Of a stretch of 64,000 bases of DNA, positions 1 to 64,000 are shown in pieces. The DNA is from an uncultured Bacteroidota bacterium. GTDB lineage: Bacteria; Bacteroidota; Ignavibacteria; UBA10030; UBA6906. Every line of letters starts with the position of its first letter. Positions within the stretch are counted from its first letter, which is position 1. A model generated the notes under the pieces. It was not told the origin of the DNA, ran no database searches, and worked only from the letters and a program-made list of their open reading frames with translations. Position numbers and translations under genes: made by a program. The stretch covers positions 112,569-176,568 of the forward strand of contig CAVQPT010000014.1 in NCBI GenBank assembly GCA_963714855.1. The letters are read 5' to 3'.

Positions 1-829
1 TGACTTCCGCAAGAACCTCTCTACTCGCGAACCGTTTGAGCCGGCCGCGGAAAAATACGTCCACATTGTTGAGCATGAGGCCGAAAATCAGGATAAACAC
101 CAGCGCGGCCAGATGGAGCATCTTCCCCGCCGCATAGAGAAGCACCAGCAGGGAGATCAGGAAAAACAGCTTCGCACCTTTGCCCATCGATTGCAGGATG
201 ACGATGAGCAGAAAACTGATAGCAAACCCCAGGAGCGTTGACGCGCCAATATTTACCATCACCTCAAGGGAAAGTGAGACGGCAGACCCGCCGTCAGCCA
301 TGCCGAGGGTGATGTTGAACAGAAGAATTCCGAGGATATCTGAAATCGTGCTCTCGTACACGAGAAATTCGCGCCTTGTCTCGTCCAGGCTTCTGATGCT
401 GGGGATAACGATGGCACTGCTCAGGACGGAAAGAGGTATGGCGAAGAGAAACGCCCGGAACGGGTCCAGCGCAATCGTCGCATGCAGAAGGTACGCGATA
501 GCAAACGTTGACGCGAGCAAGCCCACCAGGGCTACGACAAAAGCCCTGATAATTGTCGATCGTTTTTCCCTGGAGAGTTTGAGATCGAGCGCCGCCTCCA
601 GGACGATCATGATGAGTCCCACGAGCCCCACAATCTCCAGCACCTGAAAGATCTGACCGGCGGTGTCGACATGGATCGCTTCGAGCAACTGCTCGATGCC
701 GACCCCGAGGGCGATCAGGAGCAGAACGCTGGGAATGTTCGTCTTGCGGCTAAGCCCACCGAAGAGGTGGGAAAAAATGAGCACGGCGCACGCCGCCATG
801 ACGAGGACATGAGAATTGAAGTAGTCCAT
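1..829 (-). CDS. cation:proton antiporter (Na+/H+ exchanger family), N-terminal part; 3' end runs off the window
   Basis: Absent from the ORF track because no stop lies inside the window. My reverse-complement translation from ATG (complement of 827-829) reads MDYFNSHVLVMAACAVLIFSHLFGGLSRKTNIPSVLLLIALGVGIEQLL...YESTISDILGILLFN... with no stop down to position 1. It is multi-TM with a typical CPA-type N-terminus. The + ORF 180..647 is its antisense shadow. Confidence 0.8.
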   Translation of the reverse strand, partial: MDYFNSHVLVMAACAVLIFSHLFGGLSRKTNIPSVLLLIALGVGIEQLLEAIHVDTAGQIFQVLEIVGLVGLIMIVLEAALDLKLSREKRSTIIRAFVVALVGLLASTFAIAYLLHATIALDPFRAFLFAIPLSVLSSAIVIPSIRSLDETRREFLVYESTISDILGILLFNITLGMADGGSAVSLSLEVMVNIGASTLLGFAISFLLIVILQSMGKGAKLFFLISLLVLLYAAGKMLHLAALVFILIFGLMLNNVDVFFRGRLKRFASREVLAEV

Positions 830-892
830 CTTTCTTTGTACCTTTACTGTAGTACCACGGTCTCCCCTCAAGGTAGGAAAGATTCGCCGCAC

Positions 893-3800
893 ATGCCAGG
901 TTCTCCAAAATTCGGAACCTTTAGCGGGGTGTTCACGCCTTCCATTCTGACGATCCTCGGCGTGATCATGTTTCTGCGGCTCCCGATGATCATCGGAGAG
1001 GCCGGACTGCTCGCGGCCATCGGCATTATTGTCGTCGCCCACACGATCTCCCTGACGACGGGTCTGAGCGTCTCCTCCATTGCGACGGACAAGAAGGTGC
1101 AGGCGGGGGGAACCTACTACATGATCTCCCGCAGCCTGGGCTTACCCATTGGAGGAACACTTGGCATTGCTCTCTTCATCGGACTTTCGTTCAGCGTCAG
1201 TCTGTACCTCATCGGGTTTGCAGAGAGCTTCGTCGCATACTGGGGGTTAGAACCCACGCGGGACACAATCCGCCTGACCGGCACGATTGTCCTGGTGGTT
1301 GTTTCGACGGTCACACTGATAAGCACATCGCTGGCGATCAAGACTCAGTACTTCATCATGGCTGCGATCGTCCTCTCGCTTCTTTCGGTTCTGCTGGGCC
1401 GGCACGGATTCACACCTTCAGAACCTCTCCTGCTAAACCCCGGGAGCACGATTCCGCTCATGGTCCTTTTCGGAATTTACTTTCCGGCTGTCACGGGATT
1501 CGAAGCAGGGGTTTCGATGTCAGGCGACCTGCGCGATCCCAAGAAGTCCATACCGACCGGCACCATAGCGGCCATCGCCATGGGGTTCGTCGTCTACATT
1601 GGTCTTGCCACCTTCCTGGCGTTTACCGTTGACGGCGCGAAGCTGGCGACGGACCCTGAAGTGCTCCTGGATATCTCCCTTTTTCCCCAACTTGTAGTCG
1701 CGGGAATCTGGGGGGCGACGCTCTCCTCCGCATTCGGGAGCATCCTGGGCGCCCCCCGTATCCTCCAGGCGGCGGCTTCGGACCGGATCGCCCCCTCCCT
1801 GTTCTCTCGCGGATCCGGTCCCGCCAGGGAACCACGGAACGCCCTGTTGCTTACAGTCCTGATCGCCGAGGGGGGCATTCTCATCGGCGAGCTCAATATT
1901 ATCGCCAGAATCGTCTCGATTTTTTTCATAACGACGTATGGATTTCTCAATCTGAGCTGTGCTTTCGAGGTCTGGACCAGTGCTGACTTCCGGCCGGAAT
2001 TCCGGTCCCCCGTGTGGGTCAGCCTCCTCGGCGCCATTGCGTGTGTCGTTGTCATGATCCAACTTGACTTCGCGGCAATGGTGGGGGGCATTCTCCTCCT
2101 GGGCGGGCTGTTTGCCCTGCTCAAGCGGAAAGAACTCCGGCTCGAGACAGGCGACGCCTGGAGCAGTGTGTGGGCTTCGCTGGTCAAGTCCGGCATTGAA
2201 CGACTCACCCGGGAGACCACCCACCAACGAAACTGGCGCCCGAATATCATCATGTTCCGCGGAGAAGCGGACGATCGTTCCCATCTCCAGAATCTTGGCG
2301 CCGCCATCACCGGACGCCTCGGCGTCCTGAGCAATTTTGAGCTTTCACACGGAGAAGCTGACGGGGCGCGGCGTCTCGAACCTCTGGAACCGGTTGATAA
2401 CGCTCCGGTGCACACCCTGCGCCACTACTGCACGGACGTGTACGCCGGCATGAAGGAGATCATCCGATTGTATGGATTCTCCGGCGTGCACCCGAACACC
2501 GTCCTCATGGGGTGGAGCAAACAGGTCAAGTCCCGGCCAAAATTTCTGGATGTGGTCCGCACCGTCATGAAGAGTGATATGAACGTTGTATTGCTCCGTC
2601 ATCATCCAACCAGGCAGTTTGGGGATGCCACGACGCTGGACGTATGGTGGGACGGCCGTGGATCAGACCTCTCGTTTGCCATTACGTTGTTGCGTTACCT
2701 GTCCACCTCCGTCATGTGGCAAACTGCGCGGATGCGATTGCTGGTCGTTAATGATGATGCCAGCCGGACGGAGAAGGTGTACCGCACGCTCCACCGGACT
2801 CTGCGCGATTACCGCATGGAGATAGAGGTCCGCATTATCGAACGTGAACAGCATCAGCTTTCGATTGAGGAAATCATCCAGCGTGAAAGTGGCGGGGCAG
2901 ACCTGACGATCATAGGTCTCGCCGGCACAACACCCGATCGCCTGGAAGTTGCGGTCGAGCGTTTGGAAGGACTGTTCGAGGTCCTGGGCTCCGTCATCAT
3001 TGTCCACGGCTCTTCACAGTTCGAGGACCTCGATATCGGAATCGCAGACGAGAATGAAGAGACGATAGCGCCCCTTGGTGATTCCGAAATCCAGCTTCCT
3101 CCTGTCCCTTCATCCCGATCCCCCCTCCTCAGTGAAGATCTGCAGAAACTGGAAGCCAACGGCGACCGCGTGCTCCGGCTGCTCTTCGAGCGGGGAATAG
3201 CCACGTGGTTCACCGAGGAACGGAGGCTGATTGCGGCCCTCAGCGATATCGGACTGACGTTTCATGATGCGCTCGATCGCGCAAGCCGTTTTCCGGATCC
3301 ATTCCGGCGTCGCAAGGCGATCGTGAGAATCCAGAACGAGTACTTGTTCCGGTGCCGATCGCTCGTCACATCGATCAATGACGACATTCTTCCGACGCAA
3401 CGGGATTCGCTTGCCGCTGCGCTCGACGAATATGCTGAACGTCTCGCGCGGGATGCTGCACGCATCCCAGCATCGTTCCGCATGATATATTCCCGGGAGG
3501 ATTTGCAGCCCACACCGGATGATACCGCAATGATCAGAGTTCGGAAGGCTGGACACAGGATGGTTCACGGCGTGCTGGGGTATCCGGCAACCCGCTCGGT
3601 TCCCTATCGCAAGACCGCCGAACATCATCTGCTGCACACACGGCATGTTTTCCTCAAGGCCTTTCTCCAGCAATTCTTGGATGCGACGATGAAGTCGCTC
3701 TCTGCCATCAAATCCGAAATGCTGGGCCTTGCTGCCAGTTTTCACGAGCTTGAGGTCAACCTTACCTCTCGTGGATGGCGGGAGGAAGATGTGGACCAGA

Positions 3801-5959
3801 TCATGGCCGCCTTCCGCACGGGCATGGAGTCTCTTGACACTGCTGCCGTCGCGCGGCACCGATTGTACAACCATCGGTTGCACTTGGAATTCCGGAATGC
3901 GCTCGTGGCTCTGCGGGACGAGATGGAACGGTTCGGGGGCACTCCCCACTCCAGACGTCAGCGGGTCTCCCCGAAGGTCTATAAAGAGCTGATTCGCGTC
4001 AACAGAACATTTGCGGACACGTGGATGCAGGATGTCCGCCTGGTCGCGGAAAAGGTCACCCTCGATATCGCTCTCGCTTCTCTCCAGGGTCGCGTCAACG
4101 ACCGTGCCGAGGAACTGCTCACGGAGATCCACCGGAGAATCGACGCACATGTTCTCTCACCTCTCGCACGAGTGCGGGAGAAGTTCCACCAGGCACTGAA
4201 GCAGGGAACGGACGTCTCAGCCGAGTTCGAGGTTGAACCGTCATTTGGCTTCCTCGAGAGTCTCGACGAAGCACGTGAAGATATCCATGATCTGACACGC
4301 ACACTGCCCGAGTCGATGCTGGTCTGTGACGAGGAGGGAAGTGCGGACGGAGGACTAGAAGCTGTCGAAGTCCCGGCCGTCAGGCTCGCACAGCACCACC
4401 TTGAATCGCTGTTCGTCAGTCCGGTTCAGCAATACCTCACCGAAGCGGGGGAACAGCTCCGGAAGAGCGCATATGCGATAAAGGACCAGGTAAACCTCAC
4501 CAAATTCGAGGTGGACAATATTGATCGTGATACCGCAGACCGTGCGTCTGCGCTCTCGGCGATCGTAACAAGCGCTCTGTCTTTTCTTGAACGCGAGCAG
4601 AAACACCTGGGTGAACTCAAGAAGCAGGTCTCGTCGGTAACGCGAACGGCGGTGGAACAATCCTACTCTCCCCTGGCTCCACACATGATCGTGAAGAGTG
4701 CGGTTGATCTCCAGGATGTTCTTCGTGGATACAAAGGCCGGTGGATGCGTTCGTCTTTTGATCGGTATGCGAAGCTCGGGCGGGACTTCCTGGAGAACAA
4801 CCTGGTCCGGCTCATCTACAGTAGGAGCGTGGGAGTGCTCATGGCGGGCAAAACCGGCCTGTCGTCAACCGCGCCGATAGCGGAAGTGCAGAAGCTCGTG
4901 GCATCCGTGACGCCAAAACCCGAAGTCATCAAGAGTCTGCCCCAATTCTACGCAAACCTGTTCAGCGGCAAGTCCACCATCGGCGAGGAATTCTGGGTCC
5001 CCCGGAAAACGGAGGAGGACGCGTTTGCCCGGGCGGTGCGCCGGTTTCGGGCAGGTGGCCAGGGGGCGGTCCTCCTGCTTGGAAGCAGGAACGCGGGGAA
5101 GACGTCATTCTGCAGGCGGGTCGATGCGACGAACTTCACGAAGGGCAGCCAATTCCATGTCTTCCCGCCGCGGGAGGGATCCGTTGACCGGACGGTGTTC
5201 GCCGCAACGCTTGCCCACGTCACCCGTTTCTCCGGGGACGCGTCTGAGATTCTGCGCTCTCTTCCGCACGGGAGCGCCGTGTTCCTTCATGATATCGAAC
5301 TCTGGTTCGAACGCAGTTCCACCGGGCTCGACGTGCTTTCCGAGATTCACTCCCTGATCGAATCGTTCTCAAGGGACTTAATGATTGTGTTGAATACAAG
5401 TCCGGCCGCGTTTTCGGTGATACGACACCTCGAACCGCTCCACGAAGTGTGCACCGAAGTGATCCACATTGCCCCCATGTCGGCCGAAGACCTCAAGACC
5501 ATGATCATGCTCCGTCATGCGTCGAGTGGAATGCAGTACCGCCTCGGCCGGCGATCAGAGGAGGAATTGTCCGGATATCTTACGGCACGACTCTTCGATG
5601 CGTGCTTCCGGGCCTCCGACGGCAACCCCGGCACCGCTCTCAATGCATGGCTCTCGTGCATCATTCGCGTGAACGAACGGGTGCTGGAGATACGGAAGGC
5701 GGACGTGGTGTCGCCAGAGCTGCTCGGCACCCTCGACCCTGACTGGCTCGTGATCCTTGCGCAGGTCGTGATTCACAAGCGGCTGACGATCGCCAAGGCC
5801 GAGCGGATTACCGCCATGAACAGTGAAGCGGTACAGAGAACAATTCGCAGGATGACCACCGTCGGGCTGCTCCACGAGCGATCACCGGGCGTCTATACAA
5901 TAAATCCGTACATCGACAGGCTGGTGCACAAGCTCCTCGAGGAAAGACAGATACTATGA
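893..5959 (+). CDS. SLC12-like cation-chloride cotransporter (amino acid permease fold) fused to a ~970-aa C-terminal extension with a P-loop NTPase and a winged-helix-like tail
   Basis: ORF 671..5959. The first plausible start is ATG 893 (MPGSPKFGTFSGVFTPSILTILGVIMFLRLP, a conserved SLC12/AA_permease N-terminus). The polytopic TM region runs to ~2130. An SLC12-type cytoplasmic domain follows (NWRPNIIMFRG, HPNTVLMGW, DVWWDG.GSDLSFAITLLRYL) to ~3030. After a long helical region come Walker A GSRNAGKT (5081-5104) and a Walker-B-like VFLHDIE (5279-5299). Confidence 0.8.
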   Translation: MPGSPKFGTFSGVFTPSILTILGVIMFLRLPMIIGEAGLLAAIGIIVVAHTISLTTGLSVSSIATDKKVQAGGTYYMISRSLGLPIGGTLGIALFIGLSFSVSLYLIGFAESFVAYWGLEPTRDTIRLTGTIVLVVVSTVTLISTSLAIKTQYFIMAAIVLSLLSVLLGRHGFTPSEPLLLNPGSTIPLMVLFGIYFPAVTGFEAGVSMSGDLRDPKKSIPTGTIAAIAMGFVVYIGLATFLAFTVDGAKLATDPEVLLDISLFPQLVVAGIWGATLSSAFGSILGAPRILQAAASDRIAPSLFSRGSGPAREPRNALLLTVLIAEGGILIGELNIIARIVSIFFITTYGFLNLSCAFEVWTSADFRPEFRSPVWVSLLGAIACVVVMIQLDFAAMVGGILLLGGLFALLKRKELRLETGDAWSSVWASLVKSGIERLTRETTHQRNWRPNIIMFRGEADDRSHLQNLGAAITGRLGVLSNFELSHGEADGARRLEPLEPVDNAPVHTLRHYCTDVYAGMKEIIRLYGFSGVHPNTVLMGWSKQVKSRPKFLDVVRTVMKSDMNVVLLRHHPTRQFGDATTLDVWWDGRGSDLSFAITLLRYLSTSVMWQTARMRLLVVNDDASRTEKVYRTLHRTLRDYRMEIEVRIIEREQHQLSIEEIIQRESGGADLTIIGLAGTTPDRLEVAVERLEGLFEVLGSVIIVHGSSQFEDLDIGIADENEETIAPLGDSEIQLPPVPSSRSPLLSEDLQKLEANGDRVLRLLFERGIATWFTEERRLIAALSDIGLTFHDALDRASRFPDPFRRRKAIVRIQNEYLFRCRSLVTSINDDILPTQRDSLAAALDEYAERLARDAARIPASFRMIYSREDLQPTPDDTAMIRVRKAGHRMVHGVLGYPATRSVPYRKTAEHHLLHTRHVFLKAFLQQFLDATMKSLSAIKSEMLGLAASFHELEVNLTSRGWREEDVDQIMAAFRTGMESLDTAAVARHRLYNHRLHLEFRNALVALRDEMERFGGTPHSRRQRVSPKVYKELIRVNRTFADTWMQDVRLVAEKVTLDIALASLQGRVNDRAEELLTEIHRRIDAHVLSPLARVREKFHQALKQGTDVSAEFEVEPSFGFLESLDEAREDIHDLTRTLPESMLVCDEEGSADGGLEAVEVPAVRLAQHHLESLFVSPVQQYLTEAGEQLRKSAYAIKDQVNLTKFEVDNIDRDTADRASALSAIVTSALSFLEREQKHLGELKKQVSSVTRTAVEQSYSPLAPHMIVKSAVDLQDVLRGYKGRWMRSSFDRYAKLGRDFLENNLVRLIYSRSVGVLMAGKTGLSSTAPIAEVQKLVASVTPKPEVIKSLPQFYANLFSGKSTIGEEFWVPRKTEEDAFARAVRRFRAGGQGAVLLLGSRNAGKTSFCRRVDATNFTKGSQFHVFPPREGSVDRTVFAATLAHVTRFSGDASEILRSLPHGSAVFLHDIELWFERSSTGLDVLSEIHSLIESFSRDLMIVLNTSPAAFSVIRHLEPLHEVCTEVIHIAPMSAEDLKTMIMLRHASSGMQYRLGRRSEEELSGYLTARLFDACFRASDGNPGTALNAWLSCIIRVNERVLEIRKADVVSPELLGTLDPDWLVILAQVVIHKRLTIAKAERITAMNSEAVQRTIRRMTTVGLLHERSPGVYTINPYIDRLVHKLLEERQIL

Positions 5960-6708
5960 AGGTGATATCCGTTCTGATCGCCGGAGGAGCACTGGTGCTG
6001 GTTCAGATATTGATAGGCCGTGCCGCGCACCTCATACCTCTCTCCGGTACCGTCCGCCGGAAACTCGCGCGAATCCGTCCGGGCTTCTTCTTCCTGCTCT
6101 GGGTGCTGTTCGGATTCTGGGCTCTTCAGACGCTGATTGCTGATTCTCCGTTCTATACAGTACTGGCCGGAGGACTCGTCGGAGTGCTGGTCGTGCTGTT
6201 CGCGTGGTTCATCCTTCGGGATCTCGTGGCAGGCGTAATCTTCTCCACAAAGCATCCTGATTCTTTGAATCGGCGCATCAGGGCGGGCGGAGTAACGGGC
6301 AGGGTTCTGAAAGCCGGGCTCACGGGGCTCCAGGTCGCGGCTGACGGCGGGGAAGTTCTTTCGGTCCCGTATAGCAACCTTGTCGGCGAGGTGGCCGTGG
6401 AGAACGCCCAGGATCAATCCTTACCGCGTTTCCGGACCACCCTCTCTCTTGCGGGGATCTCGGGAGACGTCGATAGCGTGCGGAAGGACATCCAGAAGGA
6501 AATTCTTCTCTCACCCTGGGTGAACCATCGCCATTTGCCTTCCGTCCGCCTTCTCGGTGGCGGAGACCACCGCACGGCGGAAGTAGAATTCCACTGCCTG
6601 AATGGCCATCACGCCGCTATGGTGGACGAACGGTTGCGCTCCCGTTATACAGTGATCCGTGCCGGCGCCCCTGGATTTCAGGATCCCGTCGCCACATCTC
6701 CCCCCTGA
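5956..6708 (+). CDS. small MscS-like mechanosensitive-channel family membrane protein (divergent)
   Basis: ATG 5956 overlaps the stop of the upstream gene (ATGA). Three predicted TM helices are followed by LRDLVAGVIFSTKHPDSLNRRIRAGGVTGRVLKAGLTGLQVAADGGEVLSVPYSNLVGEVAVEN. This fits the MscS TM3/beta-domain pattern (..aG..i...PF..GD.I...g..G.V..i.l..T.l...dG....iPNs.l). The family call is pattern-based only. Confidence 0.5.
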   Translation: MKVISVLIAGGALVLVQILIGRAAHLIPLSGTVRRKLARIRPGFFFLLWVLFGFWALQTLIADSPFYTVLAGGLVGVLVVLFAWFILRDLVAGVIFSTKHPDSLNRRIRAGGVTGRVLKAGLTGLQVAADGGEVLSVPYSNLVGEVAVENAQDQSLPRFRTTLSLAGISGDVDSVRKDIQKEILLSPWVNHRHLPSVRLLGGGDHRTAEVEFHCLNGHHAAMVDERLRSRYTVIRAGAPGFQDPVATSPP

Positions 6709-6768
6709 ACCGTCCCGCCGTGGGCCGCGGTCTGCCTCTGGCCCATCGTTATTGCAGGTTCCGCCCGG

Positions 6769-7734
6769 CTATTTCATCACGTTCTCGCACGGGATCTTCA
6801 TCGGATCCCCTATCCCGTCGAACCGCGTTGGCTGGTATTTGTTGCCAGCGTAGTCCTGCTGAAAGGTCACGAGCTGCCATGCCGTGCATGAACCGTCGCT
6901 ATTCTTGACGGCAATCGTCGCCCGGATGTACCGATGGAGAATGATGCCCGTGACAGGATGCCTCCGGACCATCCAATCCGGATCAATGATGACGACCCGC
7001 AGGATATCCCCTTTGACGCGATCTCTATATGTTTGCGACGCTTTGAAGGCTTTGATCATTTCCGCTTCAAGTCCTCTGTCAGTGCGTGCCGCCTTCGGCA
7101 TCGCTGCCGCCTTCGTCTTGCTTTCGGATGCAGCGGCATTCAGCTCCCTCGCAAGCTTCTTGTAGGACGCGAATTCTTTCCCTTTGATGACAAATTTCCC
7201 CTCCGCTACGTCATTGTAGTTGCACTTCACCCTCACGATGATCGTATGGTCCCCCGGCTCGAGCTTGGCAAGCGCCTCGGCAAACCGTACGGGACCCGAG
7301 AACGTGCTTCCGAACTTCTTGTATTCCAGCTCCGGTGTGCCGTACGCGGTTATCGCCTGTGCTGTCGGAACTATGTCCAGCAGGAGATACTTCTGCTGAA
7401 CAGCGTCGCCCGACACCATCAGTGAGCTCGTTTCGAGCTGCATCTCACTCGGCTGCTGATAGTCATACAGCGGCGGCTTCAGCTCATACACAAAGACCTC
7501 CATACCCATCTTCTTTGCCCCTGCAGTCCGGCCCATGTCTTGAATCGCCTTGTCGAAGAAGGCCACAGCATAAATATTGTCCCCGGCCTGGAATGCGGCG
7601 GCGAGACCCGACGGGCTCGACGTTTTGATCATGTCCTTTGAAAAGACAATTTCACCCGCCTTCTGGGCATTGACGTCGACTGTGAGAGTACAAAGGAAAA
7701 ATGCGAGAGAGCATACAAGGAGTACGGGATTCAT
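6769..7734 (-). CDS. hypothetical exported protein
   Basis: ORF 6769..7800. An internal ATG at 7734 gives a clean signal peptide, MNPVLLVCSLAFFLCTLTVDVNAQ. I recognised no family. Confidence 0.6.
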   Translation of the reverse strand: MNPVLLVCSLAFFLCTLTVDVNAQKAGEIVFSKDMIKTSSPSGLAAAFQAGDNIYAVAFFDKAIQDMGRTAGAKKMGMEVFVYELKPPLYDYQQPSEMQLETSSLMVSGDAVQQKYLLLDIVPTAQAITAYGTPELEYKKFGSTFSGPVRFAEALAKLEPGDHTIIVRVKCNYNDVAEGKFVIKGKEFASYKKLARELNAAASESKTKAAAMPKAARTDRGLEAEMIKAFKASQTYRDRVKGDILRVVIIDPDWMVRRHPVTGIILHRYIRATIAVKNSDGSCTAWQLVTFQQDYAGNKYQPTRFDGIGDPMKIPCENVMK

Positions 7735-7893
7735 TCGGGTCTCCGTTGGATGATTGGTGGTGATCGTTGAGGAAGGGTTCTCGAGAGAACAGTAGGACAA
7801 TGGAAAATGTATTAAGCCTTTTGGAATAGTGCAAGCGAAAGCCGCTCCCTTCTCTACCCATCCGCAGACTTGTCTTTTCGACGGGAATCACGT

Positions 7894-9363
7894 ATGTTTT
7901 TCGGACACAGATTCACCCGCGTCCCGACACTGCAGGAGCCGACAGTGAGTCAAAGGAATCAGGAGCAGCCGCAGCTGCTTCGCGCCCTCGGGCTGAAAGA
8001 AGGGATCGCGTTGCACATGGGCGTGATGATCGGCTCAGGGATTTTCCTCGTCCCCGCGACCATCGCCGGGCATCTGCACGCCATGGGCCCGATCATGCTC
8101 GTCTGGGTGGTCGCCGGAATGCTGTCGCTGTTCGGGGCACTTTCCCTCGCGGAGCTGAGCTCTGTCCTCCCCCAGGCCGGCGGACCGTACGTCTACCTGC
8201 GCCACAGCTTCGGGCGCGTGTGGGGATATATGTTCAGCTGGAATGATTTCTTCATCAACAAGGCAGGGTCGGCCGCCGCGGTTGCAATAGCCTTCTCCAC
8301 GTATCTCGGTTACTTCATCCCTGCCGTCAGCCCCGAGAACGCCTTCTACCGCAGTGAGTACCTGTTCCTCGGCGAGCATATGGAGTTTGCTTTCGGCTGG
8401 ACCCAGATCACCGCAATTCTGACCATACTGCTTGTGACATTTATCAACATCCGGGGAGTCCGGTTCGGCGCCTGGGTGATGAACTTCTTCACGACAGCAA
8501 AAGTGGCTGCGCTCCTGGGCCTGATCCTCGCCGTGGTGCTCTCCGGAAAAGGGAGCAGCCAGAACTTCCTCCCGTGGTGGCCGGCGGAATGGACCGGGCA
8601 GATGACCGCCGCGTTCGGCCTTGCGATGATCTCGGCATTGTGGACGTACGACGGCTGGATCGACGTCACCCTGACGGCCGGGGAGTTCAAGAACCCCGAA
8701 CGCAATGTCCCCTTCTCCCTTCTGTTCGGTACACTTGCCGTGATCGCGCTCTATCTCGCAGCCAACCTGGCCTACGCCTATGCGATCCCACTCGACCAGA
8801 TGGCCGGGTCGACGCGGATCGCAGCCGATGTCGCCGGCGCAGTGCTGGGCCCGGTGGGAGTCTCATTGATCATCATCGGCATCATGGCGTCGACATTCGG
8901 GACGACCAACGGCATGTTGCTCTCCGGACCGCGATCGCTGTATGCAGCCGGGGCCGACGGCACGATCGCAAAAGCCTTCGGGAAAGTCCATCCGCATTAC
9001 CGCAGCCCGTATATCGCAATCGCAACGCTTGGAGTCTGGGGGGCGATTCTAACCATGAGCGGGTCGTACGATCAGATAACATCGTATGTCGTGTTCGGGT
9101 CCTGGGCCTTCTATGCACTCACGGCAATCGGTGTCATCGTCCTCCGCCGGAAGATGCCCGATGCCAAACGGCCGTACAGGGTGTGGGCGTACCCGTATGT
9201 GACCCTCCTGTTCGTTGCCCTCGCGGGGTGGTTTGTGTACAACACCCTCGTTGAGGACACACGCAACGCGCTGATCGGCATCGTGCTGCTCCTCATTTCC
9301 CTCCCACTCTATTATTACTGGACGCGAAAAGCGAGGCGTGATGACGCAGGGACGTCTCTCTGA
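7894..9363 (+). CDS. APC-superfamily amino acid permease
   Basis: ORF 7870..9363 (TTG); the first ATG is 7894. About 12 TM segments. The N-terminal signature is LGLKEGIALHMGVMIGSGIFLVPATIAG, with an overall amino acid/polyamine transporter pattern. Confidence 0.85.
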   Translation: MFFGHRFTRVPTLQEPTVSQRNQEQPQLLRALGLKEGIALHMGVMIGSGIFLVPATIAGHLHAMGPIMLVWVVAGMLSLFGALSLAELSSVLPQAGGPYVYLRHSFGRVWGYMFSWNDFFINKAGSAAAVAIAFSTYLGYFIPAVSPENAFYRSEYLFLGEHMEFAFGWTQITAILTILLVTFINIRGVRFGAWVMNFFTTAKVAALLGLILAVVLSGKGSSQNFLPWWPAEWTGQMTAAFGLAMISALWTYDGWIDVTLTAGEFKNPERNVPFSLLFGTLAVIALYLAANLAYAYAIPLDQMAGSTRIAADVAGAVLGPVGVSLIIIGIMASTFGTTNGMLLSGPRSLYAAGADGTIAKAFGKVHPHYRSPYIAIATLGVWGAILTMSGSYDQITSYVVFGSWAFYALTAIGVIVLRRKMPDAKRPYRVWAYPYVTLLFVALAGWFVYNTLVEDTRNALIGIVLLLISLPLYYYWTRKARRDDAGTSL

Positions 9364-9410
9364 TGCCCCCGGCGACGACATCCCGGCAGTCTCACGAAGG
9401 GAGCGAACCT

Positions 9411-10223
9411 ATGCAGCAGCATTCGCAAGGTTCTGACTCGCCGGTGCTCTACTTCCCGCATGGAGGGGGACCATTACCTCTTCTTGGCGATCCCGGCCAT
9501 GCGAACATGGTCGATTTTCTGACCCGAATAACCCCGGACTTTCCTGAACCATCAGCAATACTCGTCATAAGCGCTCACTGGGAAGAAGACGTAGCAACGA
9601 TCACGAGCGGTGATTCCCCTCCCCTCGTGTATGACTACTACGGGTTTCCGGAGGAGGCGTATCGAATACGCTATCCGGCTCCCGGCGACCCCGCCCTCGC
9701 GAAGGAGATATTCCGTTTGCTGTCCGAGGGTGGAATCACTGCCAGCCTCGATGATCGACGCGGGTTCGATCACGGTGTCTTTGTACCTCTAACAATCATG
9801 TATCCGCACGCCCGGATTCCCTGCGTCCAGTTGTCGCTTATCAGGAAGCTGGACCCCGCATCTCATATGCGGCTCGGCAGAGCGCTTTCCGATCTCCGAA
9901 AGCATAATGTCCTCATCATCGGCTCAGGGTTCTCGTTTCATAACATGCAGGCCTTCTTCTCTTCAGACCAGGCTGAGCCTGACACCAGGAATGAGGCCTT
10001 CCAGCAGTGGCTTGTTGATACGTGCACACGAAAAGACATTTCCCGGGCAGACCGGGAAGAATCGCTTGTCGGCTGGGAAAACGCACCGCATGCGCGCTAC
10101 TGTCATCCCCGCGAAGAACATCTCATGCCCCTGCATGTGTGCTGTGGGCTCGGCGGATCCCCTGCGGAACTCGTGTTCGATGGTGATGTGTTGGGCAAGA
10201 GAGCGGTTGCACTCCTCTGGTAG
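9411..10223 (+). CDS. ygiD: class III extradiol dioxygenase, 4,5-DOPA dioxygenase-like (LigB/YgiD family)
   Basis: ATG 9411 is preceded by GAAGGGAG. Motifs: PVLYFPHGGGPLP, ISAHWE, YDYYGFPEEAY, YPAPGDP, GFDHGVFVPL, GSGFSFHN. Confidence 0.8.
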   Translation: MQQHSQGSDSPVLYFPHGGGPLPLLGDPGHANMVDFLTRITPDFPEPSAILVISAHWEEDVATITSGDSPPLVYDYYGFPEEAYRIRYPAPGDPALAKEIFRLLSEGGITASLDDRRGFDHGVFVPLTIMYPHARIPCVQLSLIRKLDPASHMRLGRALSDLRKHNVLIIGSGFSFHNMQAFFSSDQAEPDTRNEAFQQWLVDTCTRKDISRADREESLVGWENAPHARYCHPREEHLMPLHVCCGLGGSPAELVFDGDVLGKRAVALLW

Positions 10224-10337
10224 AGGGTTGAGCGGTTCGTCAACGGGTACCTGTCCCCTGCAGTCCAGTGTTCCATTGGGAGATCTCCGGGCGCCGCGGT
10301 GGAAGGGACCTGTCGGTGCCGCGCGCGGCATCCATCA

Positions 10338-10366
10338 TTGACTTTCGCCATTGGGGGAAGTATGTT
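10338..10366 (+). promoter_or_regulatory. sigma-70-type promoter candidate TTGACT-N17-TATGTT
   Basis: TTGACT at 10338-10343, an exact 17-nt spacer, and TATGTT at 10361-10366. It lies 39 nt upstream of ATG 10405. The same -35 hexamer and spacing recur at three other intergenic sites in this window. Confidence 0.4.
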
Positions 10367-10404
10367 ATAGGAGACTCTCCCTCGAGCACCCGGAAGGCCA
10401 AAGC

Positions 10405-12405
10405 ATGTGTTCCCCGCTCACCGGACGCACCGTCTCGACCATCGCCCTCATTGTTGCATTCGTCATCCCTCACCCTCTTGCTGCACAGCGGTCCGAAGCC
10501 CTCCTGGATTTCTACCGCCTGGAGCAGCAGACATGGCGCGAGTACCTGGAGGCATCAAAGGGGCTCACGACTGCGAGCGCAATCGATGTGACGTTCTATC
10601 ACATTCACATAGAGCCCTCACTCGAATCTCCCTATCTGACAGGAAACGTCCTTTGCCAATTCGTTGCACTCGAGCAGAACACCAGCGCATTCACTCTGAA
10701 CCTCCGTCGAGAGTTCACTGTCGACAGCGTTCGCGGAGATGCCGCTTCATTCGTATTTGAGGCAGATACGATTCGGCTCCTTCTGGATCGCACCTTCCAG
10801 ACCGGCGACACAGGATCGGTGCGCGTGTACTACCGGGGCGTCCCTCCGTTGATCAACAACACGAAAGGCCTCCGCTACACAACCCACGCCACTGCCCAGC
10901 GGGTCATCGCCTCGCTTTCCACACCATTCCTCGCCCACTCCTGGTGGCCCTGCAAGGACGGGCCAGGCGATAAGCCCGACTCGGTCGCGGTGGATATCAC
11001 CATTCCGGACACGAGCATCGGCGGCATCCCGGTGGTCGCTGTTTCCAACGGGGTGCTGGAAGAGACACTTCGTGTGGGGAGGAAGAAGACCTTCCGCTGG
11101 CGTCACCGCTATCCGATCGTTCCCTACTATGTGATGGCCGCAATTTCGAACTACCGCGAATTCCGTCAGACGTTCACCGGCCGTCTTGGGGAACAGTTTC
11201 CCATCGTCTACTACGTCTTTGAGGAACATCTCGCCGCTGCGCAGGAGGGAGTAGCGAGCCTGCCCCAGGTGATGGCTGCGTTTTCGGACTGCTTCGGCCC
11301 CTATCCGTTCCGCGCGGAGAAGTACGGGATGACCCAGCTCGGGTACTACGGAGCGATCGAAAACCAGACGAATACGATTATCAACAACATGGGCCTCTCA
11401 TTTTTCGGGGTGAGCGTGCACGAGCTGGCGCACATGTGGTTTGGCGACATGATCACGTGCAAGGACTGGCACCACGGATGGCTCAATGAGGGCTTTGCGA
11501 CATACGCCGAGGCGCTATGGGCGGAACACACCGGCGGGCACGACGCATATCTGAATGATGTTCGGACCGGGGAGTACTACGGTCCGGGCACGCTCTACCT
11601 TCAGGACATCACGGATCCGTTCGGCATATTCATTCCGATCATCTATAACAAGGGGTCCATGGTCCTGCACATGTTGCGCGGCGTCCTCGGTGATTCAGTG
11701 TTCTTTCGAGTGCTGTCGACGTACGCAGGCACGCCTGCTCTTCTGTACGGACACGCAACCACCGAGGACTTTCAGCAGGTCTGTGAGACCGTCAGCGGCA
11801 TGAGTCTCACATTCTTCTTCGATCAGTGGGTCTACGACCAGTACTACCCGTCGTATGTGTACGACTGGGCAAACAATGGCGTATCCGGCGGCGTGACCGT
11901 GACTATCCGCCAGAATCAGGGAGGCCAGGGGAGGCGTGCAGTGTTTGAGATGCCTGTGCGGCTGAAGTTCCATTTTCAGCAGGGAGGCGACACCACGGTG
12001 ACCGTGTGGAATAATCAGCAATCTCAGACCTATTTTCTTCCCCTGGGACACGTGGCACAGGCCATGGAGTTCGACCCAGAGCGGTGGATCCTGCGCAGCG
12101 CCACGGTGGAAGGCATAGTAGCACTTTCACAGGAGATTCCTGATCGATTCGCACTGTATCAGAACTTCCCAAATCCTTTCAATCCCTCGACAACGGTCCG
12201 GTATGACATTCACGAAGAGACACATGTCATGCTTGCGGTGTTCGATCTCCTCGGCCGCGAGGTGTCTGTTCTTGTGAGCGGGAGGGAAGAGCCGGGACGT
12301 TATGAGGTGGCATTCGACGCTCACGAACTGCCGAGTGGAGTGTATCTCTACAGGATGTCTGCAGGGAACTTCGTCCACACAAGGAAAATGCTTCTGCTTC
12401 AGTAG
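10405..12405 (+). CDS. M1-family zinc aminopeptidase with T9SS C-terminal sorting domain
   Basis: Signal peptide MCSPLTGRTVSTIALIVAFVIPHPLAAQ. Gluzincin motifs VHELAHMWFGD and WLNEGFATY. The C-terminus is YQNFPNPFNPSTTVRY...VYLYRMSAGNFVHTRKMLLLQ. Confidence 0.9.
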   Translation: MCSPLTGRTVSTIALIVAFVIPHPLAAQRSEALLDFYRLEQQTWREYLEASKGLTTASAIDVTFYHIHIEPSLESPYLTGNVLCQFVALEQNTSAFTLNLRREFTVDSVRGDAASFVFEADTIRLLLDRTFQTGDTGSVRVYYRGVPPLINNTKGLRYTTHATAQRVIASLSTPFLAHSWWPCKDGPGDKPDSVAVDITIPDTSIGGIPVVAVSNGVLEETLRVGRKKTFRWRHRYPIVPYYVMAAISNYREFRQTFTGRLGEQFPIVYYVFEEHLAAAQEGVASLPQVMAAFSDCFGPYPFRAEKYGMTQLGYYGAIENQTNTIINNMGLSFFGVSVHELAHMWFGDMITCKDWHHGWLNEGFATYAEALWAEHTGGHDAYLNDVRTGEYYGPGTLYLQDITDPFGIFIPIIYNKGSMVLHMLRGVLGDSVFFRVLSTYAGTPALLYGHATTEDFQQVCETVSGMSLTFFFDQWVYDQYYPSYVYDWANNGVSGGVTVTIRQNQGGQGRRAVFEMPVRLKFHFQQGGDTTVTVWNNQQSQTYFLPLGHVAQAMEFDPERWILRSATVEGIVALSQEIPDRFALYQNFPNPFNPSTTVRYDIHEETHVMLAVFDLLGREVSVLVSGREEPGRYEVAFDAHELPSGVYLYRMSAGNFVHTRKMLLLQ

Positions 12406-12643
12406 ACTTTCTTCGAAACGGATCGAACCTGCCGCGAATAGCCCGTATTCCTTGCGGGGCTCCGATCGGGGTCGTAGTCGAGCCCGTTGCACTCATCCCA
12501 TCATGCGCGCATTCCACCGAGATGAAGCATCATATCACCCAGTATTTGGCGTTCTATGGAACCAAACGAGGGGCTACGGGGGTTATTGTACTGTCCCCCG
12601 CACATCGGCGGGCAGAACTTTTTCGATTACAGAGGAGTGCATT

Positions 12644-13594
12644 ATGGCAGAGAAGAAGGTCATTGCAGTTGTTGGTGCGACAGGGGCACAGGGGGGCGGT
12701 CTGGTCCGCGCCATTCTGAGCGACCCGAAGGGTGAGTTTGCTGCCCGGGCGATCACCCGGGATGTGAATTCCGACAAAGCCAAGGAGCTCGCCAGACTGG
12801 GGGCGGAGGTTGTGGCAGCAGACGTCAATGACGTCGAGAGCCTCAAACAGGCATTCAAAGGCGCCTACGGCGTCTACTGCGTAACGTTTTTCTGGCAGGA
12901 CTTTTCGGCCGAGAAAGAAATAGCCCAGGCAACAAACATGGCCCGGGCAGCCAGGGAAACCGGAGTGCGGCACGCGATCTGGTCCACATTCGAAGATACG
13001 CGTAAATGGGTTCCCCTCACGGACAACCGCATGCCGACTCTCATGGGCAATTACAAAGTGGCTCACTTCGACGGGAAGAGCGAAGCGAACCACGTGTTTA
13101 CTGAAAATGGCGTCCCCACAACATTCCTGCTCACCTCGTTCTACTGGGAAAACATGATCTATTTCGGCGCGGGTCCGCAGAAGGGCCCCGACGGGACACT
13201 CGCGCTCACATATCCCATGGGCGACAAGAAACTTCCGGGGATGGCTTCCGAGGACATCGGCAAATGTGCGTATGGAATTTTCAAGAAAGGCCGTGAGCTG
13301 GTCGGAAAGACTGTCGGTGTCGCAGGCGAGCACCTGACGGGGACGCAGATGGCTTCCGCCCTCAGCAAGGCTCTTGGGAAGGAGATACGCTACAACGACG
13401 TACCCCCAGAAGTCTACCGGAGCTTTGGATTTCCGGGTGCCGAAGATATGGGCAACATGTTCCAGTTCAAGCGGGACTTCGAATCCATCTACACAGGTGC
13501 GCGCAGTCTTCAATTTTCCCGCTCCGTAAATCCCGAGCTGCAAACATTTGAGCAGTGGCTCACGAAGAACGCCAGCCGCATCCCGCTCGGGTGA
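12644..13594 (+). CDS. NmrA-family NAD(P)-binding protein
   Basis: ATG 12644 follows AGAGGAG. Rossmann motif MAEKKVIAVVGATGAQGGGLVRAIL. The length and the rest of the sequence are NmrA/isoflavone-reductase-like. The upstream part of ORF 12302.. overlaps the previous gene and is not coding. Confidence 0.85.
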   Translation: MAEKKVIAVVGATGAQGGGLVRAILSDPKGEFAARAITRDVNSDKAKELARLGAEVVAADVNDVESLKQAFKGAYGVYCVTFFWQDFSAEKEIAQATNMARAARETGVRHAIWSTFEDTRKWVPLTDNRMPTLMGNYKVAHFDGKSEANHVFTENGVPTTFLLTSFYWENMIYFGAGPQKGPDGTLALTYPMGDKKLPGMASEDIGKCAYGIFKKGRELVGKTVGVAGEHLTGTQMASALSKALGKEIRYNDVPPEVYRSFGFPGAEDMGNMFQFKRDFESIYTGARSLQFSRSVNPELQTFEQWLTKNASRIPLG

Positions 13595-13776
13595 CGGACG
13601 GCGACTTTTCTTTCCACGTCTCACATACACAACGATTCATCCTCGCATGCGGGCACCTGCGCAAGCAGCTGTGCCCGCTTGCATGATGGGGGGTGCATTC
13701 ATCGTCAATCAGAACCTGAAACAACCTCCGTCTTCCTGGAAAGTTCTCGCTCCGCCATTCCGGCGGAAATCCGTGA

Positions 13777-13805
13777 TTGACTATCGTGTTGGACTCCCCT
13801 ATCTT
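13777..13805 (+). promoter_or_regulatory. sigma-70-type promoter candidate TTGACT-N17-TATCTT
   Basis: TTGACT at 13777-13782, a 17-nt spacer, and TATCTT at 13800-13805. It sits in the 420-bp intergenic region, ~210 nt upstream of ATG 14017. Confidence 0.3.
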
Positions 13806-14108
13806 ACGTTCACACCACTTTTTCATCGTGCGATGGGAATCCTACATCCCTGTAGAGATCCCGATGCGTAGAACGAGGCATATATCCGGTATGCGCAAGC
13901 GTGCCGCCGGTGCATGTGCCGACCGCAGCTCTCACGCCCAGCATCTCCGCCGAGACCTTCCCATTGTGCTCTATGCTGTTTCCCCAATTCCCAGCTCACA
14001 ACGCAATGGATTCACTATGCGATCCCTTCTCCGTTGCACGTTCCTGCTCCTTGCCTGCATCGTCTTCGCGGGCCCGGCAGCAGCACAGGACCCGCAGGAA
14101 CTATCTGA

Positions 14109-14675
14109 ATGCAATCAAGTCAATGCGGCGCCAGAATCCTGTTTGAAGGACAGCATGAAGAGTTTGAAGACACACGGTCTGGATGCATCATCGTCACCGC
14201 TCTCCTCACAAAAGGAAAGAACGAAGCGTGGATTGAAGTGTGGCCACAGGGAGACGATTCATACATCCTGACGGTGGTTGAACGCCAGGCAATGAAACAG
14301 GAGGTGAGCGCCACCGACATGCTCGAGGCACTCAACAGAGACGGATACGTCGCGCTGGACATTCACTTCGACACGGCAAAAGCAACGATCCAGCCGGAGT
14401 CCCAACCGATCCTCGATCAGATTGTCGAGCTCCTCAAGCTCAATACGTCATTGAAGTTGAGCATAGAGGGACATACGGATAACGTGGGAGATGCAAAGAG
14501 CAACAAGGCGCTCTCGGTCGCAAGAGCCAAATCGGTGTTGACTGCTATCACAAAAGCCGGGATTGCGCAGAGCCGTCTTTCCTCAATCGGGTACGGGCAG
14601 GAAAAACCGGTGGCGGACAATCGCACGGAGGAGGGGCGAGCGAAAAACCGGCGGGTGGAGCTTGTGAAACAGTAG
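14109..14675 (+). CDS. OmpA-family peptidoglycan-binding protein (the matching signal peptide is encoded out of frame at 14017..)
   Basis: OmpA_C motifs: IHFDTAKATIQPESQPILDQIVELLK, LSIEGHTDNVGDAKSNKALSVARAKSV, GYGQEKPVADNRTEEGRAKNRRVELV. The ORF from ATG 14109 has no signal peptide. ATG 14017 in another frame encodes MRSLLRCTFLLLACIVFAGPAAAQ. Confidence 0.8.
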   Translation: MQSSQCGARILFEGQHEEFEDTRSGCIIVTALLTKGKNEAWIEVWPQGDDSYILTVVERQAMKQEVSATDMLEALNRDGYVALDIHFDTAKATIQPESQPILDQIVELLKLNTSLKLSIEGHTDNVGDAKSNKALSVARAKSVLTAITKAGIAQSRLSSIGYGQEKPVADNRTEEGRAKNRRVELVKQ

Positions 14676-14692
14676 ACTCCGCGAAACGTACC

Positions 14693-15541
14693 CTATCGCA
14701 CTGAGAGGTGGACGTTTGCCCAGAAGTCTACAGGCTGAGGGCGTTCCGGCCGTTCTGCTCCCTGTCCCGGGCGACCTCCGCCGGAACGACCTCCCCGGTC
14801 TCCTCCGCCCTGGGGCGGACCTCCACCTCCCGGTCTCCGGCCGTTGTTCCCTTCTTCGGACCGTGGACCCATCGATGGAAGCCGGCCCGATTCAACACCG
14901 ACCTTGATCATTGTCCCTGGCGCGGCACCGATCGCGTAGGGCCGGGTCGATGATGCCCTCAGAGGTATTTTCATCTCATAGATCATCGACCCCTCTGCGG
15001 CTTCCATCCTCACCTGGACCCCCTGGCCCTCTGCGATCGAGAACCGCGTGCGATCTCCCTCTCCCGGACCCACGATTTCGAATTCGTGCGGCGATTCGGC
15101 TCGCACCACCTCTTCGTTCTGCGGATCATCTCCCCGAGTTGCAGAGAACGAAATCCGCTCACCGCCACTGAACATGCCAATCGGGTAGCGGACACCCGTT
15201 CTTGCTCCGTCAGGCCGTTCGAACCAGAGGGTCAGCCCGGGCCCTACAATCTGCTGCCGAAAACTCCGAATGGGGCCTTTCACGCAGACATAGACATTGT
15301 CATCGTCGTTCGCAACACCCAGCAAAAGCTGTGTGCTGGGGATCGGAACAAGGAGCGTATCCCATTCTGTCGCGGACCCGTCTATCTGGATCTGTCCGGT
15401 CGTCCACCTGCTGGACAGTTCTGTCGTGCTGCCACAGCCGCTGAGGAGGACGGCCGAGAGAACAGAAAGAGCGATTGTCCATAACCGCACGATTGCCTGC
15501 ATATCGGGGATCCTTTTGGTCAGCATGGTGGATATTGACAT
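14693..15541 (-). CDS. lipoprotein with Arg/Gly-rich C-terminal tail, function unknown
   Basis: ORF 14693..15580. The ATG at 15541 is preceded by GGGAGGA. Signal and lipobox: MSISTMLTKRIPDMQAIVRLWTIALSVLSAVLLSGC. The C-terminus is NNGRRPGGGGPPQGGGDRGGRSGGGRPGQGAERPERPQP. Confidence 0.6.
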   Translation of the reverse strand: MSISTMLTKRIPDMQAIVRLWTIALSVLSAVLLSGCGSTTELSSRWTTGQIQIDGSATEWDTLLVPIPSTQLLLGVANDDDNVYVCVKGPIRSFRQQIVGPGLTLWFERPDGARTGVRYPIGMFSGGERISFSATRGDDPQNEEVVRAESPHEFEIVGPGEGDRTRFSIAEGQGVQVRMEAAEGSMIYEMKIPLRASSTRPYAIGAAPGTMIKVGVESGRLPSMGPRSEEGNNGRRPGGGGPPQGGGDRGGRSGGGRPGQGAERPERPQPVDFWANVHLSVR

Positions 15542-15880
15542 CCTGGTCCTCCCTGTTTCAATTTCACTCGGAAAGGGCAAAAAAATCTATCAGAAGGACA
15601 TATTACGTTTGACTCCTCACCCGGCCGAAGAGTTTAACCCAACTCGGCGATGAGTATCTGATTTTGCCCTGGGCTATGCAGCAGACCGTATGACACAAGG
15701 AGGAAACGCTATAACTCTTCAGGGTCGAGGCCGAAGAGGTCTTCCGTCAGCTTCAAGCGGATGGTAACACACAGGAGGTCGAATCTCTGCTGCGGGCGAA
15801 AGTTGCTTTTTTGATGGACCCTCAGCACATATGGAATAGCGTATGCCTCCTTGAAACCGATTCGAAGGCTGTCACTGCGT

Positions 15881-18351
15881 ATGACTAGAGGTCACAAACC
15901 CTTGCCGAAGCGAGACACTGGATTCTCTCAATTTGCTGTGTGCCTGTTCCTCACGATGTCCGTTGGTACGTCGAAGGCGGAGACAACGTTCAGCCCATCA
16001 ATCCAGCATGAGGTTGACGGAACGAGTGTCGTCATTACCGGGACGCATGGAAAGCGCCTGCGCCTCACATCCTACGGGCATCACATGGTCCGTGTGCAGG
16101 CCGTCCGGCCCGGCGAAGAGTTTTTCCCAGACGACCGGTATGAGATGATCGTCGCACATCCGTCGGACTGACTCCCTTCTTCTGTCCAAGGAACAGGGAT
16201 TTCTCCGAATCGCACCTCGCGCTGACAGCGGCATTGTTGTGAAAGTGGACGAGGCTTCGTTGAAACTTTCCTTCTTCCGGAATGGGACGGAAAGGCCGTT
16301 CCTCGAGGAGGACGAAGGCACTCGATGGAGACATGACACCATCGTCACGTCGTTTGTCTGTCATCAGGATGAGCATTTCACAGGATTGGGGCATGGATAC
16401 TATGGCAGGGCGGAGAGCCTGGATTTGCGCAGAGAAGTGATCCATCGCAACTACGGGTCACAGCATGGCGAGCAAGCACCCCTTCTTGTGCCTTTCTATC
16501 TTTCTGACAGGGGATATGGCGTATTTCTGAATAGCACGTTTCCGAACACATTCGTTTTCGGCAAACGATGGCCGCTATGAGATCTCTCTTCTCGGGGACG
16601 GACGGATGGACTACGTCGTGATCCTCGGCCCGGGATTCCCGGAAATCATCGACCGGTACACGCAGCTCACCGGGAGACCCCGGTTCCCTCCCCGCGCGGT
16701 ATTTGGTCTTGCCCTCTCAGACAAAGGGAACGACCATACCTCTTCCGATCCCTCCGACGAAGCATGGTGGAAACGGAAAGTGACCGAGCACAGAAATGTG
16801 GGATTTCCAATTGATCACATTGTCAACGACAATCGGTGGAGAGCGGGAGGCGGGAAACGGTGTGAATCGTACTTTGCATGGGACACGACGCGGTATCCCG
16901 ATCCACGGGAATACCAACTGTGGATCCGGGAGCATGGACTTGTCGTAACCCTTGATTTCAACCGCTGCATTGCGGCGAAGAGTGACGGTTGGAAGCCGTC
17001 GTTCAACATCCCGCTTTCCGACAGCATTGAATTCCGGGACAGCGCTCCAGATTTCACACGAAAGGAGGTGCGTGCATGGTTCTGGAACCTCTTCTGGCGC
17101 ACGTCGCTGGACCCCGCACTCGGTTATCCGGGTGATGCGCTCTGGATCGATGAATTCGACGAAATGGGGAAAGCTCCATCATCCATGCTCCTCGGTAATG
17201 GCAGAACGTGGAACGAAATGAAGAACTCCTGGTTTTTTCTCATCGCCAAAGCCCTCGTCCAGGAAGGGTGGGACGAACGGTTTCACGGAACGAAACGGCC
17301 GTTCGTGTGGGTACGAGGCATGAGCGCGGGAGCCCAGCGCTGGGCCACACTCTGGAGCGGGGACATCAAGCCGACCTATGCCGACATGGAAACGCAGGTT
17401 CGCGGCATGCAACTCGCCGGCCTATCCGGCTTCCCCTTCTGGGGTCATGACGCTGGTGGCTTTCACGACTGGGAGAGCGGCACAGGGCCGGATGACACGA
17501 TGTATCGCCAGTGGTCGATGGCCTTCGGCGCCTTCTCCCCTTTCTGGAAGCCACACGGTATGGGGCAATCACGGTGGCCCCTCGACCGCTCCAGCGAGGC
17601 GCAGAAAGACGCACACCGGTATTGCCAGTTGCGGTCTGCACTCATGCCTTACCTCTATACGTATGCGCATAAAGCCTCGCAAACGGGGATGCCGATCGCC
17701 CGTGCCATGATGATCGAATACCAGAATGATTCTCTCGCCTGGAAGAGTGATCTGCAGTATCTGTGGGGGCATGAGTTCCTTGTGGCCCCCAATTGTTCGG
17801 ATGGAGAGAACGTCACTCTCTGGCTCCCCGAGGGCGACTGGTATGATTTCTGGAGCGATACGCAGATCACCGGGGGGCAAATCTACACACTCCCCTCCCC
17901 CACAGGAATGCTGCCGCTCTTTGTGCGTTCTGGTGCTATTGTACCGATGGCGCCCGCGAAATTGAGCACGACCTTCATCCCCGAAGACAGTCTGATTCTT
18001 CATGTATACACAGGCCACGATGCAACCTTCGTACTGTATGAGGATGACGGCATCTCTGAACTGTACAGGACAGCGGGTGCTTTTCGGACGACCACGATCA
18101 CATTCACACAGTCCACTCTGTCGCTGCACATCACCTCTTCCACCGGCACGTATGCCTCTGCACCGGACCAGCGCGCGTACCAGGTAGTCTTCCATGGACT
18201 TCCCGGATCGGCCTGCTTCGAGGTGGACGGTATGCGTGTGCGATGGGAAAGGACTGTCGGGGAGTCAACCCCGAGCACTGCCGTTGTGACAATCCCACGG
18301 AGAGCAATACATGCCCCGCTTCACGTGCGGGCGATTTCGCCGTGTCTTTGA
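15881..18351 (+). pseudogene. GH31 alpha-glucosidase/alpha-xylosidase-like gene, reading frame interrupted twice (pseudogene or assembly indels)
   Basis: Three consecutive ORFs lie in three different frames: 15851/15881..16171 (signal + N-domain), 16149..16580 (FLRIAPRADSGIVVKVDEASLKLSFFRNG...HFTGLGHG) and ~16570..18351 (RYEISLLGDGRMDYVVILGP, WIDEFDE, WSGDI, GFPFWGHDAGGF). The frame switches fall near 16150-16170 and 16560-16585. Confidence 0.8.
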
Positions 18352-18472
18352 CCGCACGAGGCCGCCTGTTTCGTGCATGGAGGTCTCTGAAAGCCGATGT
18401 CAGCCGGGCGCATTCTTGTTCGCCGCCGGGCAGGAGCCCGGCGACTCACTCTTCACTGTTGTGGAATAGACA

Positions 18473-20926
18473 ATGACCCTTCGCGTATTCGCATGCCTTG
18501 TGATGCTAGCGCCGACACTGACGGCGCAGGTCACTCCCGGAGACTATGTATCCTACACCCGATACGGGAGCGCCGTGCGGATTCACACAATCTCGTGTGA
18601 GGTACGGCTGACTTTCTACTCGGAGGAAATTCTCAGGGTTGATTTTCTCCCATCGCCGTTGGCTCTCCTCGATTCATCGTTTGTCGTCATCCGTGAACCG
18701 TCAGGCACTCTCCCCATAATTGTGCAGGAGTGCGACTCTTTGCTCCACATCGCATCGTCTCTCCTTCGCGTGCAATGCCGGAAGTATCCCCTCCGGCTGA
18801 CATTTGCTGATTCGTCGGGACGTGTGCTCCTCGCGGAATCTGACGCAGGTGGCATGGCGGCCGACGCCGAGCAACGGCGCATGCAGTTTGTGCTGAACGA
18901 CAACGATCACTTCTATGGAACAGGAGAACGAGGCACGAGTCTCGACAAACGGGGACAGTCCTTCGACTCTTACAACACTCAGGTCGGCGGGTATTCAACC
19001 CCTCTCCGAACAATGAATCTGAATGTCCCCTTTCTCGCATCCACCAACGGCTACGCTCTCTACATCGACAACCCCTACCGGGGCAGATTCGACTTGGGCG
19101 CGTCCGACACGACGGTGTTTTCCTACACCGTATCCGGCGGAGAGCTTTCCTGGTACTTCATCGGGGCTCCGACAATTCAGGGGCAGCTCGAGCAGTACAC
19201 CTGGCTCACCGGGAGACAGCCCCTTCCTCCGCGCTGGGCGTTCGGGTTTCTCCAATCGAAGAACCGCTATCAGGACGAGCGCGAGGCACGTTCCATCGTC
19301 AGGACAATGCGCGAAAGACATTTCCCCTGTGACGCCCTTATCCTCGACCTGGCGTGGTTCAGGCACATGGGCGATCTCACCTGGGATACCACGCGATGGC
19401 CTCACAGCGACGCAATGGTTTCCGATTTCCTCGCACAGGGGTTTAAGACCATTCTGATCACAGAACCGTATGTCGTACACCCCTCGGTCAATTTCGCCGA
19501 GGCCGATTCCCTCGGATACTTCGCGCAGGATGCCACCGGTCACACGTTTGTGCTGGACAAGTGGTGGTCGTGCGGCGGATGTGAAGCGGCTCTCCTCGAC
19601 CTGACGGATCCGACGGTGCAACGCTGGTGGTGGGGTAAGCACGTGGAAGCGTTCGGGTCTCAGGTCGCAGGAATCTGGACAGATCTTGGAGAGCCGGAGC
19701 GACACCCCGATGCGATGATGCATGCTCTCGGACCCGCTCCCACCATTCATAATGTCTACAACCTCCTCTGGGCCAGAACCGTCTTTGAAGGTCTGAGCAA
19801 CCTACACCCTGAGAGGCGCGTTGTGAACCTCACGCGATCAGGCTTCGCCGGCATCCAGCGGTATGGCGTACTGCCGTGGTCGGGGGACGTGGCGCGCAGC
19901 TTCGGGGGGCTGGCTGTGCAGATCCCGATGATGCTCGGCATGGGCATGTCGGGTCTTGCGTACCACAATTCCGATATCGGCGGGTATGCCAGGATGCCGA
20001 CAACCCCCGAACTCTATGTCCGGTGGATGCAATACGGCGTATTCTGTCCGATCACCCGGACGCACGGAGCTGGCGAAGCGGTGCGGGGCTCACCAACTGA
20101 GCCGTGGCAGTTCGGCTCCGGGGCGGAAACTATATGCCGGGAGTTCCTTCGTCTCCGGTATCGGTTGCTGCCATACATCTACACCTATGCCCGACAGAAC
20201 TACGAGTCTGGACTGCCGTTGGCCCGGCCGCTGTTCTTCCTGGATCCCTCAGATCCCCGGCTGTACAACGACAACTCGTCCTATATGTGGGGGGACGCAT
20301 TTCTTGTCTCGCCGATCGTCGAGCAGGGACAAACATCGAAAGAACTCTACCTTCCACGGGGGAACTGGTTCAATTTCTGGACGGATGAACTGGTCCAGGG
20401 TGGAGCGTTCAGCCTCGTGGATGCTCCGCTTGACCAAATGCCTCTCTTCGTACGATCAGGGAGCATTATTCCGATGGGACCCGTCATGGAGTATTCCGAC
20501 GAGCGGGAGCTCGATACGCTCACCCTCGCAGTGTATCCTGCCAACGCCGGTACGGCGTCGTTCACGCTGTACGAGGATGACGGCAAGACGCTTGCCTACC
20601 AGCGAGACGGGTTTTCGTTGACCACATTCACTCAAGAGTATGTCCCGTATGCCAAGGGTCCGAACCTCCGGCTGCGCGCCGGGCCGGCGGTGGGGTTATT
20701 TGCGGGGAAACTCACGCGACGTGTCTATGTGTTTGATGTACACGGGATTGCTCAGCGTCCGGCCCAGATCCTCTGCAATGGAGTGATGCTGACCGGTCCA
20801 GGACCACAATGGGGGGCGTCTGCAGGACGAGAAGGATTCCGGTACGATGAAGATACGCACAAGCTTCACATTCAGACTCTCTGCAGCACGGACAGCACGT
20901 ACGACATCGAGGTCAGGTTTCCATAG
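18473..20926 (+). CDS. GH31 glycoside hydrolase (alpha-glucosidase/alpha-xylosidase-like), exported
   Basis: Signal peptide MTLRVFACLVMLAPTLTAQ. Motifs: FYGTGERG, GIWTDLGEPE, PWSGDV, YHNSDIGGY, RTHGAGE. Intact at 817 aa. Confidence 0.9.
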   Translation: MTLRVFACLVMLAPTLTAQVTPGDYVSYTRYGSAVRIHTISCEVRLTFYSEEILRVDFLPSPLALLDSSFVVIREPSGTLPIIVQECDSLLHIASSLLRVQCRKYPLRLTFADSSGRVLLAESDAGGMAADAEQRRMQFVLNDNDHFYGTGERGTSLDKRGQSFDSYNTQVGGYSTPLRTMNLNVPFLASTNGYALYIDNPYRGRFDLGASDTTVFSYTVSGGELSWYFIGAPTIQGQLEQYTWLTGRQPLPPRWAFGFLQSKNRYQDEREARSIVRTMRERHFPCDALILDLAWFRHMGDLTWDTTRWPHSDAMVSDFLAQGFKTILITEPYVVHPSVNFAEADSLGYFAQDATGHTFVLDKWWSCGGCEAALLDLTDPTVQRWWWGKHVEAFGSQVAGIWTDLGEPERHPDAMMHALGPAPTIHNVYNLLWARTVFEGLSNLHPERRVVNLTRSGFAGIQRYGVLPWSGDVARSFGGLAVQIPMMLGMGMSGLAYHNSDIGGYARMPTTPELYVRWMQYGVFCPITRTHGAGEAVRGSPTEPWQFGSGAETICREFLRLRYRLLPYIYTYARQNYESGLPLARPLFFLDPSDPRLYNDNSSYMWGDAFLVSPIVEQGQTSKELYLPRGNWFNFWTDELVQGGAFSLVDAPLDQMPLFVRSGSIIPMGPVMEYSDERELDTLTLAVYPANAGTASFTLYEDDGKTLAYQRDGFSLTTFTQEYVPYAKGPNLRLRAGPAVGLFAGKLTRRVYVFDVHGIAQRPAQILCNGVMLTGPGPQWGASAGREGFRYDEDTHKLHIQTLCSTDSTYDIEVRFP

Positions 20927-20966
20927 ACGTAATCACGCAAATCTGAAAGGCGGGGACCGAATACAG

Positions 20967-21104
20967 ATGCAGGAAACGATCGTGGTCATCACAGGTGCGA
21001 GCAGCGGCATCGGGGCCGCACTCGCGGAAAAGGTGGCGGATATCATCGCACACGATGATTACTTCGCAGCGTGGGGACGTCTCTACCCGTCCGGGTTCAC
21101 GTGA
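20967..21104 (+). pseudogene. remnant of a short-chain dehydrogenase/reductase (only the N-terminal cofactor-binding motif remains)
   Basis: ATG 20967 encodes MQETIVVITGASSGIGAALAEKVA (SDR TGxxxGxG motif). The sequence then diverges and stops after 45 codons. I saw no SDR-like continuation in any frame. Confidence 0.4.
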
Positions 21105-21320
21105 GCGGATCGTGGCATTCACCTCAACACTGGGAGAGGATCCCTGAGGCGGTCGAGAGCGGCATCCAACCGTTCAGGAGCGGTGTGCCGGCGATCGTTG
21201 ACTTACCTCGTTTCGGGCTCTGGTGCCGTCGGCGACACCGTTCAATGGTATCGCGACCGAGGGTAGACGGACGATGCGGACGGGTCCGCTAACGGGGGCA
21301 ACAGCGACAAACGAAAGACT

Positions 21321-21358
21321 ACAAAACAAAGGGGCCCGGATCATTGATTCAGGCCCCT
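21321..21358 (-). terminator. Rho-independent terminator downstream of the DinB-like gene
   Basis: On the minus strand the sequence is AGGGGCC-(15 nt loop)-GGCCCCT followed by TTGTTTTGT. The stem arms are 21352-21358 and 21330-21336. It lies directly after the stop at 21385. Confidence 0.55.
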
Positions 21359-21384
21359 CGGTGGAATTTCTTCTGCTCCCTCTT

Positions 21385-21990
21385 CTACTTCTGCTTCTTT
21401 TCCGTCTTTTCCATCATGGACTTCTCGCCGGCCTGTTGCGCGGCAGACCACGGCGGGACGACACCCACCATGCGCGCGTAGGCAATCGACTGCCCGAGAT
21501 GTTCGTGAGCATGAGAAAGGAGTGCGAGCAGGACACTCCGGGCTGTCATCTTCTGCCCGAAGAAATTTACTTCTTTTTCCAGATCCGCATCGGACATCGT
21601 CTTGACGGCACTCTTCACGAAGTCAAAAGACTTCGTCACTTGCTCACGAATGGCTTTCTTGTCCGTCGTGGCCGTTTCCCACTTCTTTGCATCCGCGGGA
21701 GTTGCTATGACCATGCCTTCCGGGGGAGGAGCACCAGCGAATTTTGCGAGCATGTAGTTCGAGAAGGCGGTATGGGAATACACTTCGCTGATCGACCGAA
21801 CCTCTTTGTTCGGGCGCCAGGTCATCTTGGCATCCGGAGTGGCATTTTCGAGATCGAGAATCTGCTTCTCAACGTAGGCCAGCTGCCCGATCAGATCTGC
21901 ACGGAACCCATGCACGTCCTGCGCCAGGCCCGCCGTCGTGGCGGCTAGAATCAGCATACTGAATGCTACAGCCCTAATAGTGTGTTTCAT
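21385..21990 (-). CDS. DinB-family (four-helix bundle, metal-binding) protein with predicted signal peptide
   Basis: ATG 21990 is preceded by AGGAG. Signal peptide MKHTIRAVAFSMLILAATTAGLAQ. DinB-like features: EVYSHTAFSNYM and LLALLSHAHEHLGQSIAYARMVGVVPPW. Confidence 0.7.
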   Translation of the reverse strand: MKHTIRAVAFSMLILAATTAGLAQDVHGFRADLIGQLAYVEKQILDLENATPDAKMTWRPNKEVRSISEVYSHTAFSNYMLAKFAGAPPPEGMVIATPADAKKWETATTDKKAIREQVTKSFDFVKSAVKTMSDADLEKEVNFFGQKMTARSVLLALLSHAHEHLGQSIAYARMVGVVPPWSAAQQAGEKSMMEKTEKKQK

Positions 21991-22617
21991 AGAGAAACTC
22001 CTGCTGTGATGGTTGGTAAATTGAGAGACATCCTTGTTCCCGGGACCGGCTGTCCGCCTCTGCTCTAAGAGGGGCGTTGGGGGGGAAACACCAGTTGGCG
22101 TCCGCACAGTCAGAACACTAATACGCGCAGGAGTTGTTCCTGCGAGTCAGGAATAACCGGGGAATCCTTGCTGCCCCCAGCGCCGCCCCCCATTGTCGAC
22201 CGGACGTGAGGGCCGATCTGCCAGGGTCCATGTCTCCGTTGGTGCAGATTCTCCAAATCTGAGGGTTTTGGTCGCGAATGAGGTTTTTACAGATTACGGT
22301 TGACAGAAAGCGTGGTTCGGAGTACATTTCTTCTACTCGGACATAGGTCAAATTAGGCAGACGCTGCGGAATCTGAAGATCCTGTGCGGTGACTGCACCA
22401 GGCCTGGAAGCGCATCTGATCCCGGACTCTATTTGCCCTCCCACTTCTTCCGCGGCACCGTCAAGTAACCCTCTTCCCGCCTTCAACTCAATTACATCCC
22501 CGGCAATGAATGAGCGAGGGGAGAGGAAGCTTGCGTCACTCTTCATCTTCAGGATTGCCCCATGACCATGGCTTCGCGAGGACACTTGTCTCACGCTGGA
22601 CAACAGATGGAGGCAAC

Positions 22618-23719
22618 ATGAAACGCAGCATACTCTGCCTTCTGATCGGTGGATTTCTCACGATCTCATCCGGCCTTGCACCTGCCCAGCATCTGCTCGC
22701 CGACGACTTTATTTACCCTGTGGCTGACAGCATTGAATCGGTCAGCCCATGGGACGACAATACCTCAACGCCGCACAAGATCCGCATCGTTTCCCCCGGA
22801 TTGGCGTTTCCAGGGCACGTTGGTTCAGGAGTCGGCAATGCGGTTTTCCTCTCAAACATGCCGGGGGGCGATATCGTGAAGCGCATCTTCCCTACACGGG
22901 ACTCCGGGAGTATCTACCTTTCCTACCTCCTTGAGGTCGATAGCCTCACTCCCACGGCATCCGACGGATACGTGGCCTGTCTGGATCAAGCCGGCGGTGC
23001 GACCAACCACTGCACCAAGGCGTACATCCGCAGGGTCTCACCAAACTCCTTCAATCTGGGCATCGTCAAGATCACTGGATCCGCGGTGTTCGACGGAGAG
23101 GTCTATGGCACGGACACCACCTATCTGGTGGTCGTGAAGTACACCTGGGTCAGCGGTACGGCAACTGATGATACCGCAAAAATCTTCGTCTTCCGGTCGT
23201 CCATTCCTGCGACAGAACCAGTGGGAGGCACGTTCACTATCGTCGGTACCGACGCCATCGACGCCGGTGAGGTGATTCATATCGAATGCCTACGCACAGA
23301 CCGGACTTGCCGGTTCCCCGGTCCGAATTGATGCAATTCGTGTCGGAACAACATGGGCAGGAGCACTTGTGAGCGATGCCCGACCCATCGATCCGCCGTT
23401 GCCAGACGGCTTCACACTTGATCAGAATTTTCCGAACCCGTTCAATCCCACGACGACAATCCGATATGTGATCGGGGGCGAAGCAAGGGGCACCGGGAAT
23501 GGTGACGGATCTGGAGATCGGGACAAAAGCGACAGTTGGGTGCGCCTCGTGGTTTATGATCTACTCGGAAGGCAGGTGGCTGTGCTCGTGAACGAGAGAC
23601 AGTCACCTGGAGAGTATCACGCAACATTCGACGCCATGGGTCTGGCGAGCGGAGTCTATGTGTATCGCCTCACGTCAGGAAGCTTCGTCCAGTCCCGAAG
23701 GATGCTCGCACTCAGGTAG
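22618..23719 (+). pseudogene. exported T9SS-sorted protein of unknown function, body and C-terminal sorting domain in different frames (frameshift or indel near 23276-23290)
   Basis: ATG 22618 (GATGGAGG upstream) gives signal peptide MKRSILCLLIGGFLTISSGLAPAQ and a body running to stop 23331. A second frame opens at 23276 and reads SNAYAQTGLAGSPVRIDAIRVGTTWAGAL...DQNFPNPFNPTTTIRY...VYVYRLTSGSFVQSRRMLALR (track ORF 23369..23719). Confidence 0.7.
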
Positions 23720-23723
23720 CATA

Positions 23724-24756
23724 TTATTTCATAAGCAGCATTCGTTTCGTCTCAACCGCATTCCCCGCGGTAAGTCTGTAGAGATACACTCCGCTGGCTT
23801 GATCGCCTGCATCCCACTCCACCGAATACCGTCCGGGCTGCAGGTTCCCATTGACCAATACGGCCACTTCACGTCCGAGAAGATCATACACGGCCAGCCG
23901 TACTTTCCCATCTCCCGGACCAGCGATCCTGTATGGTATTGATGTGCTCGGATTGAAAGGATTGGGAAAATTCTGCTCCAGTCCGAACGTCACCGGCCGC
24001 TCACTAATATCCCCTTCCACCCCTGCCAGAATGCCATACGAAATGAACTCACTCTGCAGAACCGTCTTTGTCGCTGATTCCTGTACAAAGACCACGACTC
24101 CTGCACGGTCGGCCATCGAGACGTTTGTCAGATCCGATGTTTTCTCCACAACCCGGGTGCCGCCGGTGGAGATGGTGAATGCCTCACCCGTCGAGCCTGT
24201 GATCATCTTCCTCATCACTGCGTTCTGTGGACTTATACCATTCCTTCCGGCGTAGTCGACGTTTTCGACAAGGATAAAATGAATGACCAGCTGTCCCCCC
24301 GGAAGTGCACCGTCCGCCTGTACCATCGCAGAGACGGTGATCGTATTGCCGCTTCTACTGCCGTCCAGCATGATCGTAATAGGACTTGAGACTGCCACGC
24401 GCGCGTCGAGCGACGTGCCCCAGGAAGCGTATGCTGTTCCCTGGTTGGCGCCATCAAAGAACGTCACCGGTGTCGCTGAAAACGGCCCATAGTACTGATT
24501 CCGCCCGGCCGCGTCGACCGCGGCTACCTGTGCAGAGGGGATCGTCGGGGTATGGAAACGGGACATGGTAGTAGATGTACCGTATGTGGGTCGCATTGGG
24601 ATTTGTCGTCTCATAGGCTTTGAGCGAGGCATGCGCAGGCGGACACAGGCTGCAATGCGAATTGGTAAACATCTCCACCAGGACGTTCCGGTCCCCGGCG
24701 CTGCTTTGCACCGCAAGTATTGCACTGAGCACCGCCGCCGCCATCAGGATTTTCAT
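23724..24756 (-). pseudogene. Omp28-related / thioredoxin-like (CxxC) T9SS-sorted protein, frame interrupted near 24525-24535
   Basis: The N-terminal ORF 24454..24756 reads MKILMAAAVLSAILAVQSSAGDRNVLVEMFTNSHCSLCPPAH...YHVPFPYPDDPL and then degenerates. The protein continues in another frame (ORF 23724..24725): AQVAAVDAAGRNQYYGPFSATPVTFFDG...EQNFPNPFNPSTSIPY...VYLYRLTAGNAVETKRMLLMK. Confidence 0.7.
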
Positions 24757-24771
24757 TGGACCGCTCCTCCA

Positions 24772-26379
24772 TCAAAGGGTTGATTGCATCGCCAGCCGTA
24801 CGCCACTGAAAGGTTGAATGTACCTACAAACACCGTTGGCACAGACCTGCCCACCGCGCTCCTGGCCGACGGTCAGGACGAACACATGAGCCCCGCCGAG
24901 CCTGTATCCCACCTCCCCGGCAAACCAGTTCCGCCGTCCGGAAGGGTCCGAAGGGTTGTTCGTGAATTCGCTCCGAACGGCCAGACTGATCCCCGGCAGG
25001 CGGACTATATTCATACCGACCAGCGTGTTTTGATATCGTTCCCGGGCAACATTATAGTTGTCCGACGCCGTTTCAAATTCCACCTGCACGATCACCGTGT
25101 GGTGGTCGTCCAGACCAATCTGGAGCGACGCCGGAATCACCATCGACCGGATCACATGATCGTTACCCCGGCTGAAAAGCACTGCCTGTGTTGCGGCTCG
25201 CCCGGCGACAGCCGCGCGAAGGAGATCCCGATCGTTGAAGTAGTGTTCTGCCTCAGCCAGGAGCTCCCAGGACGGCGAGAGGGCGGCATCGACGGTGGGG
25301 AGAAACGCCCCTTTTCGCGCGCGCCGGGTGAAGGTGAAGCGATCTTTTTGATAATCGTAATAGTCGTGCTGGCTCGAAAGGCTTGCATTCACGGTCAGCG
25401 TCGTTTGGGCTGCCGGCTTGAAAAACCCTTCGAACTGAAGTCCCACCTCATCGTTGAAATCCACCTGGTGCAATGTCCGTGTCAGGAAAGTCCAGGAATG
25501 TTCTTTCTGCACGGTGGGCGGGTTCTGGATGGGCAGCATCCTCGTGGGCCGTGTCGGATCATAGCGTTCGAACGGATCGCGAATGTCGAACCGGTAATCC
25601 TTGTAGTCGACTACCAGGCCGATCGCACTCCCTGTCCATGAAAGGGAGCCATAGACTCCGTACCCGGATGATGTCGTTCCGTCCGACGCGAGGGTCGTTC
25701 GTTTCTGCGTCCACGCTCCGAACCCCTCGAAGTCCCCTATCCGGAACGATCCGTACAGTTCCGGGATACCAGCTTTCAGTCCCACCGGAGTGAGAATGCC
25801 CGGCAGAGAGCCCTCAGTCTCGACGAAACTTCCGCCGAGAGTGAGCCATGGGAAAGGATCGATCTCGAGGTTGGCCCCTTTGAGAACATAGACTTCAGTC
25901 CGTGCGACAACGATGGAATCCCAGTACTCCACTCTGCCTGCTACAGCAGTGGCGCGAAAGAACGAACCCTCATATCCCGCCTTTACCCCGTCCATCCAGG
26001 TATCGTACGCCAGACCCCGGTCTTCAAAGAGGTTGAGCGCAAGCCCGCGCCCGAACAACTGGGACGAATTGCCGGCGCGGATGGTGAGCCCGTCGGAAGC
26101 GAACTCGACATAGCGGCGTTTGATGCCTTTAAAGGTCGGACCGATTTCCGGAGGGGCGTCGTAGAGGAATCTCATGCCTGCAGTGATCGACCGGGGGAAG
26201 CCGATCCGCAGGTCCAGCTGCTCTTCGAAGTAGTTGAAATTCCCGCTCGCTGCCACACCGCCTGATCTGCCGGTTCCGTATCGGATGATGTTGAGTACCG
26301 AGGGAGTGACTTCCTGCGCCCTCCCCGTCGATCCGGCAAACCCGACCAGAAGGAGCATTCCCACATACCTGAACCGCAT
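24772..26379 (-). CDS. predicted outer-membrane beta-barrel protein (possibly DUF6029-like)
   Basis: Signal peptide MRFRYVGMLLLVGFAGSTGRAQ. Aromatic/Gly-rich alternating beta-strand pattern throughout. The start shares one nt with the stop of the upstream TlpA gene (TAATG). Confidence 0.65.
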   Translation of the reverse strand: MRFRYVGMLLLVGFAGSTGRAQEVTPSVLNIIRYGTGRSGGVAASGNFNYFEEQLDLRIGFPRSITAGMRFLYDAPPEIGPTFKGIKRRYVEFASDGLTIRAGNSSQLFGRGLALNLFEDRGLAYDTWMDGVKAGYEGSFFRATAVAGRVEYWDSIVVARTEVYVLKGANLEIDPFPWLTLGGSFVETEGSLPGILTPVGLKAGIPELYGSFRIGDFEGFGAWTQKRTTLASDGTTSSGYGVYGSLSWTGSAIGLVVDYKDYRFDIRDPFERYDPTRPTRMLPIQNPPTVQKEHSWTFLTRTLHQVDFNDEVGLQFEGFFKPAAQTTLTVNASLSSQHDYYDYQKDRFTFTRRARKGAFLPTVDAALSPSWELLAEAEHYFNDRDLLRAAVAGRAATQAVLFSRGNDHVIRSMVIPASLQIGLDDHHTVIVQVEFETASDNYNVARERYQNTLVGMNIVRLPGISLAVRSEFTNNPSDPSGRRNWFAGEVGYRLGGAHVFVLTVGQERGGQVCANGVCRYIQPFSGVRLAMQSTL

Positions 26380-26885
26380 TACCGGTCCCTCAATATCGAC
26401 AGGAGCGTCTGTTCGATTTTTGCCTCATCCCCGGGCAGATAGCCGAGCGATGTCGTGGCGATCGTTGCCATGCTGTCGAGCATGACGCTGTATGGAAGGG
26501 TCTGGCCGTTGAATTTCTGGAGGAGCTGGCCGTTGGGATCGAGCACAACCGGGAATGTGAATCCCTGCGAGGCGACATACGACCGGACTTTGGCGATGCT
26601 TTTCGGCGAATCCTGGTTGATGGCAACCACCGAAAAACCCCGGGAGGAGTACCGATCATACAGTTTCTGCAGTGCCCGGAGTTCCTGTTTACACGGTGTA
26701 CACCAGAGGGCCCAGAACGTGACGAGTGTGGGCCCCTTCGCGGCCACCGTCGAGAGGTAGAGTTCATCGCCCTTCATCGTGGTGAGCGCGCCGCTCTCCA
26801 CAGGTTGGGCGGAACCGCTGGCAACGCCAAGAAAGAGGCCGACCAGGATCATAGTCGGCACGCAGGACCTCAATAGACATGACAT
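26379..26885 (-). CDS. TlpA/ResA-family thiol-disulfide oxidoreductase, exported
   Basis: ATG 26885 gives MSCLLRSCVPTMILVGLFLGVASGSAQP. Thioredoxin motif LVTFWALWCTPCKQELRAL. The upstream part of ORF ..27116 overlaps the divergent promoter region. Confidence 0.85.
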   Translation of the reverse strand: MSCLLRSCVPTMILVGLFLGVASGSAQPVESGALTTMKGDELYLSTVAAKGPTLVTFWALWCTPCKQELRALQKLYDRYSSRGFSVVAINQDSPKSIAKVRSYVASQGFTFPVVLDPNGQLLQKFNGQTLPYSVMLDSMATIATTSLGYLPGDEAKIEQTLLSILRDR

Positions 26886-26955
26886 GCTTTTACAACACCA
26901 TCCGGCGCAGGAAGGGTTCCGTGAGGCATAGGGCGAATTCAGGCTTAGGGACGGT

Positions 26956-26984
26956 TTGACTCTCGCCTTTCGCTCCACTATCTT
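26956..26984 (+). promoter_or_regulatory. sigma-70-type promoter candidate TTGACT-N17-TATCTT
   Basis: TTGACT at 26956-26961, a 17-nt spacer, and TATCTT at 26979-26984. It lies 72 nt upstream of ATG 27056. Confidence 0.4.
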
Positions 26985-27055
26985 ACCCTGTGCCTTGATT
27001 CCTCGTGCTCCAGGGATCGCGCCCTGCCCACTGTGCGATGGATGATCTCTGATCC

Positions 27056-29461
27056 ATGGAGATGGAGAGTGAATCACCTTACCCGGAACCTTCCGTGATC
27101 GGCCAGACCGTCTCACATTACCGGATTCTCGAACGCCTGGGCGCCGGCGGAATGGGCGTCGTGTACACGGCCGAGGATACCCGCCTCAAGCGCACCGTTG
27201 CCCTCAAGTTCCTTCCCCCAGAACTGACAAGCGACCCCGGGGCGAAAGAACGCTTCACCCATGAAGCCCAGGCCGCCTCGGCCCTCCAGCACACCAACAT
27301 CTGCGTTGTCCATGACATCGACGAAACGCCTGATGGCCACTTATTCATCGTCATGGAATACATGGAGGGCGAGACGCTCAGGGCGAAGATCGATCGCGGT
27401 CCCCTCGCAATCGACGAAGCACTTGATATCACAATACAGATCGCCAGGGCGCTCTCCAAGGCACATGCAGGCGGGATTATTCATCGGGACATCAAGCCGG
27501 CAAACATCTTTTTGACCGACGACGGCACGGCGAAGCTTCTGGATTTCGGTCTTGCAAAACTCACCGGCCGTACGATGCTGACGAAGGCCGGAAGCACGAT
27601 GGGAACGCTGGCGTACATGTCGCCGGAACAACTCCGCGGCACCGCAGTCGATCATCGTACAGACATCTGGGCCCTGGGCGCGGTCTTGTACGAGATGCTC
27701 TCGGGGCAGCAACCCTTCAAGGGTGAGTATGACCCTGCGATCCTCTATGCGATTCTCGACATAGAGCCCGAGCCGATTGCCAGTCGCCGGCCGGAGGTCC
27801 CTGGGGCACTCGGGGACGTGCTCTCGAGATCGCTTTCAAAAGACACAGCACAACGCTATCAGGACATCGAGACGCTCCTCGGAGAACTGGCGGCGATTCG
27901 GGGCGGGGGTGTACACCCGGCGTTTCACCGGACGCCGAATGGAGTCCTGCACCGCCCCCGGTGGCCCCTCCTTGCCGGAGGCACAGCAATGGTTTGCGGC
28001 ATACTCATTACAATTCTGACGGTCACCCGGAGCACAAACACGGTTTCATCGATCCATTCGCTCGCGGTACTTCCCTTTCGGCACACTGCCACGACACTCG
28101 CAGACACGGTATTCGCCGAAGGCATGACGGACGCGCTGTCCACCGAGCTCTCGAAACTCCGCGCGCTCGTGGTGCGCTCGTCCCGTTCAGCCATGCGCTA
28201 CAAAGACTCGGACAAATCGCTTTCGGCAATTGCGCAGGAGCTGAACGTCGATGCACTCATCGACGGATCGACGCAGGTTTCCGGGAACAGCGTGCGGGTA
28301 TCCGTGAACCTGATCAACGCCAATCCGGAACAACAGATCTGGGGAGAGAATTACACGAAGAATCTCGAGGACATCAATGCTCTTCAGAGCACCGTAGCGC
28401 AGGCGATCGCCCGCGAGATCAAGATCGTTCTCACGCCCGAGGAACAAAGCCGTCTGGCGCGCCAGCAACCGGTCAACCCGGAGGCATACCAGGCATGTGT
28501 GTACGGCCGGTGGTACTGGAACAAGTGGACTCCCGAAGGATTCCAGACAGCCCTCAAATATTTTCGCGAAGCCGCTCAGAAGGATCCTTCCTACGCACCT
28601 GCGTATGCCGGCATTGCCGACGTGTATGCCACACTCTGGTACAACGGGACTGTCCCTTTTGATTCCGTCGAACCACACTGGAGGCCTGCCGCAAACAAAG
28701 CGATGGAGCTCGACGCCCGGATGGCCGAGGGGCATGTCTCCGTGGCCGCCACACGGCTCGTCTACGACTGGGATTGGTCGGGAGCCGGAGAGCAACTCCG
28801 GCACGCGCTGTTCCTGAATCCCAGCTACGCTACCGGGCATCAATGGTACGCCCTCTTTCTCTCCGCACTTGGCCGTCACGATTCTGCGCTGAGTGAAATA
28901 CGTCTCGCACAGGATCTGGATCCTCTCTCGGTCGTTATCGCCGCAACAGCCGGCTGGGTGTGCATCTACGCCCGTCACTATGATCAGGCAATCGCACAGT
29001 TTCAAAAAGCTCTCACCCTCGACTCGCTCTGTGCCCCCGCCCATTCGGGTCTTGGTGAGATTTACGAGATGCAGGGAAGAAATGAGGAGGCCCTCCAGGA
29101 GTACCTCCGCGTCGCACGCATTAGCGGTGGGAGTTTTGCCACACTGGGAGGGGGGGTTGCAGACCCCGTTCCCCGGCTCCGGGCTGCCTACAGGTCCGGC
29201 GGATGGCGGGGGTACTGGTGGGAACAGCTTGCAATGCTCGAAGACCGCGCGCGCACTTCGTACGTCTCCTCGTTTCATATCGCCGCGGTCTGTGCCCGCC
29301 TGCAAAGGAAGGACGACGCGTTCCGGTGGCTTCAGCGGTCCTACCAGGAGCGCTCGACAAACCTTCTCTTTGGAACGGTGGACCCGAACATGGATAATCT
29401 CAACGATGATCCCCGCTACCGCGCGCTCATGCAACGGATCGGACTGACCGTTGGGCGCTGA
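27056..29461 (+). CDS. Ser/Thr protein kinase with TM segment, periplasmic TolB-N-like region and TPR repeats
   Basis: Hanks kinase motifs: [41 protein letters not shown] segment [24 protein letters not shown]-like repeats in the C-terminal half. Confidence 0.9.
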
Positions 29462-29495
29462 CCTGAGGCCAGTTTCGTATTCAAACAGCTGACGT

Positions 29496-31712
29496 ATGAC
29501 ACAACGCCCTTCGCAGGCCCCACTGAATCACGACGCCGAAATCCGGCGACTTCGTGCTGTCGTTGAAGAGCTCAAACTCCTCAATACGATCGCTCTCATC
29601 TCCAGTGGCGCATCGTCCCTCGAGGCAATGCTGGGGATCATCATCGATGAGTCGCTCAAAGTGGTCAATGCCGAGCAAGGGTCGATTGTGCTTGTCACAG
29701 GCGACACCGGCACCTCCCTCAAGACCTTTATCCGCCAGGACAACAAGAGTTCACTCCGACCCAGCTATCACGTAGGCGCGCATGTCATCGGCTCAGTCGT
29801 GCATGAGAGAAAACCCCTCCTCATCGAGGATCTGGCTACCGACAAACGGTTTCAGGCCACCGAGCAGGAGCGCGCAGACATACGGTCGCTCCTCTGTGTG
29901 CCCATCATCAACCAGGCCCGACTGATCGGCGCTGTCATGATGGTAAACAAAAAGGGGGGACACGCATTCACACCGGATGATCAGCGTTTGCTCATGATCC
30001 TGAGCGCACAGGCGGGACAATTGATTGTCAACGCGCAACTCCGCGAAGAAAGCGGCCGCAAGAAGGAGGAACTGGCCGAAGCACGACTGGAAACCGAAAA
30101 ATGGCGTGAGCTCGATGAACTGAAATCACGCTTCTTCGCAGACATCTCCCATGAGTTTCGCACACCCCTGACGCTCATTCTGGGGCCCATCGAGCATCTC
30201 ATCGCCGGTACGCGCGAGGGAAGCCCGGTTGGGGACTACCGACTCATCCGGCGCAATGCGCACCGCCTGCTCCGCCTCATCAACGACCTTCTCGATCTCT
30301 CGCGCCTCGAAGCGAAGAGCATGAAGCTGCACGTTGCCGAGGGGGATATCGCGCTGACCCTCCGGATGGTCGCGGAGTCGTTCCAACTTTGGTCGGAACA
30401 GCATGGGATAGCCCTTCGTTGGACATCCGTTCCACATGCGCTCCATGGCTATTTCGATCGGGACAAAGTCGAGACGGTTCTTTCCAATCTCCTTTCAAAC
30501 GCGCTCAAATTCACACCGCGGGACGGAACGGTCACGGTTGCCCTGGCCTTGAGAGAGGCCGATCCCGAACCTGGGCGGTGGGTCTCTGTGAATGTCGCCG
30601 ACAGCGGCAGGGGGATTCCCGCCGGCAAGGTGGCGAACCTGTTCGACAGATACTATCAGGTGGAGGATGCGGACCGGCAGACCGGATCCGGGCTCGGGCT
30701 GGCATTGAGCAAAGGGCTCATCGAGCTTCATCACGGCGCGATTGCGGTGACAAGTAGCGAAGATCGCGGATCAGTCTTCGAGGTACATTTCCCAATCGAT
30801 CGGGCCTCCTACCTGTCCGAGGAACTCGCAGAGGACATGGCTCCGGTCGGGAGCGCGAACCCGGCAACCCCCGAACCCATCAGCCAGTTCTCCGAATCGC
30901 CGGGTCCATCGCCTCCGAGATCAACGGAGTCCCCCGCTCTGCCCCTGATGCTGATCGTGGAGGACGACCCGGACATGCGCAGGTATCTCTGCGACAACCT
31001 CAAGCAATCGTTCAGAATCCTTGAAGCGTCGGACGGTGACATCGCCCTTGCCACCGCCCGCGACACACTTCCGGATGTGGTCATCAGCGATGTCAGCATG
31101 CCGGTCATGGATGGCCTCCAGCTTTGCCGGCACCTCAAAGAGGATGAACGCACCAGCCACATTCCCTTCGTTCTTCTGACTGCGAGCGCCGGACAGGAAG
31201 GGAAGTTGAGGGGGCTCGAGAGTGGCGCGGACGACTACCTCACCAAGCCGTTCGACTGGAAGGAGCTGGAAACGCGTGTGCACAATCTTGTCGAAGGACG
31301 CAGGCGCCTGCGAGAGGGGTTCCGGCAGGCATTCCTGCTCACCTCTTCCGCCACCGCAGCCCCTTCTATGGACGAGTCGTTCCTCATGAAGGTGAAGTCC
31401 TCTATCGAGCGGTCCATGGGAGATGAAGCATTCAACGTCGAGGACCTTGCAAAGGACGTGGCAATGAGCTACAGCCAGCTCCATCGCAAACTCACCGCGC
31501 TGGTGAACCAGTCCCCGAACCAGCTCATCCGGTCAATGCGTCTTCACCGTGCGAGAGAGCTTCTTGAACGCGGAGCGGGCACGATTTCTGAAATCGCCTA
31601 TACGGTGGGTTTCGGCAGTCCTGCATATCTCACAAAATGCTTTCGTGAGCAGTTTGGCACCGTCCCGAGCGAGGTGAAGCTGAAGTCCAGTTCCCCCCCG
31701 TCCGGTTCGTAG
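29496..31712 (+). CDS. soluble hybrid two-component protein: GAF - histidine kinase - receiver - AraC-type HTH
   Basis: No TM segment. N-terminal GAF domain. H-box SHEFRTPLTLILG, N-box LSNALKFT, G-boxes DSGRGIP and GSGLGLALSK. Receiver LMLIVEDDPDMR...DVVISDVSMPVMDG...KPF. C-terminal AraC HTH (SQLHRKLTALVNQSPNQLIRSMRL..A..LL). Confidence 0.9.
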   Translation: MTQRPSQAPLNHDAEIRRLRAVVEELKLLNTIALISSGASSLEAMLGIIIDESLKVVNAEQGSIVLVTGDTGTSLKTFIRQDNKSSLRPSYHVGAHVIGSVVHERKPLLIEDLATDKRFQATEQERADIRSLLCVPIINQARLIGAVMMVNKKGGHAFTPDDQRLLMILSAQAGQLIVNAQLREESGRKKEELAEARLETEKWRELDELKSRFFADISHEFRTPLTLILGPIEHLIAGTREGSPVGDYRLIRRNAHRLLRLINDLLDLSRLEAKSMKLHVAEGDIALTLRMVAESFQLWSEQHGIALRWTSVPHALHGYFDRDKVETVLSNLLSNALKFTPRDGTVTVALALREADPEPGRWVSVNVADSGRGIPAGKVANLFDRYYQVEDADRQTGSGLGLALSKGLIELHHGAIAVTSSEDRGSVFEVHFPIDRASYLSEELAEDMAPVGSANPATPEPISQFSESPGPSPPRSTESPALPLMLIVEDDPDMRRYLCDNLKQSFRILEASDGDIALATARDTLPDVVISDVSMPVMDGLQLCRHLKEDERTSHIPFVLLTASAGQEGKLRGLESGADDYLTKPFDWKELETRVHNLVEGRRRLREGFRQAFLLTSSATAAPSMDESFLMKVKSSIERSMGDEAFNVEDLAKDVAMSYSQLHRKLTALVNQSPNQLIRSMRLHRARELLERGAGTISEIAYTVGFGSPAYLTKCFREQFGTVPSEVKLKSSSPPSGS

Positions 31713-31867
31713 TGCCCCTGCGCTTCCCCATCCTCATGCGAGAAGAATGATCGTTCTTGCGAGGTTTCTGCTATGCGAATGCCCCCTGGATATGTTATGT
31801 TGGGCTCAAGTTATGGTGACCCTGATAGAACGGCCACCGCGCCGATCACCAGAAAAGGAGCACGACA

Positions 31868-32992
31868 ATGGGACGGAGAGACCACTGTACTATAGGATGT
31901 CTTCTGGCAACGATGTTCATAGGCATGTCGTCCCTGGGAATCTCGCAGGGTGCGCCGCAATCTTCTGCACCCTCTGAAGCACAGCAGAAGCGCCAGGAAG
32001 TGATGAAATCCAGGGGGCCTGAGGGATCGATCACGATCTTGCCAATCAACCTTGCGGGGAATCCCTTTGCCCGGGCCTCAGAAGTGGTTGGATTGTTCCT
32101 TGAGCAGCAGGGGCTGGAAAACATTGAAATTGGCGCGACTCCATTTATGCCTGCCGGTAGCACCGGGTTAGACGCGCTTGTCGATTCTCTGGGCACATTC
32201 GTGAAGACCATCTCCGTGAAAACGGAGTATGTCCTCTACGCTGAGTACAACGGCAACCGACAGACCGGCCTGGTCGAGCTCCGGGCGGCAGTCGTGGACA
32301 AAGCAGGGCAGCCGGTATGGATGGATCGCCAGGGGGCCGAAGACGAGGCGATGAAACAGCTGGATGACAAGGATCCAATGACCTTCTCCGTTTTTCTGGT
32401 TGAGCGATTGTGTCCGGCGCTCGGCCTGAGCGAAGAAACAGCCAAGAACGCAAAGCCCGGAAAGATGGCCGGCCTCATGGAGGAACGGAGCGGGATGCCG
32501 CCTGAGAAAGAGCGGACCCCAATGCCGGAGCGGCAGAAACTCCTCAAGGAGGCCGGACGGACCGTCACCCTGGTTGTGTATCCCGTCCGCATTGGCGGCG
32601 TTGTTGACACCACCAGTACCCAAAAACTTGTGTCGATGATCCGCAAAGACGGTCTCTGCCTGCCCGTCGCGAGCACGAGATCGCCAGCCTTGAAAGCGTC
32701 CCAGGAAGATCCGAATGAAATGAAGGTGCTCTGGAACTTCGCGCGTGAGGTCAGGGCATACAGCAAAGAGCATATGCCTGCGGCCGGCTATGCACTGTAC
32801 GCCGACTACGTCTTCAATCCGGAGCAATGGGAGCAGGGGTACGTGCATTTTGTCGTGTGCGATCCCAGCGGGGAATGGGTGATTGTCGATCTGCAGAACT
32901 CTCACCATCCGGATTATCAGAACGTGAAGCCGACATCGACTGCGGACTGCCACACGTTGCTGGTTCGGCAGTTGAATACGTACCTGCACTAA
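31868..32992 (+). CDS. hypothetical exported protein
   Basis: ATG 31868 follows AAAGGAG. Hydrophobic N-terminus TIGCLLATMFIGMSSLGISQG. I recognised no family. Confidence 0.55.
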   Translation: MGRRDHCTIGCLLATMFIGMSSLGISQGAPQSSAPSEAQQKRQEVMKSRGPEGSITILPINLAGNPFARASEVVGLFLEQQGLENIEIGATPFMPAGSTGLDALVDSLGTFVKTISVKTEYVLYAEYNGNRQTGLVELRAAVVDKAGQPVWMDRQGAEDEAMKQLDDKDPMTFSVFLVERLCPALGLSEETAKNAKPGKMAGLMEERSGMPPEKERTPMPERQKLLKEAGRTVTLVVYPVRIGGVVDTTSTQKLVSMIRKDGLCLPVASTRSPALKASQEDPNEMKVLWNFAREVRAYSKEHMPAAGYALYADYVFNPEQWEQGYVHFVVCDPSGEWVIVDLQNSHHPDYQNVKPTSTADCHTLLVRQLNTYLH

Positions 32993-33014
32993 AGCACTAC
33001 ACAGGAGGAGCACA

Positions 33015-33575
33015 ATGGAGACACACGACGCGCTGCCGGACCCCCATAGCTCTCGCAGGAAGGGCTACATCTTTCTGGCTTCAGGCATTGTCCTGCTCGT
33101 CCTTTCGGGATTCATCGGGATTTCCGATAATCCACCGGGTATCCTCCTGATGCTCGCCGGTTTGTTTACCGTCGCGCTTGGCGCGATCTATATCGTCTCG
33201 AAACCGAGCCACCGGACACCCGGCCAACAACTCCTGTACTGGGCTCCGAGAGCATTGTGCATCGTCTTCGCCTTGTTCATCAGCCTGTTCGCTCTTGATG
33301 TGTTCGACGAAGGACGGAGTGTCCTGGACACTGCACTTGCCCTGCTCATGCACCTGATTCCGACATTCCTGCTGCTTGCGCTGCTCGCTCTCTCGTGGCG
33401 GCGGGAGTGGATCGCCGGGATTCTTTTCCCGCTGCTCGGTATCGCGTACGTCATCTGGAGCTGGAACAAACCGTTCGGCCACTGGTCCACGTTCTTGCTG
33501 ATGGCCGGTCCTCTCGTGTTGACCGGGGGGCTCTTCCTTCTTAACTGGTATTACAGGAAAGAGCTCAGGCATTAG
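33015..33575 (+). CDS. hypothetical integral membrane protein (about 6 TM)
   Basis: ATG 33015 follows AGGAGG. The sequence is a series of hydrophobic helices throughout. Confidence 0.6.
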   Translation: METHDALPDPHSSRRKGYIFLASGIVLLVLSGFIGISDNPPGILLMLAGLFTVALGAIYIVSKPSHRTPGQQLLYWAPRALCIVFALFISLFALDVFDEGRSVLDTALALLMHLIPTFLLLALLALSWRREWIAGILFPLLGIAYVIWSWNKPFGHWSTFLLMAGPLVLTGGLFLLNWYYRKELRH

Positions 33576-33611
33576 CCCGTTCACTGATGGGTAGTCATAG
33601 GAGAATCGATC

Positions 33612-35946
33612 ATGGCTCTGGCCGTTCTCGTCTTCCTCGCATCGATCCTTCTGGTCATTCTCACGGCACGGACATTCTACCTTGCGTCCAAATTCCGGGA
33701 CCTGGACGACAGAGTCAGGAAGCTTGAGCGGCAGAAGCATGAGACAATTCCGGCATCGACGCCGGAGGTGGCTCCTTCGCTCACTGTGGCAACCAACGCG
33801 GTCGCATCTTCTGTACCCGCAACGGTCACCTCTGCGGGCTCAATGCGGATAGTCCCGGAGCCCCCCCCGGGTGTCGTGCCGCCGGCGACCCCACCTGAGC
33901 CTCCACCCCCATCCCGCACCAGGGAAGAGTGGGAGTCACTGATCGGAGGGCGTTTGCTGAACCGGATTGGGGCGCTCGCCCTGATTATTGGCGTAGGCTT
34001 CTTCCTGAAATACGCGATCGACAATCAGTGGATCAGCGAACTCACACGGGTTCTGATCGGCGTGGGGGTCGGTCTTCTCTGTCTGGTGGGAGCGGATCGC
34101 ACACGGAAGGAAGGATTTCAGATATTTTCACAGGGCCTGGTCGGGGCAGGGATCGCGATTCTGTACCTCTCGGTCTACGCCTCCTTCAATTTCTACCTTC
34201 TTGTCTCGCTGCCTGTTGCATTCGTGCTGATGGGAATCGTCACCGTGGTTGCGTTTCTGGAGGCGCTTCGGAACGATTCGCTTGCCGTTTCGCTGCTCGC
34301 ATGTGTGGGCGGATTTCTCACCCCTTTCATGTTGAGCACAGGCGAGTCGAACGAGGCCGGACTCTTCGCCTATCTCATTGCCCTTGACCTTGGGGTGATT
34401 CTCATTCTCACTCGGAAGAGTACGTGGGCAGCACTTGAGCCGCTCTCGCTCTTCGGGACATATGCCATCTACTTCTCCTGGTTCGGGGCGTACTACACAA
34501 CCGCACACACGCTTCCGGCGCTCCTCTTCCTCGGCCTGTTCTGGGCGATCTACCACGGGCTCGACCTGTTCAGAGTCGTGACAGCACAGGAGCTCTATGC
34601 CGATCTCCGCCGGGCTATGGCCTGGCTTCATGGCGCGCTCTCATTCGGGGCCCTTTACGCCATCGTCATTCCCCACGGTCACTCTCAGACGGCACTTGCG
34701 GCAATGATAGCCGTAGTGTTCTACGTCGGGTCAGCTCTCTTTCTTGAACGCCGTAGGTCCGGAACTACGGCGGCCGTGATTCAGTACACTCTTATGGGAT
34801 GCACGTTTCTGGTATGGGCCATCGCGCTTCAGTTCGAACGGTTTACGATCGTGATGTTCTGGACGATCGAAGCCCTTCTTATGGTCTGGATGGGAACGCG
34901 CTATGGGCGCCGCTATCTCTGGGGTGCCGGACTTGTGCTCTTCGCCATTACGGCTCTTGCGCTCCTGGGTGAAGACGGATCCCTCGCCGTGGTGTCGTTC
35001 GAAGGCTATCGGACGATACTGAACCCGCGGGCTCTGGCATACGTTCTTCTCGCTGCAGCGGTCGGCGTCTCGGCGCATTTCGTCCGCCCTGCATTGAGTG
35101 CCGGTTCAACGGTTCTCAGTGAAGTGCTCACCTATGGATGGATTCTCCTCCTGTTCACCGTTCTTACCGTCGAAACAAACGACCTGTTCCGATTCTGGAT
35201 GATCGGTGCCACGGATTCTATCGTGCAGGCCCTCGGGTTCACGCGTCTCATGGTGCTGGCAGGGGTCTGGGCCCTCTCCGGACTTCTCCTGGTGCTGGGT
35301 GGCCGAACGGGTCGATATACGGCCCGTCCTCTTCTCGGGAATTCTCTGCGCAGCTCTTGCGGCATGTCTCGCCGGCATCCGCGGCATTGCCTTCGACCCT
35401 CTGACGGCCTTCTCGCCCGTCTTCAACATCAGAGTCTACGCCATACTCATCATCGCCGTTATCATGTTCATGGAAGTCCGCTGGCTGAGGAAGAGCGTTG
35501 TGCGATCGAGTTGGATTCCGGAACTGCGCGAGGCACTTTTGATCCTCGGCGTCGGACTCCTCCTCGTCCTGCTGACAGGCGAGACCCGAGACATGTTTGA
35601 GAGGGCGATATCCGTTGCAGGAGGGTCAGACGTTCAGGGACAGTACGGAGAGGTGACACGACTGGAGAATCTGGAACAACTGAGTCTCTCCGGGGTCTGG
35701 CTTCTCTTCTCGATCGGTGTGATGACGTTCGGCATCTGGCGGCGGACGCGCATTCTCCGGCATACAGCTATTGTTCTGTTTGGCTTCACGATCCTGAAGA
35801 TATTCATCTACGATCTTTCATTTCTCGATACACTGTATCGCATCGTCTCGTTTGTCGCTCTAGGCCTGATCCTGCTGGCCGTTTCATATCTGTATCAACG
35901 GTACAGGGCAATAATCGCCGACCCATCAGAAACGGGAACTGCATGA
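33612..35946 (+). pseudogene. DUF2339-type polytopic membrane protein, frame interrupted near 35295-35312
   Basis: ORF 33612..35600 is membrane-like up to ...LSGLLLVLGGRTG and then turns into Arg/Pro-rich nonsense. ORF 35206..35946 in another frame continues with membrane helices (VDIRPVLFSGILCAALAACLAG...). The N-terminal architecture is TM, coiled coil, Pro-rich linker, then EWESLIGGRLLNRIGALALIIGVGFFLKYAIDNQWI, which is typical of DUF2339. Confidence 0.7.
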
Positions 35947-36029
35947 AGCCTGCGGCAGGAATTCCTGTGCGCTCCCGCGTGTTCTCATCTATAGGACGTC
36001 AGAGATCCTCACACATAGAATGAGAGCGA

Positions 36030-37217
36030 ATGAACAGACCACACCACCGGGCTTCGCCTGCCGGTTTCCTCCATTTCAAGAAGTGGGGGGCAGCTACCCT
36101 TCTCATCCTCGTCCTGCCAACGGGCTTCACGGCATCCTCGTGCGGCTACCTTGCGGGGACCCTGCCGGCATCCGGTACAGCCGATGAAAACCTCGGCTCC
36201 ATTACGCTACCACCTGGATTCAGTGTCGAGATTTGGGCAAACAACGTAGACAACGCACGTTCGATGACCATCAGCCCTTCGGGTACAGTATTCATCGGTA
36301 CCCGATCGTCGGACCGCGTTTACGCAATTCCCCCGGATACCAGGAAGCCAATCGTCATCGCGCAAGGGCTGGATAGCCCTAATGGTGTCGCATTCAGAGG
36401 AGGGGACCTGTTCATTGCTGAGATATCCCGTGTCATCAGACTCCCCGGCATCGAGAATTCGCTCCATCAACCGCCGACCCCCATTGTTGTCAATGATGGC
36501 TTTCCGGATGATCGCTCCCATGGATGGAAGTTCATCAGGTTTGGACCGGACGGGCTCCTCTACGTACCCGTTGGTATGCCATGCAATATCTGTGAACGGG
36601 ATGACCCCCGGTACGGTACCATCATGCGCATGAAGCCTGACGGTTCAGGACTCGAAATCTATGCCTCCGGGATCAGAAACACCGTCGGATTCGATTGGCA
36701 TCCGGGCACCCGGGAGTTATGGTTTACGGAGAACGGGCGGGACTGGCTGGGCGACGATCTGCCACCCGACGAGCTCAACCGTGCGCCCCGCAAGGGTATG
36801 AATTTCGGATTTCCGTACTTCTTCGGCAACAGTGTCCCCGATCCCGAATTCACCGGGGCCGACCCGTCAGGTGTCACACCGTCGGCGCGCGACCTCGGTG
36901 CTCATGTGGCCGCGCTGGGCATGCGGTTCTACAACGGCTCTCTTTTCCCAGAGAAGTACAGAGGAGGAATATTCATCGCAGAACATGGATCGTGGAACCG
37001 GTCTGTGCCGGCAGGATACCGGATAATGTTTGTTGCGCTGAGGGATTCTCTCCCTGTGTCGTACGAAGTGTTCGCGGAGGGGTGGCTTCAGGGAAGCATT
37101 GCCTGGGGCCGGCCTGTCGATGTTCTTGTCATGCCCGACGGGTCGTTGCTTGTCTCGGATGACAAAGCGGGAGTGGTGTACAGAATTTCCTACGGCACGG
37201 ACAGTTCACGCCCGTAA
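36030..37217 (+). CDS. PQQ-dependent sugar (glucose/sorbosone) dehydrogenase-family beta-propeller protein
   Basis: Motifs: GFSVEIWA, PNGVAF, HGWKFIRFGPDGLLYVPVG, GIRNTVGFDWHPGTRELWFTENGRDWLGDDLPPDELN, GMNFGFPY. Confidence 0.85.
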   Translation: MNRPHHRASPAGFLHFKKWGAATLLILVLPTGFTASSCGYLAGTLPASGTADENLGSITLPPGFSVEIWANNVDNARSMTISPSGTVFIGTRSSDRVYAIPPDTRKPIVIAQGLDSPNGVAFRGGDLFIAEISRVIRLPGIENSLHQPPTPIVVNDGFPDDRSHGWKFIRFGPDGLLYVPVGMPCNICERDDPRYGTIMRMKPDGSGLEIYASGIRNTVGFDWHPGTRELWFTENGRDWLGDDLPPDELNRAPRKGMNFGFPYFFGNSVPDPEFTGADPSGVTPSARDLGAHVAALGMRFYNGSLFPEKYRGGIFIAEHGSWNRSVPAGYRIMFVALRDSLPVSYEVFAEGWLQGSIAWGRPVDVLVMPDGSLLVSDDKAGVVYRISYGTDSSRP

Positions 37218-37352
37218 GATCTGGATGTGCAGATAGGTCAATTGCTGACACAGAGGTACTGCTTACGCGCAAAGGTCGTCTGGGATCAAGAGCCCTCCCG
37301 ACCGTACAATGACGGTTTCCGGACTACTCCATAACGGGCAAATCTCAGTGTG

Positions 37353-40300
37353 TCAGGGGCTCTCAGCTTCTGCGACATAGGGATAGGAAAATTCGTACGC
37401 CCCCGAGCCCGCTTCGAACTTGCCCTCACTCAACTCTGTTAGTCCCTTCTGGCGGGTCGGTACTGCCCCGGACTCCAGGACCTCTCCACCAACCCCGGGC
37501 AACTGGATGGCTGCACGACTGTTGGCCGGAATAACGACCTGCACGGTCATGCGGCCTTCATTGAGCTTCCAGGAGGTCGAAATTGGACCCGCGGCGGAAC
37601 GGTACGATACACGTGCCCACGTCAACGTGCCTCCCGGTTGTGGAGCGATGATCACGTCCCTGTATCCCGGACTCCCGCTTCGGATGCCACCGATGTTCTC
37701 CACCATCCACTGGTACACGGCGCCGAACGCGTAGTGCGCAAACGAATTCATGCCGGGGTCCTGGAATCCCTTCTCCGGTGTCCACCCGTCCCACCGCTCC
37801 CAGATGCTGGTCGCTCCGTGACGGATGGTGAATCCCCACGATGGAAACAGGTCGGTCTGGAGGAGACGGTAGGCAACGTCATTTCGCCGGATTGCCGAGA
37901 GCACAAGCATAAGGTCTTTTGTTCCGACGAATCCCGTGGACAGCCGCCACCCTCTCGACGCGATATCCGCGACAAGGTGACGGCCCGCCTGTTGAGCGCG
38001 CTCTTCATCGAGCAACCCGGACGCGAGCGCCAGCACGTATGACGTCTGGGTGTTCCCTTTGACGTGTCCTTCAGCGTCGACGTAGGACGAAAGGTATACC
38101 GATCGTATTCTCTCGAACAGCGAATGGTATTCCTGTGCTTCGGACGTCTTTCCAAGAACGTCGGCTGTTAGTGCGACAAGCTTTGTGCAACGCGCAAAAT
38201 AGGAGATGAAAATCACATCGTGGGGTGTGTCCGCGTCGATGTTGAGCCAGTCGCCGAAGCAGTGAAATTTCGCCGGGGGAAGCAGATCGGGAGTCGACCG
38301 CGTCTTGCAGAATTCCACAAACTTCGCCATTGCAGGGTACTGCTCTTCCAGAATGTCCCGGTCGCCATAGACGTCGTATAGTGTCCACGGGCAGATCACG
38401 CCCGCATCTGCCCACGCAGGTCCGCCATCATCGTCCGCAACTTTCAACGGCGCCACCATCGGGAACTGCCCGTCTTCGCGTTGCGCGTCAGTCAGGTCCA
38501 CGATCCATTTGTGAAAGAACGCCTGCACATCCGCATTCATGCAGGCGGAGCGTATGTATGCCTGGGCGTCGCCGGTCCACCCCAGCCGCTCATCCCTCTG
38601 AGGGCAGTCCGTCGGAATGTCGATAAAATTTGCCCGCTGTGTCCAGAGGATGTTGCTGGCGAGCCTGTTCACCATCGGATCCGAACACTCAAATGAACCC
38701 ACCACAGGGGTCGCACTGCTCAGAGCAAGCCCCGTTATGGTCCGCTCGGTTGGTGTTTCAGTGAGGCCGCGTACTTCAACATACTGGAAGCCATGAAACG
38801 TGAACCGGGGTTCCCAGGTTTCCTCACCGCCCCCCTTGCAGATGTAGGTGTCGATGGCGCGGGCGCCACGGAGGTTTTGCGTATACAGTGTCCCATCGGT
38901 ATTGAGGCGCTCCGCAAACCTCAATGTGATTTTCTGACCTGCTGCACCACGCACGCGCAGGCGGGTCACGCCGGCGAAGTTCTGGCCGAGGTCAAATATC
39001 CATATCCCGGATGCAACCGGCTTGAAGGACTTTGGAGCAAGTTCTGCGAAGACGCGCACCGGCGGGCCGGGATGTGCCTGAAGCAACGGGTGAACGTCGG
39101 CACCGACGTCCACGGGCTCTACCGATAGCATTCTGGACGAGCCCCGGTCAATCTGTTCGCGCATCGTACGATTCACCCATCAGAAAATCCGCCTCCAGTG
39201 CGGGTCCCGTCGATCCCGTCCAGTGTGCGCCCGTTCCCATATCTTCCGTCGAGCCGTCGGCATACTCGACGTGCAACTGGCCACGGAACCGCGGGCGGGA
39301 GCCGTAATGATCACGATGCAGACCCCATCCTATATAGCCGCTGAACCATCCGTCAGCGAGAATTGCACTCCACCTATTGTTCCCTTCCTCCAACAGCGAT
39401 GTGACATCGTATGTCCTGTAGTAGACGCGCTTTGTGTAATCGGTCCAGCCGGGCGTAAAGTAGTCGTCGCTGACGCGCTTGCCGTTCAGAAACACGTCAC
39501 AGAGGCCAAGAGCAGATGAATACAAGACTGCGCGCGCAATCGGTTTCCGGATGTTCACCGTCGCCCCGAGTTGCCTCGGGGGAGGGAGAACAAGCATGCT
39601 GCCATCCAGTACACCCCAGGGAGGGACGCCGATGTAGCCAAGATCATTCGAAGCTTCTCCTTCACCCAACCGGGGACCTTCAACCTTCCAGTGTGCATAG
39701 TGTTGTTCCGACGAGAGCCACGACCGATCGCTGACGAGAAGTTCGCTCGAGCCATCGTTCTGGACGAGCCGCATCCAGAACAGGAACCCCGCGGGCCCGG
39801 GGGAGTCGTTCTCAGCCTCGGCGTACACTACGTTCTTTCCGGGGACGAGAAGTGGTGTGACATCCAGCCGCTGGGGGGATTTCCAGGAGTCTGGTGCCGC
39901 ACCGGACGTCGCCGCTTTCCTGCCGTTGATGAAGAGCGTGAAGCGGGAGTCTGCCGTTCCGGCAAGATCGGCAGTAGATATGGGTGCGTTGATCTCCAGC
40001 ACACGGACGAAGTACCGTTTCCCTGCGGGCGCATTCCACTGTTTATCTGCTGCATGCCAGATCCACCGGGCTGTCAGGAAGGCGGCGGCCCGTTCTCGCA
40101 TGCGGGGAGCGTCATGCCCGATCCATTCGGCCTGCCATTCCCCCTGGCTTAGGATGCCCATGGACCAGGTTCCCTGCGCGCTCCACGGGCCGGGGGTATC
40201 CCCGTCCCATGCCATCACCTTCCAGAAGCAAGCCTGGTGTGACACCAACGCTCGCCCCTCGTACCTGACCGAAGTTGTCCGATCGCCCGCTCTCCTTCCG

Positions 40301-40650
40301 CTGTCCCACAGGTCCCCGCTGTCCGCAGCCAGAAGAGATGGTGTACTGGACACAAGAATGCGGTAGGCGGATTGAGCTGCCCCGCGCTCCGAGGACTCGA
40401 GGACCCAGCCCAGCCGTGGCTGCCGTGTGTCTATGCCTGACGGATCGGTTCTGAACTCGCAGATAAGGTGTGTCGGTTTTAGCATGGCCATTCCTGAATA
40501 TGGTCCTGACATGGTGATGATCACCGCAGCCAGGAGCGTGACCGAATTCAGCAGATGCGGAGTCGTCGTGCATGGCGGCCGGCGGGACGTTCGTTGAATA
40601 TACTCAGGCCAATCTCCATGCGCAACCGGGAAGCGAAGCCCCTGGCCCAT
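37353..40650 (-). pseudogene. GH78 alpha-L-rhamnosidase, frame interrupted near 39155-39165 (pseudogene or assembly indel); start uncertain
   Basis: The N-terminal ORF 39148..40650 (RQPRLGWVLES, AQSAYRILVSS, LWDSG) ends ...GESYDARTD*. The C-terminal ORF 37353..39176 in another frame continues REQIDRG... and carries DCPQRDERLGWTGDAQ plus the six-hairpin domain. Confidence 0.85.
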
Positions 40651-40783
40651 ATTTCCGATTCAAGCCCGCGTCAGGCCGGGCACGATCTGGCTTGACAATC
40701 GATCGCACTTCTTCGTTCTTTTGTACTATATTGCTGTTGATCTGAAGCCCGTGAAACCTCGTATGTACCTCACGAGAGACGCC

Positions 40784-43174
40784 ATGAAACGATTCCTCCT
40801 TTCCGGCCTGATCCTCGCCCTTCCCTGCATCGCAACAGCCCAGGAGAGCCGCATCGAACTCCTGAACCACTACAGTACACTTCTCGGAGCGCAGAAGAAC
40901 TTCAACATCTTCCTTCCGGCGGGGTATGATCAGGATACCGCTCGCTACCCCGTGGTGTACCTGTTTCGGGGTCACGAGCGGGAGTGGGCGAACCCCAGCG
41001 AGGACGCGAGCCGGAGGGGTAACATCAAGACCGTTGCCGACAGGGTGTCCATGGCCGGATTGATCGGAAATATGATCCTTGTCATGCCCGGGCTCTCCGC
41101 CCCGCCTACACCAGCTGAATTCGACTATGTCGCAACCGAGCTCATTCCCTACGTCGACTCTCATTTCCGGACAATACCGGTCCGTCAGAAACGAGGCATG
41201 GACGGTTTTTCCTACGGCGGGTACGACATGCTGGAAATGTTATGGCGATATCCTGAACTGTTCTTCACCGCAGGAGCATATGACGGTTCGTTCTGGGTCG
41301 TGAATCTGAACCTGTTCTTCGCTGGTGCCACCGATTCATACTGGAATCTCCTTCGCGTGATGAAATTCATGATTCACTCGACCCCCGCTGGTAACTATGC
41401 CTCGAATCTGCAGTTTCTCTCCATTCTTGGAAGTCACGGTATTACCAATGCTTTTGATACCCTGGATCTTGCTCCGAGCTCTGCCCACAACTGGTACTTC
41501 GCTGATTTGCACATGGAACGCGCGCTGCCATTGCACTGGCAACACTTTCTTGCCGGATCTCAGGCGCTTACGGTTCAACTCCATTCTCCCTTTGCTGCAA
41601 CGACCGTGTCCGGGACCGTAACGGTACAGTGGTCGGTGCAGCCCCATGCGTCAGGCGTCCGGACAGCGGTGGACGTCAGCCGCAACCGCGGAGCCAGCTG
41701 GCAGGAACTCTACTCGTCGACAAGTACTGACACGTCCTTCCTCTGGGATACAACACCGTTTCAGGATGGGACCGGATACATGGCGCGGGTTCGCGTGCTC
41801 GGCGACAGCGCATATGGATACGTGCAGACGGGAGGCAGGTTCACGGTGAACAACCCGGGAAACGCAATTCCTGAAGCGGGCATACTGTTTCCGGATTCTG
41901 CCGCGAACCTCACCAGCACCCAGACAATACAGTGGTGGGCCGAAGACGCGGACGGGGACTCGCTGAGGATTGCCATCGATGCAAGTACGGATGGAGGAAT
42001 CACCTGGAGTCAGATTGCCCAGCCGCCAAACAGCGGCGTGTACGTCTGGGAGACAGGGGCATCCCCAAACTCATCGACCTACCGTGTCAGCGTTCGGGCG
42101 AGCGACGCTGTAATCACAGGGATCGGCATATCGCCTCCCTTTGCCGTGAAGAATCCACGGCAGTCTCTGCAGAGAACACTGGTCAATCACATTTCAGGAA
42201 ACGCAGACGGGTCCGTCGTGGTGCATGTCGTCGATTCTTCACAGGTCTCGGGCCACACATACCGGATCCTCTTTCACGATTCCCTTGCCGGTGAAAAGCG
42301 TTACTCCGTTCTCGATGTGAACAGTGGAACAACGGCGGTGTCAGGCGCATCCGTCGGGACACCGGACCGGGAGGGACCCGCGTTTGACGGACTCCGGCTG
42401 GTCCTCACCGACATTGACGCTCCGCGGTTCTCGCCCGACTCCACGCGCTGGATCACGGGTGTGAGTAATCTCATCCCGGCCGTTACTCTCCCGAGTTTCG
42501 ACCCTGGCACGGGGCTGGTGACCGGATTCCCCTACGTTTCCGACTACCTGATCCAGATCGCTGATCATGTTGTCGATACGTCCAGTTCGCTGTTTAACTG
42601 GTCGCTCGCCCCCATGATGTTCACGGTCTGGAACATCACGGAGTCTCATCAGGTTGACGTACTCTTCACAGATCTGAACGGCGATGGCGCGATTGGCGCG
42701 TACGATGAGCTCATACTGCTCGAGCGCGACAGTCTTGGAGAGCTCTTCCCGACCTGGGCACTGTTTTTTGCTCCCCCATCGAGCCCCGTATTCCCCTCGC
42801 CGGGGGATGTCTTTCTGTTCAAGATCCTGAAGCCCTTCACCAGCGGCGACATCTACGAATTCCTGGCACTGCCGACGGGAATTGTCTCCGTTGGACCATC
42901 TACAAACCCTGGTGCATTCCGACTCGAGCAGAATTATCCGAATCCATTTAATCCGGTGACCACGATCCGGTATTCGATCGGGCAAAACGGCCCGGTCCGA
43001 CTCGTCGTCTACGATATCCTCGGTCGGCAGGTGGCAGTGCTGGTGAACGGGCAGAAAGCGCCCGGGAGGTACGAGGTGACATTTAACGCCGCCGGCCTCG
43101 CAAGCGGCATGTATCTCTACCGCCTGACCGCAGGTTCATTTGTCCAGACACGCACGATGCTGCTCATTCGATGA
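40784..43174 (+). CDS. exported esterase-family (alpha/beta hydrolase) multidomain protein with T9SS C-terminal sorting domain
   Basis: ATG 40784 gives MKRFLLSGLILALPCIATAQ. Esterase-D-like region: NIFLPAGYDQDTARYPVVYLFRGHEREW and GMDGFSYGGY. C-terminus: EQNYPNPFNPVTTIRY...MYLYRLTAGSFVQTRTMLLIR. Confidence 0.8.
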   Translation: MKRFLLSGLILALPCIATAQESRIELLNHYSTLLGAQKNFNIFLPAGYDQDTARYPVVYLFRGHEREWANPSEDASRRGNIKTVADRVSMAGLIGNMILVMPGLSAPPTPAEFDYVATELIPYVDSHFRTIPVRQKRGMDGFSYGGYDMLEMLWRYPELFFTAGAYDGSFWVVNLNLFFAGATDSYWNLLRVMKFMIHSTPAGNYASNLQFLSILGSHGITNAFDTLDLAPSSAHNWYFADLHMERALPLHWQHFLAGSQALTVQLHSPFAATTVSGTVTVQWSVQPHASGVRTAVDVSRNRGASWQELYSSTSTDTSFLWDTTPFQDGTGYMARVRVLGDSAYGYVQTGGRFTVNNPGNAIPEAGILFPDSAANLTSTQTIQWWAEDADGDSLRIAIDASTDGGITWSQIAQPPNSGVYVWETGASPNSSTYRVSVRASDAVITGIGISPPFAVKNPRQSLQRTLVNHISGNADGSVVVHVVDSSQVSGHTYRILFHDSLAGEKRYSVLDVNSGTTAVSGASVGTPDREGPAFDGLRLVLTDIDAPRFSPDSTRWITGVSNLIPAVTLPSFDPGTGLVTGFPYVSDYLIQIADHVVDTSSSLFNWSLAPMMFTVWNITESHQVDVLFTDLNGDGAIGAYDELILLERDSLGELFPTWALFFAPPSSPVFPSPGDVFLFKILKPFTSGDIYEFLALPTGIVSVGPSTNPGAFRLEQNYPNPFNPVTTIRYSIGQNGPVRLVVYDILGRQVAVLVNGQKAPGRYEVTFNAAGLASGMYLYRLTAGSFVQTRTMLLIR

Positions 43175-43378
43175 GTTCTTTTGATACGGATCAGGAGATA
43201 CCAACGCTCGATACTTGATTGACTGTACTTTGGTTGCCCCGCAAGATCATACGATATCACATGCGATGTCCGCGAATGGACCGGCGGGCCGTCCCGGCAT
43301 AGTCCTCAGTCCGGCCGCGACCATCCACCTCTTCCACACCTGGCGGGACGGAAAGGGCAATGAACCTCCATTGCTCAG

Positions 43379-43407
43379 TTGACTCTCTCCGTCAAAACCG
43401 GTATTCT
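43379..43407 (+). promoter_or_regulatory. sigma-70-type promoter candidate TTGACT-N17-TATTCT
   Basis: TTGACT at 43379-43384, a 17-nt spacer, and TATTCT at 43402-43407. It lies 90 nt upstream of ATG 43497 in a 320-bp intergenic region. Confidence 0.4.
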
Positions 43408-43496
43408 ACTTATTGAGAATATCTGTCGCTCTTTGCAGTTCCCGGACACCAAACCCCGACAGGTGCCAGCCCTTGCAGCGTTCATTCCCCAAAAAC

Positions 43497-43880
43497 ATGG
43501 GTTCACTCGAAGGGGTTTTTACGTTCGTTTCGGAGTGCCTTTCGTCCTACTCCGCCGATCCTGGCACAGCGTACGTCGTTAACCTTGCGGTAGAAGAATT
43601 CTTCACCAACATGGTGAAGTACGCGCCTGAGGGGACCCACGACATCGACGTTGGGCTCGAAAAGCACGGCAATGCCGTCGTGGTCACCATGGTCGACCGG
43701 GACGTCGAACAATTCGATGTCACGCTTCCCCGGCCTGTCAACACTTCCCTCCCCCTCGAAGATCGCACACCGGGGGGACTGGGAGTCCACCTGGTACGTC
43801 AGATGGTGGACTCCCTTGACTACACCTATGCCAACAGGTGCAGCACGATTACGTTCACCAAGACCCTGGAGAATCAGTGA
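43497..43880 (+). CDS. anti-sigma regulatory factor, RsbW/SpoIIAB-like Ser kinase (HATPase_c type)
   Basis: 127 aa starting at ATG 43497. Motifs: AVEEFFTNMVKYA (N-box-like) and DRTPGGLGVHLVRQMVDSLDY (G-box). Confidence 0.75.
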   Translation: MGSLEGVFTFVSECLSSYSADPGTAYVVNLAVEEFFTNMVKYAPEGTHDIDVGLEKHGNAVVVTMVDRDVEQFDVTLPRPVNTSLPLEDRTPGGLGVHLVRQMVDSLDYTYANRCSTITFTKTLENQ

Positions 43881-44167
43881 TGTTTTCAGCTACCATGAAC
43901 GATGAAGGCGAAGTGCTTCTTGTGGGACGGCTTGATGCTTCTCAGGTGGACACCGCATCTGTCGTGCTCGACGCGGTGACGGCTACCTGCAGGGTGAACT
44001 TCGAGGGACTTGAGTACATCTCCAGCGCAGGGCTGGGCCTCCTCCTCAAGACCCAGAAACGCCTGAGCCTCTCCGGCCACAGCCTTATTCTCACGCGAAT
44101 GAACAAACTCGTTCGTGATGTGTTCCGGATTGCCCGATTTGACGTTGTTTTTCGTATAGAAGACTGA
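43880..44167 (+). CDS. STAS-domain anti-sigma-factor antagonist (RsbV/SpoIIAA-like)
   Basis: The start overlaps the upstream stop (TGATG). 95 aa. Contains LEYISSAGLGLLL (conserved phosphorylatable Ser context) and LILTRMNKLVRDVFRIARFD. Confidence 0.8.
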   Translation: MFSATMNDEGEVLLVGRLDASQVDTASVVLDAVTATCRVNFEGLEYISSAGLGLLLKTQKRLSLSGHSLILTRMNKLVRDVFRIARFDVVFRIED

Positions 44168-44203
44168 TGTCTTCACCAACTTTCCGATGCGAACACAGTA
44201 ATT

Positions 44204-44764
44204 ATGGTTGAACCCCAGGACGAAGATCTGGACCTGGTGTTGCGAAGCCGGAAGGGAGACCGCGAGGCCTTCGCGGCACTGGTCAAGAAATACCAGAGGC
44301 CGATGTTCAATGTGGCCCTGCGGATGACCGGGAACCGGGATGAGGCGGAGGAAGTTGTTCAGGAGGCATTCGTCAGGGCGTATGAAGCCCTGAGTTCATT
44401 CGACGTTCGATACAGATTCTTCAGCTGGCTCTACAGAATCCTGTCGAATCTCGCCCTGGATACGCTGAAACGAGGCAAACGCCGTGAGTCACTGGCACCC
44501 GACATACCGGACACCGACCCGTCACCGGAAACACTCCAGGAGGAGTCAGAGGTCGCCGAATCCGTTCAGCGAGCCATCGGGAAGTTGCCACCAGACTACA
44601 GGGCGGTCATTGTCCTCAGGCATTTCCAGGAATTATCATACGAAGAAATTGCGCGAATCCTGGATGTTCCGGAAAAGCGCGTCAAATCAAGGCTTTTTTC
44701 AGCACGGATGATGCTGCGCGAGTCGCTCGGGAGAGAAGGGTACGGATCGTATGAACAATCGTGA
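44204..44764 (+). CDS. ECF-type RNA polymerase sigma-70 factor
   Basis: Region 2: DREAFAALVKKYQRPMFNVALRMTGNRDEAEEVVQEAFVRAY. Region 4: LPPDYRAVIVLRHFQELSYEEIARILDVPEKRVKSRLFSAR. Confidence 0.9.
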   Translation: MVEPQDEDLDLVLRSRKGDREAFAALVKKYQRPMFNVALRMTGNRDEAEEVVQEAFVRAYEALSSFDVRYRFFSWLYRILSNLALDTLKRGKRRESLAPDIPDTDPSPETLQEESEVAESVQRAIGKLPPDYRAVIVLRHFQELSYEEIARILDVPEKRVKSRLFSARMMLRESLGREGYGSYEQS

Positions 44765-45524
44765 TATCATCGGGTTGATCAACAAGGAGCTGGATGGCAC
44801 ATTGCTCCCTGGCGAATCCGCAACATTGCAGAGAATTCTCGAAACGAACGAGGAAGCCCGGATCATACGCGCCGACCTGCGGCGTCTCGGCAAAACCCTG
44901 GCCTCGGTAGAACAGGCTGCTTCCCCACCCTCACTCCTGCCGGGCGTCATGCGGCGCATCGAAGAGCGGGAAGCGCATTCCACCCGGAAAGTCAGACGGC
45001 CATTTCATCTTTTTGAGACCCTGCGTGGACGGGCGCTTTCCACGGGGATAGGATTCGCCGGAGGTATCGCATTCGGGATTCTCGGGTTCTTTCTGGCCTC
45101 AAACCTCTCCACCCTTACGGACATTCACGACGCAGAGGTTTCCGGAACGCTTACCGGCAGCACCCAGACACCGGCGATAACCGGTGTCCAGAGCACTCCG
45201 TTCAACGCAGACGGTGTGACCGGGACGTTGCGCACGCAAACTTCAACAAATGTGATCACGGTCGGTCTTGAGATGCACAGTCCGGATACCTGCGCTGCGC
45301 GCCTCATATTCGACCCGACCCGTGGAAGCATCGAAGCTGTACGGCCGTCAGGCGAGTTTTCCGGGACTATTTCAATGGCCAACGGTATGCTGCTCGTGCA
45401 TGGGGGAAATTCGCTCGCACTTGAAATCACGCTCAGGCGCCATGCGCCGGGGCGTTTGACCCTTCAAACCGACATCACCCGAAGAGAAACTGGAATCGCA
45501 TCGCGAACGATCTCACTCGAGTGA
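44751..45524 (+). CDS. membrane-anchored anti-sigma factor (putative)
   Basis: Overlaps the sigma gene by 14 nt. The N-terminal helical anti-sigma-like region is LINKELDGTLLPGESATLQRILETNEEARIIRADLRRL. It has a single TM (IGFAGGIAFGILGFFLASNL) and a ~130-aa extracytoplasmic tail. Confidence 0.65.
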   Translation: MNNRDIIGLINKELDGTLLPGESATLQRILETNEEARIIRADLRRLGKTLASVEQAASPPSLLPGVMRRIEEREAHSTRKVRRPFHLFETLRGRALSTGIGFAGGIAFGILGFFLASNLSTLTDIHDAEVSGTLTGSTQTPAITGVQSTPFNADGVTGTLRTQTSTNVITVGLEMHSPDTCAARLIFDPTRGSIEAVRPSGEFSGTISMANGMLLVHGGNSLALEITLRRHAPGRLTLQTDITRRETGIASRTISLE

Positions 45525-45699
45525 TTGTTGAGGTGATATCGTGGAGTGTACCGGAGGAAGGCCTGTCCTTCCCCCGCAGTTTCTTTTTGTCACGAGCACC
45601 GATTCGCCAGTTCTTTGTATCCCCGCTCCACACGCACTAACGGGATCTGCGGGGTTCTGCGGCAGTCCATCAATTTCTCTCATCACATCCGGATGATGC

Positions 45700-48648
45700 A
45701 TGCCAAGGACACCTCTACTCCTGATCATCATTCTCGCGCTGGGACTGGCGGCTCCGGCTTCCCCCGGCGCTGATTTCTTCACCCTGCGCACAGGGAATAT
45801 GCGGCTTGTCTACTACTCGCCGACGCACTCCTACATCGTTCCACACCTCGCGCGCAGTTTTGAAAACTCCCTCGCATTCCACCGCAAGCTTTTTCATTTT
45901 GAGCCATCGCAGGATGTCCTGATTTTTCTGCAGGACTATGACGACTACGGATATGCCGGCGCCACCAGCATCCCCCGCAACTACATGATCCTCGGCATAT
46001 CTCCGTATGAATACACGTACGAGACGTCGCCGACAAACGAACGCTTCAACTGGGTGACCAGTCACGAGCTGACACACATTGTTGCCACCGACAAAGCCGC
46101 GCCGTCAGACCGATTTTTCCGCTCCATCCTGTTCGGCAAGGTCGTACCGGTTGCGGAAGAGCCTGTCTCAATTCTCTACAGCTACCTCACAACACCGCGG
46201 AAATATTCTCCCCGGTGGTACCACGAGGGGATCGCGGTCTTCATGGAGACGTGGATGGCGGGAGGCATCGGCCGCGCAATCAACGGCTATGACGAAATGG
46301 TCTTTCGCACGATGGTGCGCGAAGGGAGTTATTTCTACGATTTCGTCGGCCTCGAGTCGGAAGGAACAACTGTCGATTTTCAGATCGGTGCGAATTCCTA
46401 TCTGTACGGGACGCGGTTTGTGACCTATCTGGGTCGTGAATTCAGCCCTGCCCGGGTCATAGAGTGGTTCGACCGATCGGACACCAGCAACGCTTACTTC
46501 GCGTCAGCGTTTGCGAAGGTTTTCGGCCGGGATATCGATGACGTCTGGTCCGAGTGGATCGCCTTTGAGCATCGCTGGCAGGAGGCAAACCTCGATTCCA
46601 TCAATCAGTACCCGCGTACACAGATGCGGCCGATCGTCCCAGAGGCCCTGGGGGCTGTCTCGCGCGCCCATTTCGACGGCAAGACGCGCAACCTCTACCT
46701 GGGCGTCAATTTTCCGGGGGAGACCGCCCATATCATCTCCCTGAACATCGACAACGGCTCGATACGAAAAATCACGGACATCCCCACTCCTTCGTTGTAC
46801 AATGTGACGGCCACCGCGTTTGACGATTCGAGCGGGACTCTCTATTACACGACAAAAAACTCGAAGGGGTGGAGAGATCTCGTCGCTCTGGACGTTCGGA
46901 CCGGTCAGAACAGGATCCTCCTTGCCAACGCCCGCATCGGTGATCTCACCATGAACAAGGCTGACAAATCGCTCTGGGGAATTCAGCATCACGATGGCAT
47001 ATCACGACTCGTTCGCGTCCCCTACCCCTATCAGGGGTACCAGGAAATTGTCCCGTTCAAGTACGGCATCGATCTCTATGATCCGGACTTCTCGCCCGAT
47101 GGAGAGACGCTTGTTGCCTCCATGACCGAGATCAGCGGGCGACATTCTCTGATCGCCATCCCGCTCAACGAGCTTCTCAGCGCGGACATGAAACACGAAG
47201 TCCTGTACGAATTTGAGAACACCGCCCCGTTGAACTTCGTCTATTCTCCGGACGGAAAGTACCTGTTCGGCTCGACGTTCTACACGGGCGTATCCAACAT
47301 CGTCCGCTACGATATCGCCAGCAAGACCATGGAATGGCTGACGAATGTCGAAACAGGTCTCTTCCGCCCTGTGCCTGTGTCCGCCGACTCCGTTCTGGCA
47401 TTCCGGTATACAGCGAAGGGATTCCTGCCGGTGATGATCGCCAACACAACGCGCGACGACGTCCATGCGATATCCTACCTGGGGCAATCGGTGGTCGATC
47501 TGCATCCTGAAGTCAAGGAATGGAAACTTCCACCCCCGACCTCGCGGGTCATCAATCTCGATTCATTGACGGTCGCCACCGGCGAATACAACGGCCTGGA
47601 GAGTATTCAGCTGGGGTCGATTTACCCTGTGGCCCAGGGGTACAAGAACACCGTTGCCTGGGGAGCGCGGGCGAACCTCTTTGATCCGCTGCTGATGCAC
47701 AGCCTGGAGATGACCGCATCCTACTCTCCGAATCAGGGCCTCACACGGGATGAACGGTTCCATACCTCCGTGCGTTACAGGTACTGGCAGTGGAGTCTCA
47801 AGGCGGGCTATAATTCTGCTGATTTCTACGACCTCTTTGGACCGACAAAACGAAGTCGCAAAGGGTATGCCTTCACCCTGGGCTACAGTGATGGGATACT
47901 TGATGACCGGCCTGTCACGCTCGATTACTCACTCAGCGCCAGCGCCTACTGGGGACTGGAGCGATTGCCGTACTCTCAGAACATCGCCGTCACCTACGAC
48001 AGGTTTTTTGTTCTCAGCGGGAGCCTCGATTACCAACGGCGCCTTCGTTCGCTTGGCGCGGTGGACTATGAAAAAGGGGTCCAGATGTCTGTCGGAAACT
48101 ACACGTATGTCGTTCGATCGGTCTGGTTTCCCCAGTTTTACGCCACCGCAGACGTCGGGTTCGCGCTTCCCTGGAATCACTCCTCCCTCTGGATCAGAAC
48201 CGGCGGCGGCTACTCGCCCAAGGATGAAGATGAGCCCTTCTCGAATTTTTATTTCGGCGGGTTCGGGAACAACTACGTCGACTTTCGCGAGGTGAGCCGG
48301 TACCGTGATTTTGACAGCTTCCCGGGGACGAAACTAAATGCGATCGGCGGGACCACATTCGCGAAGGCCATGGCCGAATGGACACTCCCGCCGCTGCGGT
48401 TCAGGAGGTTCGGAGTTGCGGCCCTGTATTGCAACTGGACCCGCCTCTCCCTGTTTGGCGGATCCATCGCCGCAAATGTGCACAATCCGGCCCTGTTCAG
48501 GGTTGTCTCGAACGTCGGAGCGCAGGTGGATTTCAAGCTGGTAGTCTTCTCGAATCTTTCCGCGACGCTCTCCGCCGGGTATGCACTTGCCTTCGAGAAA
48601 GGCCGACTCCCCACAAAGGAGTTCATGATGTCGATCAAGATCCTTTGA
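45700..48648 (+). CDS. exported 982-aa protein: gluzincin-like HExxH domain + PD40/TolB-like beta-propeller region + C-terminal Omp85-like beta-barrel region
   Basis: Signal peptide MPRTPLLLIIILALGLAAPASPGA. SHELTHIV followed by WYHEGIAVFME. PD40-like repeats (DFSPDGETLV, VYSPDGKYLF). The C-terminal ~300 aa are Tyr/Gly/Phe-rich alternating strands ending in MSIKIL. Domain calls are pattern-based. Confidence 0.7.
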   Translation: MPRTPLLLIIILALGLAAPASPGADFFTLRTGNMRLVYYSPTHSYIVPHLARSFENSLAFHRKLFHFEPSQDVLIFLQDYDDYGYAGATSIPRNYMILGISPYEYTYETSPTNERFNWVTSHELTHIVATDKAAPSDRFFRSILFGKVVPVAEEPVSILYSYLTTPRKYSPRWYHEGIAVFMETWMAGGIGRAINGYDEMVFRTMVREGSYFYDFVGLESEGTTVDFQIGANSYLYGTRFVTYLGREFSPARVIEWFDRSDTSNAYFASAFAKVFGRDIDDVWSEWIAFEHRWQEANLDSINQYPRTQMRPIVPEALGAVSRAHFDGKTRNLYLGVNFPGETAHIISLNIDNGSIRKITDIPTPSLYNVTATAFDDSSGTLYYTTKNSKGWRDLVALDVRTGQNRILLANARIGDLTMNKADKSLWGIQHHDGISRLVRVPYPYQGYQEIVPFKYGIDLYDPDFSPDGETLVASMTEISGRHSLIAIPLNELLSADMKHEVLYEFENTAPLNFVYSPDGKYLFGSTFYTGVSNIVRYDIASKTMEWLTNVETGLFRPVPVSADSVLAFRYTAKGFLPVMIANTTRDDVHAISYLGQSVVDLHPEVKEWKLPPPTSRVINLDSLTVATGEYNGLESIQLGSIYPVAQGYKNTVAWGARANLFDPLLMHSLEMTASYSPNQGLTRDERFHTSVRYRYWQWSLKAGYNSADFYDLFGPTKRSRKGYAFTLGYSDGILDDRPVTLDYSLSASAYWGLERLPYSQNIAVTYDRFFVLSGSLDYQRRLRSLGAVDYEKGVQMSVGNYTYVVRSVWFPQFYATADVGFALPWNHSSLWIRTGGGYSPKDEDEPFSNFYFGGFGNNYVDFREVSRYRDFDSFPGTKLNAIGGTTFAKAMAEWTLPPLRFRRFGVAALYCNWTRLSLFGGSIAANVHNPALFRVVSNVGAQVDFKLVVFSNLSATLSAGYALAFEKGRLPTKEFMMSIKIL

Positions 48649-48650
48649 CG

Positions 48651-49661
48651 ATGGATCGCATCCTCCAGCTGGTTGTCGCCCTCCTCCCCGTGCTCGTGTT
48701 TCTCGGGAGTCTGGTGGTGCTGGACAGCTTCAAGCTTCTCCGGATACGCGAAGTATTTGCCACCATCGGCGTCGGTGTCATTATCGCGCTCGTAGGGTAC
48801 GGCGTGAACACAGGGATCTCTCAGGCGTTCAACCTTGAGGGAGCGACCCTTACCCGTTACGTCGGGCCGGCAGTTGAAGAGGTGCTCAAATCCCTATTTC
48901 TCCTCTTCCTGATCCGGACGCATAAGATTGGCTTTATGGTGGACGCGGCCGTACGCGGGTTCGCCATAGGGGCGGGATTCGCCATCGTCGAAAACCTTTA
49001 CTACATGCATATGCGCACTGAAGCCCACCTGGTCGTCTGGATCATCCGGGGATTCGGCACGGCCCTCATGCATGGGGGAATGACTGCAATCGTCGGGATC
49101 ACTGCAAAGGCGCTGATCGACCGCGCCGGCTCGTGGAAAATCCACCTGGTCCTCCCCGGGCTCCTTCTGGCAATGGTCCTGCACTCCCTGTTTAACCACT
49201 TCTTCGTGTCGCCGATGATTTCAACGCTGCTGACACTCGGCCTTCTCCCCCTCATCCTCGTCGCAGTCTTCAAACAGAGCGAATCAGTGACGCGCGACTG
49301 GCTGGGTGCGGGATTCGATACAGACAGGGAGATCCTGGAGATGATCACCTCCGGGGTCCTTGCCGAAAACAGAGTCGGCCGGTACCTGCATTCCCTGCAG
49401 GACCGTTTCCCTCCTGAAACAGTGGCCGACATGCTCTGCCTCCTCAGGCTCCACAGCGAACTCGCGGTCAGGGCAAAAGGGGTTCTTCTGATGCGAGATG
49501 CTGGATTTGAGCCTCCTCCAGACCAGGAGGCCCGGGACCAGATTCAGGAGTTGCGGTACCTGCAGAAAACCATCGGCAGGACGGGCCTTCTGGCGCTTCA
49601 TCCCATTTTGAACACTGGAAGCAGGGATTTGTGGCAGATTTCACTTCTTCGGAAAGAGTAA
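48651..49661 (+). CDS. prsW: PrsW-family intramembrane metalloprotease
   Basis: ATG 48651 lies 3 nt after the upstream stop. Polytopic. Motifs: AVEEVLKSLFLLFLIR, GFAIGAGFAIVENLYYM, RGFGTALMHGGMTAIVG. Confidence 0.8.
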   Translation: MDRILQLVVALLPVLVFLGSLVVLDSFKLLRIREVFATIGVGVIIALVGYGVNTGISQAFNLEGATLTRYVGPAVEEVLKSLFLLFLIRTHKIGFMVDAAVRGFAIGAGFAIVENLYYMHMRTEAHLVVWIIRGFGTALMHGGMTAIVGITAKALIDRAGSWKIHLVLPGLLLAMVLHSLFNHFFVSPMISTLLTLGLLPLILVAVFKQSESVTRDWLGAGFDTDREILEMITSGVLAENRVGRYLHSLQDRFPPETVADMLCLLRLHSELAVRAKGVLLMRDAGFEPPPDQEARDQIQELRYLQKTIGRTGLLALHPILNTGSRDLWQISLLRKE

Positions 49662-49752
49662 ATAGGAGTGTAAGATCGACCAACTTTTCAACCCCAGGAC
49701 AGTAGTTCCATTAGACCAGCTCCCTCACCACAACAAATCTGCAGGAGGTACC

Positions 49753-50433
49753 ATGGATAACCCAACCACCCCAACGACCGGGAAACGCAAATTCCGGATA
49801 TTGATCGGCAGTGCTCTGGCAGTCATCGTTGTTCTGGCCGCCGTTGCGATTCTGCTGCCCTATCCTCCTGAAGAGGACACAGCCGGAACCATCGGGGCAG
49901 CCAAGAAGTACCGGGCGGAGCAGATCAGCGAGGCAGACGTCGAGCTGGCCGGACAGTCCACCGCCACTGCAACGGCAGCAAACGCCTCCGCCAACGTGGA
50001 TGCCAGCGGCAGAGTCGCCATCGAGGAGAGAGCTTCCCTGGTGAGCCGCGCGACACTCGAGCAGCGGGCTACAATGTTCGCGAGCCTCCCAGCGGAACAA
50101 ATGAAGGCTCTTCTGGACCGGACACCGGCAGAAGCCATGAAGGCCGCGTTTAGCCGGATGAACACCGCCGAGAAGAATGCCATCCTGGCAAAGGTGCCTG
50201 CTGAAGAGCGCGCCACGTTTTTCGATAAGATGAGCCAGCTCGACAGCCGCCAGTTGGCGCTTGCAAAGATCCCCGTGGAATCCCGGTACGCTATCTTTAA
50301 TGCAGTCCCCGTTGAAGCGAAGACTGCAGTGCTCAACGCACTCCCGGTAGCCGAGCGGAACAGCGTCCTGAACGCCATGCCGGTGGAAGCCATGCGGATG
50401 GAAGCCCGGATGGAAGCGAAGACCGCACGATAA
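49753..50433 (+). CDS. membrane-anchored protein with about ten tandem 12-aa helical P-x-E repeats (MgtE_N/FliG-ARM-like)
   Basis: ATG 49753 follows AGGAGG. N-terminal TM (ILIGSALAVIVVLAAVAILL). Repeats: PAEQMKALLDRT / PAEAMKAAFSRM / NTAEKNAILAKV / PAEERATFFDKM / PVESRYAIFNAV / PVEAKTAVLNAL / PVAERNSVLNAM / PVEAMRMEARME. A strong terminator follows. Confidence 0.6.
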   Translation: MDNPTTPTTGKRKFRILIGSALAVIVVLAAVAILLPYPPEEDTAGTIGAAKKYRAEQISEADVELAGQSTATATAANASANVDASGRVAIEERASLVSRATLEQRATMFASLPAEQMKALLDRTPAEAMKAAFSRMNTAEKNAILAKVPAEERATFFDKMSQLDSRQLALAKIPVESRYAIFNAVPVEAKTAVLNALPVAERNSVLNAMPVEAMRMEARMEAKTAR

Positions 50434-50470
50434 AGTAACGCCACGTATCTGCTCATCGTAACAATTCCGA

Positions 50471-50508
50471 GGCGGGCAACCTGATACAGAGGTTGCCCGC
50501 CTTTTGTT
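50471..50508 (+). terminator. Rho-independent terminator
   Basis: GGCGGGCAACC (50471-50481), a 9-nt loop, GGTTGCCCGCC (50491-50501), then TTTTGTT. It lies 37 nt after the stop at 50433. Confidence 0.7.
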
Positions 50509-50635
50509 GCACTCGGTTTTCAACCCGCACGTTGCTATTCTGCGCTTCTCCGCGTATCTTCTCCAAGATTTTGAACTCCGACATTGCTTCGTTACACATT
50601 GTCTCTGCACACGCGGAGATTGAAAGAACCGAAAG

Positions 50636-51508
50636 ATGAAGAATCTCCTGTACTGTATGTTTACGCCGGGCATTTTCAGCGCGGAGATTACATATTCCCT
50701 GCACTCTGCATATCGATTCCTCCCTCCGAGCCGTAGCGACTACCGCTTTCTGATTTATTGCGTCGACCCGTCTTACTTTGCAGGGCTCCGCGCGGATCTG
50801 ATTCCCTATGATCCCGAGCAGATCAAGGAGTGGGCCGGTCCACACAACTTCTTCTGGCGCATCAAGATCAAGACACTCATGGATGCCCTCCAGCGGTACA
50901 ATGAGCCAACAATCCTGCTTGACGGTGATACGTATTTCCGGAAATCGCCCGACCGCCTGTTCGAGCGGCTCCGGCCGGGTCACTCACTGCTCCACATACG
51001 TGAGGGTCGTGTCCATGAACTGAACGATCAGGTCCACAGAGATCTCCGGGCGCTCTTGTTGCAACAAACCGTTCTTGATCCTGCGACGGGCGCTTCTATC
51101 CCGCCCACACAGGCGATGTGGAATGCCGGGACGGTTGGTTTGCATCCGTCGGACCTGCCGGTATTGCAGCATGCGATTGATCTCACAGACCGGATCGTCG
51201 CAGAGGACCACATCTTCACAGCAGAACAATTTTCCCTCTCCTACTGCATGGAAACACAAACCCGTCTTCACGCCGCCGACGACATCGTCTTTCATTATTG
51301 GAATATGCGCTACCGCCGCCCTTTCCGTGCGATCCTCGATGACCTCCTTCGAGCATCACGGGGGCTCGCTGAAGCAGAACGAGTCAAGAGGTTCTACAGG
51401 ATACGTCCCCGAGCGACCCGACGCAAGAGGGTCGCAAACCGTATCATCCGAACATTCGACCGAATTGGCATCACGCTTCTCCCGCATGATCCTCGCCAGA
51501 GCGGTTGA
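50636..51508 (+). CDS. hypothetical protein, possibly a GT-A-like nucleotide-sugar transferase
   Basis: 290-aa ORF starting at ATG 50636. It has a DxD-like LLDGDTYF and no TM. The product call is weak. Confidence 0.45.
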   Translation: MKNLLYCMFTPGIFSAEITYSLHSAYRFLPPSRSDYRFLIYCVDPSYFAGLRADLIPYDPEQIKEWAGPHNFFWRIKIKTLMDALQRYNEPTILLDGDTYFRKSPDRLFERLRPGHSLLHIREGRVHELNDQVHRDLRALLLQQTVLDPATGASIPPTQAMWNAGTVGLHPSDLPVLQHAIDLTDRIVAEDHIFTAEQFSLSYCMETQTRLHAADDIVFHYWNMRYRRPFRAILDDLLRASRGLAEAERVKRFYRIRPRATRRKRVANRIIRTFDRIGITLLPHDPRQSG

Positions 51509-51529
51509 GGCCGAAAGCACCTCGCCTGA

Positions 51530-52564
<1,035 letters not shown>

Positions 52565-52565
52565 A

Positions 52566-54668
52566 TCAATGAACGAGAAGGGCTTTGCTCGTCAGATTTG
52601 CGCTTCCGGCCTGCAACCGGAAGAGGTACACTCCGCTGGAGAGGCCGCGGCCGTCAAACTGGACCTCATGGTATCCCGCCCCCTCCACATCATCAAACAG
52701 ATCGCGCACAATTCTCCCGAGGAGATCGTACACGGTCAGACGAACACGTGACCGCTTCGGCAAGAGAAAACAGATGTTCGTTGTCGGATTGAACGGATTG
52801 GGGTAGTTTTGGAGGAGAGCCGGCTGGACAGGTAGCGGCGCGCCGATCTGAACACTTGTCGGCTGCACGAAAGAATAGCGGATGATGGTCCCGCTATTCC
52901 CTGCGATCCAGGCCTGTGATCGGTCAGGAAACCAGACAGCGCTACAGTCGTTCGTCGTCACCCTCGGCGACGGGTTCCAGGTCGTGCCGCCATCGGTGGT
53001 CTGGACCACCATCCCCATGTCCCCCACGGCCATCCCCACAAGTGTGTCCGCGAGCTGCACGTGACGGTAAGCCGTCCCCTGCGAGAGACCGACCGAAGCT
53101 ATCGCCCAGTTTCTGCCGCCGTCTGCCGTTCGGAGAATCGTGCTCCGGAAACCGACGGCGAGTCCGAGCGATGGCGTGGCAAAGTGGACGTCGCTCAGGT
53201 TGTCCTCTGTTTGGCTGATTTGCGGTGCCCAGCTGATCCCGCCATCGGTGGTACGGAGTATTATCCCGAAATCACCAACTGCGCATGCCTCTCCTTCACC
53301 GGCTCCGTGGACACCGTAAAGGCGCACCGTCACGGGGGTGTCCTGCCGGTGCCAGGACTCGCCTCCGTCTGTAGTGCGGATCACCCGTCCCCCGTCCCCG
53401 GCGGCGACTCCCATGAGCCGATTCCAAAAGTGGACGGCAAAGAGTGGTCCGACCCCAACCTGCGACACCCACTGCTTCCCGCCATCGGTCGTGCGCAAGA
53501 GCACATCCCACCCCACGACTACGCCATGGAGCGAATCTGTGAACGTGATCGCATTGAGTCCTGCACTGGTGACAAGCGAGTGGTCCTCCCACGTTCGGCC
53601 GCCGTCGTCGGTACGGAGGATCGTCCCGGCGTTCCCGACCGCGATCCCGTGCATCTCGTTCGTGAAGCAGATATCCTGTAGACGTTCTGTCCGCCCCTTG
53701 GTTCGATTGACCCACTGTTGTCCGCCGTTCGTCGTGCGCAGGACCGTACCCGCATCTCCGACCGCCAGTGCCGTTGCTGCGTCACTGAAATGAATTCCAT
53801 AGAGCCAGGATTCCGTGATCGCCGGCTGGAGTATCCATGTTCGTCCGCCGTCTGTCGTTTTCGTGACGGTTCCAACGTCGCCGACGGCGATCCCCCGTAG
53901 GGTGTCGAACAACATCACGGCGTTGAGCCAGTTCGTCGTGCCGCTTTCGCGTGGCTCCCAGCTCCGGCCGTAGTCTGTACTCCGGAGAATCGTTCCACTC
54001 GCCCCGGCAATTATTCCCAAGCCGCCATTCAGAAGGTGGGCGGACAGAAGTCTGCCGGGCACGCCGCTCAACACATTCGTCCACGTCAAACCAGCATCTG
54101 TGGTCCGCTGTATAGTTCCTCCATGCCCCACGGCAACACCGGTGGTCGGGCCGGCAAACGAAACCCCCTGAAGGTTTCTGCCAGTTCCGCTCGTTTGCTG
54201 CGTCCAAGTGTAACCACCGTCGAGACTCCGTATGATCGTGCCATTCAATCCAACTGCACATGCCAGGTGGGGTTCAGGGAAGTCTACGGCGTAGAGCCGC
54301 TGCTCAGTGCCGCCGGGGACACTCGTCCAGGCGACACCGCCGTCATCAGTGCGTAGAACCTCTCCGGATTCTCCGACGGCGATCCCCTGAGTCGGATTCG
54401 TGAACCGTATGCCGAACAGGGAGAGCGTAGTGTTACCGGGGTGGGAAGACCATGTTTCGCCTGCGTCACGGGTGTTCAACATCGTTCCCGCGTAACCAAC
54501 CGCCCACCCGGAGTTCTGGTCAATGAAGTCGAAACCCCGAAGGACATTACCTTGTGGGAGAGGATTGCGCCATTCCCACTGCGGCTGGCTGTAGAGGTGG
54601 GTGACGAGGGGAGCCACAAGGAAGGCGAGAAACCAGCAAACAGCATGATGTATCATGGCATGCCTCAT
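52566..54668 (-). CDS. BNR/Asp-box repeat (Ycf48/sialidase-like double beta-propeller) protein with T9SS C-terminal sorting domain
   Basis: About 12 Asp-box repeats (TDDGGVAWTS, SLDGGYTWTQ, TTDAGLTWTN, STDYGRSWEP, TTDGGRTWIL and others). C-terminus: LQNYPNPFNPTTNICF...VYLFRLQAGSANLTSKALLVH. Its stop is 1 nt from the convergent ldh stop. Confidence 0.85.
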   Translation of the reverse strand: MRHAMIHHAVCWFLAFLVAPLVTHLYSQPQWEWRNPLPQGNVLRGFDFIDQNSGWAVGYAGTMLNTRDAGETWSSHPGNTTLSLFGIRFTNPTQGIAVGESGEVLRTDDGGVAWTSVPGGTEQRLYAVDFPEPHLACAVGLNGTIIRSLDGGYTWTQQTSGTGRNLQGVSFAGPTTGVAVGHGGTIQRTTDAGLTWTNVLSGVPGRLLSAHLLNGGLGIIAGASGTILRSTDYGRSWEPRESGTTNWLNAVMLFDTLRGIAVGDVGTVTKTTDGGRTWILQPAITESWLYGIHFSDAATALAVGDAGTVLRTTNGGQQWVNRTKGRTERLQDICFTNEMHGIAVGNAGTILRTDDGGRTWEDHSLVTSAGLNAITFTDSLHGVVVGWDVLLRTTDGGKQWVSQVGVGPLFAVHFWNRLMGVAAGDGGRVIRTTDGGESWHRQDTPVTVRLYGVHGAGEGEACAVGDFGIILRTTDGGISWAPQISQTEDNLSDVHFATPSLGLAVGFRSTILRTADGGRNWAIASVGLSQGTAYRHVQLADTLVGMAVGDMGMVVQTTDGGTTWNPSPRVTTNDCSAVWFPDRSQAWIAGNSGTIIRYSFVQPTSVQIGAPLPVQPALLQNYPNPFNPTTNICFLLPKRSRVRLTVYDLLGRIVRDLFDDVEGAGYHEVQFDGRGLSSGVYLFRLQAGSANLTSKALLVH

Positions 54669-54731
54669 GCGTTCGAGGAACGGATCAGAGCCGAACGGCG
54701 TTGATGGGCCGGACCCCTTTCACACACCGAC

Positions 54732-54760
54732 AACATACTCATCGCACCCACCAAACGCAA
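54732..54760 (-). promoter_or_regulatory. sigma-70-type promoter candidate TTGCGT-N17-TATGTT (minus strand)
   Basis: The reverse complement reads TTGCGT (54755-54760), a 17-nt spacer, then TATGTT (54732-54737). It lies 64 nt upstream of start 54668. It is weaker than the TTGACT sites. Confidence 0.2.
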
Positions 54761-55015
54761 TGGTCGTCCGGACACCGACGCATATGAACCTGGATGGATA
54801 CCACGGCCGCAACGAGACCCGCCTTCTGGTAAAGCACCCGCCGCCGACATTCGGCAGTAGACAGATGGTCATCCTCACGCGCGCGGAGGAGTACTCCGAG
54901 GTTCCGGCTGCGGTCCCGTCAGCTCCTCACACAAGCCCTTGAATCGAAGGTCGCAAGCCGGGACAACAGATCTCCCGGAGTGAGAACGTCTGGCATCGGA
55001 GTCACACCATGCCCA

Positions 55016-57715
55016 TTATCTCTGCTCTCGTATTTCTTTTGCCGGCCCGGTGACAACCAGCGTGCCGGAGAGTACCTGCGTCGAGGGGCTGTCTGCGAAT
55101 CCTCTGAAGCCCGGTTGTTTACCGCCTATGCTGAGGTGAAACTCCCCCGGCTCGATGACCCGCATCCCGGCCGCAGTGATCAATGAGAACTGCCGCGGCT
55201 CAAGAGTGAACGAGACGGATCGCCGTTCCCCGGGCTGCATCATGATGCGGCGAAACCCCTCCAATGAACGAATCGGTACCGTTGTCGAAGCGCCTCTCCG
55301 CGAGAGGTAGAGCTGAACCACTTCATCTCCGACCACTGCTCCCGCATTTGTCACATCGACTGAAACCTGAACGCTTTCACCTGCCACAACGGATTCCGGG
55401 AGCGTGAGATTGTCGTACGTAAATCGCGTATAGCTCAGTCCGTGGCCGAACGGAAACAAGGGCTCCCCCGTGAAATACCGGTACGTCCGTTCGTTCATAG
55501 CGTATTCGCTGAATGGCGGGAGCTGGTCCAGCGACCTGTAGAACGTGACCGGCAGCCGACCGGATGGGTTGTAGTCACCGAAGAGGACATCAGCAATGGC
55601 TGTTCCTGCTGCCTGGCCCGGATACCAGGCTTCCACCATCGCCGGGACATGTTCCACCGCCCACGGAACCGCAAGGGCGCTGCCGTTAAGAAGCACAAGT
55701 ACAACGGGTTTTCCCGTCGCCACAAGGTCGCGAAGAAGTGTCTCCTGAACAGCCGGGAGCCCGATCTCGACTCTGTCACCGCCGGCAAAGCCCGGCACAG
55801 GCACATCCATCTCTTCCCCTTCGAGTCTCGGGGAAAGCCCCATGACCGCAATAACCAGATCGGCTGACCGGGCGGCGGCCAGGGCGGCCTGGCGGAGTTC
55901 CGGTTCGGGACGGGACCAGACCAGCTGGACAACAGCATCAGGCCGGCGATCCGAGTATTCAAGGCGCAACGCATACCGCCGGCCTGTAGCCAGGGAGGAA
56001 CGGACGCTCCGCGTGTGTACGGTGTGCCGTGCGGTCACGTCGACAAGGAGCGAATCGTCAAGGAACAAGCGCGCGTTACCGAAGACGCGGATGCCGAGCG
56101 CGTACTCACCTGTGACGGGTGGAAGAAGAAATCCTGACCACCGTACGCTAAATGAATCGGGACGGATCCCGGCGATGGGCGGAGCATCCCACCAGTTGAA
56201 ATTCACCGCGGCATCGGTGCGGACGATATGCGGTTTCCCTTGGAGTTCGCGATTGTTGAAGTATGCCGCAGCCAGTCCGCGCTCTCCATCCGCCTCCCTG
56301 CCGGGTGTAAGCACCTCCTGCGGCACAACCTGCATGGAGGGCATCTGGTCTGCGACATCACACCCCCGCGCAAACACGATTGTCGTTTTCCCATCCGCCC
56401 TCTCCCGAATTCCCCGGAGGGGGGTCACCGGATCTGTGGGCACGCCGTTGTAATTTCCCAGAAGCGTCTCGACGTCGTCGGCATTAGGGCCGATGACCGC
56501 AATCGTACGCAGGGAGGGGGAAAACGGAAGAAGCCCTCCCTCGTTCTTGAGAAGGACGATGGATTTGCGTGCGGCGTCAAGCGCGAGACCACGATGTTCC
56601 GGAGAATCATTCATGGAATAGGGGATGCCTGCGTACGGAACGAGCTCCGGCGGATCAAACATTCCCAGCTCGAAGCGGGCACGGAATAGTCTTTTCACCG
56701 AGGTCGTAATGGCTTCTTCCATTATCAATCCCCGCTGTACGGCATCCAGCAGGCTGCGGTATGCAGTCCCGCAATTGAGATCCGTCCCACTGAGTACGGC
56801 GAGGGCTGACGCTTCGGCTTTCGTGGCGACAACCCGGTGACGTTCAGAGATGTCGTCAATCGCGCCGCAATCGGACACCACATATCCGTTGAATCCCCAC
56901 TCCTCCCGGAGGATGCGACGGAGGAGCTCATTGCTACCGCAGCAGGGAGCCCCGCGGAAGCGGTTGTAGGCACACATGACCGAGCGGGCTTTTGCCTCGA
57001 GAACGGTTGCGCGGAACGCCGGCAAATAGGTCTCCCGGAGGTCACGTTCGTCGACCACTGCATCGAACGTATGCCGCTCCGGCTCGGGCCCGCTGTGTAC
57101 GGCAAAATGTTTTGGCGTCGCGACCGTCTTCAGATACCGGGGATGGTCGCCCTGAAGGCCGCGGACAAACGCCACTCCGAGTCGGGCGGTGAGATAAGGA
57201 TCTTCTCCATATGTTTCCATTCCTCGCCCCCACCGCGGATCACGAAATATGTTGATATTGGGCGACCAGAACGTGAGTCCCTCATAGATTCCGCGTTGTC
57301 CATGCCTGACTGCTTCGTGGTGCTTTGCTCTCGCCTCATCGGCTATAGCCGTGGCGACCCGGAGCATCATGTCTTCATCCCACATGGCGGCCAGCCCGAT
57401 CGCTTGCGGAAAGACCGTCGCCCGCCCGGCACGCGCGACGCCATGCAACGCCTCGTTCCACCAGTTGTACGCCGGAATGCCAAGGCGATCAATGGCCGGC
57501 GCTTCGTAGAGCATCTGGCCGACTTTTTCCTCGAGCGTCAGCTGCGACACAAGCGCGTCAACGCGCGTATCGAGTGGGAGGTTCGGGTTTCGGAAGGAGT
57601 CGGGGGTGCCGGATTCTGAAGGGGTCTTGGCCCAGAGCCCCCCTCCCGGGACGGCAAGGGGGAGCAGGCACGCAAATCGGATTATCGCACGTGCACAAAA
57701 CCGGGATTCGTTCAT
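55016..57715 (-). CDS. GH3 beta-glucosidase/beta-xylosidase-like glycoside hydrolase with PA14 insertion, exported
   Basis: Motifs: EEKVGQML, LGIPAYNWWNEALHGVA, KHFAVHSGPE, GYVVSDCGAI. PA14-like segment: FSVRWSGFLLPPVTGEYALGIRVFGNARLFLDD. A C-terminal fibronectin-like domain is present. Confidence 0.9.
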   Translation of the reverse strand: MNESRFCARAIIRFACLLPLAVPGGGLWAKTPSESGTPDSFRNPNLPLDTRVDALVSQLTLEEKVGQMLYEAPAIDRLGIPAYNWWNEALHGVARAGRATVFPQAIGLAAMWDEDMMLRVATAIADEARAKHHEAVRHGQRGIYEGLTFWSPNINIFRDPRWGRGMETYGEDPYLTARLGVAFVRGLQGDHPRYLKTVATPKHFAVHSGPEPERHTFDAVVDERDLRETYLPAFRATVLEAKARSVMCAYNRFRGAPCCGSNELLRRILREEWGFNGYVVSDCGAIDDISERHRVVATKAEASALAVLSGTDLNCGTAYRSLLDAVQRGLIMEEAITTSVKRLFRARFELGMFDPPELVPYAGIPYSMNDSPEHRGLALDAARKSIVLLKNEGGLLPFSPSLRTIAVIGPNADDVETLLGNYNGVPTDPVTPLRGIRERADGKTTIVFARGCDVADQMPSMQVVPQEVLTPGREADGERGLAAAYFNNRELQGKPHIVRTDAAVNFNWWDAPPIAGIRPDSFSVRWSGFLLPPVTGEYALGIRVFGNARLFLDDSLLVDVTARHTVHTRSVRSSLATGRRYALRLEYSDRRPDAVVQLVWSRPEPELRQAALAAARSADLVIAVMGLSPRLEGEEMDVPVPGFAGGDRVEIGLPAVQETLLRDLVATGKPVVLVLLNGSALAVPWAVEHVPAMVEAWYPGQAAGTAIADVLFGDYNPSGRLPVTFYRSLDQLPPFSEYAMNERTYRYFTGEPLFPFGHGLSYTRFTYDNLTLPESVVAGESVQVSVDVTNAGAVVGDEVVQLYLSRRGASTTVPIRSLEGFRRIMMQPGERRSVSFTLEPRQFSLITAAGMRVIEPGEFHLSIGGKQPGFRGFADSPSTQVLSGTLVVTGPAKEIREQR

Positions 57716-57790
57716 GGCTATTCCTTCCCAGGAGTGTTACGTTGGCTGTCGATTTCTCCATGATCCTCTGTCTGTCTCCGCGTCCCCCCG

Positions 57791-59551
57791 TTACTGCTGT
57801 AATGGTAGGACCTCGATTCCCTCGCCGCGATGATATCTCCCGGGAATCGTCACCGGAAGCTTTCCGCTGATCTGGATCCGGCCGGTGATCGCCCGTGCAA
57901 TCGACCGTTCCGCCAGATACGTGCCGTTGTACGGCGTAAGTACGACGGATGTCTCCGGCAGTTTTCCCAGCACGTACGGATCACCAAACGCGACAAGGAT
58001 CACAGGGACACGTACGCGGTTGAGGCCTGCAAGGAACTGCTCCAACGGCTTCGCAAACCGGTGGTCTCCCTTCCACGCCTCGACCGAAAGGTAGATTCCG
58101 ACCACCATTACCGCATTAGCGTCAGAGAGAGCGCTGAGCCGGGACAGTTCTTCAGCGCCCGTCTGGTTGGATACTCGTACAACCTGCGCATCCTGAATCT
58201 CCCCCTTCAGGTCATCGATCAAGTCCTGGCCAAAGGCTGTCGTAGGCTCCTCGGTGACCACGACACAGTGGAGGCGGGTCGATCGCGACAACGGAAGAAC
58301 ATTCCCGGCGTCATGAAGCAACGTTACCGACCGGTCCGATATTTCCTGGCTCACCGCGAGCGAAGCGGGAGACCCGACGACACTGAAGATCGAATCGACG
58401 GAGACCGTCCGGCCGCGATCCAGCCCGACCCGGGCCTTCGCCGTAAGAATTCGCCTGACGGATTCGTTGATGCGTTGTTCCGATAGACGGCCCATTCGCA
58501 CAGCATTCACAACTCCGTGGAACGCTCTGTCGATGTCTTCGATACCGAGGATAGCGTCTACCCCGGCTTCAAGAGCGGCGACAGATGCCTCGGCCGGTCC
58601 AAACTGGTCGGTGATCCCCTGCATGCGCATTCCGTCGGTTACGATGATCCCCTGGAAGCCGAGATCCCTGCGCAGAATCCCCGAGAGAATCGGACGCGAA
58701 AGAGTAGCGGGTTTTCCGGAAGGATCGATAGCGGGGAGGGCCAGGTGTGACGTCATGACTGCCCCCGCCCCCGCAGCAATCCCCGCCTTGAACGGAACAA
58801 GTTCCACGCTGTCCAGCCGTGAACGGCCGAAGGGGAGAACCGGGAGTTGCATATGGGAATCTTCGCGCGTATCCCCGTGCCCCGGAAAGTGTTTCAGCGT
58901 GGAGAGCATCCCCCCGTCGCGGGCGCCGCGGACATACGCCGAGACCATCTCGGCGACGAGCGCCGGGTCTTCGCCGTACGAACGCGTGTTGATGATGGGG
59001 TTCACGGCATTACTGTTGACATCTGCCACGGGTGAATTGCTCCAGTGTATCCCGATGGCACGCGCCTCGCGGGCGGTCACGAGACCGAGTGTGTACGCGT
59101 ACTCCGGATTGCCGGTCGCACCAATGGCCATCTGCGAGACGAAATGTGTTCCGCCCCCGGGAATGATGGCGGGAAGGCGCTCCGTCCATCCACGCGAGAG
59201 TCTCCAGGTGGATCCGTGGGCTGCGCCTGCTTCGAGATCCGCGTTGATGAGAAGCGGGATCCGAGATATCTTCTGCAGCCGATTGGTTATGATCGGAATA
59301 TCCAGAGTCGTCCCTCCGCCGAGGATGAACGATCCCACATGATAGGACCGGATCATTTCAAGAGCGTATTGATATGCGCGATCCTCTTCGTGGGTATACA
59401 ACGCGACCATTTCCACGACAAAGAGCTGGCCGACGCGTTCGTCGAGGCTCAGAGAGGCGAGGGTGGAATCAACCCATCGTTGCGACTGGCCGGCACATGT
59501 TCCTGCGATGGCAAGGGACCAGGCGAGAACAAGGATCGACATGTTTTTCAT
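57791..59551 (-). CDS. GH3 beta-N-acetylhexosaminidase-like glycoside hydrolase, exported
   Basis: Signal peptide MKNMSILVLAWSLAIAGTCAGQ. Motifs: GQLFVVE, KHFPGHGDTREDSHMQLPVL, IIVTDGMRMQGI. Confidence 0.85.
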   Translation of the reverse strand: MKNMSILVLAWSLAIAGTCAGQSQRWVDSTLASLSLDERVGQLFVVEMVALYTHEEDRAYQYALEMIRSYHVGSFILGGGTTLDIPIITNRLQKISRIPLLINADLEAGAAHGSTWRLSRGWTERLPAIIPGGGTHFVSQMAIGATGNPEYAYTLGLVTAREARAIGIHWSNSPVADVNSNAVNPIINTRSYGEDPALVAEMVSAYVRGARDGGMLSTLKHFPGHGDTREDSHMQLPVLPFGRSRLDSVELVPFKAGIAAGAGAVMTSHLALPAIDPSGKPATLSRPILSGILRRDLGFQGIIVTDGMRMQGITDQFGPAEASVAALEAGVDAILGIEDIDRAFHGVVNAVRMGRLSEQRINESVRRILTAKARVGLDRGRTVSVDSIFSVVGSPASLAVSQEISDRSVTLLHDAGNVLPLSRSTRLHCVVVTEEPTTAFGQDLIDDLKGEIQDAQVVRVSNQTGAEELSRLSALSDANAVMVVGIYLSVEAWKGDHRFAKPLEQFLAGLNRVRVPVILVAFGDPYVLGKLPETSVVLTPYNGTYLAERSIARAITGRIQISGKLPVTIPGRYHRGEGIEVLPLQQ

Positions 59552-59685
59552 CGGCTTCTCCGCTGTTTCTTTTCACCGAGGGGTGCCGTAGCGAAAACGA
59601 CATGATCAATATACGGCTTTCGCTCATGGAAAAACTCAGGCATTGTCCCTCCTCATGCCGCCCCCTCGAGTACGGGCCGACAAGC

Positions 59686-59714
59686 TTGAAAGTCTTGAGC
59701 TTTTTCTCTACCAT
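59686..59714 (+). promoter_or_regulatory. sigma-70-type promoter candidate TTGAAA-N17-TACCAT
   Basis: TTGAAA at 59686-59691, a 17-nt spacer, and TACCAT at 59709-59714. It lies 68 nt upstream of ATG 59782. Confidence 0.25.
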
Positions 59715-59781
59715 AGTGTATTCGAACGCATTTGCGTTTCGCACTCCGCACCAACCATCCCCACGGTTAGGGAGAACCCGC

Positions 59782-60291
59782 ATGGCGAAATCTACACAGG
59801 ACGGCCCCCACCAGACTCCAGACCACATCGACCAGATCCGTGACATTATCCTCGGCCCTCAAAAACGTGAAACGGATCAGCGCTTTGACCAGTTCACGAC
59901 GGAGCTCCGGCGGCAGCAGGAAGCGATGACGGCTCAGGTTGAGGAATTGCGCTCCCTGGTAAAGAAAAGTGACGCCTCCGCCGCAAAGGCTGTAGAAGAA
60001 AGCCGTGCTGCGTTGGAAGCGGAACTCACGGCCAAAATCCGGGAACTCTCCACTGCCCATCGGCAGCACAAGCAGGAACTTGCGGATCTGGGTACACGGT
60101 ATCAGACGGAAATCCACACGCTCAGGGCACAGTACGCTGCAGATCTGGATCGCACCATTGCTCTTCTCAAGGGAACTTCCGTTTCCAAAGAAACCCTTGC
60201 CGGGTTCCTGCAGGAACTCGCGGTCAAGGTGCGCGGAGGGGACATGCTCGAGGAACTCAAAAGCGTCATCCGCCACGGCTCGGAGGAGTAG
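59782..60291 (+). CDS. coiled-coil protein, function unknown (first gene of the GTPase cluster)
   Basis: ATG 59782 follows AGGGAGA. The 169 aa are strongly helical with a heptad-like pattern (RRQQEAMTAQVEELRSLVKK...ALEAELTAKIRELSTAHRQHKQELADLGTRYQTEIHTLRAQ). The upstream part of ORF 59374.. overlaps the divergent GH3 gene. Confidence 0.6.
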   Translation: MAKSTQDGPHQTPDHIDQIRDIILGPQKRETDQRFDQFTTELRRQQEAMTAQVEELRSLVKKSDASAAKAVEESRAALEAELTAKIRELSTAHRQHKQELADLGTRYQTEIHTLRAQYAADLDRTIALLKGTSVSKETLAGFLQELAVKVRGGDMLEELKSVIRHGSEE

Positions 60292-60297
60292 CGCGTG

Positions 60298-62175
60298 ATG
60301 GCCACATCGTCGGAGCTGGACCAGCTGCGCGACCTCCTGCTTGCACCGGAAGTCACGACCCTCCACGCGCTCACCCGCGATCTGGAATTGCTGCAACGGC
60401 AGATCGGAGACCCCGACAAGCTGGCAGTCTTGCTGAAGCCGGTATTGGCAGACATGGTGCATCGGGCAGACCCAGCGCTCAGTCTCGCAATGCTCAAGGC
60501 TCTCACGCCCCTGCTTGACCGCGCTGTCCGGGACAATATCACTGCGGATCCGCGGGCATTGACGTCTGCCCTTGCACCCACAAGCACGGGTGCAATCGCC
60601 CTACACTATGCACAGGCACCCGAGGCGGCTTCGACAGACCTTGCGCCCCTGGTGAGCGCAGCCATCAAAGAGCAGGTAAGGGGTGAACGGGATGCGATGA
60701 TCGACGCTCTCTACCCGGTCATCGGGAGCACCATTTCCAAGTACCTGGCAGAAACGCTTTCCACCCTTGTTCGCCAGATAAACGAGAAAATCGAGTCGCA
60801 TCTCAGCGTCCATTCGGTCATACGCACGATCCGATCGCGCCTGACCGGTGTCTCCGAAGCGGAACTTCTGCTGCGCGAATCCCTCCCCATGGCCGTCGAT
60901 GCGGCATTTCTGATCCACACAGAATCAGGCCTCATTATCGCACAGTCACAGAACCCCGATGGCCCGTCGCTCGATTCCGACCTTCTCTCCGGAATGCTGA
61001 CGGCGATCAGGAGCCTGTTCAACGACTCGATGGAAGCAGGAGGGCCGGCCCGCGAACTCGACCAGATCTCCTATGGAGAGTCCACAATCCTTCTGGAAGT
61101 TGCGGGGTTTTGCTACCTCGCCGTCGTTGTCCGCGGCATCCCGGATGACGTTCTCCGGCGCCGCATGCGGGACACCCTGGCGGAGATTGTACAGGTACCG
61201 GGGGACACGCTCGAGACATTCAGCGGGGACCCCTCAACGCTGCCCCCGGTCATTCACCCTCTGGTCCAGCAGATCGTCAGCCAGCCTCCGAAGGGCGGCG
61301 GGCATGGCCAACGCCGCCGTCCTTATGCCGTCATGATCATCGCGGCGATAGTTTTTCTCGCGGTACTGATCCCTTTCGGCATCTCCTGGTACAGAGACGT
61401 CACCGATCGCGAGCAGGCAGAACGTATCCGTGCGGCCCTTGCCACCACCCACCCTGCGCTGTCGCATGGCATCGACGTTGCCGTTGATCGTGAAACCGTG
61501 CGCCTGTCGGGCACCACCGCAAACCAGTACCAGCGCGACGCCGCCGGGGTCATCGTGCACCGGATGATGCCGGAGGCACAAATCGAGAACACACTCTCAC
61601 CGGCGCCCGTTCCGCCCTTCTCTGCTCTCGTCGAGGTACAGGCGGAAGCGATGGCCGGGGCTCTGAACAGGATGACCGGCGTATTCGTCGCGGCTCGGTA
61701 CCGGAATGGAAACCTCCGCCTTGAAGGCATAGCGCCGGATTCTCACTCCGTTCATGGGATTGCGCAGGCGTTTGGCGGGCTCCCGGGGTTGCAAACGCTC
61801 AGGAATGACGTCAACCCGGCAGACTCAGAAGTTGGACGCCGGGTGCAGTTTGAACGGGGATCCGCTCTCCTGCCATCAGGCACCCTGGGGCAGCTGGCAG
61901 AGGTGGCCGATATCCTTCGACAGACACCGTGGTCCCGGCTCCTCGTCGTGGGGCACACTGACCGGACCGGCGAAGAACGCATAAACAAAAGGCTCTCCCT
62001 CGAGCGCACCCTTGCGGTCCACAGGGCACTGATCAGCGCGGGAGTGCCGGCGGAGCGAATTCTCACACAGGCAGAGGCTGGACCACCGGGGCACAGTGCG
62101 CACCTGCTCCCGGACAGCCTGAGCCGCTGTGTCGTATTCAAGCTCATTCCATCCACCAACGGCTCCCTTCCATGA
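60298..62175 (+). CDS. bitopic membrane protein: cytoplasmic helical + Roadblock/longin-like segment, one TM, periplasmic BON-like and OmpA_C peptidoglycan-binding domains
   Basis: GTG 60295 / ATG 60298 lies 8 nt after GGAGGAG. TM segment PYAVMIIAAIVFLAVLIPFGISWY (61321-61392). BON-like HGIDVAVDRETVRLSGTTANQYQRDAAGVIV. OmpA_C VQFERGSALLP...LLVVGHTDRTGEERINKRLSLERTLAV (about 61850-62020). The Roadblock-like call (aa ~197-300, AAFLIHTESGLIIAQS...ILLEVAGFCYLAVVVRG) is inference. Confidence 0.75.
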   Translation: MATSSELDQLRDLLLAPEVTTLHALTRDLELLQRQIGDPDKLAVLLKPVLADMVHRADPALSLAMLKALTPLLDRAVRDNITADPRALTSALAPTSTGAIALHYAQAPEAASTDLAPLVSAAIKEQVRGERDAMIDALYPVIGSTISKYLAETLSTLVRQINEKIESHLSVHSVIRTIRSRLTGVSEAELLLRESLPMAVDAAFLIHTESGLIIAQSQNPDGPSLDSDLLSGMLTAIRSLFNDSMEAGGPARELDQISYGESTILLEVAGFCYLAVVVRGIPDDVLRRRMRDTLAEIVQVPGDTLETFSGDPSTLPPVIHPLVQQIVSQPPKGGGHGQRRRPYAVMIIAAIVFLAVLIPFGISWYRDVTDREQAERIRAALATTHPALSHGIDVAVDRETVRLSGTTANQYQRDAAGVIVHRMMPEAQIENTLSPAPVPPFSALVEVQAEAMAGALNRMTGVFVAARYRNGNLRLEGIAPDSHSVHGIAQAFGGLPGLQTLRNDVNPADSEVGRRVQFERGSALLPSGTLGQLAEVADILRQTPWSRLLVVGHTDRTGEERINKRLSLERTLAVHRALISAGVPAERILTQAEAGPPGHSAHLLPDSLSRCVVFKLIPSTNGSLP

Positions 62176-62705
62176 AGCTCGCAAAGGTGTGTGTTCTTGG
62201 AGAAGCCTCGGTAGGCAAAACCAGTCTCATCCGGCGTTTTGTCGATCGGTCATTCAGCGACTCGTACCTTTCGACGGTCGGGGTGAAAATCAGTCGGAAA
62301 CTCATGTCCGTGCAGGCCCCGGAAACGGATTCACCTCTTGACCTCCAGCTCGTCCTCTGGGACCTCGAGGGAGGACCGTACTTCAGTGCGGTGTCGGCGT
62401 CGTATCTGCGCGGGGCTCGAGCCGCAATAATCGTCGGTGATCTCACACGGCAGGACACGCTCGATGTTTTGCCGTCTCACGCGGACCAGTTCCTCACCAT
62501 CAATCCGCACGGCGTTGTCCTGGTGGCGCTCAACAAGTCCGATCTGAGTCATCCCGGAGGAAGCGCGACGGATGTCCGCTTGGAGCGCTCTGAAGTGGCT
62601 ATTGTCCAGAAAACCTCTGCAAAGAACGGGCGCGGAGTGGACGATCTTTTCCATTCCCTCGGCACGTATCTCATTCGGGAGTGGGAGCATGGCCCTCGGA
62701 CTTGA
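62172..62705 (+). CDS. Ras-superfamily small GTPase (prokaryotic Ras/Rab-like)
   Basis: ATGA overlap with the upstream gene. G1 [12 protein letters not shown], switch I YLSTVGV, G3 LWDLEGG, G4 ALNKSDL, G5 TSAKNG. 177 aa. Confidence 0.85.
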
Positions 62706-64000
62706 CCATCTTCTGCACCACGGTGCCGCGGACTATGTCACCTTTGACACTGCCTTCCTGATCACGTCGGCGTCGGAGGGTGCCTCACGGTTTGCCGATG
62801 ATTCCCGTTCCGTGGTGGTCGGAAACGACATCCGCATCGGATTTCCCGAACTTGTCGGTGCCGAGGACGCGCTGGCGGAAGTCGCCCGCCGTGACCGCCC
62901 GTCCTACGCGCTGCCTGCCGTCTGCCGCTCCAGTTCACCTGAATCGCAGTTGTACGTGAACATCACGGTGAGCATACAGAGCATCCCCGGGACCCACGCC
63001 GCCGGATTCGTGATGATGCTCGAGGATGTCACACCGTGGATGGTGGAGATACAGCGGAGAGCGCAGACAACGAACGATGCTCTCCTCCTTGTGCATGCCA
63101 TGACCGCGTCAAAAGAGTACATTGAACATATCCTCGATGCCATGGCGGAGGTCCTCTTCGTAATCTCGCCTGAAGGCATCATCACAGCCGTCAATCGGGC
63201 CGCGCTCTCGCTCACAGAGTTCACACTCGCCGAGCTGATTGGCAGACCGATTGCGTCGATACTCCCCGACGAGCCTGTCGCTGAATCGCTGCGCGGCGGC
63301 TGGAAGGGTCCACCCATCGAACTCCGGTGCCAGACGCGGAATGGCGACCCTGTTCCCGTCAGTTTCTCCCGCGCGCCGTTGATCGGCGAGGAACATGTTC
63401 TCCACGGCATGGTCTACCTCGGAAGGGACCTGCGCGAATTGAAACATAGCGAAGCGCGCATTTCGCGTCTCGAGTCGGAGAACCTTTCCCTGCAGGAAGT
63501 TCTTCAGACAAGTCAGGAGACATCGGAGATGGTCTGGTCGTCACCTGCAATGGGTTCTCTGCTGCGAGATCTGAAGAAAGTCGCGGTAACGGACACGACC
63601 GTTCTCATCTCAGGGGAGACCGGGACCGGCAAGGAGCTCATTGCCAGGGAGATTCACCGGCAGAGCACCCGAAAGGGCGCGCTCCTTGTGAATGTCAACT
63701 GTGCGGCTCTTCCGGCGGGCCTTGTCGAGAGCGAATTGTTCGGCCATGAAAAGGGGGCGTTTACCGGAGCGCTCCAGCGGCGCATCGGGCGGTTTGAACT
63801 TGCCAACGGTGGAACAGTGTTTCTGGACGAAGCCGGAGAGCTCCCGTTACCCGCGCAGGCCACCCTGCTCCGCGTGCTCCAGGAGCAATCGTTCGAGCGT
63901 GTCGGCGGCACCCAGACCATCACGGTGGATGTGCGCGTGATCACCGCGACCAACCGCAACCTGCTCGACGAAGTTGCGCAAGGACGGTTTCGAGAGGATC
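62689..64000 (+). CDS. sigma-54-dependent transcriptional activator (N-terminal unknown domain + PAS + AAA+), 3' end runs off the window
   Basis: Absent from the ORF track because no stop lies in the window. My translation from ATG 62689 (GGGAG upstream) stays open to 64000. PAS-like [31 protein letters not shown]. Walker [16 protein letters not shown]. The sigma-54 contact motif [15 protein letters not shown] is present. Walker [12 protein letters not shown]. Confidence 0.9.

Follow-up and report, generated by a model that had tools for sequence, protein, structure and literature searches.

A single gene in the window, by which we mean the whole 64,000-nt stretch of DNA analysed here, encodes a protein in which a cation-chloride cotransporter (CCC) of the SLC12 type is followed, in the same reading frame, by a helical region, an AAA+ ATPase module and a winged helix. 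The fusion is conserved in a large protein family, evolves under purifying selection and lies directly upstream of a gene for an MscS-like membrane protein. We propose, with a probability of roughly 0.5, that these genes form an osmotic or ion-homeostasis module in which a built-in nucleotide switch controls the cotransporter. Full-text literature searches found no paper on the fusion, in agreement with the original prediction, which knew of no description of this architecture; the family is already present in RefSeq, which together with other databases gives the long form the uninformative label "amino acid permease".

The fusion gene, its junction and its family

A stop-free open reading frame extends over positions 671-5959 of the forward strand of the window (Table 1). 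The ATG at 893 is preferred as the start of the gene because positions 671-892 overlap the beginning of the divergent Na+/H+ exchanger gene (ATG at 829, minus strand), and homologues start at the equivalent methionine (MPGTPRFGTF...).

Table 1. Coordinates of the fusion gene, its domains and motifs, and the adjoining genes in the window
Feature	Positions	Strand	Details
NhaP-type Na+/H+ exchanger, 5' part	2..829	-	Pfam Na_H_Exchanger E 1.5e-19; runs off window start
Divergent intergenic (promoter) region, 63 bp	830..892		Imperfect inverted repeat TACCTT(T/G)...CAAGGTA
Fusion gene	893..5959	+	1688 codons and stop; CCC transporter, helical region, AAA+, winged helix
SLC12-type LeuT-fold transmembrane permease, aa 1-440	893..2212	+	Pfam AA_permease E 9.5e-47; PDB KCC4/KCC2/NKCC1 E 1e-62 to 1e-59
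SLC12 cytoplasmic C-terminal domain, aa 441-713	2213..3031	+	KCC chain alignment through aa 657
Helical region, ~620 aa, aa 714-1335	3032..4897	+	Long helices in AF2 model; no recognisable domain
AAA+ ATPase module, aa 1336-1612	4898..5728	+	Alpha/beta core ~1391-1527, helical lid ~1528-1590
LPxYYxxLFxG motif (PQFYANLFSG, aa 1350-1359)	4940..4969	+	Just N-terminal of ATPase core
Walker A / P-loop GSRNAGKT, aa 1397-1404	5081..5104	+	G1397 and G1402 invariant; K1403 at least 90% conserved
Walker-B-like strand VFLHDIE, aa 1463-1469	5279..5299	+	D1467 invariant, E1469 nearly so; followed by LWWER
GNPG lid motif, aa 1577-1580	5621..5632	+	GxP-like; G1577 and G1580 invariant
C-terminal winged helix, aa 1613-1688	5729..5956	+	Modelled: three helices, then two-stranded beta-hairpin wing
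MscS-like membrane protein, 250 aa	5956..6708	+	Pfam MS_channel_2nd (PF00924) 26.5 bits, cut-off 20.2

The original prediction described a transporter complete by about position 3030, an extension of ~970 residues with a P-loop, a Walker-B-like strand and a characteristic tail, and prokaryotic homologues that are ordinarily much shorter. These landmarks stand. GSRNAGKT reads back exactly, and VFLHDIE and the tail RTIRRMTTVGLLHERSPGVYTINPYI (aa 1649-1674) lie where they had been placed. The short bacterial CCC P0199 (726 aa), which is 54% identical over aa 6-713 and shares the permease, the C-terminal domain and the residues of the ion sites, aligns to just this stretch and ends 7 residues later, marking the end of the transporter, and measured from the end of this short-form unit the extension has the predicted length. 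Short prokaryotic CCCs, named either "Na-K-Cl cotransporter" or "amino acid permease", end where the extension begins, and forms of ~726 aa are indeed abundant.

Neighbouring CCC and ATP-binding genes could also have been merged artificially, through a stop codon lost or a frameshift introduced in assembly or annotation. A separate 989-aa NCBI entry named "ATP-binding protein, partial" and a locus (L013) in which short ORFs come after a CCC product of 723 aa would fit such a merger. However, the 989-aa entry is a fragment at a contig end, and L013 holds a frameshift-riddled long gene flanked by genes that are broken up as well. Conservation extends to the junction residues, GSSQFE, and related genomes keep the frame open there, with no stop between transporter and extension, as had been predicted. 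Uninterrupted homologues of 1686-1688 aa exist at 87%, 48% and 42% identity (measured over the extension), and the two parts share a single frame in 96 independent representatives that come from isolates as well as metagenomes and measure at least 1600 aa. The conservation of the fusion across relatives thus makes an artefact untenable, and we assign it almost no probability. A supposed short relative with a separate extension gene, P0176 (723 aa, 70% identical), was discarded, tblastn showing a frameshift-broken long gene in a poor assembly.

A survey of the distribution reveals a large family. An exhaustive HMMER search gave 1459 hits; those at E<=1e-30 fall into 376 clusters (50% identity), and nearly all of the full-length ones are ~1700 aa with the same layout, as are 96 of the best 150 representatives of this search, each of at least 1600 aa. 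The fusion had appeared rare in a word-indexed search with the extension that gave only 5 proteins, a picture overturned by the exhaustive one. Hosts of the long form are Bacteroidota, including the cultured Flexithrix, Marinigracilibium and Reichenbachiella, and Myxococcota. The P-loop glycines, the Walker A lysine, D1467 and E1469 are conserved between members only 22-34% identical, and in every domain dN/dS between the window protein and the 87% orthologue lies within 0.06-0.21, indicating purifying selection. The extension also exists as a stand-alone protein (P0022, at locus L009), which argues that covalent attachment to a transporter is not required for the module to work.

The transporter and the modules of the extension

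Judged by sequence, aa 1-713 are a complete SLC12/CCC transporter (TC 2.A.30), with KCC and NKCC proteins as the nearest solved relatives. PDB matches of this part are KCC4, KCC2, KCC1, KCC3, NKCC1 and NCC (E 1e-77 to 1e-57), and NCBIfam TIGR00930 matches the fusion protein at E 2.5e-109, yet below its equivalog-style cut-off. PF03522 scores 17.3 bits against a cut-off of 27 in the window protein and is matched in 19 of 28 family members (best E 9e-9). In an alignment to KCC4, Y105 falls on the K+-site tyrosine; P198 and T201 correspond to the K+ ligands of TM6, and Y349 to the Cl2-site tyrosine. The segment A275-T-L-S278-S279 aligns to A610, S613 and S614 of the Na+ site of NKCC1 (ion-site residues of NKCC1 from PMC9713717), the two serines being Gly-Ala in KCC4. 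These residues predict an NKCC-like transport of Cl- coupled to both Na+ and K+. Two positions diverge, TM1 having Thr20 in place of the Asn of eukaryotic CCCs and TM6 an amino-acid-permease-like TGFE in place of TGI(M/L), and the substrates of the transporter are therefore not certain.

In overall plan, the transporter part resembles eukaryotic SLC12 proteins (NKCC1, KCC1-4, NCC), with a LeuT-fold permease, a cytoplasmic C-terminal domain, the K+-site Tyr, the TM6 Pro and Thr, the Cl2 Tyr and the two TM8 Na+ serines of NKCC1. Apart from the TM1 and TM6 substitutions, the fusion differs from them in having no long N-terminal phospho-regulatory tail and in adding, at the C-terminus, ~970 residues that include an AAA+ module. 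Control of the eukaryotic proteins is through phosphorylation by WNK-SPAK and not through a fused ATPase. Full-text searches returned no transport assay on any prokaryotic CCC; the literature found cites prokaryotic CCCs solely for a crystal structure, that of the C-terminal domain of Methanosarcina acetivorans MaCCC (Warmuth et al. 2009, as cited in PMC4301019), with transport and control unreported.

The long helical region that had been predicted after the transporter is borne out by the secondary structure of an AF2 model, in which 10-residue blocks of this region reach up to about 75-92 pLDDT. This model of the whole extension (5-sequence alignment, pLDDT 62, pTM 0.32) was used for secondary structure and a first hint of the fold only. 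No Pfam domain was detected in the helical region in any of 28 members. Its sequence conservation is low and its length nearly constant, with a gap fraction of at most 4% over 96 members, and its dN/dS is 0.135 (window versus 87% orthologue).

The P-loop NTPase foreseen in the extension is confirmed at the level of the model: the Walker motifs lie within a confidently predicted AAA+ fold, the AF2 model of the C-terminal module (core, lid and winged helix) having a pLDDT of 94.1 and a pTM of 0.90. The best Foldseek matches of the modelled module are Orc/Cdc6, RuvB, ORC subunits, Apaf-1 and PABY2304 at E 1e-10 to 4e-8 (1w5t 1e-10, 1fnn 2e-9, Apaf-1 entry 3sfz 3e-8, also 2qby, RuvB and 2qen), and AAA+ proteins stand at the top of the 781 PDB matches at E<=1e-3. 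Profile searches of the extension agree, with Pfam AAA_16 matched in 28 of 32 diverse members (best E 1e-10) and ATPase_2 in 16 of the 32; the window protein itself scores 20.5 bits for AAA_16, under the gathering cut-off of 32.6. A PDB search with the single ATPase-region sequence returned nothing meaningful, and one with a 32-sequence profile only marginal ClpB/ClpC P-loop and ArsR-type matches, the fold being recognised by structure prediction and Foldseek and not by sequence searches against the PDB. The module is a divergent AAA+ branch without a Pfam model of its own.

A comparison with archaeal Orc1/Cdc6 and PABY2304 (ATPase_2, PF01637; 1w5t, 1fnn, 2qby, 2qen) shows that both combine an AAA+ core with a helical lid and a winged helix at the C-terminus, and alignments read by eye add, leading into the P-loop, a stretch like FxGRxxE and, in the lid, a motif similar to P(F/Y)xxEELxxILxxR. 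However, identity is only 11-16%, Walker B reads D-x-E, and the module is joined to a membrane transporter through the 620-aa helical region, with no link to replication. GNPG stands at the GDxR sensor-2 position of Orc/Cdc6, with Gly in place of the Arg. STAND/AAA_16 proteins such as MalT and Apaf-1 offer a second likeness: Pfam hits are most often to AAA_16, the structural matches include Apaf-1, the lid motif is GxP-like, and the winged helix has an invariant His. This His lies at the end of the domain's first helix and not at the MHD-type position. MalT is also controlled by a transporter. Unlike STAND proteins, the fusion has no separate effector domain and no repeats or sensor domain following the winged helix, and a polar Asn, not Arg, would occupy sensor 1 (N1501, at the end of the fourth strand of the model, is a plausible candidate). 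The canonical STAND layout was not found, since nothing follows the winged helix and a large helical region precedes the ATPase.

Within the module, LPxYYxxLFxG is the best-conserved motif of the extension (P1350, Y1353 and F1357 invariant in 28 members), and G1397, G1402, D1467, R1541, G1577, G1580 and H1628 are likewise invariant in 28 members. The Walker A lysine is replaced by Arg in a minority of the family. The Walker B is atypical, with its Glu one residue off the canonical hhhhDE, and is followed by a conserved LWWER motif. Neither a sensor-2 Arg nor an arginine finger was identified in the module. These departures, in Walker A, Walker B and the arginines, make hydrolysis uncertain, and part of the family may show little of it or none. 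They would also suit a degenerate pseudo-enzyme, in which the extension is purely a structural scaffold without a nucleotide cycle, serving for example oligomerisation, localisation or, through its long helices, the sensing of crowding or ionic strength, and a 620-aa region that conserves its length and not its sequence fits this too. Set against it, the P-loop glycines and the Walker residues persist at 22-34% identity (the Walker A lysine in at least 90% of members) and the AAA+ part has a dN/dS of 0.085, no higher than the transporter, a pattern expected of a working nucleotide site. We consider the scaffold quite improbable.

The tail had been likened to a winged helix, and the model does contain three helices and a beta-hairpin wing, with the invariant H1628 in an LHKRL motif. 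Sub-threshold matches are to MarR_2 (0.005), PH1932 (E 0.0085), 2d1h (0.017), HlyU (0.068) and TrmB/ArsR types. The net charge averages +1.4 (range -4 to +9, 121 members), and the putative recognition helix starts with an acidic stretch and has a single well-conserved basic residue; this charge pattern leans against DNA binding. The pTM of the module suggests that the winged helix would be docked on the ATPase and not free, as in closed STAND/Orc modules. A defence-system reading was dismissed, as PADLOC gave weak winged-helix matches only (Csa3, JetB) and all neighbours are ion transporters.

The winged helix also invites the reading that the protein is a transceptor: the transporter senses, its state passes through the helical region to an AAA_16-type ATPase, and the winged helix binds DNA, so that one polypeptide would control transcription, for example from the divergent nhaP / ccc-mscS promoter. 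Analogues exist in MalT, which is restrained by the maltose transporter, and in CadC with LysP, and in concept also in membrane-anchored DNA-binding regulators of the ToxR/CadC kind; MalT-like regulators have an ATPase of the AAA_16 type. The prevalence of AAA_16 among members, the stand-alone copy of the extension and the nearest folds, Orc1/Cdc6 and RuvB, which apply their winged helix to DNA, are consistent with a transceptor, as are the weak but consistent matches to DNA-binding ArsR, MarR, TrmB and HlyU-type regulators. The near-neutral domain, the acidic start of its putative recognition helix and its probable docking on the ATPase argue against it, and every match to a DNA-binding family is below the significance threshold. 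The inverted repeat of the intergenic region is common to the 87% orthologue (L001), a point in favour, but is absent from more distant loci; as a conserved operator between nhaP and ccc it is uninformative and was rejected. We regard a transceptor as rather unlikely.

The neighbouring genes

The ATG of the MscS-like gene overlaps the stop codon of the fusion gene (ATGA). In each of the 14 loci examined, in Bacteroidota and Myxococcota alike, the long CCC is followed directly by an MscS-like gene (232-260 aa), and the stop/start overlap is frequent across loci. A reverse search from the MscS-like protein, in which the metagenome scan used 4 closer MscS-like sequences, led back to the long CCC, lying upstream, in all 5 testable loci, which are counted within the 14. 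The fusion gene and the MscS-like gene are taken to be co-transcribed, and they are probably translationally coupled. The downstream protein fits the MscS family, in which a pore-lining TM3 precedes the beta-domain. The MscS-like partners (n=9) conserve a WFxLRDxVAGVIF motif and GxV...PYS in the beta-domain; the Pfam match covers the beta-domain only, and a C-terminal alpha/beta domain was not detected in these proteins.

Such tight linkage raises the possibility that the extension acts mainly on the MscS-like partner, the helical region and an AAA+ ring assembling with, scaffolding or gating the channel in one complex. The constant co-occurrence in both search directions, the absence of an MscS-like gene beside the short-form CCC and partner proteins without a detectable C-terminal alpha/beta domain would all fit a direct contact. 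However, the stand-alone P0022 has no MscS-like neighbour, and co-expression of an importer with a release valve explains the linkage without physical contact. A main action on the channel is, in our estimate, doubtful.

A divergent Na_H_Exchanger gene of ~410-450 aa is also present in the Bacteroidota loci L001, L002, L004, L010, L011 and L012. The locus of a short CCC (L014), the only short form viewed in context, has neither an MscS-like nor an NhaP neighbour. Further osmotic genes lie nearby in some loci, a CLC gene and trehalose synthesis in L002 and TrkH/TrkA in L012. An Rfam scan of the whole window found no RNA family.

A proposed nucleotide-controlled osmotic module

In the osmotic module proposed above, the product would be one 1688-aa inner-membrane protein whose cotransporter takes up K+ and Cl-, driven by the Na+ gradient; NhaP would pump out the Na+ that came in with them, and the MscS-like channel would act as a release valve. 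The AAA+ module would be a nucleotide-dependent conformational or oligomerisation switch, its state relayed by the helical region to turn the dimeric transporter, and possibly the partner channel too, on or off. Such a switch would replace the kinase-based control of eukaryotic CCCs. We infer the substrates, the ATP dependence and the direction of control from the domains and neighbours described above.

There is a precedent: the cytoplasmic domain of KCC binds ATP/ADP and resembles TeaD, a USP regulator of an osmoregulated transporter (PMC8280820). In concept, the proposed switch may be compared with the RCK rings of KtrAB/TrkAH and with TeaD of TeaABC, where a cytoplasmic nucleotide-binding module controls an osmoregulatory transporter; there, however, the fold is RCK or USP in place of AAA+, and the regulators are separate subunits and not covalent fusions. 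Against the osmotic switch stand the divergence in TM1 and TM6, the departures in Walker A, Walker B and the expected arginines, the sub-threshold AAA_16 score, the stand-alone P0022, and the lack of an obvious matching stoichiometry between a dimeric transporter and a ring-forming AAA+ module. To our knowledge, gating of transport by an ATPase of the Orc/Cdc6-like or STAND-like kind would be without precedent.

A more ambitious form of the osmotic module, which we put forward as speculative and unlikely, is a self-contained cell-volume regulator, in which an NKCC-type importer is covalently coupled through a rigid 620-aa helical transmission to an AAA+ module that reciprocally controls uptake and MscS-like release. 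If true, it would be a kinase-free prokaryotic counterpart of the reciprocal control that WNK-SPAK exerts on NKCC and KCC in animals, and no other AAA+ module is yet known that gates a secondary transporter.

The fusion carries a presumed regulator on the same chain as the transporter. The family is tractable, being large and under purifying selection, with cultured hosts and a constant MscS-like partner, and hundreds of database entries named "amino acid permease" could be re-annotated. If the AAA+ module does gate transport, this may be a new role for such modules; in the bacteria that carry it, a likely use of the fusion is salt-in osmoadaptation together with NhaP.

Limits, reality and spread of the fusion gene

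One polypeptide joins a cation-chloride cotransporter (CCC) to an AAA+/winged-helix module. The stop-free reading frame that contains the gene opens at an ATG 74 codons 5' of the real start, and this ATG is not the true start, because the intervening stretch overlaps the beginning of a divergent gene (ATG at 829 on the minus strand) and the Met at 893 is the first residue in all homologues (MPGSPKFGTF...). That stretch is the antisense of the 5' end of the divergent NhaP gene and should be left out of any annotation of the fusion protein. The original prediction of a cotransporter with an attached NTP-dependent regulatory module had reported a Walker A motif, a Walker-B-like motif and a winged-helix-like tail, and all three lie at the positions given in the table. 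Its placement of the end of the transporter part at about nt 3030 also holds: P0199, a genuine short bacterial CCC of 726 aa, shares 54% identity with fusion residues 6-713 and ends seven residues later, which puts the end of the transporter unit near nt 3030-3050.

Coordinates of the fusion gene, its motifs and other features of the window and related loci
Feature	Location	Strand	Size (aa)	Remark
NhaP gene and NhaP-CCC spacer	2-892			start codons 63 bp apart
Stop-free reading frame	671-5959	+		ATG at 671
Antisense of NhaP 5' end	671-892	+
Fusion gene	893-5959	+	1688	aa 1-713 CCC; 714-1335 helical; 1336-1612 AAA+; 1613-1688 winged helix
Walker A motif GSRNAGKT	5081-5104	+		aa 1397-1404
Walker-B-like motif VFLHDIE	5279-5299	+		aa 1463-1469
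Tail RTIRRMTT...INPYI				aa 1649-1674
MscS-like gene	5956-6708	+	250	ATG overlaps fusion stop (ATGA)
Tandem GH31 genes	16606-20926	+		first 581 aa
Ser/Thr kinase with TPR repeats	27056-29461	+		21 kb from fusion gene
Reading frame	45700-48648	+	982	no Pfam match at E<=1e-5
Ser/Thr kinase with TPR	L001:1-1289			about 5 kb upstream of the fusion orthologue
CLC with CBS domains, trehalose genes	L002:11971-17067			beside module
P0022	L009:950-3844		964	stand-alone extension
TrkH/TrkA	L012:884-3481			beside module
Frameshifted long gene	L013:6001-11536			six reading-frame pieces
P0106	L016:5001-10484		1827	divergent subclade

With aa 700-1688 as query, a word-indexed search found no more than four relatives, and three of these are 1686-1688 aa long at 87%, 48% and 42% identity. 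An exhaustive HMMER search covering 1.84 billion representatives, by contrast, gave 1459 matches at E<=1e-3, of which 674 reach E<=1e-10 and 376 reach E<=1e-30. Among the best 150 of these 1459 matches, 96 are at least 1600 aa long, with the match at about 700-1700 and a CCC N-terminus in front; the shorter proteins are mostly contig-end fragments that start inside the permease or lack a Met. A protein of 723 aa (P0176, 70% identical) was rejected as a short relative, since its gene is a long form that frameshifts have split in a low-quality assembly. At its locus the adjacent rhamnosidase genes are fragmented too, so assembly errors, and not decay into a pseudogene, are the probable cause of the breaks.

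The survey that the original prediction had proposed finds the fusion widespread, with members in both Bacteroidota and Myxococcales. Long forms occur in Flexithrix dorotheae (WP_020530625.1), Marinigracilibium pacificum (WP_169683280.1) and Reichenbachiella sp. (WP_349528357.1), and in metagenome-assembled genomes of Chitinophagales, Myxococcales (TPV93941.1) and 'Deltaproteobacteria' (TNF25870.1). These sequences are already public under names that do not reflect the extension, the named members being called only 'amino acid permease', 'APC family permease' or 'hypothetical protein'. Between the window gene and its 87% orthologue, dN/dS computed region by region is 0.058 for the TM domain, 0.094 for the CCC C-terminal domain, 0.135 for the helical region, 0.085 for the AAA+ domain and 0.207 for the winged helix; purifying selection thus acts on every domain. 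The long relatives of the same layout and this selection throughout bear out a single uninterrupted gene and exclude an artefactual fusion, the chance of which we regard as negligible.

Transporter, helical region and ATPase module

The transporter part matches Pfam AA_permease (E 9.5e-47) and the K-Cl cotransporter subfamily TIGR00930 of NCBIfam (E 2.5e-109), and its matches to solved structures, which extend as far as aa 657 within the cytoplasmic domain, include KCC4, KCC2, KCC1 and KCC3 (E about 1e-77), NKCC1 (1e-67) and NCC (1e-57). Its ion sites were compared by reading the alignment to human KCC4 against the ligands of human NKCC1 (PMC9713717). The K+-coordinating Y383 of NKCC1, a His in NCC, corresponds to Y105, P496 and T499 to P198 and T201, and the Cl2 tyrosine Y686 to Y349; the Na+ site A610/S613/S614 is retained as A275-T-L-S278-S279, whereas in KCC4 Gly-Ala takes the place of the serines. 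The fusion residues at these ion sites vary little or not at all among 28 diverse long-form members. In contrast to eukaryotic CCCs, the TM1 Asn is replaced by Thr20, at a position where the ligand is a backbone carbonyl, and TM6 reads TGFE, as in amino-acid permeases. Retained ligands and departures taken together, Na+- and K+-coupled Cl- transport is a reasonable but unproven prediction. A divergent subclade including P0106 and P0153 (1779 aa) carries about 100 extra permease residues after TM3 and has TGFT, not TGFE, in TM6.

The AlphaFold2 model of aa 700-1688 shows a run of long helices, the longest of 65 residues; many have ten-residue blocks at about 75-92 pLDDT, within a model that is poor as a whole (pLDDT 62, pTM 0.32). 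A Pfam search of the helical region in 28 full-length members gave no family match. Among 96 members the commonest residue in each column of this region accounts for only 0.25-0.35 of the sequences, and still gaps make up at most 4% of any column. The region keeps its length far better than its sequence, which suggests a possible structural or transmission role. The helical region, AAA+ domain and winged helix also occur as a stand-alone protein with its own Met (P0022), whose locus has no CCC in the 949 bp upstream, where a 163-aa minus-strand reading frame lies, and no nearby MscS-like gene; the extension may thus exist as an independent protein.

Modelled from 32 diverse members, aa 1336-1688 form a five-stranded alpha/beta core with a helical lid, a beta-hairpin and a three-helix winged helix with wing (pLDDT 94.1, pTM 0.90). 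The best Foldseek matches in the PDB are Aeropyrum ORC2 (1w5t, E 1e-10), Pyrobaculum Cdc6 (1fnn, 2e-9), Sulfolobus Orc1/Cdc6 (2qby, 3e-9), RuvB (1in5, 5e-9), a Drosophila ORC subunit (chain A of the ORC-Cdc6-DNA complex, 7jgr_A, 5e-9), Apaf-1 (3sfz, 3e-8) and PABY2304 (2qen, 4e-8), followed by TnsC, NSF and p97. Pfam finds AAA_16 in 28/32 members (best E 1e-10), ATPase_2 in 16, AAA_22, a candidate named in the original prediction, in 15, and AAA and nSTAND3 in 14 each. Invariant or near-invariant residues lie in the N-terminal motif LPxYYxxLF (P1350, Y1353, F1357), the P-loop (G1391, G1397, G1402, K1403), the motif DxELWWER (D1467, E1469, W1471, W1472, R1474) and the lid and winged helix (R1541, H1542, G1577 and G1580 of GNPG, W1586, H1628). 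Model, matches and motifs together confirm the predicted P-loop NTPase fold.

Catalysis by the module is subject to reservations. The acidic pair is D-x-E instead of DE, a subclade including P0106 and P0153 has SGRT in place of SGKT (Walker A Lys to Arg), and the window protein alone scores 20.5 bits, short of the 32.6 bits that Pfam requires. Orc/Cdc6 proteins carry a sensor-2 Arg in the lid, whereas the fusion has Gly there, within GNPG; no arginine finger could be assigned. That the extension is a nucleotide-independent scaffold nevertheless seems very doubtful to us. The module fits best within the Orc/Cdc6, ATPase_2 and AAA_16 group, as a divergent branch that is still unmodelled there; since the chain ends with the winged helix, it does not count as a canonical STAND protein. 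Its AAA_16 and Orc/Cdc6 kinship, together with weak ArsR/MarR-like matches of the winged helix, would suit a membrane-tethered transcription regulator or 'transceptor', but the winged helix is near neutral in charge across 121 members and the nhaP-ccc intergenic region holds no conserved operator, and we consider this role unlikely.

Conserved neighbours and a candidate homeostasis unit

The fusion gene forms an operon with the downstream gene, whose product scores 26.5 bits against the Pfam profile of the MscS beta-domain, above the threshold of 20.2. An MscS-like gene of 232-260 aa lies directly 3' of the long CCC in the window and at L001, L002, L004, L010, L011, L012, L013, L015 (Myxococcales) and L016 (the Lys to Arg subclade). 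Metagenome contigs searched with the MscS-like protein show the long-CCC C-terminus immediately upstream in 5/5 loci with enough upstream sequence; one of them, L019, is the same contig as L002, leaving four new loci and an arrangement found at 14/14 distinct loci. This strict co-occurrence supports a reading in which the extension would act on the MscS-like protein or serve as its scaffold, a possibility to which we assign a low probability.

A divergent NhaP-type Na+/H+ exchanger is present in the window and in 6/6 related Bacteroidota loci with upstream sequence; the Myxococcales locus has none at this position, and at L016 an NhaC-type antiporter lies at a distance of two genes. The true short CCC at L014 has none of the MscS-like, NhaP or other osmotic neighbours. 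The short NhaP-CCC spacer contains an imperfect inverted repeat, TACCTT(T/G)...CAAGGTA, common to the window and the 87% orthologue and absent from more distant loci. Some relatives carry more osmotic-stress genes beside the module: trehalose-phosphate synthase/phosphatase and TreT accompany the CLC channel at L002, and L012 has TrkH/TrkA. A connection between the Ser/Thr kinases listed in the table and CCC regulation would be purely speculative.

The rest of the window looks like an ordinary Bacteroidota-type chromosome, with GH31, GH3 and rhamnosidase genes, a Por secretion-tail protein and a hybrid histidine kinase with AraC output; an Rfam scan of the whole window found no RNA family. The first tandem GH31 protein lacks the N-terminal mutarotase-like domain present in the second.

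With a probability of roughly one half, we propose that the locus is a salt/volume homeostasis unit. The cotransporter would load K+ and Cl- by way of the Na+ gradient, NhaP would recycle Na+ by spending the proton gradient, and the MscS-like channel would let solutes out on down-shock; the AAA+ module would act as a switch that depends on nucleotide and signals its state to the dimeric transporter via the fixed-length helical region. A precedent for nucleotide sensing by CCC cytoplasmic domains comes from KCC1: its C-terminal domain binds ATP/ADP, and the USP-like pocket in which it does so resembles TeaD, which regulates the osmoregulated transporter TeaABC (PMC8280820).

The original prediction knew of no description of this architecture, and our full-text literature search agrees, returning only eukaryotic CCC papers and no description of a CCC-AAA+ fusion; prokaryotic CCCs enter the literature found only via the structure of the MaCCC C-terminal domain (PMC4301019). 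Both building blocks come from known families; what appears undescribed is their combination, along with the helical region and the obligatory MscS-like partner. The finding would be surprising from the standpoint of CCC and osmoregulation research, and the family makes CCC regulation directly accessible to genetics.

What the first reader, a model, noticed from the sequence alone, without database searches (positions are those of the whole stretch)
43379..49661. ECF sigma factor flanked by both a partner-switching pair and an envelope protease set (HExxH/PD40/barrel protein + PrsW)
Seen: a promoter-like TTGACT-N17-TATTCT is followed by six co-directional genes.
- RsbW/SpoIIAB-like kinase.
- STAS antagonist (TGATG overlap with the kinase gene).
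- ECF sigma.
- Membrane anti-sigma (14-nt overlap with the sigma gene).
- A 982-aa exported metalloprotease-like protein.
- A PrsW-type intramembrane protease, starting 3 nt after the previous stop.

Established: RsbW/RsbV-type partner switching classically controls group-3 sigmas (SigB, SigF). PrsW is the site-1 protease that cleaves the anti-sigma RsiW to release ECF SigW in Bacillus subtilis.

Inference: a single ECF sigma appears wired to a cytoplasmic phosphorylation-based input and to an extracytoplasmic proteolytic cascade. This combination is unusual and, as far as I know, uncharacterised.
Basis: partly seen in the sequence, partly recalled or inferred. Interest (0 to 1): 0.65.

Follow-up and report, generated by a model that had tools for sequence, protein, structure and literature searches.

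The report
Conserved SigW-like envelope signalling gene cluster
This is a seven-to-eight-gene cluster found in more than ten bacterial phyla, with no description in the papers I could search; it joins a SigW/RsiW-like sigma/anti-sigma pair to a PrsW protease, a previously undescribed outer-membrane protease-barrel protein, a repeat protein and a phosphorylation switch, and it probably reports envelope trouble to the transcription machinery.

Summary
The six genes exist as described. I made small corrections: the kinase most likely starts at TTG 43473, and PrsW starts at 48651.

The cluster is not a chance neighbourhood. Sampling from the 982-aa protein (80 species) and separately from the kinase (7 contexts) recovers the same module. 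Its parts are:
- (GAF-PP2C)-RsbW-like kinase-STAS;
- ECF sigma and anti-sigma;
- a seventh gene, M, a membrane-anchored periplasmic repeat protein (window 49753-50433);
- the 982-aa protein plus PrsW.

The sigma's best match is B. subtilis SigW. A profile of the anti-sigma family has one clear match among solved structures, the N-domain of RsiW. The 982-aa protein has a signal peptide, an HExxH peptidase-like domain, a TolB-type propeller and an Omp85-type barrel.

It is not one operon. An ECF-type motif, CCAACTTTT-N12-TGTATTT, abuts the sigma start codon and also precedes M. M carries its own terminator. The 982-aa/PrsW pair has no such motif.

My reading is a SigW/RsiW/PrsW-type proteolytic switch adapted to double-membrane bacteria, with a dedicated partner-switching pair alongside. 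Two steps remain inferred: that PrsW cleaves this anti-sigma, and that the kinase binds this sigma.

I rate it a new variant of a known kind, of high interest.

The parts
43379..43407 (+). Sigma-70-like promoter candidate for the kinase-STAS pair (TTGACT-N17-TATTCT)
   Evidence: sequence; 9/12 match, not significant alone. The aligned L081 site TTGACA-N17-TATCGT lies at the same distance from the kinase start. Matches of at least 9/12 occur upstream of K in 8/33 loci that lack an upstream PP2C gene, against 7% of control windows.
43473..43880 (+). K: RsbW/SpoIIAB-like serine kinase / anti-sigma-type protein (135 aa from TTG 43473; an alternative ATG is at 43497)
   Evidence: Pfam HATPase_c_2, E 1.6e-17. 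NCBIfam RsbW models give only weak hits. The N-box E..N and the G2 GGLG are conserved; G1 reads DxDV-ExFD. Homologues are found only inside this module.
43880..44167 (+). S: single-domain STAS anti-sigma-factor antagonist (95 aa); Ser49 lies in the motif YISSAGLG
   Evidence: Pfam STAS_2/STAS and TIGR00377. Ser49 aligns with the phospho-serine S58 of SpoIIAA, and the motif is at least 90% conserved. Solved-structure hits are SpoIIAA and TM1442.
44176..44203 (+). P_E: ECF-type promoter motif CCAACTTTC-N12-AGTAATT, directly abutting the sigma ATG
   Evidence: PWM score 22 bits. It is one of only two hits in the 64-kb window. The same position is occupied in 48/54 sigma-bearing loci, and in about 40 of those 48 the motif touches the ATG. 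Confirmed in loci not used to build the PWM.
44204..44764 (+). E: ECF sigma factor, SigW-like (186 aa)
   Evidence: Pfam Sigma70_r2/r4_2/ECF. The best NCBIfam models are the SigW models, at 150 and 135 bits, below their equivalog cut-offs of 209 and 243. The best solved-structure match is SigW 5wuq_A, E 1.5e-31.
44751..45524 (+). A: single-pass anti-sigma factor (257 aa). RsiW-like N-terminal anti-sigma domain without the zinc motif; TM at about residues 98-118; periplasmic domain of about 140 aa
   Evidence: 14-nt overlap with E. The family profile hits RsiW 5wuq_C over residues 5-77 at E 1.8e-11; the next hit is 0.006. The alignment shows no HxxxCxxC.
45552..45590 (+). Hairpin followed by a T-rich run after the anti-sigma gene (terminator-like)
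   Evidence: Folding energy is -12.9 kcal/mol. L081 has a hairpin with different stem sequence that still pairs at the same place, at -20.6 kcal/mol. The T-run starts 5-6 nt after the stem, so it is not canonical, and the scan tool did not call it.
45700..48648 (+). B: 982-aa exported protein. Signal peptide 45700-45771; HExxH peptidase-like domain 45778-46602 (HELTH at 46063-46077; candidate third ligand E176 in WYHEG, codon starting at 46225); six-bladed TolB-type propeller 46627-47442; 16-strand Omp85-type barrel 47572-48645
   Evidence: AF2 model: pLDDT 83.7, pTM 0.83. Foldseek matches TolB for the propeller and BamA/TamA/CdiB for the barrel model (pLDDT 85). H122, E123, H126 and E176 are invariant in 42 homologues. 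Family members give sub-threshold Pfam hits: Peptidase_MA_2 18/42, PD40 18/42, Omp85_2 16/42.
48651..49661 (+). P: PrsW-family intramembrane protease (336 aa) with about seven predicted TM segments and a conserved C-terminal domain of about 130 aa that is not annotated
   Evidence: Pfam PF13367 at 73 bits. The NCBIfam PrsW equivalog model scores only 27.8 against a cut-off of 225. The motifs EExxK, FA..EN, RG.GTA..HG and H...N are at least 95% conserved in 73 homologues. P lies directly downstream of B in 68/73 loci. The two genes are translationally coupled: 2-nt gap here, 1- or 4-nt overlaps in L081, L082, L086 and L087.
49680..49707 (+). P_M: second copy of the ECF-type motif (CCAACTTTT-N12-AGTAGTT), 45 nt upstream of M; a GGAGG ribosome-binding site lies between them
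   Evidence: PWM score 27 bits. The equivalent site is upstream of M in 34/58 loci, and it follows M when the gene order is permuted.
49753..50433 (+). M: seventh module gene. N-in membrane anchor, conserved juxtamembrane segment (GTIG.A.KYRAEQI..DV.L), then alpha-helical tandem repeats that vary greatly between species (226 aa here, up to 807 aa elsewhere)
   Evidence: Pfam MgtE_N-like repeat hit, E 3.7e-11. Homologues lie between A and B in most loci. M is fused to a zinc-type anti-sigma domain in L050 and L080.
50471..50510 (+). Intrinsic terminator after M (GGCGGGCAACCT-GATACAG-AGGTTGCCCGCC-TTTT)
   Evidence: Terminator-like sites follow M in 32/63 loci, against 5% of random windows and 0-13% after the other module genes.

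Best explanation
The finding is the core of a conserved envelope-signalling module with four or five transcription units.
1. K-S, with a GAF-PP2C phosphatase gene next to K in about a quarter of the B-anchored loci with a detectable K and in 5 of the 6 distinct kinase-anchored contexts, is a dedicated partner-switching set expressed from a housekeeping-type promoter.
2. E-A is a SigW/RsiW-type ECF sigma and membrane anti-sigma pair. It is transcribed from its own ECF-type promoter as an apparently leaderless mRNA, so it is autoregulated.
3. M is a monocistronic gene with the same promoter motif and its own terminator. It is the one conserved non-self target of E.
4. B-P is a translationally coupled pair. 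B is an outer-membrane Omp85-type barrel whose periplasmic part is a gluzincin-like peptidase plus a TolB-type propeller. P is an inner-membrane PrsW-family protease. The pair has no ECF motif and is therefore probably expressed independently of E.

Most likely mechanism (inferred):
- B monitors the outer membrane or periplasm.
- P makes the site-1 cut in the periplasmic part of A, as PrsW does with RsiW. B may trim the stump.
- An unlinked site-2 protease then frees E.
- E amplifies E-A and induces M.
- M feeds back on the proteases. It shares the juxtamembrane G-T-[ILM] motif with A, and in some Acidobacteriota it is fused to an anti-sigma domain.
- K-S-(PP2C) add a cytoplasmic, GAF-sensed checkpoint. 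The simplest version is that K acts as a second, RsbW-type anti-sigma on E, relieved by dephosphorylated S.

Shown here: gene content, homologies, folds, synteny, promoter and terminator motifs. Inferred: every protein-protein and protease-substrate step.
For: Synteny
- More than 574 species encode B.
- 36 loci show the complete K-S-E-A-M-B-P order.
- P directly follows B in 68/73 loci. K, S and E are all upstream in 39/52 loci.
- Kinase-anchored sampling gives the same module in every context that has enough flanking DNA. This includes a permuted order (K S M B P E A) and a Woeseia-like gammaproteobacterium.

Homology
- E's best match is SigW.
- A's N-domain matches RsiW at E 1.8e-11.
- P is a PrsW-family protein with its conserved motifs intact.
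- PrsW is the site-1 protease for RsiW (PMC10202637).

Cis elements
- A PWM for CCAACTTTT-N12-TGTATTT gives 89 hits in 1.23 Mb, both strands, and none in shuffles. Of these, 48 lie at E, 34 at M and 7 elsewhere.
- The 64-kb window has exactly two hits.
- Loci not used to build the PWM show hits only at E and M, even where the order is permuted.
- The motif abuts the E start codon in about 40 of 48 loci.
- Terminators follow M in 51% of loci against 5% of random windows.

B architecture.

Partner switch
- The phospho-serine and the kinase N-box and G2 box are conserved.
- A GAF+SpoIIE gene sits directly upstream of K in 12 of the B-anchored loci and next to K (co-directional, divergent, or a few genes away) in 5 of the 6 distinct kinase-anchored contexts.
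- Loci L058 and L061 lack A but keep K-S next to E.

A-M link
- Anti-sigma-domain/M fusions in L050 and L080.
- Shared juxtamembrane motif.
Against: - There is no transcript, interaction or cleavage data. No RNA runs contain this sequence.
- A lacks RsiW's zinc motif, and its periplasmic domain has no detected similarity to RsiW.
- P and E fall below the NCBIfam equivalog cut-offs for PrsW and SigW, so orthology is not established.
- K has a degenerate G1 box and no close relative of known structure.
- In Bordetella, none of the ECF-linked partner-switch proteins acts as a negative regulator; they control secretion by an unknown mechanism.
- K-S also sit next to M-B-P where E-A is missing from the locus (L051, L064). 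Their partner could therefore be something other than E.
- The GTA core lies unusually close (-6 to -4) to the presumed transcription start, if the E mRNA is truly leaderless.
- The A/M shared motif is only three residues long (hhalign probability 61%).
Confidence: 0.5

Rival explanations
1. Non-canonical partner switch. K-S-(PP2C) belong to the module but do not sequester E. The output would be S or K acting on another module component, for example the conserved cytoplasmic C-terminal domain of P or the cytoplasmic face of A. This would gate proteolysis rather than bind sigma.
For: - Many Gram-negative RsbW/RsbV-like pairs have no identified sigma target (PMC3999984; PMC8256260).
- In the Bordetella btr locus an ECF sigma sits beside BtrU/W/V, yet these proteins control secretion.
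- K-S lie outside the ECF-driven unit.
- K-S stay next to M-B-P in L051 and L064, where E-A is absent from the locus.
- P carries a conserved C-terminal domain of about 130 aa with no known function.
Against: - In L058 and L061 an ECF sigma without any anti-sigma-domain partner sits beside K-S. This is what one expects if K is the anti-sigma.
- K is adjacent to E in the large majority of loci.
- Zixibacteria loci that lack K-S nearby still have the P C-terminal domain.
Confidence: 0.3
2. B-P (with M) is an envelope housekeeping or quality-control protease machine, not the input to E. It could be a counterpart of BamA and BepA that removes stalled outer-membrane proteins. A would be controlled by other proteases or signals. 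The genes would cluster because E controls M, a component or regulator of that machine.
For: - B is extremely conserved: 46-70% identity across phyla, 63% mean column identity. This is more typical of core machinery than of a dedicated sensor.
- B combines an Omp85 barrel with a peptidase.
- B-P lack the ECF motif and have their own unit.
- B occurs without a recognisable E-A upstream in about 10 of 52 loci.
Against: - All three SigW-system parts (SigW-like sigma, RsiW-like anti-sigma, PrsW-like protease) co-localise across phyla and stay together through rearrangements.
- In L069 and L078, P has moved next to K-S-E-A, away from B.
- A and M share a juxtamembrane motif, and fusions of the two exist.
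Confidence: 0.3
3. Fortuitous adjacency: unrelated operons that happen to be neighbours in this genome.
For: The genes fall into several transcription units. The sigma-70-like promoter alone is not statistically meaningful.
Against: The module is conserved in more than ten phylum-level lineages, whether sampling starts from B or from K, and it survives permutations. The same promoter motif sits in front of both E and M in 31 loci.
Confidence: 0.02

Closest known systems
Bacillus subtilis sigma-W / RsiW / PrsW / RasP regulated intramembrane proteolysis
   Same: - The ECF sigma's best match is SigW.
- The anti-sigma N-domain is homologous to RsiW.
- A PrsW-family protease with intact conserved motifs is present.
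- The promoter has AAC-N17-GTA spacing, like the sigma-W consensus TGAAAC-N16-CGTA (consensus recalled from my own knowledge, not checked here).
- The sigma and anti-sigma genes are coupled and autoregulated.
   Different: - The hosts here are double-membrane bacteria.
- The prsW homologue is linked to the sigma locus and coupled to an outer-membrane protein.
- The anti-sigma lacks the zinc HxxxCxxC motif and has an unrelated periplasmic domain.
- There are extra components: M, B, K-S and a PP2C phosphatase.
- E and P are below the equivalog cut-offs.
- The E mRNA appears leaderless.
Escherichia coli sigma-E / RseA / DegS / RseP envelope stress response (with BamA and BepA in its regulon)
   Same: - An ECF sigma is held by a single-pass anti-sigma in a double-membrane cell.
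- The input is proteolytic and plausibly tied to outer-membrane protein status.
- An Omp85 barrel and a periplasmic metalloprotease belong to the same functional circle.
   Different: - The site-1 protease candidate is a PrsW-type membrane protease, not a DegS-type PDZ serine protease.
- The Omp85 barrel and the peptidase are fused in one protein and are not under the ECF promoter.
- No RseB-like gene is present.
Bordetella btr locus (ECF BtrS, anti-sigma BtrA, partner switchers BtrU/BtrW/BtrV)
   Same: An ECF sigma is genetically linked to a PP2C phosphatase, an RsbW-like kinase and a STAS protein (PMC7498569).
   Different: - There the switch controls type III secretion, none of its proteins acts as a negative regulator, and the anti-sigma is secreted.
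- Here there is a membrane RsiW-like anti-sigma and proteases.
- Gene order and protein families are only distantly related.
Bacillus sigma-B (RsbU/RsbV/RsbW) and sigma-F (SpoIIE/SpoIIAA/SpoIIAB) partner switching
   Same: A HATPase_c_2 kinase, a STAS protein with a conserved phospho-serine, and a SpoIIE-family PP2C phosphatase (with a GAF sensor domain) are all present.
   Different: - The neighbouring sigma is group 4 (ECF), not group 3.
- The kinase and STAS genes lie upstream of, not within, the sigma-dependent unit.
- The kinase G1 box is degenerate.
Omp85 superfamily (BamA, TamA, TpsB/CdiB)
   Same: - A 16-strand C-terminal barrel whose top 50 Foldseek matches are all Omp85 proteins.
- A long, conserved loop at the position of Omp85 loop L6.
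   Different: The POTRA domains are replaced by an HExxH peptidase-like domain and a TolB-type propeller. No Pfam or NCBIfam family covers the protein.

Membership tests
SigW/RsiW/PrsW RIP system | ECF sigma orthologous to SigW | tested here: inconclusive
   The SigW models are the top NCBIfam hits, at 149.9 and 135.4 bits, but below their cut-offs of 209 and 243. SigW is the top solved-structure hit, E 1.5e-31, only marginally ahead of other ECF sigmas. ECF Hub group HMMs were not available.
SigW/RsiW/PrsW RIP system | Anti-sigma with an RsiW-type N-terminal anti-sigma domain, co-transcribed with sigma | tested here: met
   The A-family profile hits RsiW 5wuq_C at E 1.8e-11; the next hit is 0.006. 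The genes overlap by 14 nt.
SigW/RsiW/PrsW RIP system | Zinc-binding HxxxCxxC motif in the anti-sigma domain | tested here: not met
   The alignment to RsiW shows no His or Cys at these positions in the window protein or the family consensus.
SigW/RsiW/PrsW RIP system | PrsW-family protease with catalytic motifs | tested here: met
   PF13367 scores 73.4 bits against a cut-off of 23.5. EExxK, FA..EN, H.G and H...N are at least 95% conserved. The NCBIfam PrsW equivalog model is not met (27.8 against 225).
SigW/RsiW/PrsW RIP system | PrsW cleaves the anti-sigma at site 1, followed by a site-2 protease | not testable with these tools
   No biochemical or transcript data exist. I did not look for a site-2 protease in the window.
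RsbW/RsbV-type partner switching | HATPase_c_2 kinase with ATP-binding boxes | tested here: inconclusive
   The Pfam hit is above the cut-off (64 against 27.4). The N-box and G2 box are conserved, but G1 reads DxDV-ExFD instead of DxGxG.
RsbW/RsbV-type partner switching | STAS antagonist with a phosphorylatable serine | tested here: met
   Ser49 in YISSAGLG aligns with S58 of SpoIIAA and is at least 90% conserved.
RsbW/RsbV-type partner switching | Cognate PP2C (SpoIIE-family) phosphatase | tested here: inconclusive
   None is found in the 64-kb window. A GAF+SpoIIE gene lies directly upstream of K in 12 of the B-anchored loci, and next to K or a few genes away in the kinase-anchored contexts L082-L086 and L088 but not L087.
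RsbW/RsbV-type partner switching | The kinase binds and inhibits a sigma factor (classically group 3) | not testable with these tools
   The adjacent sigma is an ECF sigma (group 4). No tool for predicting protein complexes was available.
Omp85 superfamily | 16-strand C-terminal beta-barrel | tested here: met
   AF2 barrel model at pLDDT 85. The top 50 Foldseek hits are all BamA, TamA or CdiB, with E from 1.5e-6 to 1.6e-4 and TM about 0.45-0.55. Pfam Omp85_2 is sub-threshold, hit in 16/42 members.
Omp85 superfamily | N-terminal POTRA domain(s) | tested here: not met
   The N-terminal 600 residues fold as a helical peptidase-like domain plus a six-bladed propeller.
MA-clan (gluzincin) metallopeptidase | HExxH plus a downstream Glu as third zinc ligand | tested here: inconclusive
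   HELTH (residues 122-126) and E176 in WYHEG are invariant in 42 homologues. Peptidase_MA_2 is hit only sub-threshold, in 18/42 members, best E 1.8e-5, and not by the window protein itself. The model's active-site geometry was not inspected.
Cell-surface signalling (FecA/FecR/FecI type) | TonB-dependent transducer plus FecR-type anti-sigma | tested here: not met
   There are no TonB-receptor or FecR Pfam hits. B is Omp85-type and A is RsiW-type.

The most novel reading that the evidence does not exclude
The module is a trans-envelope sensor. An Omp85-family barrel with a built-in metallopeptidase and TolB-like propeller would report outer-membrane or OMP-assembly status, through a PrsW-type protease, to an RsiW-like anti-sigma. 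The same ECF sigma would also be held by an RsbW-type anti-sigma under control of a GAF-PP2C/STAS switch. This would be the first ECF sigma under two mechanistically different anti-sigmas. It would also be the counterpart of the sigma-E/RseA/DegS pathway in the Bacteroidota-Ignavibacteriota-Fibrobacterota group of phyla and in Acidobacteriota. M would act as an inducible decoy substrate that closes a negative feedback loop.
Probability: 0.25. Interest if true: 0.85.

Novelty: new variant of a known kind. Interest (0 to 1): 0.72.

Why it matters
- Envelope-stress signalling is worked out for E. coli (sigma-E) and Bacillus (sigma-W, sigma-V). As far as I know it is largely unknown for the large Bacteroidota-Ignavibacteriota-related group of phyla and for Acidobacteriota, which dominate soils, sediments and bioreactors.
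- This module is present in hundreds of species of those phyla. It is built from recognisable SigW-system parts plus three unstudied families: B, M and the dedicated K-S pair. It comes with a sharply defined promoter motif, so a regulon and a reporter are immediately available.
- B is a new Omp85 architecture (peptidase, propeller, barrel). That is relevant to outer-membrane biogenesis and quality control.
- If the kinase really binds the ECF sigma, this would be a clear case of RsbW-type partner switching acting on a group-4 sigma and combined with regulated proteolysis.

Tried and rejected
1. A single six-gene operon behind TTGACT-N17-TATTCT. Rejected: there is an internal ECF promoter at the sigma gene, and hairpins with T-runs after A and after M.
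2. An M-B-P operon driven by P_M. This was my own intermediate reading. I dropped it when terminators turned up after M in 51% of loci, and because the window and L081 have no ECF motif before B.
3. ECF-group classification. No ECF Hub HMMs were available. The reclassification paper's main text mentions no STAS, PrsW or HATPase context, and its supplements are not held.
4. Transcript evidence. Only weak DNA-metagenome matches were found (at most 10% of words), and no RNA runs.
5. Sequence searches of solved structures. B gave only the TolB propeller. K gave nothing. M gave nothing.
6. A PP2C phosphatase gene in the window. None was found. Only the GAF domain of an unrelated hybrid kinase at 29496-31712 matched.
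7. A cultured host. I tried to identify one through the 5-Mb contig that carries K homologue P0233. This failed.
8. A-M homology beyond the juxtamembrane motif. hhalign aligns only 14 columns at 61% probability. I keep this as a hint, not a result.
Full report
**1. Observation**

ORF listing and profile scans confirm six co-directional genes.
- **K.** A HATPase_c_2 protein (E 1.6e-17), whose weak NCBIfam hits are to RsbW models.
- **S.** A 95-aa STAS protein that overlaps K in TGATG.
- **E.** A 186-aa ECF sigma.
- **A.** A 257-aa membrane protein overlapping the sigma gene by 14 nt.
- **B.** A 982-aa protein with no Pfam hit.
- **P.** A PrsW-family protein. PF13367 scores 73 bits against a cut-off of 23.5. 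Its ATG lies two bases after the preceding stop.

One correction concerns the start of K. Relatives begin MERSFRRDM, and the window reads LQRSFPKNM from TTG 43473. The gene call in the closest relative is 135 aa. So K most likely starts at 43473.

TTGACT-N17-TATTCT is at 43379-43407. It is a 9/12 match that the scan does not separate from chance: 6 sites were found against 3.1 +/- 2.0 in shuffles. The closest relative, L081, has TTGACA-N17-TATCGT at the same 94-nt distance from the K start, in flanks that are otherwise diverged. Among loci without an upstream phosphatase gene, 8 of 33 have a match of at least 9/12 upstream of K, against 7% of control windows. It is a reasonable candidate promoter for K-S, and nothing more.

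**2. It is a conserved module with a seventh gene**

*Sampling from B.*
- A scan of one genome per species with B found more than 574 relatives. The best 80 are 46-70% identical over the full length.
- The uploaders' labels on these genomes cover Ignavibacteriota, Bacteroidota, Latescibacterota, KSB1, Eisenbacteria, Krumholzibacteriota, Calditrichota, Rhodothermales, Zixibacteria, Marinimicrobia, Fibrobacteraceae, Chlorobiaceae and Acidobacteriota, including Aminicenantes.
- tblastn and iterative HMM searches on all ORFs of these loci give one consensus order, all on one strand: K S E A M B P.
In the window, and in L081 (B 83% identical), M sits after P, at 49753-50433.

*Counts.*
- P directly follows B in 68 of 73 loci with enough downstream DNA. 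In two more loci, P has moved in front of K.
- E is upstream of B in 42 of 52 loci with at least 5 kb of upstream DNA. K, S and E are all there in 39 of 52.
- 36 loci show the complete seven-gene order.

*Sampling from K.* K homologues number 240 hits, all about 133-135 aa with HATPase_c_2. I read seven of their contexts. Every context with enough flanking DNA contains S, E, A, M, B and P. Two are notable:
- One has a permuted order, K S M B P E A, with a divergent GAF-PP2C gene (L082).
- One lineage carries typical gammaproteobacterial neighbours (hslVU, ubiE/J/B, xerC) and is labelled Woeseia (L084, L085, L088).

So the K-S pair is dedicated to this module.

*The phosphatase.* In 12 of the B-anchored loci, a gene of about 430 aa with GAF and SpoIIE (PP2C) domains lies directly upstream of K. 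The kinase-anchored contexts L082-L086 and L088 also carry one next to K or a few genes away; L087 does not. The window has none within its 64 kb.

**3. What the parts are**

*E and A.*
- E's best NCBIfam models are the two SigW models, at 150 and 135 bits. Both are below the equivalog cut-offs.
- E's best solved-structure match is B. subtilis SigW, 5wuq_A, E 1.5e-31.
- A profile of 35 A homologues hits the N-terminal domain of RsiW at E 1.8e-11 (same crystal complex, chain C, residues 5-77). The next hit is at 0.006.
- A lacks RsiW's HxxxCxxC zinc motif.

*P.* It keeps EExxK, FA..EN, RG.GTA..HG and H...N at 95% or more across 73 homologues. It also has a conserved C-terminal domain of about 130 aa with no annotation.

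*K and S.*
- K keeps the N-box (E..N) and the G2 box (GGLG). Its G1 box reads DxDV-ExFD.
- S keeps YISSAGLG. Ser49 aligns with the phospho-serine S58 of SpoIIAA.

*B.*
- AlphaFold2 with a 42-sequence alignment gives pLDDT 83.7 and pTM 0.83.
- The model shows a signal peptide, a helical domain (residues 27-301), a six-bladed propeller (310-581) and a barrel (about 625-982).
- The helical domain carries invariant HELTH (122-126) and an invariant WYHEG (E176). WYHEG resembles the WxxEG third-ligand motif of M1-type gluzincins; that comparison is from my own knowledge.
- The propeller's best structural matches are TolB.
- The barrel, modelled separately (pLDDT 85), matches only Omp85 proteins in its top 50 Foldseek hits: BamA, TamA and CdiB, with E from 1.5e-6 to 1.6e-4.
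- Family members give sub-threshold Pfam hits to Peptidase_MA_2 (18/42), PD40 (18/42) and Omp85_2 (16/42).
- No sequence relative of the peptidase or barrel part has a solved structure.
- The family has 756 clusters at E 1e-30 or better in the 50%-identity representative library. Where sources name it, the name is almost always 'hypothetical protein'.
- By analogy with the POTRA domains of other Omp85 proteins, the peptidase and propeller should face the periplasm.

*M.*
- It has a short, positively charged N-terminus and one TM helix.
- A conserved segment of about 25 residues follows (GTIG.A.KYRAEQI..DV.L).
- After that come alpha-helical tandem repeats that differ completely between lineages in sequence and number. 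Length ranges from 226 to 807 aa.
- These repeats explain the MgtE_N and LED-repeat Pfam hits.
- In two Acidobacteriota loci (L050, L080), the same TM, juxtamembrane segment and repeats are fused behind a zinc-type anti-sigma domain. This places the repeats in the periplasm and ties M functionally to anti-sigma factors.

**4. Transcription units**

*A shared motif at E and M.*
- Looking at the A-M intergenic regions revealed a bipartite motif. A strict regular expression found 67 copies in 1.2 Mb on both strands. Of these, 37 lay at the start of the sigma gene, 23 upstream of M and only three at sites unrelated to the module.
- A PWM for CCAACTTTT-N12-TGTATTT gives 89 hits at 14 bits or more, and none in shuffled sequence. 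Of these, 48 lie at E (48 of 54 sigma-bearing loci), 34 lie at M (34 of 58) and 31 loci have both. Seven hits lie elsewhere.
- The whole 64-kb window has exactly two hits, even at a threshold of 9 bits: 44176-44203 before E, and 49680-49707 before M.
- Loci that were not used to build the PWM (L082-L088) show hits only at those two positions. This includes the permuted L082 and the gammaproteobacterial loci.
- The AAC-to-GTA spacing of 17 nt is that of ECF promoters. It equals the spacing in the sigma-W consensus TGAAAC-N16-CGTA (consensus from my own knowledge).

*The E mRNA looks leaderless.* In about 40 of 48 loci the motif is immediately followed by the sigma ATG. The residues right after that ATG are conserved as protein. 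So the E-A mRNA is probably leaderless, or nearly so. M, in contrast, has a leader of about 45 nt with a GGAGG site.

*M has its own terminator.*
- M is followed by a GC-rich hairpin and T-run in 32 of 63 loci. The figure is 5% for random windows and 0-13% after the other module genes.
- In the window this terminator is GGCGGGCAACCT-GATACAG-AGGTTGCCCGCC-TTTT, at 50471-50505.

*The gap between A and B.* In the window and L081, this gap has a hairpin with different stem sequence that still pairs, followed by a T-rich run (-12.9 and -20.6 kcal/mol). It has no ECF motif.

*B and P.* They are translationally coupled: a 2-nt gap here, and 1- or 4-nt overlaps in L081, L082, L086 and L087.

The units are therefore:
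- [PP2C] [K-S];
- [P_E: E-A];
- [P_M: M, terminator];
- [B-P, promoter unknown].

The sigma's supported targets are itself plus A, and M. B-P appear independent of E. As far as I recall, prsW in B. subtilis is likewise not part of the sigma-W regulon.

**5. Mechanism**

Three homologous parts of the B. subtilis sigma-W system are held together across phyla and through rearrangements. PrsW is the established site-1 protease of RsiW (PMC10202637).

The most economical reading runs as follows:
- P cuts the periplasmic part of A.
- An unlinked site-2 protease completes the release of E.
- E amplifies E-A and induces M.

*Role of B.* B is coupled to P and sits in the outer membrane, so it is the best candidate for the sensor. 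It could also be the trimming protease between site 1 and site 2. Alternatively, it is a quality-control enzyme whose load is what gets sensed.

*Role of M.* Several observations bear on it:
- It is the one conserved target of E.
- It shares a G-T-[ILM] motif with A, 10-17 residues after the TM helix: 52 of 58 M proteins and 31 of 45 A proteins. The hhalign match is weak, at 61% probability.
- It is fused to an anti-sigma domain in some lineages.

A role as an inducible competitor or adaptor for the proteases is attractive, but it is speculative.

*Role of K-S-(PP2C).* They are a dedicated cytoplasmic input. That K binds E is the simplest idea. It fits loci L058 and L061, where an ECF sigma without any anti-sigma-domain partner sits beside K-S. 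There are three counter-arguments:
- K-S lie outside the ECF-driven unit.
- K-S also neighbour M-B-P where E-A is absent from the locus (L051, L064).
- In the Bordetella btr locus, none of the partner-switch proteins acts as a negative regulator; they control secretion by an unknown mechanism (PMC7498569, PMC8256260).

I give the overall model 0.5. I give the specific K-E claim less than that.

**6. Novelty**

Full-text searches for combinations of ECF, PrsW, STAS, RsbW, Omp85, PD40 and related terms found no description of this module or of the B family. The main text of the ECF reclassification paper mentions no such context. Its supplements are not held, so a listing there cannot be excluded.

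The system is built from known kinds of parts, so I rate it a new variant of a known kind. It contains a new Omp85 architecture and a new repeat-protein family.

**7. Limits**

- Everything about who binds or cleaves whom is inferred.
- Taxon labels are those of the genome-bin uploaders.
- The PWM was built from the same loci it was first scored on. The positional concentration and the out-of-sample loci are the independent evidence.
- No RNA data exist for this sequence.

Noticed in passing
window 44751-45524 and 49753-50433; loci L050:640-2274, L080:4925-6517: The anti-sigma A and the repeat protein M share a juxtamembrane periplasmic G-T-[ILM] motif 10-17 residues after the TM helix. In two Acidobacteriota loci the M-type TM, motif and repeats are fused to a zinc-type anti-sigma domain.
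   Followed up: partly
window 49753-50433 and M homologues such as L012:5427-7850 and L064:6404-7864: The C-terminal part of M consists of alpha-helical tandem repeats of about 9-12 aa. Their sequence and copy number differ completely between lineages (226 to 807 aa), while the N-terminal 60 residues are conserved.
   Followed up: partly
L082/L083 (K S M B P E A); L069, L078 (P K S E A M B); window and L081 (K S E A B P M): The module's gene order has been permuted several times without losing any member. The ECF-type motif moves together with E and with M.
   Followed up: yes
L084, L085, L088: The complete module, with the GAF-PP2C gene, occurs in a Woeseia-labelled gammaproteobacterial context (hslVU, ubiE/J/B, xerC neighbours). 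This lies outside the Bacteroidota-related and Acidobacteriota lineages and suggests horizontal transfer.
   Followed up: partly
window 37353-40650, minus strand: A GH78 alpha-L-rhamnosidase is split into two overlapping ORFs: 39148-40650 (N-terminal domains) and 37353-39176 (catalytic and C-terminal domains). This is a frameshift, a pseudogene or an assembly error near 39148-39176.
   Followed up: no
window 671-5959, plus strand: A 1762-aa ORF has an amino-acid permease domain only at residues 87-485. The remaining roughly 1270 residues are not annotated.
   Followed up: no
window 29496-31712, plus strand: A single polypeptide carries GAF, HisKA, HATPase, receiver and AraC-HTH domains. Its GAF domain is the only window match to the module's GAF-PP2C phosphatase.
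   Followed up: no
window 40721-43174 and 52566-54668 (minus strand): Two proteins carry type IX secretion C-terminal sorting domains. One is an esterase with Ig and BNR elements; the other is a BNR/Ycf48-like propeller. They flank the module, among GH3 and GH78 glycosidase genes. This marks the organism as a polysaccharide degrader that uses type IX secretion, as Bacteroidota and related phyla do.
   Followed up: no
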